DNA from: an uncultured Candidatus Saccharibacteria bacterium
Lineage (GTDB): Bacteria; Patescibacteriota; UBA1384; XYA2-FULL-43-10; 1-14-0-10-43-13
Assembly (NCBI GenBank): GCA_964543385.1
Contig: CAZIYE010000001.1
Location: 570,001 to 602,000 of the forward strand
Length of the DNA: 32,000 nucleotides
Direction: 5' to 3'
Shown here: positions 1-32,000 of the stretch, piece by piece
Layout: every line of letters starts with the position of its first letter
Position numbering within the stretch: position 1 is the first letter of the stretch
Translations under genes and position numbers: made by a program
Notes under the pieces: model-generated
Told to the model about the DNA's origin: nothing
Databases searched by the model: none
What the model saw: the letters and a program-made list of their open reading frames with translations, nothing else

Positions 1-1296
1 GCCACACAAAAGGCAGTTGAATTTATCGGGAGCAACTCTAAAAAAATCTCCAAGAAAGAGGAGATAGCTCAAGTTGCCTCTGTTTCGTCAGGAGACGAAA
101 AGATTGGCAATATGATAGCCGAAGTGATGGACAAGGTAGGTAAAGACGGCGTTGTCACTGTAGAAGAGTCAAATACTATGGGTATGGAAACTGATGTTGT
201 TGAGGGGATGCAATTTGATAATGGTTACATTAGCCAATATATGATCACTGACACTGCTTCTATGAAAGCAACTATGGAGAACCCTTATATTTTGATTACC
301 GATAAAAAGATTTCTTCCATTCAAGAGATTCTACCGATGCTTGAAAAGATGGCTCAAAGTGGCAAGAAAGATATTGTTATTATCGCCGAAGATGTCGATG
401 GTGAAGCCTTGGCAACACTAGTAGTGAACAAACTTAGAGGCGTTCTAAATGTTCTTGCAATCAAAGCTCCTGGTTTTGGTGACAGAAGAAAGGAAATGCT
501 CGCTGACATCGCAGTTTTGACTGGCGGTACCGTTATCTCCGCTGATCTTGGTCATAAATTAGAAGATACTGAGATTAAAATGCTTGGTCAGGCTAGGAAA
601 GTAGAGTCTGATAAAGATCACACAGTTTTAGTCGAGGGTAAGGGTACAGCTGCTGATATAAAAGCTCGAGTATCTCAAATAAAAAAACAGATTGAGAAAT
701 CAACCTCTGATTATGATAAGGATAAGCTAAATGAGAGAATGGCTAAGCTTGCCGGTGGAGTAGGTGTCATCAAAGTTGGTGCAGCTACTGAGACCGAGAT
801 GAAAGAGATCAAATATAAGGTTGAAGACGCTGTCCATGCCACAAAAGCTGCGATTGCAGAAGGTATTGTTGCTGGCGGTGGGGTAGTCCTATTAAATGCT
901 CAAAAAGCAGTTATGAAGCTGATGAAAGAGCTTTCTGCTTCAGGTGTGAATTCTGTAAATAATGATGTTTTTGTCGGTGCTAATATTGTAATGAAGGCGT
1001 TATCCGTACCTACAAAACAAATAGCTGATAATGCTGGTGTGGAAGGTTCTGTAGTCCTTGATAAGGTCGCATCGATGAAAGCTGGCGAAGGCTACAATGC
1101 TTCTACTGGTGAATATGGCGATATGATCAAGATGGGTATTATTGATCCAGCCAAAGTTACTAGAAGTGCGCTTCAAAATGCCGCTTCTATTGCTGCTCTT
1201 GTTTTGACTACAGAAGCTCTGGTTGCTGATAAGCCAGAAGAGAAGAAAGAAATGCCAGCTATGGGTGGAAATCCATATGGAGGCATGGGAATGTAA
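1..1296 (+). CDS. groEL: Chaperonin GroEL (Cpn60), 5' end cut by window edge
   Basis: Frame 1 is open from base 1 ([56 protein letters not shown]...), upstream of the track's internal Met at 112. GroEL hallmarks: [38 protein letters not shown], and a C-terminal Gly-Met tail [10 protein letters not shown]. Confidence 0.95.
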
Positions 1297-1330
1297 AAGT
1301 ATATACGAATAAACTAATCTCACAATAAAA

Positions 1331-1356
1331 GAAGACCCTCTCTATTTAGGGTCTTC
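1331..1356. terminator. Bidirectional intrinsic terminator hairpin between convergent groEL and the PRC-barrel gene
   Basis: GAAGACCCT (1331-1339) pairs perfectly with AGGGTCTTC (1348-1356) around an 8-nt loop. It is flanked by AAAA (1327-1330) and TTTT (1357-1360), so a U-tract follows the stem on either strand. Confidence 0.6.
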
Positions 1357-1362
1357 TTTTAT

Positions 1363-1884
1363 TTAATTCGTTGAGATTGCATCTACTGTTGCCATTGAAC
1401 TTATTTTATTAGAGGTAAAATTGTCTTTTATTCTGATAATTTTTCCATTTATGGATATGACTTTGTCTGCGCTTATTATTCTTTCCGCAAAAAGGTGTTT
1501 GATATAAAACTTAACAATTGCAAGATTTCCAGTCTCAATTAGGAAGTCATATACATAACCGATATACGTGCCACTGCTCGTCTCAACTCTCTGATTTATA
1601 CCAAAGACTTTTCTTTTAATCAGCTTTTCTAACTGGATTGATTCGTCTAAATCTACAATTGACTCTATGTCATTTATCATAATCCCGTCCTTGAGAAGAT
1701 GAACAATATCAATATTAAGGACAAATTTATCCTTTTGAAAAGACCAAAAGGGCATATCTACCGCAATGGCCGCAATTGAGATTGAGCTATCGTCAATAAT
1801 GACTTCTGAGATTCGCCCTATTTTGGTTTGATCTCTTAATTCAGCGACCGTCGATCCAATAATAGAAGTATATCGAACTATCAT
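1363..1884 (-). CDS. PRC-barrel-like domain protein (two tandem halves), function unknown
   Basis: 173-aa ORF with an ATG start. Two similar halves (GSTVAELRDQTKIGRISEVIIDD... and GINQRVETSSGTYIGYVYDFLIETG...) resemble YlmC/YmxH-type PRC barrels. The assignment rests on recalled family patterns only. Confidence 0.4.
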   Translation of the reverse strand: MIVRYTSIIGSTVAELRDQTKIGRISEVIIDDSSISIAAIAVDMPFWSFQKDKFVLNIDIVHLLKDGIMINDIESIVDLDESIQLEKLIKRKVFGINQRVETSSGTYIGYVYDFLIETGNLAIVKFYIKHLFAERIISADKVISINGKIIRIKDNFTSNKISSMATVDAISTN

Positions 1885-1903
1885 CTATGCCTTAGTTAAT
1901 TTG

Positions 1904-1937
1904 TTATGGATTGATTTATTCTTTAATCAATCCATAA
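1904..1937 (-). terminator. AT-rich perfect 13-bp inverted repeat downstream of efp (possible terminator or processing hairpin)
   Basis: TTATGGATTGATT (1904-1916) and AATCAATCCATAA (1925-1937) are exact reverse complements around an 8-nt loop. The site lies 11 nt after the efp stop. No clear U-tract follows on the minus strand. Confidence 0.35.
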
Positions 1938-1947
1938 ACATATAAAC

Positions 1948-2505
1948 CTAGGCTCTTTCTACGTAGCTTCCGTCGGAGGTGTTAACAACAATTTTATCGC
2001 CTTCTTTGATAAAAATTGGTGCATCGATAATAGTTCCAGTAGACAGGGTAACTTTTTTAGTAATACTTCCTGCAGAATTGCCTTTAACAGCAGGTGGAGC
2101 AGAGATAATATCAAAGGTCATTTTGATTGGTAGTTCAATATTCAGTGGCTCGTCGCCAAAGTATAATATATCAACATTCGAATTATCAATCAGAAATTGT
2201 TTCTGATCTCCAATTTTCTGCAATGGCAATGTAAATTGCTCATATGTTTCGTTGTCCATAAAGTATGCATCCTGCTCGTCAAAATACAAATACATTACGA
2301 CTTTTTTGCTCAGATCGGCTTCTTCAACCTTGTCAGCCCCCTGAAAGGTTTTATCTATATTGCCGCCAGTTCTTAAATTCTTTAGCTTTGTCTTTACAAC
2401 AGCGCCACCACGCCCCATTTTGGAATGTGAATAAGAGATGACAATATATGGATCACCATCCAGGGTCAATTTAGCGCCAGTTTTTAAATCAGTGATACCT
2501 AACAT
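1948..2505 (-). CDS. efp: Translation elongation factor P
   Basis: 185 aa, MLGITDLKTGAKLTLDGDPYIVISYSHSKMGRGGAVVKTKLKNLRTG... Typical EF-P N-terminal KOW-like domain and length. The tip of the modification loop is Arg32 (codon 2410-2412). Confidence 0.93.
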   Translation of the reverse strand: MLGITDLKTGAKLTLDGDPYIVISYSHSKMGRGGAVVKTKLKNLRTGGNIDKTFQGADKVEEADLSKKVVMYLYFDEQDAYFMDNETYEQFTLPLQKIGDQKQFLIDNSNVDILYFGDEPLNIELPIKMTFDIISAPPAVKGNSAGSITKKVTLSTGTIIDAPIFIKEGDKIVVNTSDGSYVERA

Positions 2506-2529
2506 AAATAAGTTCCTTTCATACTAAAT

Positions 2530-2606
2530 ACAGATTGAACAGATTACAGATTAACAGCATATAAACCTCTTTTGTATCTGTTATTCGAGTGATCTGTATT
2601 CTGTAT
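2530..2606. repeat. Array of ACAGAT / ATCTGT hexamers in the rpsR-efp intergenic region
   Basis: ACAGAT occurs at 2530-2535, 2539-2544 and 2546-2551. The inverted copy ATCTGT occurs at 2576-2581 and 2592-2597, with partial copies ACAGCA at 2554-2559 and CTGTAT at 2601-2606. Confidence 0.5.
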
Positions 2607-2609
2607 GTC

Positions 2610-2816
2610 TTAGCGAACTGTAAAAGGTAGAAGAGCTAAAAATCTTGCTCTCTTGATAGCGCGCTCTACTTGTCTTTGGTGTTTAGCGCAGTTACTGTTA
2701 CGACTTGCTGGTTGAATTTTATTCCAACGATCTAAATAACGTCCTAAAGTTGTGATGTCTTTATAATCAACCTCAGTCATCTTGGCAGCACATATTAAAC
2801 ATTTTTTTCTTGACAT
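2610..2816 (-). CDS. rpsR: 30S ribosomal protein S18
   Basis: 68 aa, with ...DYKDITTLGRYL...KIQPASRNSNCAKHQRQVERAIKRARFLALLP matching bS18. It sits in the conserved rpsF-ssb-rpsR order. Confidence 0.93.
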   Translation of the reverse strand: MSRKKCLICAAKMTEVDYKDITTLGRYLDRWNKIQPASRNSNCAKHQRQVERAIKRARFLALLPFTVR

Positions 2817-2834
2817 AATTTTCCTTAAAAAGTA

Positions 2835-3269
2835 TTAAAATGGTATTTCTTCTATATCTATTTCTTCTTCGTTCTTCGGCGCAGATTGAGCGATATTTTC
2901 CACTGGATTGCTTGCCTTTGGAGTATAGCTTCCTTTGCCTCTGCTTCCTAGAGCGATGATGCTTTCAGCAATAATCTCTGTTTTGTATCTTTTCACACCG
3001 TCTTGACCTTCCCAATTTCGTGTCTGGATTCTACCTTCGACGAAGACAGGATCGCCCTTTTTTATCATTGGGGTCACATTTTCTGCTTGTTTTCCCCAGA
3101 CAACAACGTCATGGTATTCTGTGGCTTCGCCATCAGTACCGTCCTGATTCTTCCATCTTCGATTTGTCGCAACTGCGAAGTTCGCAACTGCTTGACCGTT
3201 CGGAGTGAATCTCATCTCAGGGTCTCTGGTCATATTTCCAAGTATTTGAGCTCTGTTCAAATTAAGCAT
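2835..3269 (-). CDS. ssb: Single-stranded DNA-binding protein
   Basis: 144 aa. OB-fold N-terminus MLNLNRAQILGNMTRDPEMRFTPNGQAVANFAVATNRRW, a disordered linker, and the acidic C-terminal tip EEIDIEEIPF (canonical SSB ...IPF tail). Confidence 0.93.
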   Translation of the reverse strand: MLNLNRAQILGNMTRDPEMRFTPNGQAVANFAVATNRRWKNQDGTDGEATEYHDVVVWGKQAENVTPMIKKGDPVFVEGRIQTRNWEGQDGVKRYKTEIIAESIIALGSRGKGSYTPKASNPVENIAQSAPKNEEEIDIEEIPF

Positions 3270-3300
3270 AACACCTCACTTTATTGAGAGCTGAGAGTTA

Positions 3301-3352
3301 AGTGTTTAGAGATTATTTTTTAAAATACTCTCAACTCTATACTCTAAACACT
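3301..3352. repeat. 11-bp inverted repeat between rpsF and ssb
   Basis: AGTGTTTAGAG (3301-3311) and CTCTAAACACT (3342-3352) are exact reverse complements around a 30-nt AT-rich loop. No U-tract follows on the coding (minus) strand. Confidence 0.45.
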
Positions 3353-3359
3353 GAGCTAA

Positions 3360-4046
3360 TTATAACTCATCTTTCAAGATATCGTCGAGCTCATCGTTCA
3401 ATTTTGAAAGTCTCTCAACTTCATCGTTGACTTTTTCTTTCTTAGCAGCTTTTGGAGCAGAAGCCTTTTTTTCTGGCTTAGCCTCTACTACTTCCTCTGT
3501 TTTCTCTTTCTTAGCAGCTTTTGGAGCAGAAGCCTTTTTTTCTGGCTTAGCCTCTACTACTTCTTCTTCTTCTACCTGAATCTCTTCTTTTGCAGCTTCT
3601 TCAACGACTTCTGCTTTTTCTTCTTGGCGCTTTGCCATTAGGCTTTTGCTATCTTTGGTTTCTCCTATAATAGCTTCAAATGATTTTTCGCCACCGACAA
3701 CTTCTTCGATCTCATTTGCTTGAGCGATCTCCTCAGCAGAAAGGCTTATTTTTTCATTGCTGAGCTCTTTGATAATCATTAACTGGCGAAGAACACCATC
3801 AATGTGTCGAAGGTCTTTCTCAAATTCGATTGCCTTGTTTGCTGGCAAATCAAAATAAAGGGTAACGTAAGTAGCAAAATCCTGTTTTTTAATAGGATAT
3901 GCCAACTTTCTTCGTCCCCAAATGTCTTCCTTGGTAGTCTTCCCGCCAAGTTCTTTAACGAAACCGGAAACTTTTCCGGTCACTTTGTTCAAATCACTCT
4001 CTGGTACCTCATCAGAAACGAGGTACGTAAGCTCGTACTTTCTCAA
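3360..4046 (-). CDS. rpsF: 30S ribosomal protein S6 with a long charged C-terminal extension
   Basis: The N-terminal ~95 aa (MRKYELTYLVSDEV...GRRKLAYPIKKQDFATYVTLYF...) are bS6. The start codon is TTG (4044-4046 complement), preceded by AAAGGAG. The remaining ~130 aa are Glu/Lys/Ala-rich and contain a tandem repeat. Confidence 0.9.
   Translation of the reverse strand: MRKYELTYLVSDEVPESDLNKVTGKVSGFVKELGGKTTKEDIWGRRKLAYPIKKQDFATYVTLYFDLPANKAIEFEKDLRHIDGVLRQLMIIKELSNEKISLSAEEIAQANEIEEVVGGEKSFEAIIGETKDSKSLMAKRQEEKAEVVEEAAKEEIQVEEEEVVEAKPEKKASAPKAAKKEKTEEVVEAKPEKKASAPKAAKKEKVNDEVERLSKLNDELDDILKDEL
3437..3563 (-). repeat. Tandem duplication (69-bp period) inside the rpsF tail
   Basis: A 58-bp block at 3437-3494 is repeated identically at 3506-3563. 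It encodes EEVVEAKPEKKASAPKAAKKEK twice. Confidence 0.85.
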
Positions 4047-4063
4047 TGTGCTCCTTTCATGGC

Positions 4064-4113
4064 GCCGATTCGGTCAGAATTTCTTCTTAGTCCGCTTGAG
4101 ATCGAACATCGGC
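4064..4113 (-). promoter_or_regulatory. Structured, locally GC-rich 5' leader of rpsF (candidate autoregulatory element)
   Basis: On the minus strand GCCGAUGUUCGAUC pairs with GACCGAAUCGGC (about 12 bp, with a 2-nt bulge and one mismatch). This helix encloses an AGAA-GAAA-UUCU GNRA-tetraloop hairpin (plus-strand 4076-4087). It ends about 10 nt before the AAAGGAG SD. Confidence 0.35.
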
Positions 4114-4190
4114 TCTCCCGTCATACAACAGGAGAAAAGTTAATTAATTTGTATGCTGACAATAGCAGAAAATATGTAAAAGCGCAAGTT

Positions 4191-5276
4191 TTATACGTTG
4201 AATCTAAATACTACGACGTCGCCGTCTTTCATTACATAATTTTTGCCTTCAGTGCGGACCAGACCATGTGATTTGGCGCCTAACCAGCCACTCTGTGCAT
4301 AAATATCCTGCCAGGGAACTATTTCCGCAGCAATAAAGCCTTTTTCAAAGTCACCATGTATTGCTCCTGCTGCCTTTGGCGCAGTGTCGCCTTGATGAAT
4401 TGTCCAAGCACGAGTTTCGTCTTCACCAGTCGTCAAATAGGTTTGAAGCCCTAATGTTTTAAAAGCCTCTTTTATTAAGCGATTTAGGCCAGAATCTGTT
4501 ATCCCTAGAGTTTCGAGGTATTCACTCTTTTCTGGGTCTGTAAGATCATTTAATTCTGCTTCAAGCTTGGCAGAAATCGGAATAAATTGATCGGATTTCT
4601 CAGCAGAGATTACCTTTTTCCACGAGTTATCTGCAAGCTGTTCTTCGCTGACATTAGCTATATATATAATAGGTTTTTGTGTCATCAGGCCAAGACCTTT
4701 TAGAACCTCTTTCTCCTGTTCGCTAAGGTCTGCTTCTCGAGCATTTTTACCAGCATAAAGCTGATCCTTTATCTTTTGCAGGCCAGAATGGGCAAATTTA
4801 GACTCTTTGCTGCCTGATTTAAGCTCTTTTTCGATAGAGAAAAGTCTTTTCTCTACAGTCGAAATATCGGCAAGTTGGAGCTCAGTTTCTATTGTTGAGA
4901 TATCATCAAAAGGGTTGATCTTGCCGTCGACATGAGTCACATTGTCGTCGACAAAAAATCTAGTGACCATGCCGACAGCGTCACATTCTCGGATATGGGC
5001 AAGGAATTTATTGCCAAGACCTTCTCCCTTGGAGGCACCACGAACAAGTCCTGCAATATCAACGAATTCGACGACAGCCGGTACAATCTTTTTTGATTTA
5101 GAAATTTCAGCCAATGGTTTCAAGCGCTCATCGGGAACCTCGACAATACCAACATTTGGCTCAATAGTGCAAAAAGGATAATTTGCTGCTTCTGCGTGAG
5201 AGCCCTTTACTAGAGCGTTGAAAAGTGTAGATTTACCTACATTTGGCAGTCCGACGATACCTATCTTTAATGACAT
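4191..5276 (-). CDS. ychF: Ribosome-binding ATPase YchF (Obg-family GTPase/ATPase)
   Basis: 361 aa. P-loop GIVGLPNVGKSTLFNAL, FCTIEPN, DIAGLVRGASKGEGLGNKFL, and the C-terminal TGS-like YVMKDGDVVVFRFNV. Confidence 0.93.
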   Translation of the reverse strand: MSLKIGIVGLPNVGKSTLFNALVKGSHAEAANYPFCTIEPNVGIVEVPDERLKPLAEISKSKKIVPAVVEFVDIAGLVRGASKGEGLGNKFLAHIRECDAVGMVTRFFVDDNVTHVDGKINPFDDISTIETELQLADISTVEKRLFSIEKELKSGSKESKFAHSGLQKIKDQLYAGKNAREADLSEQEKEVLKGLGLMTQKPIIYIANVSEEQLADNSWKKVISAEKSDQFIPISAKLEAELNDLTDPEKSEYLETLGITDSGLNRLIKEAFKTLGLQTYLTTGEDETRAWTIHQGDTAPKAAGAIHGDFEKGFIAAEIVPWQDIYAQSGWLGAKSHGLVRTEGKNYVMKDGDVVVFRFNV

Positions 5277-5328
5277 TTGTTCCTTTTACGTTTACTTTCA
5301 AATAATAATATTTAAAAAACTCCGGCTA

Positions 5329-5357
5329 AATATACCAGATCTAAGCGTATTTGTGAA
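5329..5357 (-). promoter_or_regulatory. Candidate sigma70-type promoter for ychF
   Basis: On the minus strand: TTCACA (complement of 5352-5357), 17 nt, TATATT (complement of 5329-5334). Motif match only, in AT-rich DNA. Confidence 0.3.
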
Positions 5358-5368
5358 CAAGCAAGCAT

Positions 5369-5397
5369 TTGACTAGCAAGAAATTTAGGGGTATAAA
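5369..5397 (+). promoter_or_regulatory. Near-consensus sigma70-type promoter driving the GC-rich small-ORF unit
   Basis: TTGACT (5369-5374), exactly 17 nt, TATAAA (5392-5397). It is divergent from, and back-to-back with, the ychF promoter candidate. Confidence 0.45.
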
Positions 5398-5454
5398 AAT
5401 ACTTAATCAACCCCCAAGGTTGACCATCCAAACCCCATAGGAGGTCACTGTATC

Positions 5455-5619
5455 ATGGCTAGCAAGCCGACAGGTAAAGGTTTCACCTCGTCGCAGATGA
5501 AATCTCGAAGGCTCAAGGAGCAGCGGCAAAAGCGCCGTGAAAGCGAAGCGCTCGAAAAGGCGCGACGTAATCGCGAATCGCAGATGCGGCAACAGGCCCG
5601 CCGGTGGCAACCGGCATAA
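5455..5619 (+). CDS. Small (54 aa) Arg/Gln/Glu-rich basic protein of unknown function; absent from the supplied ORF track
   Basis: AGGAGG (5439-5444) lies 10 nt upstream of ATG 5455. The ORF MASKPTGKGFTSSQMKSRRLKEQRQKRRESEALEKARRNRESQMRQQARRWQPA ends at TAA 5617-5619, and a terminator hairpin follows. Codon usage and GC content are atypical for the window, so a structured RNA is an alternative. Confidence 0.5.
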   Translation: MASKPTGKGFTSSQMKSRRLKEQRQKRRESEALEKARRNRESQMRQQARRWQPA

Positions 5620-5648
5620 CTTAGCGCACTAATGCGCACTCATACTAT

Positions 5649-5690
5649 CGGCTCCCTGCACCTCGTGTACGGGAGCCGAAGTCTTTTCAG
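5649..5690 (+). terminator. Intrinsic terminator after the small ORF
   Basis: CGGCTCCC (5649-5656) pairs with GGGAGCCG (5671-5678) around a 14-nt loop. It is followed by AAGTCTTTTCAG, and a further TTTTT run starts at 5696. Confidence 0.55.
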
Positions 5691-5780
5691 TCAAGTTTTT
5701 ATTACATGAAATTGCTATTTTATTGCAATATATTTCCGTTTTGTTGTTAGCATAATTGCTTTTTAGTATACTTAAAAGCA

Positions 5781-8700
5781 ATGACTACAGAAGATGGGGA
5801 CAAACCAATTGCGGTAGCCGAAAATCCCGCAGAAGGAAGCGAACTGGAGGAAATCGAAGCATCGGATACCGCTTTGCTGCACAGTGATTTTGATGTGGCT
5901 GTTTCTGAGGTTGTGAGTCGACAGGAAATAGCGGCTGCAGTTTTTGATGAAGAACAAACCATTTTATCGCAGGCAAGCTCAACGGAAGAATTTATTGGAA
6001 TTGAGAATGAGACAATCCCGATCGAATTAGTGGCTAGTATCCAGGGGATTGAAAAATTATTTGAAGAAATTGACGTAATTGATATTAAGGAATTCCCATC
6101 ACTGATCCTTAAAATCAAGATACTTGCTGATGAAGCAAAAAAATTGCTCAAAAAGTCAGAGGATGGTCTTCAGGCTAGTGGAGGTGAACTTCTTGGTATT
6201 GAAAGTGAAATCAAGAAAAAAACAACTACTCTGAGTGAGGAAAATGAAAAAGATTTTTGGGGAAAACTTTTCCGCATTGGAGAGCGCAGTTCGCTTAAGA
6301 AAGCAATAAAAGATTTGAAGGTCAAAGAAGGCAAAATTTCTACGATTAAAGATGATCAATTAGGCAGAAAAACTGATGCCGAAAAATTATTAAGAAAAGT
6401 TGAAAAATATCTTGATGATACCATTGTCAAACTTGTCACTAAGATTTTCCAAAGTTTAAAAGCTGAAACTGAAAAAACTAGAGAAAAAATGACTGATCCG
6501 CGGCTAAGAGCTGGTATGAATGAGCAGCTCGTCGATTCAGAATTTTTACCACTTTTTGAGCAACTAAAATTAGAGGGGAAATATTTTAGCGATGAGGAGA
6601 TATCCTTTTATCTGCAGCACAGAAAAGAAATTGCCAGAGACGGGATTCAAGATACGTATAGTATGTCAGCTGAAGATCGAGAAGCATATGAAGCCAAATT
6701 TGATCAAATCAGAAAATTAGAGGAAAGAAGTGGCTATAAATTATACTGGAAGTCAACGGCCCTGAGTCTCGATCCTGATCGAGGTTCGACACCAGATGAG
6801 AGATATGACGATATTTTCAAATTGTTAACAGAAATAGGTTTGCGCCAAAAAGTTGATGCCGTTCTTGATCTTGTGGGTGATCTTGGTATAAGCACTGAAG
6901 CAAAAACGAAAATCTATACTGAAACGAAGAAGGAGTTCTTGGAATATTATTATAGTTATCAAGATCTAGATAAACGCCCAGACATTCAAGTCTACGCTGA
7001 TTTTTGTGAAATGCCGGGAGAATTGGGAAGATGGCAAACAACTAGGGATATTTGTATAGAGTCCGGCCTGATTGATGAGGCAACTTTCCATCAAGCCGAG
7101 GAAATACTAATAGACTATTTACAGCAAAAATATCTTAGTAAAAAAGGTGGGGAACCAGATACACAAGTCGAACAGGTTTTTAACTTGGGTAATCCCGGGG
7201 TAATCCCCGTTCTTTATCAGTTTGTAGTTTTGCACGGTAGCCACTCAGGCGAACGGGCAATGAGGCGTCTTCTTACGCTAATAGACGAAAAATATTCCCA
7301 CGAAGAGGTGCTACAGTCAACCAAAGATTTGCCAGGTGATGACCAAAAAATTTTTGAGTTGCTCCTTGATAAGGACTCATGTCTTAATAGATTTGCTAGA
7401 GAAAGCTATTTATGGACAATGTTTGGTTACCTGGGAGATCCAAAAAAAACTCTGAGGAATGAGGCATACACCCAGAAATTGCTTGATAGTGGATACCCAG
7501 AAGACAAAGCAGCCGAGTTTTTTACCGGTAGGTGGTGGGGGAAGGACTTACTTATCGGTTGCGTTGAAATTGCCGAGGTCTTGGGCATAGATAAGGAGAT
7601 AATTATCGAAGATTATTTCAAAGACATCACTCGTTCAGTTTACCTTGAAAGTCCAGATTCTTTAGAGATTATTGGGTTAGTAGCAAAAGAGCTGGGAGTG
7701 CCAGCTCTAGAAATTTATCACCGCATTGAGTCTGAGATGGTGCGAAGTAAAGAAGATAAGCAAAGCGTTCATTCTCCGCAGGGCATTATTGAATCTTGCA
7801 GAGTTTTGTCTGACATTACCGGCGAAAGCTTGAAAGCTGTGGTTGATCGATACTATCCAATCAAGGCTATTCCAACGTATCAAGAAAAGTACGCTGAAAT
7901 ATTTGAGGAATTAGCACAGATACTAGAGGTGCCAGTCGGCTCTCTTGTTTTAGAGAATCTCTTACCACAATTGTCATCCAAAAGGGGAGATAGAGGCGGA
8001 CTCTATATTGTCAATAGCAAGGATAAAAGAAATTTTTTATTCAATTCTGTTAGCTCTTTTTTACAAACCAATCCCGTACTTAGTTCCACAGAAGATTATT
8101 GCAAAATTTTCAACCTATTCGATGAATTAAATAAAGATTGGTTGGGCTCTGATTTTGAAAAATTTTCTGATGAAGAAAAAGAGAAGATAAATTCAGGCAA
8201 AGTTGATCTTGCTAGATCCTTTGGAGAGATTTTAGCAAAAGGCGGAAATCGAGAAGAGATTATTCGGGCAATTCGGGCATTTGCTCCGGTTATATCTCTG
8301 GATGACTCAAAGTATGCTGAAATATTTACTCTTTTGGCTGAAACAATGGAAATGGCTCCAGAGTCGTTGGTATCAGAAACGCTTATTTTCGACGAAAAGC
8401 TCGGACTTATTCTACCAAAAATCAAAAAAAGTGACTCAAGGTGTTTGATCGGAAAGGCACTTTTTGAATTGGCCAAAACCGATCGAGTCCTAAGTTCTGC
8501 CAAAGAGATTAAAAAAGTTTTTAATGCTTTGTCGGCCCTCCAGTTGATTGGGGCAGAAGAAGATCCATCTGATGAAGAAATCAAGGTTATTTTTGAAACA
8601 AAGGAATACCTGATTGGCTATGTGAGGGAAAAAATGAAGAATGATCCAAATAAAATAGACATAATTGGAACACTTATTTCCCTCAAATCAGTTACCTTCC

Positions 8701-11408
8701 AAGACTTGTTGCTATTTTCATCTTTCCGAGAAGAATTTCCTGACTCGCAGACCTTTGAAAAGATTTTTTCGGATGGTTTAATTGCAATTGATCCTAATTT
8801 GCAGGAAATTTTTGATAATCCTAGGAAACTCGGCACAATGAGACCGCAAATTATTTCAAAAATTATCGATTATATTGAGGAGGCTTACAAGGGAGAGGAG
8901 ATTGATAATGAAAAAATAGCCAAGGAACTTCTTTCTTTGCTGAATAATATTCGTCATATCTTCGAAAGTAGTGATTCCACGATTATAGAAAAGCGTTCTC
9001 TCTTCTTGGAGAAATATACTTTAGAAGATGCCAAAGATCCTGATTTTAAAATTGCAGTCGAATCATTAATGGAACAAGGGCTGTCATTGCACGAAGCGAT
9101 TAAGCAGCTTGTTCAGGGTGATTTTGAAGATATTTTAATCGCCTCTGGTAGTATTGATATGCAAAAACACTACAAAAAGAAGCTGAAAGACCCAAATATA
9201 TCAGAAGAAGATCGGTTGGACTTAGAGAAAAAGCTTAAGTGGATGAAAGAGGCGTACCTACAAGCTGACCAGAGAAATAGAGAAATTTTTCAACGACTGC
9301 AGAGAGGGGGCCTGACAGAAGAGGAAAGAGCAGAAATTGCTTGTCCGCTAGCAACAAGTGTATCCCAAGTTGGTCCTCCAGATGTCACTTACCCGATCCT
9401 TGACCAAGGCACTCTATGTGATGCTTTACTTGGTGAAATTGCTAAAGACCAGGAGAATAATCTTGGAGCTCATATTTCAAAAACAAGTCGTGTACCAGGA
9501 GATAGAAGTACTTTGGCTGGTAGATTGCCTTCTTATGGTAATCCTCATGGCACTCAGGTCAACCGTATCTATGGAGATGTCAGTGCTAATAAATATCAGT
9601 CATATGGACCGGATGGTACAGCAGAAACACACTTTCAGATGGGGCCAGCTCATCAATGCATTATGCTCGGTCTCCCCAGTACCGAAATATCTGCCATTGT
9701 TATTTCTGATACCTCCTTTCTTGCGGACCAAAAGAAGTACATTGCCATGAAAAACTTGTTTATTCCAATTCTCGATTCCAGTGGCAATAATCTCTGGACT
9801 CCTGAAGAGTTCGATCAAATGAAAATATTTTATTATGCGCTGAATTATAAGGGCTATCCCTTAGCCGTTATTGATAATGTTTATAAATATTATCTGGAAC
9901 TAAATCAGACAACTGAGAAAACAAAACATAATATTGTCTTGAATAAGGCCGTTGATTTGGTTAAAAAGCAGATAGAAAATGATGAACAAGGTTTTGAGGA
10001 TTTGGCGGTGCTCGTTGACTTCTTGAAGAGCAATGATCTTAACACCAAGGATATTCAATGGTATGAGGAGGCAGATTTCGAGCAAGTGATGCAAATGGTT
10101 GAAGAAAATGTCGGCGCAAAAAATCGTTGGAAAGCGAGGGATATACTCTTCATATATCCGGATGACCAAGCTAAAACTCATAGAACAATTGGCGATAGCG
10201 TTGATTATGAAAGGCAGATAACGAGGCGTCCCCATGGTTTCATCGACTCATTTCTGGACGATCAGCTTGGATACATTTCCCCTGGAAATATAGATGAAAG
10301 ACGAGCTGCCGAAGGCCACCTAACAAGTTTAATGTTCCGCGATTCGATTTCAAGGCAGGCGCGAGAAGGCATAATTGTTGATGACGTGATTGAAACTGCA
10401 GAGTATATGACAGAAAAGAAGAAGGAGCTGATGGTCAAGATTTGGGAAGACGCATGGGAAGATATATTGAAGATGGATTCCATTGATAAAGCTATGGCGG
10501 GGCTTTATAAAAAGGCAATAATCCCAGTTGTGACTGGTAGCGGTGGCCGAGGAGAGATAACGTTGGGCTCAGATTTGGATTATTCACTTCTAGTTGATGA
10601 TGATCACTTGTTGGAAATACTTCCGGAGAGAACTGATCTAGCTCAATTTATTAAAGATCTTGGTAATTTTGTTAATAATGTTCTGGCCATATCAATTAAT
10701 AAGTCTTTAGGTGAAGCGGGGATCAGAGCTGATGCTGGATTGGCACGGAAAGACCGGCAACCGTTTAGCCTGATTAGTCGGATTCGGCAATTTGAGATTA
10801 ATCCTTCTCAGGGCCGCCAGGAAGAAGAGCCGACTGAGATTATTAGTAATTATCCTCTTTTTGCAGAACACCAAGGGATTGTAGCTAAATGCAAGGAAGA
10901 TCTGATTGTTCACAATCAATCTGCCCATCTACTAGACTCATATATTCTTCGAGATCTGGAAACTGGCTTTGGAAAGGCTTCTTTCACGGCTGAATTTGAG
11001 AAATTATATGCCTGTGCAGCAAGTGGAGAATTATTGCAAAAAATTAAAGAATCACTCCAGCGTTCGTTAGTCTTCAAAATTAACTATCTTCTCTTTTCTG
11101 CTTTTGACAAGGGAACTATAGATCCGAGTGAGGCTAGTAAAATCCCTTCTGGAACGATTGATACAATTAATTTTCTTAAAGATCATAAAATTTTGACTGA
11201 TCAAGAAGCGGAAATTTGTATTGAATTATGGGCAATCACTTACAAAATTAGATTTTTGGGGGAAGTATTCTCTCCAGAAGGTCAGAATGCAGATGAGCTC
11301 AAGAAGGTGAAGAATATTACATTCAAACTAGATGATATATCCTTTGCCGAAAGAGTTCGCCTTTTCGATCTGCTTAAGCTTTTCAAGGATAATGTACTTT
11401 ATAAATAG
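5781..11408 (+). CDS. Giant (1875 aa) soluble protein. C-terminal GlnD/GlnE/DUF294-type nucleotidyltransferase with a helical substrate-binding-like domain; the N-terminal ~1550 aa are unassigned
   Basis: Single uninterrupted ORF with an ATG start. I saw no signal peptide or hydrophobic TM segment. The Pol-beta NTase signature GSGGRGEITLGSDLDYSLLVDD is at 10536-10601 (G1586...D1598, D1600). The downstream helical region resembles DUF294_C/GlnD substrate-binding domains. The N-terminus is acidic and helical with internal repeats. Confidence 0.85.
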   Translation: MTTEDGDKPIAVAENPAEGSELEEIEASDTALLHSDFDVAVSEVVSRQEIAAAVFDEEQTILSQASSTEEFIGIENETIPIELVASIQGIEKLFEEIDVIDIKEFPSLILKIKILADEAKKLLKKSEDGLQASGGELLGIESEIKKKTTTLSEENEKDFWGKLFRIGERSSLKKAIKDLKVKEGKISTIKDDQLGRKTDAEKLLRKVEKYLDDTIVKLVTKIFQSLKAETEKTREKMTDPRLRAGMNEQLVDSEFLPLFEQLKLEGKYFSDEEISFYLQHRKEIARDGIQDTYSMSAEDREAYEAKFDQIRKLEERSGYKLYWKSTALSLDPDRGSTPDERYDDIFKLLTEIGLRQKVDAVLDLVGDLGISTEAKTKIYTETKKEFLEYYYSYQDLDKRPDIQVYADFCEMPGELGRWQTTRDICIESGLIDEATFHQAEEILIDYLQQKYLSKKGGEPDTQVEQVFNLGNPGVIPVLYQFVVLHGSHSGERAMRRLLTLIDEKYSHEEVLQSTKDLPGDDQKIFELLLDKDSCLNRFARESYLWTMFGYLGDPKKTLRNEAYTQKLLDSGYPEDKAAEFFTGRWWGKDLLIGCVEIAEVLGIDKEIIIEDYFKDITRSVYLESPDSLEIIGLVAKELGVPALEIYHRIESEMVRSKEDKQSVHSPQGIIESCRVLSDITGESLKAVVDRYYPIKAIPTYQEKYAEIFEELAQILEVPVGSLVLENLLPQLSSKRGDRGGLYIVNSKDKRNFLFNSVSSFLQTNPVLSSTEDYCKIFNLFDELNKDWLGSDFEKFSDEEKEKINSGKVDLARSFGEILAKGGNREEIIRAIRAFAPVISLDDSKYAEIFTLLAETMEMAPESLVSETLIFDEKLGLILPKIKKSDSRCLIGKALFELAKTDRVLSSAKEIKKVFNALSALQLIGAEEDPSDEEIKVIFETKEYLIGYVREKMKNDPNKIDIIGTLISLKSVTFQDLLLFSSFREEFPDSQTFEKIFSDGLIAIDPNLQEIFDNPRKLGTMRPQIISKIIDYIEEAYKGEEIDNEKIAKELLSLLNNIRHIFESSDSTIIEKRSLFLEKYTLEDAKDPDFKIAVESLMEQGLSLHEAIKQLVQGDFEDILIASGSIDMQKHYKKKLKDPNISEEDRLDLEKKLKWMKEAYLQADQRNREIFQRLQRGGLTEEERAEIACPLATSVSQVGPPDVTYPILDQGTLCDALLGEIAKDQENNLGAHISKTSRVPGDRSTLAGRLPSYGNPHGTQVNRIYGDVSANKYQSYGPDGTAETHFQMGPAHQCIMLGLPSTEISAIVISDTSFLADQKKYIAMKNLFIPILDSSGNNLWTPEEFDQMKIFYYALNYKGYPLAVIDNVYKYYLELNQTTEKTKHNIVLNKAVDLVKKQIENDEQGFEDLAVLVDFLKSNDLNTKDIQWYEEADFEQVMQMVEENVGAKNRWKARDILFIYPDDQAKTHRTIGDSVDYERQITRRPHGFIDSFLDDQLGYISPGNIDERRAAEGHLTSLMFRDSISRQAREGIIVDDVIETAEYMTEKKKELMVKIWEDAWEDILKMDSIDKAMAGLYKKAIIPVVTGSGGRGEITLGSDLDYSLLVDDDHLLEILPERTDLAQFIKDLGNFVNNVLAISINKSLGEAGIRADAGLARKDRQPFSLISRIRQFEINPSQGRQEEEPTEIISNYPLFAEHQGIVAKCKEDLIVHNQSAHLLDSYILRDLETGFGKASFTAEFEKLYACAASGELLQKIKESLQRSLVFKINYLLFSAFDKGTIDPSEASKIPSGTIDTINFLKDHKILTDQEAEICIELWAITYKIRFLGEVFSPEGQNADELKKVKNITFKLDDISFAERVRLFDLLKLFKDNVLYK

Positions 11409-11482
11409 ACTATTTAAATTGTTCTTCTGCTCAATTATGTAAGTTGATATTGGGCACAGTGGTTGTTAGGATATTCAGATAA

Positions 11483-12850
11483 ATGAAAAAAATGAACAAA
11501 AAACAATCTGTTGCCCTAAGCTCGGTTTTTGCTAGTTTTGGTTTGACGGCTATGAAGTTAGTTGTAGGTATCGCTACTGGCAGTATGGGTATAATCTCTG
11601 AGGCAGCTCACTCAGCATTGGATTTTGTTGCCGCTTTAATGACCTATTTCGCAGTTAACATTGGAGATAAACCTGCTGATAAGAGGCACCCTTATGGCCA
11701 TGCTAAGGTTGAAAGTGTCTCTGCACTCTTAGAGACATGTTTGCTTGTCCTTACTAGCGCGTGGATAATCTATGAGGCAGTAAAAAGGTTAATTCACGGC
11801 AAATCGGAGGTTGAAGTTGCTTGGTATTCATTCACTGTGATAATAATCTCTATTGTCGTGGACATATCTCGGTCTAGAGCACTTTCTAAGGTTGCAAAAG
11901 AGACTAAAAGCCAGGCTCTGGAAGCCGACGCTTTACATTTCAGTTCAGACATTTTAAGCTCCTTGGTCGTTCTGGTGGGATTAATCTTTGTTTATTTCGG
12001 CAATACCACAGCTGACTCAATCGCAGCGATCATAGTTTCTTTTGTAGTACTATATGCTGCCTATGATCTAGGGCGTAAGACAATTAACGTTTTAGTAGAT
12101 ACTGCTCCAGAGGGTTTGGTTGATGAAATAAATCAGGCTGCCAGTAGTGTTGCCGGTGTCATAGGAGTTGAAAAAATTCGTGCCAGAGCAGTTGGGGCGG
12201 CAGTAATCATCGATATCACAGTATATCTGCACAGAAAAAACAATCTTCTCCTAACTCAAAAAATCTGCCAGCAAATAGAGGATAAAATAAAAAAAGATTT
12301 TTCCGATTCCGATATTACTATTCATACTAAACCTCTGCCACTAAATAGCGAAACAATTTTCGAAAGGGTTCAATTAATTGCCTCGACACATGGTCTCGCG
12401 GCCCATAATATTATTTTACACAGAGACTTCAAGGGCAAAAAATTAGACTTTGATCTTGAGGTTGATGGTAATTTAAACTTGCAAGAGGCTCACAGAATAG
12501 CTTCAGATTTGGAAAGAGAGATAGAAGCTGAATTCGGGGATATAGAAATAAATAGTCATATAGAACCACTGAAATCCGAGATTATCTCCGGGAAAAATGT
12601 AAGTGGAGTGAAAGAGGCGAAGTTAAAAAACAAAATTTTACTTATAACAAGAAACATTCCTCTCATAAGAGACATTCATGATATTTCAATAATTGAGGAT
12701 AATGATAAACTTTTCATTTCCCTCCATTGTCTATTCGACAAAAATTCTTCTCTGGATGAAGTTCACAGCGTAACGAGTAGACTTGAATACACAATTCGCG
12801 AAAATATGTCTGAGGTCTCCAAGGTTTCTATCCACGCTGAGCCAGCCTAA
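11483..12850 (+). CDS. Cation diffusion facilitator (CDF) family metal transporter with three tandem cytoplasmic domains
   Basis: 455 aa with six predicted TM helices. Site-A motifs are HSALD (TM2) and HFSSD (TM5). Three successive CTD-like modules follow, each ending in an H-x-[EK]-P motif (ITIHTKPL, INSHIEPL, VSIHAEPA). Confidence 0.88.
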   Translation: MKKMNKKQSVALSSVFASFGLTAMKLVVGIATGSMGIISEAAHSALDFVAALMTYFAVNIGDKPADKRHPYGHAKVESVSALLETCLLVLTSAWIIYEAVKRLIHGKSEVEVAWYSFTVIIISIVVDISRSRALSKVAKETKSQALEADALHFSSDILSSLVVLVGLIFVYFGNTTADSIAAIIVSFVVLYAAYDLGRKTINVLVDTAPEGLVDEINQAASSVAGVIGVEKIRARAVGAAVIIDITVYLHRKNNLLLTQKICQQIEDKIKKDFSDSDITIHTKPLPLNSETIFERVQLIASTHGLAAHNIILHRDFKGKKLDFDLEVDGNLNLQEAHRIASDLEREIEAEFGDIEINSHIEPLKSEIISGKNVSGVKEAKLKNKILLITRNIPLIRDIHDISIIEDNDKLFISLHCLFDKNSSLDEVHSVTSRLEYTIRENMSEVSKVSIHAEPA

Positions 12851-12858
12851 TTTGATAT

Positions 12859-12880
12859 AGGCAAAAATGCCTTTCATTTT
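12859..12880 (+). terminator. Weak hairpin plus T-tract after the CDF gene
   Basis: AGGCA (12859-12863), AAAA, TGCCT (12868-12872), followed by TTCATTTT. The stem is only 5 bp. Confidence 0.3.
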
Positions 12881-12906
12881 AATACAGCTTGGGATATATT
12901 TAAGCC

Positions 12907-13920
12907 ATGGATAGTGAACTCAAAAAATTAGTTCTCATTGACTCAAACGCGATCATTCATCGTGCTTATCATGCTTTGCCAAAGACTATGTCTACTAGAA
13001 AAGGTGAATTAACGAATGTAGTTTATGGTTATACCACAACACTCATAAAAGTTTTAGAAGATATAAAACCTGATTATATTGCTGCCTCTTTTGATATTTC
13101 CAAGGCGACATTTCGAACGCAGGAGTATGCTGAATACAAGGCGCATAGAGTGAAAGCCGACCAGGAATTATATGACCAAATACCAAGAGTGCGGCAACTT
13201 TTGGAAGTTTTGAATATTCCGACATATGAGATGGAAGGCTTTGAAGCTGATGATTGTATCGGTACTATCTCCAATATGTTCGAAGAAAGAAGTCCTCAAC
13301 AAAAGTTTAAAGGCTTCAAAGTATATATTGTAACGGGGGATAAGGATGCCTTTCAGCTCATCGACGGGAACATATTCGTCTACGATCTTAAAAAGGGTCT
13401 CTCCGTCGCCCAAATCATTAATAGAAAAGTGATTGAGATAGAATGGGCGCTACAGCCAGAGGATTTTATTGATCTAAAAGCACTGGCAGGAGATCCTTCG
13501 GATAACATTCCTGGAGTGCCAGGGATAGGCCCAAAAACAGCCATTGATTTGTTGCAAAGATTTGATACTTTAATAAAACTATATGAACAGATTGAATCAA
13601 GGGATTTAAATTCCGAGGATAGCAAACAATTTGATTTGACAGCCAAAGAGCTTAATCTAAAGCCCCGTATTCTCAAACTTCTTATTGACCACAAAGACCA
13701 AGCGTTTCTTTCCCAGCGTCTTGCTACTATCCGACGTGATGTACCGTTAGATTTCAATCTTGAAGATTGTAAATGGGGAGACTATGATAAGGAGAAGGTC
13801 CAGGATTTTTTTGAGGAAATGCAATTTCATTCATTGCTTCGGAGGTTTGGGGCAGAAAGAGCTGTAGAGCCGAAAACAAAAGAGCAAAAAGAAAAAGATG
13901 AGCAATTAAAGTTACTTTAA
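12907..13920 (+). CDS. Stand-alone 5'-3' exonuclease / flap endonuclease (Pol I N-terminal domain homolog)
   Basis: 337 aa. LVLIDSNAIIHRAYHALP, FRTQEYAEYKAHR, EGFEADDCIG, VTGDKDAFQL, and the H3TH motif LAGDPSDNIPGVPGIGPKTA. It ends with the usual domain-terminal FFEEMQFHSLLRRF. Confidence 0.9.
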   Translation: MDSELKKLVLIDSNAIIHRAYHALPKTMSTRKGELTNVVYGYTTTLIKVLEDIKPDYIAASFDISKATFRTQEYAEYKAHRVKADQELYDQIPRVRQLLEVLNIPTYEMEGFEADDCIGTISNMFEERSPQQKFKGFKVYIVTGDKDAFQLIDGNIFVYDLKKGLSVAQIINRKVIEIEWALQPEDFIDLKALAGDPSDNIPGVPGIGPKTAIDLLQRFDTLIKLYEQIESRDLNSEDSKQFDLTAKELNLKPRILKLLIDHKDQAFLSQRLATIRRDVPLDFNLEDCKWGDYDKEKVQDFFEEMQFHSLLRRFGAERAVEPKTKEQKEKDEQLKLL

Positions 13921-13934
13921 AGTCAAAAAATACT

Positions 13935-15203
13935 ATGTCACAGTCAATAATAGAAAAAGCTAAAGTGATGGGCATCACAATTCCTTCTGCAACATCAGAA
14001 GATATTAATGAACAGATAAAGCCTGTTTTGCGAAAAATGGAGCTAGCAGGTATTAGAATCGATACAGCGGTTTTCAAAAGTTTAGAGGATACTTTGAGCG
14101 AAAGAGTAGAGGAGCTAGAGCTTGAGATTATTAAATTAGCTGGAGTTGAGTTTAATATCGGTTCCCCCATTCAGATGGCAGAAGTATTATTTGAGAAATT
14201 GAATCTTCCAACCGATGATCTCAAAAAAACAAAGACGGGCATCTCTACTGCAGCTAGTGAGCTCAAAAAGATTCAGGATAATCATCCGATAGTTTCTTTA
14301 ATTATTGAGCAAAGAGAGCTTTCTAAGCTAATTTCGACTTATCTAAAACCAATGCCAATCTTAGTCGATGAAAACTCGAGACTCCACACTACTTATGGTC
14401 TTGAAACATCCACTGGCAGAATTAATTCATCTGAGCCGAACTTACAGAATATTCCAATAAGGGGCAAATATGGTATGGAGATTAGAAAAGCCTTTATCGC
14501 TTCTCCTGGAGCTAAACTAATTTCTGCTGACTATTCCCAGATAGAGCTAAGGATAGTTGCATGTCTAGCTGATGACAAAAATATGATCGCATCTTTCCAG
14601 AATGGAGAAGATATTCATAGCAGGACAGCCTCTGAAATATTTGAAGTTCCTTTGCCCAAGATCACAAAGGATCAAAGACGGGTAGCTAAAGCTGTCAATT
14701 TTGGTATAGTCTATGGTCAAACACCTTTTGGTCTCTCTCAGGCTTTAGGTATAGAGACCTCGAAGGCTGCTGAATACATTATGCACTACTTCGACATACA
14801 TAAAGGTATTAAGGATTATATTAATAAAATGATTCAGCAGGCTCATAAGGAGGGTTATGTAGAAACTCTCTTCGGTATGAGAAGATATCTGCCGAATATC
14901 AACTCGAGAATCAGATATATTGCAGAGGGTGAAGAAAGAATGGCAATAAACACTCCTGTTCAGGGGACAGCATCCGAGATCATCAAATTAGCAATGATCA
15001 AGCTAGATAGCGAGTTGTCTTCAAAATATCCAGAGGCTAAAATGCTTTTAACAGTTCATGATGAACTAGTGGTGGAAGTTCCAGAAAAAGATGTAAAAAA
15101 GGTTGCGAGTGTGGTTAAAGAACTTATGGAAGGTGTAATCAAGCTTTGCATTCCATTAGAAGCAAGCGTGGGTATCGGTAATAATTGGGCTGCAACAAAG
15201 TAA
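13935..15203 (+). CDS. polA: DNA polymerase I, polymerase domain only (no 3'-5' exonuclease or vestigial domain)
   Basis: 422 aa, beginning about 25 residues before the thumb segment (PVLRKMELAGIRID...FNIGSPIQMAEVLFEKLNLP). Motif A is ISADYSQIELRIVA, motif B is RRVAKAVNFGIVYG, motif C is LLTVHDELVVEV. It starts 14 nt after the 5'-nuclease stop, in a different frame. Confidence 0.9.
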   Translation: MSQSIIEKAKVMGITIPSATSEDINEQIKPVLRKMELAGIRIDTAVFKSLEDTLSERVEELELEIIKLAGVEFNIGSPIQMAEVLFEKLNLPTDDLKKTKTGISTAASELKKIQDNHPIVSLIIEQRELSKLISTYLKPMPILVDENSRLHTTYGLETSTGRINSSEPNLQNIPIRGKYGMEIRKAFIASPGAKLISADYSQIELRIVACLADDKNMIASFQNGEDIHSRTASEIFEVPLPKITKDQRRVAKAVNFGIVYGQTPFGLSQALGIETSKAAEYIMHYFDIHKGIKDYINKMIQQAHKEGYVETLFGMRRYLPNINSRIRYIAEGEERMAINTPVQGTASEIIKLAMIKLDSELSSKYPEAKMLLTVHDELVVEVPEKDVKKVASVVKELMEGVIKLCIPLEASVGIGNNWAATK

Positions 15204-15251
15204 AATTTTTATTTTTTGTATTTTAAAACTTTCAGGTTGATAACTTAATCG

Positions 15252-16205
15252 ATGATTTATTTTATTTACGGTGAAGATAACTTTCGGTCGTCTCTTGCTC
15301 TCAAAAAAATTGAGACAGATTTTGTTAAAGAACATGGCGATCTTAACATCGAGAAACTTGACGGGGACAATCTGAGAGCAGATGTCCTGGAGGCGAAGGT
15401 CTCAGCATTGCCGTTTCTAGGGGATAAAAGATTAATAATAATAAATAATTTTCTGACAGCCGGAAAAAAAGAAGAAAAAGAACGGATTGTACAAGTTATA
15501 AAATCAATCCCGGAGACATCTGATTTAGTCTTCTTTGAGAATATCTTGCCAGATCGAAGAGAGAGCATCTTTAAAGTTCTTGATAAATTACCCTTCAAAC
15601 AATTTTTTCCACAGTTAGATGATTTTGGCCTAAAACAGTGGATAGTAGAGAGAATTAGTCAGCAAAATTTTGGAATATCTAGCTCGGCCTGCGCTCGCCT
15701 CATAGCTTATGTTGGTTCCGATCTTTTCCGGCTTCAAAATGAGATCGCCAGACTCATTGATTTTGTAAGATCAGATAACAGAAGCCAAATAGAGGATCAA
15801 GATGTAAATAATCTCATAGAACCCAACAATAACTATAAGATTTTTGATCTTACCGATGCGATTGCACAAAAAAATATTAATAAAGCAATCATGGTTCTGC
15901 ATGCATTCAAAAAATCAGGGGAGGACGATTATCGTATTTTTAACCTTATCGTCCACCAAATACGGACAATGCTTGTTATTAATGATTTTTCAAAAAAAAT
16001 GACTGGAGATCAAATGGCGAAAGAAGCGGGTATCCATCCATTTGTTGTGAAAAAAACGATGGCAAACTTAAGAAATTTCCCTAAAAGTGAATTAATTAAG
16101 ATGTATTCTAGGTTAGAAGAGATTGATTGGAAGTCGAAAAATGGTATTGCGGATATTGCCATAATGACAGAGCTGCTTATAGTAGATTTCTGCAGAAAGT
16201 GCTAA
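15252..16205 (+). CDS. holA: DNA polymerase III delta subunit
   Basis: 317 aa. The N-terminus MIYFIYGEDNFRSSLALKKIETDF... and the overall length and pattern (LFRLQNEIARL, IFDLTDAIAQKN) fit HolA. It is adjacent to polA. Confidence 0.7.
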   Translation: MIYFIYGEDNFRSSLALKKIETDFVKEHGDLNIEKLDGDNLRADVLEAKVSALPFLGDKRLIIINNFLTAGKKEEKERIVQVIKSIPETSDLVFFENILPDRRESIFKVLDKLPFKQFFPQLDDFGLKQWIVERISQQNFGISSSACARLIAYVGSDLFRLQNEIARLIDFVRSDNRSQIEDQDVNNLIEPNNNYKIFDLTDAIAQKNINKAIMVLHAFKKSGEDDYRIFNLIVHQIRTMLVINDFSKKMTGDQMAKEAGIHPFVVKKTMANLRNFPKSELIKMYSRLEEIDWKSKNGIADIAIMTELLIVDFCRKC

Positions 16206-16240
16206 AATAATTAGTAAGTAGAAGACTAGGGAGGGAGATC

Positions 16241-17722
16241 TTGGCCCAGCAGAAAAATAACATGAGCGTAGTTTCTTTTGGGTTTTATTGGAAAAAACTC
16301 CTGTTTTTTGGATGTTTTTTTCTGATGGCAATTTGGGGAATAGATTCTATAAGTAGTATCAAAGCTGACAGTGGCGATTTTGACTATGCAGTATATTCTG
16401 AAAATCCTGCTTCTAATATTCAAATAAAGCCAAACGGCAAGGTAGTTGTAGGAGAAAATAAGACCTCTATTAAGCTCTCTATAATGGAGGATTTTGATGA
16501 ACTCAGAACACCGGTCTTGGACAAGCCAGGCATTTACATGGATGAATTTGTGGTTAATCTAAGCTTGCCTGAAGATGTTGCCAACAAGGTTAGTTTCGAA
16601 GTCCTTGGAATCCACGGCGTTGATAGCACGGAGTCATACATCTCTGATTCTAAAACCATCGTATATAAAGCCTATGGTGTTGGCCCTTCAGCGACAATCT
16701 CAATAATAGCGAAACTCCCAAAAGGAGTGGTCGGCTACAGCTTGATGGATAATGCCTTATTCGCCCTAAGACAGTTGGGGCCGAAACAATGGATAATACT
16801 TAGTATACTTGTACCTCTAATGGCTATTGTTATAATGATTTGGGTTATAGCGAAGCAGTTAGCTTCGGATAAAGTTGAGATTCCTGATAAGGAGATAGAT
16901 TGTCCTCCAATGGCGTTACCACCGGCAATAGTCGGGGCGCTATACCATCAGAAGGTTACTTCTAGAGAGATAGCAGCCACCCTCATTGATCTGGCCATAA
17001 GGGGAAATATCTATATCATGGATAGGGAAAGAGATTTCGCCTTTGCTAAAAACAATTTTGATAAGCGTTTAATATCCTACGAGAAGATACTTCTGTCGAA
17101 GATTTTCAGTGAGCATGTATTCTCAAACAAAGAGGATATTGAAAAGAGAATCAATGATCATCTGTACAGCAAAAAGATATCCTTATTTACTTCGGGTGTT
17201 TATAACTTATCTACCAGATTAGGCTATTTCAAAACGAACCCCCAGAATATTCATTCCAAATATAGACTTGTTTGTCTTCTTATCTTATTTGTTTCTTTGG
17301 GTGGATTTCTTGTGAGCTTCGGTTTTACCGATTATCCTTATCTTTCATTTATATGGATTGGATTGATGATAACCGCTCTTGTTATTGCTTCACTAGCTCA
17401 GAAGATCCCTATGAGGGCTCCAATGGGCCGTGAAGCTTTGAGCAATTGGCTAGCATTTAGAAAATTTCTCACTTCTAAAGACAGAATTCCTTTCTCATTA
17501 AACAATGTTGAAAGTTTTGAGAAATATCTACCTTATGCTATGGTGCTTGATTGCGAAGTTGCCTGGGCTAAGAGATTTTCGGAGGAAAGCTTTGCAATTC
17601 CTAGGTGGTTTATCTCTAGTAAAGATGGTTTTAGCTTACAGGACTTTTGTCTCTCGTTGTTTCCGATAGTTTCGTATATTTCAAGGAGTTTAGCTTCGGT
17701 AAGAGAACCTGGTTTTGAATAA
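16241..17722 (+). CDS. DUF2207-like integral membrane protein
   Basis: 493 aa. TTG start 6 nt after GGAGG (16230-16234). N-terminal signal/anchor, an extracytoplasmic domain, then TM helices flanking the characteristic PPMALPPAIVGALYHQKVTSREIAATLIDLAIRGNIYI segment. Confidence 0.6.
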   Translation: MAQQKNNMSVVSFGFYWKKLLFFGCFFLMAIWGIDSISSIKADSGDFDYAVYSENPASNIQIKPNGKVVVGENKTSIKLSIMEDFDELRTPVLDKPGIYMDEFVVNLSLPEDVANKVSFEVLGIHGVDSTESYISDSKTIVYKAYGVGPSATISIIAKLPKGVVGYSLMDNALFALRQLGPKQWIILSILVPLMAIVIMIWVIAKQLASDKVEIPDKEIDCPPMALPPAIVGALYHQKVTSREIAATLIDLAIRGNIYIMDRERDFAFAKNNFDKRLISYEKILLSKIFSEHVFSNKEDIEKRINDHLYSKKISLFTSGVYNLSTRLGYFKTNPQNIHSKYRLVCLLILFVSLGGFLVSFGFTDYPYLSFIWIGLMITALVIASLAQKIPMRAPMGREALSNWLAFRKFLTSKDRIPFSLNNVESFEKYLPYAMVLDCEVAWAKRFSEESFAIPRWFISSKDGFSLQDFCLSLFPIVSYISRSLASVREPGFE

Positions 17723-17734
17723 TAATCTTTCAAT

Positions 17735-18283
17735 ATGGGAAACGATAGTTTTTTAGCTAAAATTTTATATGGCAGTGTCGCAATTTTTGATCTGGCAAAA
17801 TGGCTAATTTTGGTTTTGATAATTTTAAGTTTGATCAATGCTTTTTTTGTGGGTGTGTTTGTCGTTGACGGCGAATCCATGCATCCGAGTTTTAAAGATA
17901 AGGAGCTTGTTTTTTGGAATAAAGGCATATATAAAGACAGTAAACCTGAGAGAGGAGACATAGTTGTCGTCCAATACCCAGGCGATCCTAAACATAAGGT
18001 TTATGTTAAGAGAGTTGTTGGTCTGCCTGGCGAACGCGTAGAGATAAAGAGTGGCAAAATCTACATAAACAACAAGCTCTATCGGGAGAAATACTTAAAT
18101 CAAAGCTTGTTAACCGAACCAAGTGGTGTGTGGATATCAAAAAGTAATGAGTATTTTGTAATGGGTGATAACAGGCCAAACTCAAACGATTCAAGATTTT
18201 TCGGATCTATAGAAAAACGTTTTGTTTTAGGAAAAGCTCTCGGTGTGATATTCCCGAGGTTCCGTGTCGTAGACGATATCTAA
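17735..18283 (+). CDS. lepB: Signal peptidase I
   Basis: 182 aa. N-terminal TM anchor, catalytic Ser box GESMHPSF, Lys box YVKRVVGLPGERVEI, and box E GDNRPNSNDSRFFG. Confidence 0.88.
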   Translation: MGNDSFLAKILYGSVAIFDLAKWLILVLIILSLINAFFVGVFVVDGESMHPSFKDKELVFWNKGIYKDSKPERGDIVVVQYPGDPKHKVYVKRVVGLPGERVEIKSGKIYINNKLYREKYLNQSLLTEPSGVWISKSNEYFVMGDNRPNSNDSRFFGSIEKRFVLGKALGVIFPRFRVVDDI

Positions 18284-18285
18284 AA

Positions 18286-18729
18286 CTAATTGCTGGTGAC
18301 TGTAAAATCAATAGTTTTATTAAGAGAGGTCATTTTTATTTTATATTTGCCAGGCTTTATTGGAGACCCGGAGCTATCCTTCATTGACCATTGCCAATCT
18401 TCTTTCTCTCCAGGTTTCAGATTAACGATGGTTTTATCAGCGGAATCTGCTTTATAGATTTGTTTGTTATTTGCATCGACTACGGTCCACGGGCCTATAT
18501 CATTCCTTATCTTTAAGGTACATTTGCTATATTTATCATTCTTAATACCTATAGTGACCAACTGATTAGGAAAGTAGCTCTTTCTATCTGTAAAGGCATA
18601 AAATTTGCAATCCTTGCTTTCGACGTCAGCTGAAATAGATCCTGCCTTTCCAACATAAAAAACTATGCCTCCTACTATTGCCAAGATAGCAATACTAGAA
18701 AGTATTATCGTGTTTCTCAATGAGTTCAT
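18286..18729 (-). CDS. Membrane-anchored or secreted hypothetical protein (beta-rich ectodomain)
   Basis: 147 aa. N-terminal hydrophobic anchor IILSSIAILAIVGGIVFYV, then a beta-strand-like sequence (PGEKEDWQWSMKDSSGSPIKPGKYKIKMTS). No family recognised. It is convergent with lepB, with only a 2-bp gap. Confidence 0.55.
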   Translation of the reverse strand: MNSLRNTIILSSIAILAIVGGIVFYVGKAGSISADVESKDCKFYAFTDRKSYFPNQLVTIGIKNDKYSKCTLKIRNDIGPWTVVDANNKQIYKADSADKTIVNLKPGEKEDWQWSMKDSSGSPIKPGKYKIKMTSLNKTIDFTVTSN

Positions 18730-18764
18730 TACCGCTCCTATTTAATAGCTATATTACAAATTTA

Positions 18765-18785
18765 ACATCTTCCAGTGGAAGATGT
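18765..18785 (-). terminator. Hairpin terminator downstream of rpsT
   Basis: ACATCTTCC (18765-18773) and GGAAGATGT (18777-18785) are exact complements around a 3-nt loop. On the minus strand the hairpin is followed by TAAATTTGTAATAT. Confidence 0.45.
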
Positions 18786-18815
18786 CAAAATTTGCTATTA
18801 GATCAAATATATCTA

Positions 18816-19076
18816 CTATTTTTTAGGAGATGTAGCTTTTGCTAGTTGAGACTTAAGTCTAGCAGCTTTATTTTTGTGAATAACATGTTTTTTCGCAGCG
18901 AGGTCGAGCTGTTTGTAGGCATTGCTCAAAAGTTCGGTGACATTCTTTTCACCTTTAACTGTAGCAACTTTTAGTCCTTTAACGGCATTCTTTACCTTGG
19001 CTCTGGTATCGTCGTTTTCTAATTTTCTTCTGGCTTCAACTTTTAAAGCTTTTTTTGCTGATTTGATAATTGGCAT
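18816..19076 (-). CDS. rpsT: 30S ribosomal protein S20
   Basis: 86 aa. MPIIKSAKKALKVEARRKLENDDTRAKVKNAVK... is the typical bS20 N-terminus with basic helical composition. Confidence 0.9.
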   Translation of the reverse strand: MPIIKSAKKALKVEARRKLENDDTRAKVKNAVKGLKVATVKGEKNVTELLSNAYKQLDLAAKKHVIHKNKAARLKSQLAKATSPKK

Positions 19077-19112
19077 GTTTATCTCTTTATTCTTATTTAC
19101 AAACTAAGTGCT

Positions 19113-19141
19113 ATTTTATCAGAAAGATGACAAATTGTAAA
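19113..19141 (-). promoter_or_regulatory. Candidate promoter for rpsT
   Basis: On the minus strand: TTTACA (complement of 19136-19141), 17 nt, TAAAAT (complement of 19113-19118). Confidence 0.35.
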
Positions 19142-19179
19142 GAATATAATATAAAGCTATATTGGATCTTTTAGTAATC

Positions 19180-20142
19180 TTATTTAGCGGCTACTTTAGG
19201 GTCGGTGGAAATATTCTTCTTTAGTAAATTGTCGTAGATTTCTTTTATACCGTCTTCTAGATCAACAGTTGGCTGGTAGCCCAGTTCTGTTGTTATCTTC
19301 GTTAGATCAGCCCTTTGATCGCCAATATAACCCTCTTTGACGGGATTCTCGACAAATATTGGTTCGAGGTTTTTCTCTGTCACTTTATTAATCTTTTCAA
19401 CAAGCTCTATCAGATTTATGGAGTGGTTTGTGCCAATATTAAAAATAGTAAAACCAAATTTCTTTTCAACATTCATTGCCCGTTCGATTCCTTGGACAAC
19501 ATCTTTGACATTGGTGAAGTCCCTTCTTTGTGTTCCGTCACCATAAAGAGTCGGGCGTTCACCCTTCTCCGTCATCCAAATGAATTGCGAAACAAGGTTG
19601 GCGAAATTTCCCTTATGATCCTCATGTAATCCATAAATACTCATAAAACGAAATGCAATAATCTCAAGTCCATAGCGTTTGCTGAATGCTCTTGATGTTT
19701 CCTCTTGCGCATGTTTAGTAACAGCATAAAAATTTGGCGGAGTGACTTCCTGATCCTCAGTTAGGGGAGTAGGATTATTGCCATAAATAGAACTAGTTGA
19801 GGCGAATAGTACTTTTTTAGCATTAATATCTCTAGCAAATTCCAAAACATTTAGGTGGCCAATAATGTTATTTTCAAATGATCCCTTTAGATCAGTTTCA
19901 AACATTGGAGCTGAAGAAGCTCCTGCCAAGTGTACTATGTAATCAAAGTCTGTTCCGGCTTTTTCTAAGTCTGATCTGTCCAAAACACTACCTTTTACAA
20001 ACTTTACCTCTTTAGATAGGTTATCTTCTCTTCCGAGAAAGAGATTATCCAATACTGTCACATTGTGGCCTTTTTGAGCCATTATGTTTGAAAAATTTGA
20101 ACCTATAAACCCTGCACCACCTGCAACTAAAATTTTTGCCAT
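19180..20142 (-). CDS. NAD-dependent epimerase/dehydratase (extended SDR, UDP-glucose 4-epimerase-like)
   Basis: 320 aa. Rossmann motif VAGGAGFIGSNF, catalytic STSSIYG ... YAVTKHAQE (S...YxxxK). Last gene of the nucleotide-sugar operon. Confidence 0.85.
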   Translation of the reverse strand: MAKILVAGGAGFIGSNFSNIMAQKGHNVTVLDNLFLGREDNLSKEVKFVKGSVLDRSDLEKAGTDFDYIVHLAGASSAPMFETDLKGSFENNIIGHLNVLEFARDINAKKVLFASTSSIYGNNPTPLTEDQEVTPPNFYAVTKHAQEETSRAFSKRYGLEIIAFRFMSIYGLHEDHKGNFANLVSQFIWMTEKGERPTLYGDGTQRRDFTNVKDVVQGIERAMNVEKKFGFTIFNIGTNHSINLIELVEKINKVTEKNLEPIFVENPVKEGYIGDQRADLTKITTELGYQPTVDLEDGIKEIYDNLLKKNISTDPKVAAK

Positions 20143-20156
20143 ATTAACCTTAAATA

Positions 20157-22715
20157 TTAAACTAATTCTTTATAGACATTATAATTTATAGCGATCGTTT
20201 TCAATCTTTGCAACCCTTGGCTTGTCAGATCGTCAATTGAATGAATGCCAAAAAGTTGTAAAACATCATAAAGATTATATTTAGGTAGTTCGCTCAATGC
20301 CTCTGTAAGATTAGTAGTTTCTTCTTTAGACAACTTCTCGGCGTCAATATAAACCTTGCTTTTTAGGGGGTCGGTTCCTGATGGTCGAAAATCCAATTCG
20401 ATGATAGCAGGGCCTAAATTGTTCTCATCTCCGAAGATCAAAGGAGTCCCTTCTGGTCTTGTTCTCCCCCCAGAGAGGGGCTCCTCATTCAAAGTCGTAA
20501 ATCTGATTCTAGACCATAATGATCTGTAATTTGGTAAAGCCATAGATAGAATATCTTTTACTTTGTCTAATCCGATATGCCCATCACGAACAGCTTTACT
20601 AATTGAAAAGAAAAAATTATTAAAGTTAGTCTTTAGATCGCTGCATTCTGCAAAAGCCTCATGTTGCTTCTTGAACGGAAGTTGAGCAATATAACCCTGA
20701 TCTCCATGCAAAATGTCAATTCTAATATCAATTTTTGACTTCAAGTCGTATTTCTTAAAACCTTGATCAATAAGATTCAAGTAAGAGTAATCTCCTAAAA
20801 AGTTATTTTCCTTTAGATATAATTCAGAGGAACGTGTAAGCTCTGAGAAAAGGGAATCCGCTGCACTTTTCTCTGGCATTGCCAATGTGTTTTTACCGAA
20901 GATGTTATAGCAATCATGGTTTAGACCAGCGACTCTACCGCCGCTTTCCTCGCTCTTAGCGTGTATCCTTATTGATTTATCCTTGTTTAAGATTATCTTA
21001 TGACCAAGCTGATCAGTAAATTCACATTCATTGTCTGAATTCTTATTGAAATACCAATTTTCGATCACTTGTTGCATTTCAGACAGGTTCTTAAAGCCGA
21101 CTCTCTCCATGAAATTTTCGAGACCTACAACTGAGTTAGCAAATTCTGCCCATGCTCTTGTCGATACGTAGGTCGTCAAATAAACCGAGTGATATTTGTC
21201 CCATGTACCGTTTTGTTTCATTCTCTCATAATCAGCAATGTCGAGAAGCAAAAACTCCTTATTCGGTGTCGGAGCAACTAGGATCTTGTCATTATCTAAA
21301 ATATAATAATCGATGCCGTATTCGGTAATAAGCCTTCTGTTATTTTCTGTATCGTCAACAACTTGTTTTACTACGAATCTGTCAGAATCTGGGTCACATT
21401 CATAAATTTTTATTCCTGTTTGATACTTTTTTAATAAATCGCTATAAGGGATAGTCTCAGCAATTTTTTTCATTGTTGTATCAACGCCAAGATGATCAAC
21501 ACTGTAGATCTCAGATCCCGGAGAACCACCGGTTTTTATAATAATATAGCCCACATTGAAAAATTGGTCTTCTTCGGGATAAATAAGATCGAAAACATCT
21601 TTATCCACACCAAGTTTTTCCATTAAGGGTTTAAGAGTTCTCCAAGTAGATCCGTTAAGAGGGTTTAAAAGTATTTTATGGCCGTTTTCTGTCGCCTTAT
21701 TAATTAGATTGACATCATCCGGAGTCACATTTAAAGCTATACGATAGAGAGTTGTCATTCTATCGTAGGTAAGAGTTTTTTTGATGTTCTTGTGATTTGC
21801 TGCTGCTATTGTTACCGAATGCCCGCCTTCTGCATATATTTTTTGTTCAATAATTTTACGCAAAATTCGGCGGTAATCTTCATATTTATCGGGCAAAAGT
21901 TGTGCGCCACCAATGCCCAGAGCTTTTCTTCCGCACATATAATTAGAACTGTGGCTTGATGAATAATATGTTGATCCAGCGGCTCCAAGTAAGTGAGTTA
22001 AAAGCGATATTACTGTTATAGTCGAACTATCTGAAAAATCACTTGTTGTAATAACGGTGATTCCTTTTTCGGCAAGAATCCTTGATTCAAACTCGATAAA
22101 TTTGGCTGTATGAGGTCTGACTTCACCGCTGATAATTTTGACTATGTTATCTTTGACAAAGGGTAATATTTTTTCGAGAGACAATCCATAGATATCTTCT
22201 ACAATCTCTATTGTTTCTTTGTCTATTGTCTCTCTTAGCCATTTTGTATGAAGGGTAAAGCCAGGATCATCTTTTTCTATTTGCTCGAGGTTAGTCCTGA
22301 TCTCATCATGAATCTGTACTAAAAACTCGGCCTCAGCTTCAACTAAAAGAGTTAAAAATAAGTCGTTGTACATCATGTTGGGATTTTCGCTGTGCAAAAT
22401 ATCCACAAAAGCTCTTATTCCGGCGGTTGATGCATCCGACTTCTTGTCAAATTCTTTCAAATGTTCGGAAAGATTATACAGATCAGCGAGTTCCGGTGTA
22501 ACATTTACATCAAAAGCCTCTTTCTTATCTAAGTCAAAAATTGGCTTGAAAGATATATCATTAGTAGATTCAGCCCACATTTCGTTGTATTTTTGGATTA
22601 TCGTTTCTCTGAGTCGGAGTTGGTTCTTCTGAATTTCACCCATTTGTCCGCTATTTTGTGCGGCAAATAAGTCCTTTAACTCCTGTTGGGATAGAGGGGT
22701 AACCTTGGCTTCCAT
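20157..22715 (-). CDS. Alpha-D-phosphohexomutase superfamily protein (putative phosphomannomutase/phosphoglucomutase), atypically long at 852 aa
   Basis: All four family motifs are present in canonical order. These are STAGIRAF (~aa 96), the phosphoserine loop SSSHSSNYMCGRK (S254-H255, versus TASHNPxxxNGxK), the metal loop CDPDSDRF (aa 440-447, versus DGDGDR), the sugar loop SEESGG (aa 588-593, versus GEESGG) and the phosphate loop RPSGTDP (aa 777-783, versus RPSGTEP). Confidence 0.75.
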   Translation of the reverse strand: MEAKVTPLSQQELKDLFAAQNSGQMGEIQKNQLRLRETIIQKYNEMWAESTNDISFKPIFDLDKKEAFDVNVTPELADLYNLSEHLKEFDKKSDASTAGIRAFVDILHSENPNMMYNDLFLTLLVEAEAEFLVQIHDEIRTNLEQIEKDDPGFTLHTKWLRETIDKETIEIVEDIYGLSLEKILPFVKDNIVKIISGEVRPHTAKFIEFESRILAEKGITVITTSDFSDSSTITVISLLTHLLGAAGSTYYSSSHSSNYMCGRKALGIGGAQLLPDKYEDYRRILRKIIEQKIYAEGGHSVTIAAANHKNIKKTLTYDRMTTLYRIALNVTPDDVNLINKATENGHKILLNPLNGSTWRTLKPLMEKLGVDKDVFDLIYPEEDQFFNVGYIIIKTGGSPGSEIYSVDHLGVDTTMKKIAETIPYSDLLKKYQTGIKIYECDPDSDRFVVKQVVDDTENNRRLITEYGIDYYILDNDKILVAPTPNKEFLLLDIADYERMKQNGTWDKYHSVYLTTYVSTRAWAEFANSVVGLENFMERVGFKNLSEMQQVIENWYFNKNSDNECEFTDQLGHKIILNKDKSIRIHAKSEESGGRVAGLNHDCYNIFGKNTLAMPEKSAADSLFSELTRSSELYLKENNFLGDYSYLNLIDQGFKKYDLKSKIDIRIDILHGDQGYIAQLPFKKQHEAFAECSDLKTNFNNFFFSISKAVRDGHIGLDKVKDILSMALPNYRSLWSRIRFTTLNEEPLSGGRTRPEGTPLIFGDENNLGPAIIELDFRPSGTDPLKSKVYIDAEKLSKEETTNLTEALSELPKYNLYDVLQLFGIHSIDDLTSQGLQRLKTIAINYNVYKELV

Positions 22716-22788
22716 AATTTCCTATAATTACTTTGATTCTTTTAATTATTAAAATTATATATAAAAGCCTTCAAATAAGCCATCTCTC

Positions 22789-23880
22789 TTACAAATAAAG
22801 GTGTTTGCCATCATCTCTGAGTTTGCTCAGTAAATCTTTAACATTGTTAGCTTTGGTTTTATCGGCGATAAAGAGAACATCATCAGTATCAATAACAATG
22901 ATGTTTTCCAAACCCATAGTGGCAACCAATTTTTCATTGGCATAGACTAGACTGTCCTTGCTGCCGATATCGACATGATTACCTCTTGAAATTATGTGGG
23001 TTGAGTAGTTATCTAACAATACGTCGCTCAATGTCTGCCATGTACCAATGTCGCTCCAGCCGAGATCAGCAGGAACTGCTAGGAATTTATTGAATTTAGA
23101 GTCTTCAACAATTGCATTCTCGATTTGTTCCTTATCGAGTGTATTATAGAGAGCTTTAATTCGGCTTTCTGCTACTATTGATTTATCATTTTTTTCAATC
23201 TCATGGATTTCATTAACCACCTCAATTACCTTTGGTCGATATTGCTCAATCCATTTTAAAATTTGTTCAGCCTTGAAGAAATAGTATGCACCATTCCAAA
23301 GATGACTCCAACTTCTGACATATCCTTTTGCAGTTTCAAGGTCCGGTTTCTCAGTAAACTGTTCAATATTAAAAACCTGACGGTTATCAACACGGCATTT
23401 CTCACTACCTATTCTCATATAGCCGAGCTCAGTACTTGGAAAATCAGGGTTGATACCAACAGCGACTAGGTGATCAGGATATTTTTCAATTACCTTTTGG
23501 CATGTCTTAACGGTTTCAATAAATGCATCCGTATTTCTGATCATATGGTCGGAAGCAATTGTCGCGATCGTTGCATCAGGATCTTTTTCGAGCAGTTTGG
23601 TCGCAATGTACGCAAATGCCGGCGTGGTGTTTTTGGGACATGGCTCGATTATATAATTTTCGATTGGCACGTTTGGAAGTTGGCTTTTGATTTCATCCAC
23701 AAATTTTGGTATTGCGGATATATAGATTTTGTCTAGCGGTACAGCCTTACTCAACCTCTCGTAGGTTTCCTGAAGCAGGGTTTTGTCAGAAATTAATTTG
23801 TGCAATTGCTTCGGTTTTGACTCCCGACTCATAGGCCATAGCCTTGTTCCAGAACCACCAGCCATTATTACTGCATACAT
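22789..23880 (-). CDS. manC: Mannose-1-phosphate guanylyltransferase (GDP-mannose pyrophosphorylase), NTP-transferase domain type
   Basis: 363 aa. The N-terminus MYAVIMAGGSGTRLWPMSRESKPKQL and later FTEKPDLETAK, GWSDIGTW are typical ManC/CpsB motifs. There is no C-terminal cupin (PMI) domain. Confidence 0.8.
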   Translation of the reverse strand: MYAVIMAGGSGTRLWPMSRESKPKQLHKLISDKTLLQETYERLSKAVPLDKIYISAIPKFVDEIKSQLPNVPIENYIIEPCPKNTTPAFAYIATKLLEKDPDATIATIASDHMIRNTDAFIETVKTCQKVIEKYPDHLVAVGINPDFPSTELGYMRIGSEKCRVDNRQVFNIEQFTEKPDLETAKGYVRSWSHLWNGAYYFFKAEQILKWIEQYRPKVIEVVNEIHEIEKNDKSIVAESRIKALYNTLDKEQIENAIVEDSKFNKFLAVPADLGWSDIGTWQTLSDVLLDNYSTHIISRGNHVDIGSKDSLVYANEKLVATMGLENIIVIDTDDVLFIADKTKANNVKDLLSKLRDDGKHLYL

Positions 23881-23922
23881 AGTATCCTTGTTTGTTTAAT
23901 ATAAACTAAATAATTAAGCCAT

Positions 23923-23951
23923 AATTTAACACTATAAAGTGGGTTTATCAA
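23923..23951 (-). promoter_or_regulatory. Candidate promoter for the manC operon
   Basis: On the minus strand: TTGATA (complement of 23946-23951), 17 nt, TAAATT (complement of 23923-23928). AAGGA lies 4 nt before the manC ATG. Confidence 0.35.
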
Positions 23952-23973
23952 TCACTGGTTTAACAAAATTTGA

Positions 23974-24882
23974 CTAATATCGTTCGATTTCTAGTGTTGA
24001 AGCGTCTGCTGATACTCTCAATTCTATTTGCTTGGGACTACTGTCAAAGTCATCGCTTTTATAAGTATTGTCCTGCTTCTTTAATCCTAGTTCTCCAAAA
24101 TTATTTTCTAATAACCCAGAGTCAGAAATTATACAGAGGGCATATTCTTTTGGTAACAGAATATTACTTTTTGATGCGCCAATGTCAAACCCCATCGTAA
24201 CTTTATCAATCACTGATCCAATCTTTATATTGCTTTTGCTAGCACCCGCATTGATTTTGAGTTTGGTGAGCTTGATCGCCGAAAAATCTAGATCTAGTTT
24301 GCTGGCGCCAGAATCGATATTTATCTCCATGGGGATACTTTTATTGAGGCTCAACGAAAAATTTCTTTTTGTATTGCCAGGGTTGAATATGCCGAAATCA
24401 CGATGGTCTTCAGAGAAGTTGATGTCTGCAACATTGCCGTTTATGTTATTTTTTGCTCTAATTTCACTGTTAGATTCAAAAAAAACCTCATATAATTTAC
24501 TATCATTATTAAGAGAGTTGACCTCGATATTTGCTGCTCCTAGATTCAGATCTAATTTAACTTCTTCAATATTTGTATCTGTATCATATGAAAATTTCTG
24601 GGTCTCGACATTCTCCGATCTACCAGTATTCATTTTTTTGTTTAAGTCTTTGAAGTTTGAAATATAAAGTATCCCAAGAATTGACATTGCTACAAGTAGT
24701 ACCGCGGGAATTATACTATCCTTACCGAAAATTATTCCAGCTCCGAGAAGGATAAGAAAGAGTGGCCAAAGATCAAAAGCAGAACGCCAAACACTTTCAT
24801 TCCACCAGCCAAAGTTTATTCCCAAAAGCAGAACGCCGATAAAAAGAATTATAAACCCCCAGAGTAATCTTCCAAATCTCAT
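23974..24882 (-). CDS. LiaF-like / toastrack (DUF4097-like) membrane protein
   Basis: 302 aa. The N-terminus has LiaI-LiaF-type TM helices (LLWGFIILFIGVLLLGINFGWW...LWPLFLILLGAGIIF). The C-terminal region has repeated beta-strand units around GA(S/A)K/N (LGAANIEV, SGASKLDLDF, AGASKSNIKI, IGASKSNILL, ADASTLEIE). Confidence 0.55.
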   Translation of the reverse strand: MRFGRLLWGFIILFIGVLLLGINFGWWNESVWRSAFDLWPLFLILLGAGIIFGKDSIIPAVLLVAMSILGILYISNFKDLNKKMNTGRSENVETQKFSYDTDTNIEEVKLDLNLGAANIEVNSLNNDSKLYEVFFESNSEIRAKNNINGNVADINFSEDHRDFGIFNPGNTKRNFSLSLNKSIPMEINIDSGASKLDLDFSAIKLTKLKINAGASKSNIKIGSVIDKVTMGFDIGASKSNILLPKEYALCIISDSGLLENNFGELGLKKQDNTYKSDDFDSSPKQIELRVSADASTLEIERY

Positions 24883-24892
24883 AATTGCCTAC

Positions 24893-25336
24893 CTATTTTT
24901 TGCTATTTAATATTACAGCAATACCAACAACCACTAATACTAATGGCCAAAATACTGACCAAGCGCGGAAGCCTAGAACATTCTGTAATAAGAACAGTAT
25001 TCCAATGACTATAATAACGAAGCCGATTATAAGTCTGCCATCGTCTTTGGAAACTATATTTTTATGGTCTTTAGCCTCTTTCTTGATTTCGCTAGCAAAT
25101 TTTTCTGCTTTTTCCTTTATCTCTTCCGCTCCTGTTTTCCCTGTGGCACAACTAGGATCCTCGGGGATTATTATCCAAGCGACAATGTAAAATATGATTG
25201 ATATACCTGTAAAGATTAGAAGCGCAACAATCAATCTTATTAAAACAGGATCAATATCAAAATATTTTCCTAGGCCTCCGCAGACGCCTCCTAATATTCT
25301 ATTGTCGCAAGAACGATAAAGATGTTTTTCTTTCAT
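24893..25336 (-). CDS. PspC domain-containing membrane protein
   Basis: 147 aa. LYRSCDNRILGGVCGGLGKYFDIDPVLIRLIVALLIFTG is the PspC domain signature. Additional TM helices follow. Confidence 0.8.
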   Translation of the reverse strand: MKEKHLYRSCDNRILGGVCGGLGKYFDIDPVLIRLIVALLIFTGISIIFYIVAWIIIPEDPSCATGKTGAEEIKEKAEKFASEIKKEAKDHKNIVSKDDGRLIIGFVIIVIGILFLLQNVLGFRAWSVFWPLVLVVVGIAVILNSKK

Positions 25337-25369
25337 ATGTTCCTTTTTATTTTAATAATTGTAACACCA

Positions 25370-25398
25370 ATTATATCATATAGCCTTGCTATTTTAAA
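25370..25398 (-). promoter_or_regulatory. Candidate extended -10 promoter for the pspC-liaF-like pair
   Basis: On the minus strand: TTTAAA (25393-25398), 17 nt, TATAAT (complement of 25370-25375), preceded by TGA (extended -10, TGnTATAAT). AAGGA SD lies before ATG 25336. Confidence 0.4.
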
Positions 25399-25419
25399 CC
25401 AATATTCTATTCAAATACC

Positions 25420-25447
25420 TTGACAAAATGGCAGTTTTTGCTATATT
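25420..25447 (+). promoter_or_regulatory. Candidate promoter for nrnA
   Basis: Consensus TTGACA (25420-25425), 16 nt, TATATT (25442-25447). Confidence 0.45.
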
Positions 25448-25548
25448 TACTAGTTTCCCAGAAACAAAAAAAACCGAATAGCAAATAGATTGGACATATC
25501 TAACTCAGCATATTTGCTTAATTCGATTGATTGGACATTAGATTTTAT

Positions 25549-26694
25549 ATGGAATTATCCCCCAAACAACAAGTCGTAGATGTTATAAAGAACAGCCAAA
25601 GAGTTCTTCTTTTGACACACAAAAATCCTGATGGCGATGCCGTTGGTAGTATTTTGGGCTTATATTTCTCTCTTAAGAAGCTGGGCAAGGATGTCGTTGT
25701 TGTATGTGCTGATGTGCCGTCAGCTATATTCGACTATATGCCGGGGGTCAAAGAAATTGCCCAAAACTTTGCTTCTGGCAGAGATTTTGTCATATCTGTC
25801 GATACTTCCAAGGTGCAGGCAGACAAAATAATGTATAAGATGGATGAAAATAAACTTAACATAATTGTTACTCCTAGGAATGGTCAGTTTAGCAAGGATA
25901 TGATTTCATGTTGTGACGGCAATTTTCATTATGATGCTGTTGTTGTCCTCGATTCAACTGATTTGGAAAGAATCGGCAATCCTTATGAGAAACATCCTGA
26001 ACTTTTCTTCGACATTCCTGTTATTAATATAGATCACCATGCCGGTAATGATTTTTTTGGCAAAGTTAATCTTGTCGACATTACAGCAACATCCACTTCT
26101 GAAATTTTGGTCTCGGTCTTGGAAGCATTGACTGGGGATCCCAAGTTTATTAATGAAGAAATCGCCACTGCTTTGCTAACGGGAATTATCACAGATACAA
26201 ATTCTTTTCAAAATACCAATACAACTCCAAAATCGCTTACAGTTGCAGCACAACTTGTTGCATTTGGAGGAAGACAACAAGACATAATAAAAAGTATCTA
26301 TAAGACTAAACCTCTTTCTACTTTGCGCTTGTGGGGTAGGGCATTATCAAATTTACGTGATGAAAAATCTCATAAATTTGTCTGGACGCAGTTATACAAA
26401 AAGGATTACCTTGAAGTGGGGGCGGCAGAAACAGAATCTTCTGGCGTTATTGATGAATTATTGAAGACTGCCTCGGGCGTAGATTTTGCTCTACTATTGT
26501 CAGAAAAAAATGGCGATGTCCATGGTTCACTTAGATCCACAACCAAATCTAAAGATGTTTCTATTATTGCTAAACTCTTTGGCGGGGGTGGTCATCCGAT
26601 GGCAGCAGCTTTTCAGATGAACAGCACGTCGCTAGAGGCTTCATCTGACTCCGTTATCCAAAAGATAAAGGAATACCAAGACTCCCTAGTCTAA
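25549..26694 (+). CDS. nrnA: DHH/DHHA1 phosphoesterase, NrnA-like oligoribonuclease / pAp phosphatase
   Basis: Motifs LLLTHKNPDGDAVGS, INIDHHAGN (DHH) and GGGGHPMAAAF (DHHA1). I chose ATG 25549 (MELSPKQQ...). The track's longer version starts at an in-frame TTG at 25531. Neither start has a clear SD. Confidence 0.85.
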   Translation: MELSPKQQVVDVIKNSQRVLLLTHKNPDGDAVGSILGLYFSLKKLGKDVVVVCADVPSAIFDYMPGVKEIAQNFASGRDFVISVDTSKVQADKIMYKMDENKLNIIVTPRNGQFSKDMISCCDGNFHYDAVVVLDSTDLERIGNPYEKHPELFFDIPVINIDHHAGNDFFGKVNLVDITATSTSEILVSVLEALTGDPKFINEEIATALLTGIITDTNSFQNTNTTPKSLTVAAQLVAFGGRQQDIIKSIYKTKPLSTLRLWGRALSNLRDEKSHKFVWTQLYKKDYLEVGAAETESSGVIDELLKTASGVDFALLLSEKNGDVHGSLRSTTKSKDVSIIAKLFGGGGHPMAAAFQMNSTSLEASSDSVIQKIKEYQDSLV

Positions 26695-26720
26695 CAATAA
26701 CTCTATTGGGATAAAATAGA

Positions 26721-26749
26721 TTGATATATAGACGAAATTATGATATAAA
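26721..26749 (+). promoter_or_regulatory. Candidate promoter for rpsO-pnp
   Basis: TTGATA (26721-26726), 17 nt, TATAAA (26744-26749), with TG at 26741-26742 (extended -10 context). Confidence 0.4.
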
Positions 26750-26779
26750 ATAATAAATCAATAGTAATTAAGGGAGAAA

Positions 26780-26809
26780 CCGGTTGGAGGTATAAACTTC
26801 CACTGCCGG
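26780..26809 (+). promoter_or_regulatory. Hairpin in the rpsO 5' leader (candidate S15 autoregulatory site)
   Basis: CCGG (26780-26783) pairs with CCGG (26806-26809). This encloses UGGAGG (26785-26790) paired with CUUCCA (26797-26802), which includes a G-U wobble stacked on a G-C pair. The loop is UAUAAA, and the SD GAAAGGAAAAG follows immediately. Confidence 0.35.
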
Positions 26810-26822
26810 CTGAAAGGAAAAG

Positions 26823-27101
26823 ATGGTTCAAGAAAAGGCTGCGAAAGCAGCGAAAGATGATCTGGTCAAAAAATACCAGACTCACAAAAATGACACTGGT
26901 TCGACTGAGGTACAGGTAGCAATCCTGACAAAGAAGGTTTCTGACCTTACTAAGCATTTGAAAGAACACAAGAAGGATTTCGATTCTCGACGCGGACTTC
27001 TCATGATGGTTGGTAAACGCCGAAGACTTCTAAACTATCTTCGCAAAAATGACGAAGAAAAGTATACAAAAGTTATCACTGATTTAGGTCTCAAAAAATA
27101 G
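26823..27101 (+). CDS. rpsO: 30S ribosomal protein S15
   Basis: 92 aa. THKNDTGSTEVQVAILTKKVSDLTKHLKEHKKDFDSRRGLLMMVGKRRRLLNYL is canonical uS15. Confidence 0.93.
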   Translation: MVQEKAAKAAKDDLVKKYQTHKNDTGSTEVQVAILTKKVSDLTKHLKEHKKDFDSRRGLLMMVGKRRRLLNYLRKNDEEKYTKVITDLGLKK

Positions 27102-27113
27102 GGGATTAAGATA

Positions 27114-27135
27114 AGGCTCCGATTCATCGGAGCCT
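27114..27135 (+). terminator. Hairpin between rpsO and pnp (attenuator or processing site)
   Basis: AGGCTCCGA (27114-27122) and TCGGAGCCT (27127-27135) are exact complements around the loop TTCA. The hairpin is followed by CTCTT only, a weak U-tract. Confidence 0.5.
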
Positions 27136-27184
27136 CTCTTAGTTCATTGAAAAATTTATTAATTTAAAGAGATGCAAGTTTCTA

Positions 27185-27261
27185 GTTTCTAATTACAAAT
27201 TTCTAATCGAAATAGGGATCTTTGAAAATTGATTGGAAATTGAAAATTGGATATTGGAAAT
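27185..27261 (+). promoter_or_regulatory. Repeat-built pnp leader: two (A/G)TTTCTAAT copies complementary to two ATTGGAAAT copies
   Basis: GTTTCTAAT is at 27185-27193 and ATTTCTAAT at 27199-27207. ATTGGAAAT is at 27232-27240 and 27253-27261. As RNA, each upstream 9-mer can pair fully with a downstream 9-mer (one or two G-U wobbles), giving two stacked 9-bp helices. The region also reads as a GAAAATTG...TTGGAAATT tandem unit. Confidence 0.35.
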
Positions 27262-27283
27262 TGCTCTCCAGGGAAGGACCTTT

Positions 27284-29437
27284 ATGGTTAAGAAAATGGA
27301 ATTCAAAACTCGTTCATACGAGGTTGATTTTGGTGGGGAAAAAATAATGCTCGAGACGGGCAAATTGGCAGGTCTTGCTAGCGGTTCAATTACTGCTAGA
27401 TACAAAGATACTGTTGTATTGGCAACTGTTTGTCTGGCTGCTGAGCCAAAAGAAGGGATGGATTTCTTCCCGCTCATGGTGGAGTTTGAGGAGAGATTTT
27501 ATGCTGCTGGCAAAATTTCAGGTAGTCGTTTTATTAAGAGAGAGGGTAGACCATCCGATGCTGCCGTTTTGGCTGGCCGTAAGATTGATCGTCCGATTAG
27601 ACCCCTTTTTCCAAAAAGCTACCGAAATGATGTTCAGATTATTATAACGGCTCTATCGTATGATGGTTCAATAAATATTGATGTTCTCGGCACTTTTGCT
27701 GCTTCCGCTGCTTTAATGCAGACAAATGCTCCTTTCAAAGGTCCGATTGCCTCAGTCAACGTCGGTATGATTGATGATAAATTTGTTCTTAACATGGATG
27801 AAGACCAGCAAGAATTATCTAAATTGAACCTAACTTTTGCTGCTACTGCCGAACGCATTATGATGATTGAGACCGAAGCAAATGAAGTTAGTGAAGAGCA
27901 AGTTTTTGAGGCAATGCAATTTGGTCACAAAGCTATCCAACCGCTTATTCAACTTCAGCACAAGATTGCCGAGGATCATTCACGAGAAGTCGCTGCTGAA
28001 GCTACTGAGGAAAAAATTGTTGGTGTTCATGCCGAGGTATATAATCTAGTTGCTGACAAAATCAAGGATGCTATGGTCGCACTTGATAAACAAGAGCGAG
28101 AGTCAAAACTTAAATCTTATGAACAGGAAGTACTCGACTCTCTCGATGGTGCTTATAAACAAATTGATATCAAAAATGCTTTTACTAAGATTGTTGAAAA
28201 AGAAATCAGACGGCTGATTCTTGAAAAAGGCATACGACCAGATGGTCGAGGTATCGAAGAGATTAGACCTATAGGTGTCGAAGTTGGCATTCTTCCACGA
28301 CCTCATGGCTCCGCCTTATTTACTCGTGGCCAAACCCAGGCTTTAACCGTTGCTACCCTTGCTTCTCCTGGTTTTGAACAATTGATTGATACTATGGAGG
28401 GCGAAAGTACCAAGAGATTTATGCATCACTATAATTTCCCACCATATTCAACTGGTGAGGTTAGACCTCTTAGAGGCACCGGCCGACGTGAAGTTGGACA
28501 TGGTTACCTTGCCGAAAAAGCATTGAAGCCAATGATTCCTGACTCTGAGTCATTTCCTTATACTATCCGCTTAGTTTCAGAAATTTTGAGCTCAAATGGT
28601 TCTAGTTCAATGGCAGCAACTTGTGGTTCTACTCTTGCGCTTATGGACGCTGGTATCCCTATTAAAAAACCTGTCTCTGGTATTGCTATGGGTCTTGTGA
28701 CTGACGAAGATATCTCTAAATATAAGGTTTTGATGGATCTCCAGGGTCTTGAAGACTTTGCGGGTGATATGGATTTCAAAATAGCCGGTACAAGTGATGG
28801 CATTACTGCTATTCAGATGGACACCAAGCTCACTGGATTAACATATGATATTATCAGAGACACATTTGCTATGGCTAAAAAGGGCCGAGCTGATATTCTG
28901 GCGGCTATGCTAGAGATAATCCCAGAGCCAAGAGCAAATCTCTCTAAATATGCTCCTAGAATTGAAGCGATAAAGATTAATCCTGATAAGATTGGTGAAT
29001 TGATTGGCCCAGGCGGCAAAAATATCAAGAAGCTTGTCGAAGAGTGCGGTGGCAAAGAAATTTGTAGCATTGATATCGAAGATGATGGCACAGTTATGAT
29101 CTCCTCAATTGATCCAGAAATGGGCGCAAAGGCAATATCAATGGTTAAATCAATGACTCGAGAAGTACAGGTCGGCGAAATACTGACCGGAGAGATTATT
29201 GATATTAAGAAAGATCGTATGACTGGCAAGGAGATTGGTGCAATCTTCGCTATCTCTCCAAAACAAGATGGCATGATCCATATCTCTCAGATCGCAAATG
29301 AGAGAGTTGAAAAAGTATCTGACAAGCTAAAAATTGGCCAGACTGTCACAGTAAAAGTTATCGAAGTCGATCCAATGAAGGGCAGAGTTTCTCTCTCTAT
29401 AAAGGCTTTACTTGACAATAGTCAGGACCGACAATAA
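27284..29437 (+). CDS. pnp: Polynucleotide phosphorylase (polyribonucleotide nucleotidyltransferase)
   Basis: Two RNase PH domains, then KH (IGELIGPGGKNIKKL) and S1 (VGEILTGEIIDI...) domains. I place the start at ATG 27284 (MVKKMEFKTRSYEVDFGG...), which is 5 nt after AAGGA (27274-27278). The track's TTG at 27233 adds 17 unlikely residues. Confidence 0.93.
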   Translation: MVKKMEFKTRSYEVDFGGEKIMLETGKLAGLASGSITARYKDTVVLATVCLAAEPKEGMDFFPLMVEFEERFYAAGKISGSRFIKREGRPSDAAVLAGRKIDRPIRPLFPKSYRNDVQIIITALSYDGSINIDVLGTFAASAALMQTNAPFKGPIASVNVGMIDDKFVLNMDEDQQELSKLNLTFAATAERIMMIETEANEVSEEQVFEAMQFGHKAIQPLIQLQHKIAEDHSREVAAEATEEKIVGVHAEVYNLVADKIKDAMVALDKQERESKLKSYEQEVLDSLDGAYKQIDIKNAFTKIVEKEIRRLILEKGIRPDGRGIEEIRPIGVEVGILPRPHGSALFTRGQTQALTVATLASPGFEQLIDTMEGESTKRFMHHYNFPPYSTGEVRPLRGTGRREVGHGYLAEKALKPMIPDSESFPYTIRLVSEILSSNGSSSMAATCGSTLALMDAGIPIKKPVSGIAMGLVTDEDISKYKVLMDLQGLEDFAGDMDFKIAGTSDGITAIQMDTKLTGLTYDIIRDTFAMAKKGRADILAAMLEIIPEPRANLSKYAPRIEAIKINPDKIGELIGPGGKNIKKLVEECGGKEICSIDIEDDGTVMISSIDPEMGAKAISMVKSMTREVQVGEILTGEIIDIKKDRMTGKEIGAIFAISPKQDGMIHISQIANERVEKVSDKLKIGQTVTVKVIEVDPMKGRVSLSIKALLDNSQDRQ

Positions 29438-29472
29438 AGGTTTTAGTATAGAATATTTGACCTACCAGAATA

Positions 29473-29506
29473 AAGAATACCTCCCCTAAAAAGGGGAGGT
29501 ATTCTT
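29473..29506 (+). terminator. Strong hairpin after pnp
   Basis: AAGAATACCTCCCC (29473-29486) and GGGGAGGTATTCTT (29493-29506) form a perfect 14-bp stem with the loop TAAAAA. The downstream U-tract is poor (GTCTAACAGTTTG). Confidence 0.5.
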
Positions 29507-29646
29507 GTCTAACAGTTTGTATGTTGACTGCTTAACAGTTGACAAATGTTGTGATATCTGGTAATTTTATATCAAATAATAAATTTTGAACTCCAAAAAA
29601 ATTATTGACCACACTATTTGATTTATTTTCTACATTTTTTCTTTGA

Positions 29647-30276
29647 ATGGACGATTTAGATAAAAGAAGAGAGCTAAAAGAGATCCGAGAGGAGGTTGCC
29701 CCTTGTCTTAAGTGTTCTCTTTCAAAAACTAGAAAGAATGCAGTTCCTGGCGAAGGAAATCATTTGGCTAAAATTATGTTTATTGGTGAAGCGCCGGGTG
29801 CCACCGAAGATGAAAAGGGAATACCTTTTTGCGGCGCTGCAGGCAAATTTCTTGACGAAATGCTTTCAAGTATCGGTTTGAACCGCGAGAACATTTTTAT
29901 TACCAATACCGTCAAGTGTCGTCCTCCGGGAAATCGTGATCCTGAGGATTCTGAAAAGATTGCTTGTAGACCATATCTAGAGCACCAGGTTGCTCTTATC
30001 AAGCCGAAATTGATCATTGCCCTTGGGCGACATGCAGCAGCTTCCCTATTACCAGGCCAGCCGAGCATCTCTAAAATTCATGGCAAGGCACTGCAAAGGC
30101 CAAATGGAATAGTTTATTTGCCTTTATATCATCCAGCTGCTGCGCTGCATAACGGCGGGCTAAGGCAAACACTAATGGATGATTTCTCCAAGATTCCAGT
30201 CATCCTCAAAAAAATAGAAGAAAAAGAGTCAAATAATTATACAGAAGAAGAATTAAAACAAGAAAAATTAATATAA
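29647..30276 (+). CDS. Uracil-DNA glycosylase, family 4 (4Fe-4S type)
   Basis: 209 aa. CLKCSL...VPGEG, FIGEAPGATEDEKGIPFCGAAGKFL, NTVKCRPPGNRDP and YHPAAAL match the family-4 UDG motifs and Cys ligands. Confidence 0.88.
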   Translation: MDDLDKRRELKEIREEVAPCLKCSLSKTRKNAVPGEGNHLAKIMFIGEAPGATEDEKGIPFCGAAGKFLDEMLSSIGLNRENIFITNTVKCRPPGNRDPEDSEKIACRPYLEHQVALIKPKLIIALGRHAAASLLPGQPSISKIHGKALQRPNGIVYLPLYHPAAALHNGGLRQTLMDDFSKIPVILKKIEEKESNNYTEEELKQEKLI

Positions 30277-30300
30277 AGAAAACAAACTATAAGGAAATTA

Positions 30301-32000
30301 ATGCAAAATGAAATTAAGACCACTGCTAGTGGTGAAAAGAAACAAATTGTACCAGAGAGAAATAATGTTCTCGATAAAGTACTAAAGGATGACGGGGTTA
30401 GCTCCCGCTATCAAAATAATAATAATGGTCAGAAAAGACCGGCTAATGCTAATAGAAATATGGAACCTCGCTATACAGCGCAGGTTGCCCCTAACTCGGC
30501 ACAGAAGAAAAGTGAAGAGCCACGTTTTACTGCTCAACAAGTTGATCCAAATGCTTACAAGTCAAAGTTTTTTTACGAACCAAAACTAAAAATTATTCCA
30601 CTTGGTGGCGTAGAGGAAACGGGTGGCAAGAACTGTACTGTTATTGAATATAAAGATGATATTCTAGTTATAGATATGGGCTTTATGTTCCCAGACGAGA
30701 GTATGCCAGGTGTTGATTATGTAATCCCTGATGTTACTTATTTGGAACAAAATAAGAAAAAAATCAGAGGTTTGATCATAACTCATGGTCATTTGGATCA
30801 TATTGGCGCTATCCCTTATGTCTATGAGAAAATAGGCTCCCCAACTATCTATTCAGCACCATTAACGCTAGGTTTGATTAAAAGCAAGCTCGAAGAGTTT
30901 GGTCTTGATAAAGTAGTCAAAGTTGCTTCAATTAACTGTGGAGTCGATATTCTTCAGCTTGGTTGTTTCAAAGTTGAGAGTTTTAAGGTAAATCATAGTA
31001 TCCCTCAAGCAATGGGTTTCGCTATCACGACCCCAGAGGGCGTTATCGTTAACACTGGCGACTTCAAATTTGATCATACCCCTGCTGATGGTAAATCTGT
31101 TGATTTTTCTGCCATCGCTAAAATTGGCGACAAAAAGCCGATCCTTTTGATGTCGGATTCGACAAACATAGAAAAACCAGGAGTATCTATATCTGAAAAA
31201 GTTTTGGAAGATTCCTTGATGTCTGTCATGGAAAATGCACAAAACAGACTCATTGTCTCCACATTCTCGACCCTTATTGGTCGTATTCAACAAATTCTAA
31301 ATGTGTCCAAGAAGATTGATAGAAAAGTATGTTTTGTTGGTAGAAGTATGGCTACAACTGTGGAGATTGCAATATCTCTGGAAGCCCTTATAATTCCCAA
31401 GGACACTATCATCGATGTTAAGGATTTGAATAAGTATCCTGATAACAGAGTTGTTATCGTCTGTACCGGCTCTCAGGGTGAGGATAATGCTGCTCTGACT
31501 CGTATTGCAACTGGCGAGCATCGTCAAGTAAAGATGAAAAAAGGTGATCTTGTGATCCTTTCATCATCTCCAATTCCAGGTAACGAGCGTGCAGTTTCCG
31601 GTCTTATGGACAATCTTTTCCGTGCTGGTGCGCAGGTTGTCTACCAAAAATTAATGGATGTTCATACCTCTGGTCATGCAAATCAGGAGGACTTGAAGTT
31701 AATGCTTGCCTTAATCAAGCCTAAATATTTTATGCCTGTTCACGGTGAACGTTTCAGGCTTATGTTGCATAGTCAGATTGCTCAAAGCATGGGCGTAGTA
31801 GACGAAGAGCATTGTCTTGTCGCTGATGACGGCCAAACTATTGAATTCAGTAAAGGTAAGGGAGAAGTTACTAATAAACGTGTTCCAGCCTCATATGTCA
31901 TGGTTGACGGTTTGGGTGTTGGTGATGTCGGTAATATAGTACTTCGTGATCGTAAGGCAATGGCCCAAGATGGTATCTTTGTGGTTATTGTTACCGTTGA
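30301..32000 (+). CDS. rnj: Ribonuclease J (metallo-beta-lactamase / beta-CASP), 3' end cut by window edge
   Basis: Not in the supplied track because the frame-1 ORF runs off the window. ATG 30301 follows AAGGA (30291-30295). After a ~95-aa low-complexity N-terminal extension come KIIPLGGVEETGGKNCTVIEY, ITHGHLDHIGAIP, DFKFDHTP, MSDSTN and DVHTSGHANQEDL. Confidence 0.9.
   Translation, partial: MQNEIKTTASGEKKQIVPERNNVLDKVLKDDGVSSRYQNNNNGQKRPANANRNMEPRYTAQVAPNSAQKKSEEPRFTAQQVDPNAYKSKFFYEPKLKIIPLGGVEETGGKNCTVIEYKDDILVIDMGFMFPDESMPGVDYVIPDVTYLEQNKKKIRGLIITHGHLDHIGAIPYVYEKIGSPTIYSAPLTLGLIKSKLEEFGLDKVVKVASINCGVDILQLGCFKVESFKVNHSIPQAMGFAITTPEGVIVNTGDFKFDHTPADGKSVDFSAIAKIGDKKPILLMSDSTNIEKPGVSISEKVLEDSLMSVMENAQNRLIVSTFSTLIGRIQQILNVSKKIDRKVCFVGRSMATTVEIAISLEALIIPKDTIIDVKDLNKYPDNRVVIVCTGSQGEDNAALTRIATGEHRQVKMKKGDLVILSSSPIPGNERAVSGLMDNLFRAGAQVVYQKLMDVHTSGHANQEDLKLMLALIKPKYFMPVHGERFRLMLHSQIAQSMGVVDEEHCLVADDGQTIEFSKGKGEVTNKRVPASYVMVDGLGVGDVGNIVLRDRKAMAQDGIFVVIVTV

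Follow-up and report, generated by a model that had tools for sequence, protein, structure and literature searches.

Two reports describe DUF1127-type small arginine-rich proteins, among them the 54-aa YjiS of Salmonella (PMC11707872, PMC12501420). They resemble the protein considered here in being about 50 aa long, rich in arginine and encoded by stand-alone genes that are often missed by automated annotation. Unlike DUF1127 (PF06568), the present family has other motifs, and none of its five members gave a match to that Pfam model at E values up to 10. DUF1127 is also widespread in Proteobacteria, whereas the 54-aa family is confined to one genus-level clade of ultra-small bacteria. Further comparisons are offered by the small basic ribosomal and ribosome-associated proteins bS21, bL35, bL34, bTHX, and bS22/SRA, which are 27-70 aa long and have pI values above 12. 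Shared with these are size, basicity, a helical or extended form (predicted here) without a hydrophobic core, strong expression signals, and neighboring translation genes (ychF, rpsF, rpsR, and efp). Unlike them, the 54-aa protein matches no S21 or L35 model, the genome carries its own rpsU and rpmI elsewhere, and restriction to a single clade is unusual for a ribosomal protein. Arginine-rich-motif (ARM) peptides bind RNA hairpins, as lambda N does with boxB and as do HIV Rev or Tat. A short arginine-rich predicted helix and conserved RNA hairpins also occur together on the transcript described here, which provides a working analogy. There is no homology to the ARM peptides, however, the hairpins stand at the ordinary positions of a 5' stabilizer and a terminator, and the likeness is one of co-occurrence alone.

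In the window (the whole 32,000-nucleotide stretch of DNA that was analyzed), positions 5369-5690 are best explained as a monocistronic gene that stands by itself and encodes an extremely basic product of 54 residues, which would represent a previously undescribed family restricted to one genus-level clade. We give this reading a probability of about three in four. Annotation of uncultured ultra-small bacteria systematically overlooks small proteins, and this locus provides a clean example with comparative coding proof. It also illustrates that GC islands of AT-rich genomes are not necessarily RNA genes. If the product is truly ribosome-associated or RNA-binding, it would be a lineage-specific addition to the pared-down translation apparatus of Patescibacteria. 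A small-protein gene with conserved 5' and 3' mRNA hairpins is nonetheless a fairly ordinary lineage-restricted small gene and a modest curiosity, and its general importance is modest because the protein is an orphan with a very narrow distribution.

Layout of the locus and evidence for a coding frame

The small gene is divergent from ychF, and the promoter-like elements of the two genes stand back-to-back. The coordinates originally predicted for the promoter-like element, AGGAGG, ATG, stop codon, and 8-bp hairpin with its T-tract were all exact when the sequence was read again. The same holds for the positions of the short hairpins CGCGA/TCGCG, CCGGT/ACCGG, and GCGCA/TGCGC, for the two copies of an in-frame 9-nt repeat, and for the presence of two antisense ORFs. 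By position, the features are as follows (basis in parentheses):

5329-5357, minus strand: promoter-like site of the divergent ychF, TTCACA, 17 nt, TATATT, the -10 being preceded by TG (consensus scan)
5369-5374 and 5392-5397, plus strand: small-gene promoter-like element, TTGACT, 17-nt spacer, TATAAA (direct reading)
5407-5423, plus strand: 5' leader hairpin, TCAACC, loop CCCAA, GGTTGA (present in five lineages)
5407-5610, minus strand: antisense ORF, 67 aa (ORF listing)
5439-5444, plus strand: Shine-Dalgarno sequence AGGAGG, 10 nt 5' of the ATG at 5455 (direct reading)
5445-5639, minus strand: antisense ORF, 64 aa (ORF listing)
5455-5619, plus strand: predicted coding sequence (CDS) of the 54-aa basic protein, MASKPTGKGFTSSQ...ARRWQPA (homologs, synteny, and dN/dS)
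5491-5499 and 5578-5586, plus strand: 9-nt in-frame repeat TCGCAGATG (direct reading)
5617-5619, plus strand: stop codon TAA of the small CDS (direct reading)
5624-5637, plus strand: small post-stop hairpin, GCGCA, CTAA, TGCGC (direct reading)
5648-5687, plus strand: 3' hairpin and T-run, TTTT at 5684-5687 (conserved pairing in five sequences)
5648-5656 with 5671-5679, plus strand: outer stem of the 3' hairpin, 9 bp; the inner stem is CAC/GTG
5649-5656 with 5671-5678, plus strand: 8-bp core of the 3' hairpin, CGGCTCCC/GGGAGCCG (direct reading)

The 9-nt repeat is kept in none of the relatives in the homolog alignment. We estimate that about 0.05 such repeats would arise by chance in 165 nt and attach no meaning to it.

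Relatives of the 54-aa protein were sought by six-frame search, by HMMER, run exhaustively on 1.84 billion representative proteins, and by profile search of 5.8 billion clusters. The six-frame search identified a 55-aa homolog with 46-47% identity in a genome of the same genus (G001). Two further relatives came from the HMMER search and a fourth from the profile search, so that the homologs beyond this genome are those of G001 and of three metagenome contigs (P0002, P0003, and P0004). The family is thus tiny, with five versions in a total of about 15 billion proteins. An identical 962-bp contig occurs in JGI 3300045131. They range from 53 to 55 aa and share an N-terminal M-x-KPTGxGFxSxQ and a C-terminal ARRxQPA; 20 alignment columns are invariant, mostly at both ends. 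All five have an ATG with GGAGG 8-11 nt upstream, and the differences in length between them are whole codons (in-frame indels).

The original prediction offered a small nucleic-acid-binding protein, a non-coding RNA, or a dual-function transcript and proposed that the codon pattern be examined in relatives. The protein-gene reading fared well, as the frame is intact in 5/5 versions and sense-frame dN/dS is 0.15-0.37 for unsaturated pairs (Nei-Gojobori). Differences in the sense frame concentrate at third codon positions (3, 4, and 11 by codon position for G001 versus L041). Conserved residues are spelled differently in different lineages. The Arg pair before W/L/F is CGC CGG here versus AGA AGG in G001, and the conserved RNR is CGT AAT CGC here versus CGC AAC CGC in G001. 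Frame, start, and ribosome-binding site are kept, and dN/dS is low in the sense frame only, as is general for protein-coding genes. Taken across the five versions, these comparisons establish that the small-gene reading frame is under purifying selection.

Conserved flanking elements and tests for an RNA gene

Divergence at neutral sites was gauged from the neighboring ychF. The YchF proteins of the G001, L040, and L036 lineages are 85-91% identical to that of this genome, and pS between three deep lineages is 0.71-0.81, which amounts to saturation. Against this background four non-coding blocks are strikingly conserved: the ychF promoter, the TTGAC block, the leader hairpin, and the 3' hairpin. 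Conservation of the promoter block and of both hairpins despite saturated synonymous sites in ychF points to constraint. The independent unit that had been proposed is supported by this pattern, in that the promoter-like element, the Shine-Dalgarno sequence, and the leader and 3' hairpins are kept in all relatives. The ychF promoter reads TTCACA-17-TGnTATATT on the minus strand, and its blocks AATATACCAGAT and TTGTGAA are kept in the relatives. TTGAC and (G)GTATAAAA of the small-gene element are kept in G001, L036, and L040. The element itself, TTGACT-17-TATAAA, agrees with sigma-70 at 10/12 positions and has a -10 without the usual final T, although the promoter rules of the host phylum may differ. 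The consensus scan did not call it, as it accepts only -10 hexamers with T as the sixth base; nor did the scan call the 3' hairpin as a terminator.

The leader hairpin begins 2-4 nt past the predicted transcript start and is found in 5/5 lineages. Its loop is 5, 6, or 7 nt long across three deep lineages, a variation that suits a hairpin in RNA better than a DNA operator of fixed spacing. The outer and inner stems of the 3' hairpin are 100% paired in 5/5 sequences, and its sequence is almost invariant. The pair 5651-5676 is G-C in three sequences, G-U in L041, and A-U in G001. The U-run that follows has four residues here and six in L036, and it is interrupted in the G001 group. Loops are conserved as well, with CACCTYGTG in the 3' hairpin and CCCCAA in the leader. 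The 3' hairpin is probably a terminator and 3' stabilizer. The small post-stop hairpin is kept in the L036 lineage as GCGCA-CTTA-TGCGT and is absent from the G001, L040, and L041 lineages.

Among 44 genomes of the order, the 3'-hairpin pattern is confined to this genus, and a search of metagenome contigs with its DNA pattern returned only the P0002 lineage and chance matches. Matches to the leader pattern elsewhere were read at six loci, and all lie within coding sequence, for example in a conserved GDPYKDTAGPAINPIIKV stretch. Pairing of the Shine-Dalgarno sequence with the anti-SD-like CACCUC of the 3' loop or with the C-rich leader was considered by eye and rejected, the complementarity being too short. 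The L041 contig starts (positions 1-40) with a Nextera adapter, CGTGGGCTCGGAGATGTGTATAAGAGACAG, joined directly to TAATCAACC, and the latter is exactly the predicted first bases of the small-gene transcript, just 5' of the leader hairpin. This junction may be a coincidence, or it may mark a cDNA 5' end if the library was derived from RNA.

Three alternatives concern what is transcribed and how it acts. That one of the two antisense ORFs is the real gene would fit the codon-aligned antisense frame, which is open in 5/5 versions. The openness of this frame is expected (probability 0.08-0.58 per lineage), because the proteins have few of the Leu or Ser codons that can produce stops on the opposite strand; its dN/dS is 0.49-1.47. 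The other antisense frame is interrupted by stops in the relatives, and no SD-like sequence was seen by eye 5' of the antisense starts. Both listed antisense ORFs are codon by-products, and an antisense gene is barely credible. A structured non-coding RNA, whose open frame would be incidental, had also been put forward, in line with the GC-rich island in an AT-rich genome, and the CDS by itself folds with z scores of -1.98, -2.77, and -4.53 in three lineages. Yet each lineage has its own predicted helices within the CDS, alifold gives an unfavorable covariation term (+4.2), the substitutions are protein-like, and the Shine-Dalgarno sequence and ATG are conserved. The Rfam search that had been recommended returned no known RNA family and leaves the protein reading standing: the whole window has no match at gathering thresholds, and at E values up to 10 the region 5200-5850 has only Acido-Lenti-1 on the minus strand (11.1 bits versus a threshold of 37, E = 10), a match at the level of noise. 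ARAGORN identified no tRNA or tmRNA. We find no support for conserved structure inside the CDS, read the hairpins of the untranslated regions as real RNA elements, and judge a non-coding RNA to be highly improbable. A cis-regulatory or dual-function transcript, with the hairpins as recognition sites (autoregulation like that of an ARM-hairpin pair, or a 3'-UTR-derived sRNA), is unlikely but deserves more weight, and it can hold together with the protein-coding reading. The hairpins, loops included, are conserved beyond the needs of a plain terminator while neutral sites are saturated, and the whole-transcript fold compared with shuffles has z scores of -4.06 here and -4.63 in G001. GC-rich stems evolve slowly anyway, however, and no regulon is apparent, as this genome has no second copy of either hairpin and none turned up in 43 further genomes from the order. 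Covariation is limited to a single pair, and the analysis of it called for in the original prediction was not significant with five sequences, as 205/500 shuffles do as well. The case for the flanking elements therefore rests on their conservation at saturated neutral divergence.

On the preferred reading, that of a protein-coding gene with its own promoter and hairpins, the 5' hairpin would shield the mRNA from decay that depends on the 5' end. The 3' hairpin would end transcription and block 3' exonucleases, yielding a stable, well-expressed message. This division of roles, with protection at the 5' end and termination plus stabilization at the 3' end giving good expression, is rather probable.

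Near the stop codon, a 6-bp hairpin GCCGGT-NNNN-ACCGGC lies over the RR(W/F)QPA codons at 5600-5615 in the window and at 6144-6159 in L036. The G001 group has AGA AGG CTC at these codons and a different hairpin, GAGCC-AGAA-GGCTC, a few bases upstream. In these few sequences there is a hint that a hairpin near the stop codon is maintained by different means across lineages.

Properties of the predicted product

With 17 K+R and 5 E, the 54-aa product has a net charge of +12; it lacks Cys, His, and any hydrophobic segment. In the AlphaFold2 model (pLDDT 87.6), residues 12-50 form a single helix, which includes neither the first 11 residues, conserved at the N-terminus, nor the QPA at the C-terminus. 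Profile searches of Pfam, NCBIfam, PHROGs, and PDB gave no credible match, a Foldseek search with the single-helix model gave no matches, and tblastn against the genome itself identified no paralog or parent gene. Two ribosomal proteins were considered and rejected as diverged relatives. The ORF does not match the bS21 model (PF01165), and the rpsU of the genome is at C1:117786-117941 (29.4 bits). For bL35 (PF01632), the only match in the genome at E values up to 0.1 is rpmI at C2:73810-73977. By eye, K-x-TGKG-x-F resembles the N-terminus of L35, a likeness for which the ORF has no model match.

A single cationic helix that lacks a core, as modeled here, is hardly able to fold or function by itself. 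Its mode of action would be the binding of a polyanion, most probably rRNA or the ribosome, with the KPTGxGFxSxQ and ARRxQPA motifs making specific contacts. We offer this assignment, to the rRNA or ribosome or to other RNA, tentatively, as somewhat short of an even chance. The ribosome is the likeliest partner on account of the strong expression signals and of the constant neighborhood of ychF and ribosomal-protein genes. That neighborhood is weak evidence, because other genera have unrelated genes in the slot beside ychF. The next options are general nucleic-acid binding and autoregulation by way of the gene's own hairpins. More specific proposals are doubtful: a clade-specific RNA-binding protein that serves as a new accessory ribosomal or ribosome-associated protein, or that autoregulates through the hairpins of its own mRNA as an independently evolved ARM-hairpin pair.

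Absence of the ribosomal protein uL30 is typical of CPR/Patescibacteria. The present genome (0.90 Mb, 98.7% complete) agrees with this, and uL30 (PF00327) was not detectable in it.

Composition, gene order, and distribution

A count by hand had given 96 G/C among the 165 nt of 5455-5619, and computation returned the same figure, 58.2%, versus 38.3% for the genome. Only 0.35% of 165-nt windows genome-wide reach 58% GC. GC3 of the small ORF is about 0.62 versus 0.34 for the long ORFs of the genome and 0.35 for ychF. When the protein is recoded with genomic codon usage, GC falls to about 47%, so amino-acid content explains only part of the excess. Roughly half of it comes from the content of Arg, Ala, Gly, and Pro and the remainder from synonymous codon choice. 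The 11 CGN codons reported among 12 Arg codons were a miscount, the true figures being 10 CGN and 1 AGG among 11 Arg codons. CGN codons make up 44% of genomic Arg codons in total and AGA 41%; at 44%, the binomial probability of at least 10/11 CGN is 0.0018. Copies of the small gene in relatives have 48-51% GC and a GC3 of 0.39-0.48, close to the GC3 of their own ychF (0.37-0.42). They encode 7-8 Arg and 8-11 Lys, versus 11 and 6 here. The GC island had been taken as a property of the element, a view that does not survive this comparison; it is an exaggeration particular to this genome and not a family trait. Possible sources of the GC-rich copy are allelic replacement from a GC-richer relative and local biased conversion.

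In all contigs that are long enough, efp-rpsR-ssb-rpsF-ychF lie on one strand and the small gene, a CDF transporter gene, and a 5'-3' exonuclease gene on the other. Every contig that includes the upstream flank has the small gene divergent from ychF; the L041 contig ends too early for this to be seen. In the relatives, the CDF gene (455 aa) directly follows the small gene. The gene after the small gene in L036, G001, and L041 starts MKKMNKK..., like the CDF gene (L036 6162-6289). In the present genome the CDF gene is at 11483-12847 (77% identity to L036), and only here does a giant gene of 1875 aa (5781-11408) stand between it and the small gene. By this comparison of gene order, the giant gene is an insertion particular to this genome. 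Read-through coupling to it, which had been suggested from its position, thus cannot be a conserved feature. A functional link to the CDF transporter was also considered and rejected, since the ORF is missing upstream of a CDF homolog from another family.

Beyond the genus, unrelated genes adjoin ychF in other genera of the family, with the exonuclease gene directly after it in two, and the regions upstream of ychF in 20 family genomes contain no similar ORF. Homologs were found neither in the other 42 genomes of the order nor in the other 160 genomes of the class, and a profile search over 162 genomes gave only weak chance matches outside the genus. A phage collection searched by tblastn yielded no homolog, and scans of genome and metagenome contigs with peptide patterns gave no confirmed relatives. 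Across the genomes compared, the small gene is old within one genus-level clade and was not found outside it.

Composition and gene order bear on the two explanations that remain. A foreign mini-gene of islet or 'moron'-like type, recently imported from a donor of higher GC into a variable site flanked by core genes, would account for the high GC and GC3 and the atypical Arg codons. It would also accord with the arginine-rich S21 of the same genome, which has 14 Arg yet only 42% GC, and with the unrelated genes beside ychF in other genera. However, at least three lineages with saturated synonymous divergence in ychF have the gene at this site, which makes it old in the clade; the relatives' copies are ordinary in composition, and neither a phage match nor a donor homolog outside the clade was found. 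We consider import improbable. Gene order also invites the idea of a leader or regulatory ORF coupled to the gene downstream, either that for the giant nucleotidyltransferase protein or that for the CDF transporter, as the small ORF immediately precedes the giant gene here, in the same orientation, and the CDF gene in relatives. But the downstream gene is not the same throughout, the small and giant genes are set apart by a strong hairpin and by a distinct promoter-like region rich in AT, the CDF homolog of the other family lacks the ORF, and 54 conserved aa are long for a leader peptide. Coupling of this kind is very unlikely.

Two minor observations concern ychF in other genomes. In a member of the family (L024, G016), a CRISPR-like array adjoins ychF; its repeat, ATCTACAAAAGTAGAAATCTATTGTAGGTATTAGAGA, is present in at least five copies with spacers of about 24-30 nt. 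In G009, G004, and G018 (L029-L034), a single open frame of about 390 aa contains the YchF match in two pieces, approximately residues 1-218 and 226-361, which suggests that YchF of these genomes carries an insertion of about 30 residues.

Follow-up and report, generated by a model that had tools for sequence, protein, structure and literature searches.

A rare family of giant CPR proteins in which a predicted ADP-ribosyltransferase fold is joined to a GlnE/DrrA/DUF294-type nucleotidyltransferase

Main finding

The longest open reading frame (ORF) in the 32-kb stretch of DNA analysed here (the window) encodes a protein of 1875 amino acids that, by sequence comparison, belongs to a rare and undescribed family with about 24 clusters in a set of 1.84 billion representative sequences. 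Residues 975-1875 are a conserved multi-domain family module, and only about 975 residues are lineage-specific. In the module, a helical domain, an ADP-ribosyltransferase (ART)-fold domain, a second helical domain, a Pol-beta nucleotidyltransferase (NTase) and a helical tail follow one another. Because it joins an ART-fold domain to a nucleotide-transferring enzyme of the GlnE/DrrA type, the giant protein probably tags another macromolecule chemically. We give an even chance to the fuller reading that it is an enzyme of a rare CPR family, in which a module of ART fold and GlnE/DrrA/DUF294-type NTase is carried on a variable N-terminal scaffold. The rare giant-protein family, the ART-fold domain in it and the sharing of the module at the C-terminus only are new here. 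Pol-beta NTases and ARTs are already known as enzyme classes; their pairing appears undescribed as far as could be found, and a fusion of an ART fold with a DUF294-type NTase is not described in the one paper found to mention DUF294 together with ADP-ribosyltransferase.

The gene and its family

The giant gene (5781..11408, + strand) has an ATG start and 1875 codons plus stop, with no internal stop. The base composition of the window predicts a stop about every 15 codons, and 1875 codons would remain open by chance with p ~1e-54. A single ORF thus does occupy 5.6 kb, as an earlier note on this DNA had stated; its description of the other genes as small was loose, as the window also has ORFs of 852 and 734 aa. 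That note had also raised the prospect of an assembly chimera with coverage breaks. Three sequencing runs that were assembled separately (Logan assemblies) have exactly the same bases across the ORF and its flanks, the same 1875-aa protein is present on a 671-kb NCBI contig, and similarity to the homologue P0008 covers an N-terminal stretch (aa 316-651) as well as the C-terminal module, with their order preserved. Because of the identical DNA in three assemblies and the colinearity with P0008, a chimera was rejected, and the ORF is a real gene. On the best explanation its product is made in the cytoplasm. As had been noted before, there is no signal peptide or transmembrane (TM) segment, the highest 19-residue Kyte-Doolittle mean being 1.5.

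Homologues were surveyed, as the earlier note had proposed, by an exhaustive phmmer search with aa 676-1875 against 1.84e9 representatives, which gave 40 matches, 24 of them with E<1e-30. When the full-length protein or a 13-sequence module alignment was used in word-indexed searches, nothing beyond the protein itself, P0002 and P0017 had been retrieved, so that the family is missed by such searches and recovered by exhaustive HMMER search. Most members are 1500-3600 aa long; their common part is only aa ~975-1875, the C-terminal ~900 aa, and the N-terminal parts differ from member to member. A pattern search derived from a smaller alignment (A2) located six loci in species-representative genomes, all of them CPR: Magasanikiibacteriota, Parcubacteria, Saccharibacteria, Peribacteria (two) and Berkelbacteria. 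Metagenome contigs yielded one locus, on a contig found before, and a scan of genome contigs with the full-length protein as query gave no match. The distribution is patchy. With these loci, a PNPase in the window that is 77-80% identical to Patescibacteria and Berkelbacteria proteins, and a split PolA, the suggestion of a reduced-genome organism proved right: this is a CPR bacterium. The ORF of one relative, P0013, combines the module with a DUF3990-like domain at its N-terminus and a long extension at its C-terminus, and a hydrophobic stretch in it resembles a TM helix on visual inspection.

The surroundings of the gene are those of a housekeeping region, with GroEL, EF-P, SSB, S6, YchF, PolA and holA as neighbours in the window. 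A survey of about 12 genomic contexts, also proposed earlier, found no conserved neighbour gene or partner, and no secretion-system, immunity-like small or target genes beside the giant gene. Neither the window nor the relatives' contexts have a macrodomain (DarG-like) neighbour or RNA-repair neighbours (ligase, kinase-phosphatase), and no antitoxin or partner gene, defence island or mobile element was seen around the giant gene. Rfam and tRNA scans of the window returned nothing. In the relative P0003 a glutamine synthetase (GS) gene lies 2 kb upstream on the contig; no GS or PII gene occurs in the window or in the contexts of other relatives.

The nucleotidyltransferase and its helical domains

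The NTase core (aa 1570-1694; 10488..10862, +) was delimited by PF03445, alignments and an AlphaFold2 (AF2) model of the 901-aa module (pLDDT 84.7, pTM 0.82). The signature GSGGRGEITLGSDLDYSLLVDD lies exactly at nt 10536-10601. Within it, the G-X11-D-X-D motif GSGGRGEITLGSDLD (aa 1586-1600, nt 10536-10580) occurs only once in the protein by regular-expression search, so that the numbering D1598/D1600 is correct. G-X11-D-X-D is the motif named for GS-ATase and SidM (PMC12409994). The third acidic residue is D1651 (nt 10731-10733), and a family-specific RQEEEPTEI follows at nt 10815-10841. G1586, S1587, D1598, D1600 and D1651 are invariant in alignments A1 and A4, as are R1590, E1592, S1597 and RQ.EEPT in A1, and AF2 places the NTase residues on the expected strands (606-611, 625-631 and 676-678 of the model). 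The domain satisfies the criteria of the Pol-beta superfamily: an hG[GS] loop, D-x-D and a third acidic residue. The residues required for two-metal NMP transfer, namely the G-S loop, D1598, D1600 and D1651, are all in place.

To which branch of the superfamily does it belong? In Pfam, PF03445 (DUF294) is the sole family above its cut-off, scoring 22.1 bits with the full-length sequence and 24.5-25.3 bits with segments of it against a threshold of 21, and it matches all 12 aligned relatives, with a best E of 6.8e-8. Ordinary DUF294 proteins were not reached at E<=1e-3 in the exhaustive single-sequence search. PF03710 gives no match in the giant protein and one among the 12 relatives (E=0.0025), and Pfam SidM_N is matched in one relative. 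The family profile can be aligned with DrrA (E 6.9e-4) across G-S...D-x-D and the third Asp, and the motif also aligns to minimal NTases and ANT, so that the concern of the earlier note over alignment with catalytic residues falls away. Foldseek of the AF2 module returned GlnE AT-C (3k7d, 5.9e-7), GlnE AT-N (1v4a, 1.2e-5) and the DrrA-Rab8a complex (6yx5_B, 1e-4), all with probability 1.0; the match to AT-N, which is the GlnE domain that removes AMP, is almost as good as that to AT-C. PADLOC gave weak matches to the candidate defence families PDC-M70A (18.6 bits) and PDC-S09 at the NTase, covering only the generic G-S...D-x-D stretch, and a viral fold search (BFVD) gave uncharacterised proteins only. 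With catalytic residues intact, the PF03445, DrrA-profile and GlnE/DrrA fold matches bear out the original assignment to a GlnD/GlnE/DUF294-type NTase.

The C-terminal domain (aa 1695-1875; 10863..11405, +) is all-helical in the AF2 model (helices 721-899). In alignment A1 it carries an invariant K..LQR..FK, and members of the close family also retain F..VLYK at the very C-terminus. A helical substrate-binding region had been proposed here, and the helical part of that proposal stands. PF10335 has no match in the giant protein and matches three of the 12 relatives below cut-off (best E 0.0015; P0029, 17.4 bits against 22.5), and a second stretch of the family profile aligns to DrrA residues 208-297 within the tail. 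These observations are weakly consistent with a tail of the DUF294_C/GlnE substrate-binding type. The helical class of GlnD, GlnE and DUF294_C has been placed in the HEPN superfamily, lacking its catalytic motif (PMC3710099).

Two further helical domains flank the ART-fold domain. Helical domain 1 (aa 975-1189; 8703..9347, +), seen in alignment A1 and all-helical in the AF2 model at pLDDT ~60-95, has the motifs DP..F.NP.KLG, ESSDS..KR..FL, ILI.SG and AD.RNR and matches nothing in the PDB or Pfam. Helical domain 2 (aa 1377-1569; 9909..10487, +), with AF2 helices and the motifs KH.IV and NDLN..WY in A1, probably represents the helices at the N-terminal side of a GlnE-type adenylyltransferase domain, to judge from the model; the GlnE Foldseek alignments span 560-590 columns, exceeding the NTase core plus tail.

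A predicted ADP-ribosyltransferase fold

The segment near the middle of the protein that had been described as G/P/H-rich and globular is indeed G/P-rich (19% G+P at aa 1201-1300). It is not family-less, however, and the NTase is not the only recognisable domain: through structure prediction, and solely so, aa 1190-1376 (9348..9908, +) is recognised as an ART-fold domain. AF2 on a 24-sequence alignment gave a pLDDT of 88.1 and a pTM of 0.87, and the great majority of the top 50 Foldseek matches in the PDB are ART-fold proteins, among them Tpt1 (7yw4, E=1.1e-3, probability 1.0), DarT (probability ~0.9), pierisin, scabin and KptA. The model of the 901-aa module also returns DarT in a separate run. 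By its predicted fold, then, the domain has the split beta-sheet of ARTs, at marginal Foldseek statistics for a predicted structure (best E=1.1e-3, query-normalised TM 0.37-0.44). None of the 24 domain sequences has a Pfam match, DUF4433 and PF01885 included, and the profile of the domain has no meaningful match among PDB sequences. In an hhalign comparison with the P0025 group of second-tier proteins, only the 'GYP' helix that follows the ART-like core aligns (probability 38%).

The landmarks of the domain are Q1196 (strand 1), H1231 (strand 2), H1291, E1302, which sits before a later strand, and E1343-F-D1345. H1291 is invariant in the 24 sequences, E1343-F-D1345 is retained in 21-23 of them and E1302 is present in 19. 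Positions 1196 and 1231 co-vary perfectly, as Q/H in nine sequences, H/D in 13 and K/D in two, so that strand 1 has Q in the giant protein and H in 13 of 24, while strand 2 has H in the giant protein and D in 15 of 24. This conservation and co-variation show that the domain is under constraint. As far as the alignment shows, none of the canonical triads (H-Y-E, R-S-E, H-H-h) is kept family-wide. In the subfamily to which the window belongs, the first-strand His is replaced by Gln and the Arg at 1295 by Met, and E1302 is missing in four of nine relatives; because of these changes, the ART-like domain of the giant protein may be inactive. The strand-1 'ALTHG' of subfamily b and the strand-2 'AHIS' of the window resemble the HGT and H-h-S motifs of H-type ARTs, a likeness that serves as a lead only. 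The distant relatives P0037 and P0040 have the same ART-like domain fused to another kind of Pol-beta NTase, which shows a GSTGRGT...SDFDF motif, a weak PF01909 match and, for P0037, no PDB match; recurrence with another NTase argues that the pairing is functional.

The lineage-specific N-terminal region

The earlier note had left ~1550 aa without a family. This holds for the N-terminal ~975 aa, which have no Pfam match in the giant protein or in nine relatives scanned, and fails for aa 975-1875, which belong to the conserved module. NCBIfam and PHROGs gave no match for the giant protein and a PDB sequence search of the whole protein gave nothing meaningful, so that profile searches do not place the N-terminus in a well-characterised family. 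OrfB_IS605 matches (13-16 bits against a cut-off of 30.5) and weak DnaJ-like matches were rejected as chance.

The composition previously described is found. The N-terminus is acidic (aa 1-100; 5781..6080, +), with 26% D+E, 3% K+R and a net charge of -23, and is not signal-peptide-like. K/E-rich stretches are spread over aa 101-300; the part at aa 101-260 (6081..6560, +), with 19-21% D+E and 18-23% K+R, is probably helical or coiled-coil on sequence grounds. The only N-terminal part with a detectable relative is aa 316-651 (6726..7733, +), which corresponds to aa 305-648 of P0008 (local phmmer, domain E=1.8e-13). Five copies of a helix-turn-helix (HTH)-like motif of ~27 aa (hAxxLGhxxxxhh; 7548..8390, +), beginning at aa 590, 627, 668, 703 and 844, were read from the sequence. 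A repeat HMM is not independent evidence for them, because it was built from these same five copies, and self-BLAST of the protein found no internal repeats.

Discussion

What would such a protein do? Its catalytic end would be the conserved C-terminal ~900 aa, in which the NTase most likely uses an NTP to attach AMP (or another NMP) through a phosphodiester to a hydroxyl of a macromolecule, the likeliest target being a protein. GlnE modifies a Tyr of GS in this way, and DrrA a Tyr of Rab1. The earlier idea of an effector or regulator with protein-nucleotidylylating activity is plausible. The ART-fold domain, always coupled to an NTase, would bind NAD+/ADP-ribose or a nucleotide, or would itself modify that target a second time in an NAD+-dependent reaction. 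The tail of the module would act as an inactive-HEPN-like helical substrate-binding domain, and the lineage-variable N-terminal ~975 aa, with acidic tail, K/E stretch and HTH-like repeats, as a targeting or sensing scaffold.

The protein, or its module, might be moved from an epibiotic CPR cell into a host bacterium, where it would AMPylate and/or ADP-ribosylate host proteins, as a counterpart for bacterial hosts of DrrA/SidM and the SidE mART effectors from Legionella. Such delivery would be one form of tagging by a CPR enzyme and does not contradict it. The resemblance of the NTase to DrrA in structure and profile, with SidM_N in one relative, an ART fold typical of toxins, and family genomes that, where named, all come from a group thought to be host-dependent would suit such an effector. 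So would the large, fast-diverging N-termini on a conserved enzymatic end, the DUF3990-like domain, TM-like stretch and long extension of P0013, and the strictly conserved C-terminus ...F..VLYK of the close family, which one may speculate is a recognition tag. However, export signals are absent from what was examined, the gene has a housekeeping neighbourhood with no secretion or immunity-like genes nearby in about 12 contexts, and polymorphic toxins vary at the C-terminus, whereas here it is the N-terminus that varies; translocation is thus considered rather unlikely. The ART matches, taken from the predicted fold, would point at least as much to nucleic-acid substrates. The substrates of Tpt1 and KptA are 2'- or 5'-phosphates and those of DarT, pierisin and scabin are bases, and a purely protein-directed reading fits poorly because these best matches act on RNA or DNA. 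An enzyme or toxin that modifies or repairs nucleic-acid ends, its ART-like domain acting on RNA or DNA and its NTase adding nucleotides to or adenylylating the same molecule, would also accommodate the HTH-like repeats and the NTase motif of P0037/P0040, which by our reading resembles those of RNA-end NTases. On the other hand, the NTase groups with GlnE/DrrA/DUF294 and not with CCA-adding enzymes, poly(A) polymerases or CD-NTases, neither the N-terminal RNA-binding lobe nor the Arg-His-Arg-Arg tetrad of Tpt1 was identified, RNA-repair neighbours are missing, and the Foldseek ranking of ART subfamilies at E~1e-3 to 1e-1 is non-discriminating; we regard this alternative as unlikely.

A stand-alone anti-phage (abortive-infection) protein, in which the variable N-terminus senses and the ART-like/NTase module modifies cell or phage macromolecules, would share its variable-sensor and conserved-effector layout and its patchy distribution with what is seen here, and DarT, MNT and HEPN-type parts are typical of defence and toxin-antitoxin systems. 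The PADLOC matches at the NTase are of little weight, being confined to a generic motif, and with no partner gene, defence island or mobile element around it and no PHROG match or phage association, such a role appears improbable. Least probable is an endogenous nitrogen or metabolic regulator that reversibly adenylylates or uridylylates the cell's own GS or PII-like protein. The fold is closest to both GlnE domains, and P0003 has its GS gene close by; but there is one NTase where GlnE has two, HD, ACT, PF03710 and PF08335 are all without a match in the giant protein, GS and PII genes are missing from the window and the other contexts, and neither GlnE nor GlnD has anything that corresponds to the ART fold or to the variable N-terminus of 975 aa. 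Returning to the CPR tagging enzyme, a bolder version of it would be a 'dual-warhead' in which a Tpt1/DarT-like ART and a GlnE/DrrA-like NMP-transferase act successively on one target, delivered or displayed to the host, with specificity set by the N-terminal ~1000 aa. In SidE effectors, ADP-ribosylation is linked in this manner to a further step of phosphoryl transfer. Such a scheme strikes us as decidedly doubtful.

CPR bacteria (Patescibacteria) account for a large part of bacterial diversity, with genomes of ~0.7 Mb, and are thought to live on other cells; to our knowledge, next to nothing is known of the molecules with which they affect their hosts or control their own physiology. The 5.6 kb spent on this one protein are close to 1% of such a genome, which argues for strong selection on the gene. 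An unannotated ORF has become a defined proposal with named residues (D1598, D1600, D1651, H1291, E1302 and Q1196/H1231), in a module that unites two classic 'writer' chemistries, NMPylation and the ART fold. The Pfam-dark ART-fold family and the very divergent GlnE/DUF294 NTase branch should be useful for metagenome annotation.

Comparison with known systems

Among known proteins, the AT-C and AT-N domains of GlnE (3k7d, 1v4a) are the best structural match of the C-terminal ~500 aa. The two share G-X11-D-X-D, the third Asp and, in the predicted structure, helical subdomains before and after the Pol-beta core. Unlike GlnE, with its two tandem NTases, the giant protein has one and lacks the PII-binding regulatory linker; it has no PF03710/PF08335 match, and identity is only 11-14%. 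Nor does it resemble GlnD in having HD or ACT domains, neither of which matched at E<=10 in segment scans, and it adds to the plan of both enzymes an ART-fold domain and a variable N-terminus of ~975 aa. The AMPylation domain of DrrA/SidM (6yx5, 3nku) is similar in fold (E 1e-4) and profile (E 6.9e-4) and is likewise part of a large multi-domain protein of a host-dependent bacterium. DrrA, however, carries its NTase at the N-terminus, here C-terminal, and has GEF and P4M domains that are absent here; the presumed host of the CPR bacterium is prokaryotic, and export signals were not found for the giant protein. The likeness to DUF294/DUF294_C (PF03445/PF10335) rests on PF03445 passing its cut-off by a small margin. 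DUF294 usually occurs with N-terminal cNMP-binding and CBS domains, which Pfam did not match in the giant protein or nine relatives, and we know of no tested function for it, as its Pfam name shows. Finally, aa 1190-1376 are predicted to fold like Tpt1/KptA, DarT and pierisin/scabin. They differ from Tpt1/KptA and DarT in having no sequence-level ART match in Pfam or the PDB and no DarG-like macrodomain partner, and from canonical ARTs in carrying a conserved set of their own, H1291 with E1343-F-D1345, alongside Q1196 in the giant protein.

The giant gene and its family

The giant gene at 5781..11408 (+) runs for 1875 codons from an ATG start with zero internal stops, which bears out the one very large ORF that the earlier note had read there. 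At the ~39% G+C of this window ~6.5% of random codons would be stops, and thus an open frame of this length is not a product of chance (a probability of ~1e-54 by our arithmetic). An assembly chimera, a possibility raised in the earlier note, was rejected, since three separately assembled runs agree at every base of the gene and of its flanks, out to as much as 3 kb on either side. (The protein is also encoded on a 671-kb NCBI contig; runs SRR12261223, SRR12261225 and SRR12261226 are from the source samples.) Furthermore, the relative P0008 shares both an N-terminal stretch and the C-terminal module with the window protein, in the same order.

When aa 676-1875 were compared exhaustively by phmmer with 1.84 billion cluster representatives, 40 proteins matched, of which 24 had E<1e-30; a word-indexed protein search recovered the query alone. 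Ordinary GlnD, GlnE or DUF294 proteins were absent from the phmmer matches at E<=1e-3, so the window nucleotidyltransferase (NTase) is evidently highly divergent. The close family consists mostly of giants of 1500–3600 aa that align to the window protein only at aa ~975-1875, the module. Their N-terminal parts are unlike that of the window protein, with the exception of P0008 over aa 316-651, and no relative tested has a Pfam match in this part. A second tier (P0025–P0035, ~1950–2000 aa) has only the NTase and helical tail in common with the window protein. Six family loci, with one genome per species, are all from CPR bacteria: Magasanikiibacteriota, Parcubacteria, Saccharibacteria, Peribacteria (two) and Berkelbacteria. 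The ORFs at these loci are longer than 1300–2300 aa even when truncated by the end of the locus. A metagenome scan returned one contig, already seen, and the family is rare. The giant gene is genuine, conserved and part of this family, in which all named genomes are CPR.

What lies in the remainder of the protein? The N-terminal 975 aa comprise an acidic tail, a K/E-rich stretch, the P0008-like region and, at aa 590-870, five copies of a ~27-aa HTH-like motif that was found by eye and whose HMM recovers only its own seed copies. The net charge of aa 1-100 is -23, K/E-rich stretches come next, and Gly+Pro make up 19% of aa 1201-1300, all as the earlier note had described the composition. It had also seen no transmembrane segment, and none was predicted by a 19-residue hydropathy scan, in which the highest mean was only 1.5.

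The nucleotidyltransferase

PF03445 (DUF294), with a cut-off of 21 bits, is the sole Pfam match of the window protein, which scores 22.1 bits as a whole and 24.5–25.3 bits in segments. Seven overlapping segments searched against Pfam at E<=10 gave nothing else credible, and the protein had no match in NCBIfam or PHROGs, nor in the PDB by sequence. The GSGGRGEITLGSDLDYSLLVDD motif lies where it had been placed by inspection, and G-X11-D-X-D, which has been given as the motif of GS-ATase and SidM (PMC12409994), occurs once, at aa 1586-1600 (nt 10536-10580), so that the numbering of D1598 and D1600 is correct. In an alignment of 13 modules, G1586, R1590, E1592, S1597, D1598, D1600, D1651, G1653 and the block R1679-Q-x-E-E-P-T are invariant. 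Since these include the metal-binding residues, the NTase is very likely active.

An AlphaFold2 model of the 901-residue module from the same alignment (pLDDT 84.7, pTM 0.82) was compared with the PDB by Foldseek. The first match was the C-terminal adenylylation domain of E. coli GlnE (3k7d, E=5.9e-7), followed by the N-terminal GlnE domain (1v4a, 1.2e-5) and Legionella DrrA in complex with Rab8a (6yx5_B, 1e-4); aminoglycoside NTases and MNT antitoxins came far below. A profile of 12 NTase and tail sequences also matched DrrA by sequence (E=6.9e-4), covering G-S...D-x-D and the third Asp, with a second, weak aligned stretch within the helical tail. All 12 members match PF03445, while three match PF10335 (DUF294_C), weakly, and one each SidM_N and GlnE. 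With PF03445 above its cut-off, catalytic residues invariant and GlnE and DrrA as fold matches, the original call of a C-terminal NTase holds. The helical domains of GlnD, GlnE and DUF294_C have been assigned to the HEPN superfamily, as members that are catalytically inactive (PMC3710099). Conservation extends to two further blocks of the module, aa 975-1189 and aa 1377-1569, which are all-helical in the model and each have their own invariant residues. The GlnE structural alignments are 560–590 columns long, and a complete GlnE-type AT domain therefore probably includes aa 1377-1569.

A predicted ART-fold domain in the module

Because the module model also matched DarT (Foldseek prob 0.75–0.87), aa 1166-1380 were modeled separately by AlphaFold2 from an alignment of 24 sequences (pLDDT 88.1, pTM 0.87). 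ADP-ribosyltransferase-fold proteins were the great majority among the best 50 PDB matches, headed by yeast Tpt1 (7yw4, E=1.1e-3, prob 1.0), although E-values for this fold were marginal and query-normalized TM-scores were 0.37–0.44. DarT of three species (prob 0.8–0.93), pierisin-1, scabin, mosquitocidal toxin, cholera toxin, archaeal Tpt1/KptA and Rhs ART toxins were also matched. The uniformity of the list and the agreement of two independent models argue for an ART-fold domain in the G/P/H-rich globular segment. This segment is present as the earlier note had described it, but the claim that only the NTase was recognizable falls, since the segment is predicted to have an ART fold.

Neither Pfam models nor PDB sequences matched the middle domain, and the canonical ART triads are not conserved among the 24 sequences. 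H1291 is invariant (24/24), E1343-F-D1345 nearly so, and E1302 is found in 19/24. Positions 1196 (strand 1) and 1231 (strand 2) co-vary perfectly, as Q/H in nine sequences including that of the window, H/D in 13 and K/D in two, a swap that may reflect a need for a His at this site. The subfamily of the window protein is without the Arg at 1295, which the other subfamily retains, and E1302 is missing in four of its nine members; thus, the activity of its ART-like domain may have been changed or lost.

The domain also occurs elsewhere. In two shorter proteins, P0037 and P0040, the whole of it is fused to another Pol-beta NTase (GSTGRGT...SDFDF; weak PF01909), so that the pairing of ART-like domain and NTase recurs. 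In P0039 (322 aa), its C-terminal half lies beside an unrelated C-terminal region. The ART-like domain is thus a mobile module. (The unrelated region of P0039 has, by eye only, kinase-like motifs, GSNPG... and ...ANWD....)

Genomic context

Upstream of the giant gene are housekeeping genes for GroEL, a PRC-barrel protein, EF-P, SSB, S6 and YchF; downstream are those for a CDF transporter, a 5'-3' exonuclease, a family A DNA polymerase, holA, signal peptidase, PNPase and UDG. The PNPase is 77–80% identical to proteins labeled "Patescibacteria group bacterium" or "Candidatus Berkelbacteria bacterium," and this identity, together with the 671-kb contig, places the window in a reduced-genome CPR bacterium, as had been guessed.

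Across ~12 contexts of family members, no conserved neighbor gene was found. P0017 (811 aa, module only; locus L006, 3872-9046) starts at 6611, directly after a 912-aa ORF that ends at 6610, and a frameshift or an error in sequencing has probably split what is one giant gene. A gene with a Fic domain is found 360 nt upstream of the 912-aa ORF. P0013 (3599 aa; locus L017, 1-16800, GCA_900089805.1, FLOH01000225.1) begins 6 nt past a 6610-aa ORF with a weak HD-domain match; it has a DUF3990-like domain at its N-terminus and, past the module, a hydrophobic stretch (TM-helix-like by eye) and a long C-terminal region. At locus L010 (4455-5474, Ca. Peribacteria label), a module match is contained in no ORF of at least 250 aa under genetic code 11, which points to an alternative code (UGA reassignment) or to decay of the gene.

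Several other features of the window were observed. A sharp GC-rich island at 5441-5680 (+), within the 500-nt gap that precedes the giant gene, has 57.5% G+C, against 25–33% in the flanks. A 54-codon ORF inside the island (5455-5619) encodes a very basic peptide (MASKPTGKGF...RRWQPA), with AGGAGG 8–9 nt upstream and a strong hairpin and T-run after it. The RNA folding of the island has z = -4.2 against shuffles, with no match in Rfam, and the island encodes either a small basic protein or a structured RNA. The S6 gene (3360-4046, -) has an acidic/lysine-rich C-terminal extension of ~130 aa with two copies of an exact 22-aa direct repeat, EEVVEAKPEKKASAPKAAKKEK. DNA polymerase I is encoded by two adjacent genes at 12907-15203 (+), one for the 5'-3' exonuclease (337 aa) and one for the polymerase domain (422 aa), and Pfam finds no 3'-5' exonuclease domain. 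An 852-aa ORF at 20157-22715 (-), without a Pfam match, lies between UDP-sugar epimerase-like and mannose-1-phosphate guanylyltransferase-like genes; its "SSSHSSNY" is, we presume, loosely like the phosphohexomutase active-site serine loop.

Possible function and comparison with known systems

What might such a protein do? It has an intact GlnE/DrrA-type NTase and a predicted ART-fold domain under selective constraint. Most likely it would move an NMP, presumably AMP, onto a hydroxyl of a macromolecule, probably a protein; the ART-like domain would bind NAD+ or ADP-ribose or add a second modification, and the variable N-terminus would provide specificity. De-AMPylation is kept as a conceivable alternative reaction, because the match to GlnE AT-N almost equals that to AT-C.

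The rival readings include a translocated effector, which would be a special case of the NMP-transfer reading, and a nucleic-acid modifier, which is favored by which ARTs are the structural neighbors of the middle domain. A defense protein is another candidate; PADLOC gave two weak matches to the window protein, both within the generic NTase loop. A GlnE-like nitrogen regulator is the least likely, and the sole context pointing to such a link is that of P0003 (giant gene at 6001-12513 of locus L016), with a glutamine synthetase gene 2 kb upstream (2481-3824, -), a hint from a single case.

No description of this architecture was found in the literature searched: its catalytic folds are known, but the conserved giant architecture that combines them, restricted to CPR bacteria, is undescribed. 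The finding is concrete enough to be tested and would be of consequence for the biology of CPR bacteria, with a function that is wholly inferred. The middle domain is predicted to have an ART fold, yet lies outside every sequence-defined ART family, and would represent a new, Pfam-dark one. The window protein lacks the architectures that define GlnE, GlnD and typical DUF294 proteins. Its NTase belongs to the Pol-beta superfamily, with PF03445 matched marginally, and, having G-X11-D-X-D, would work like those of GlnE and DrrA.
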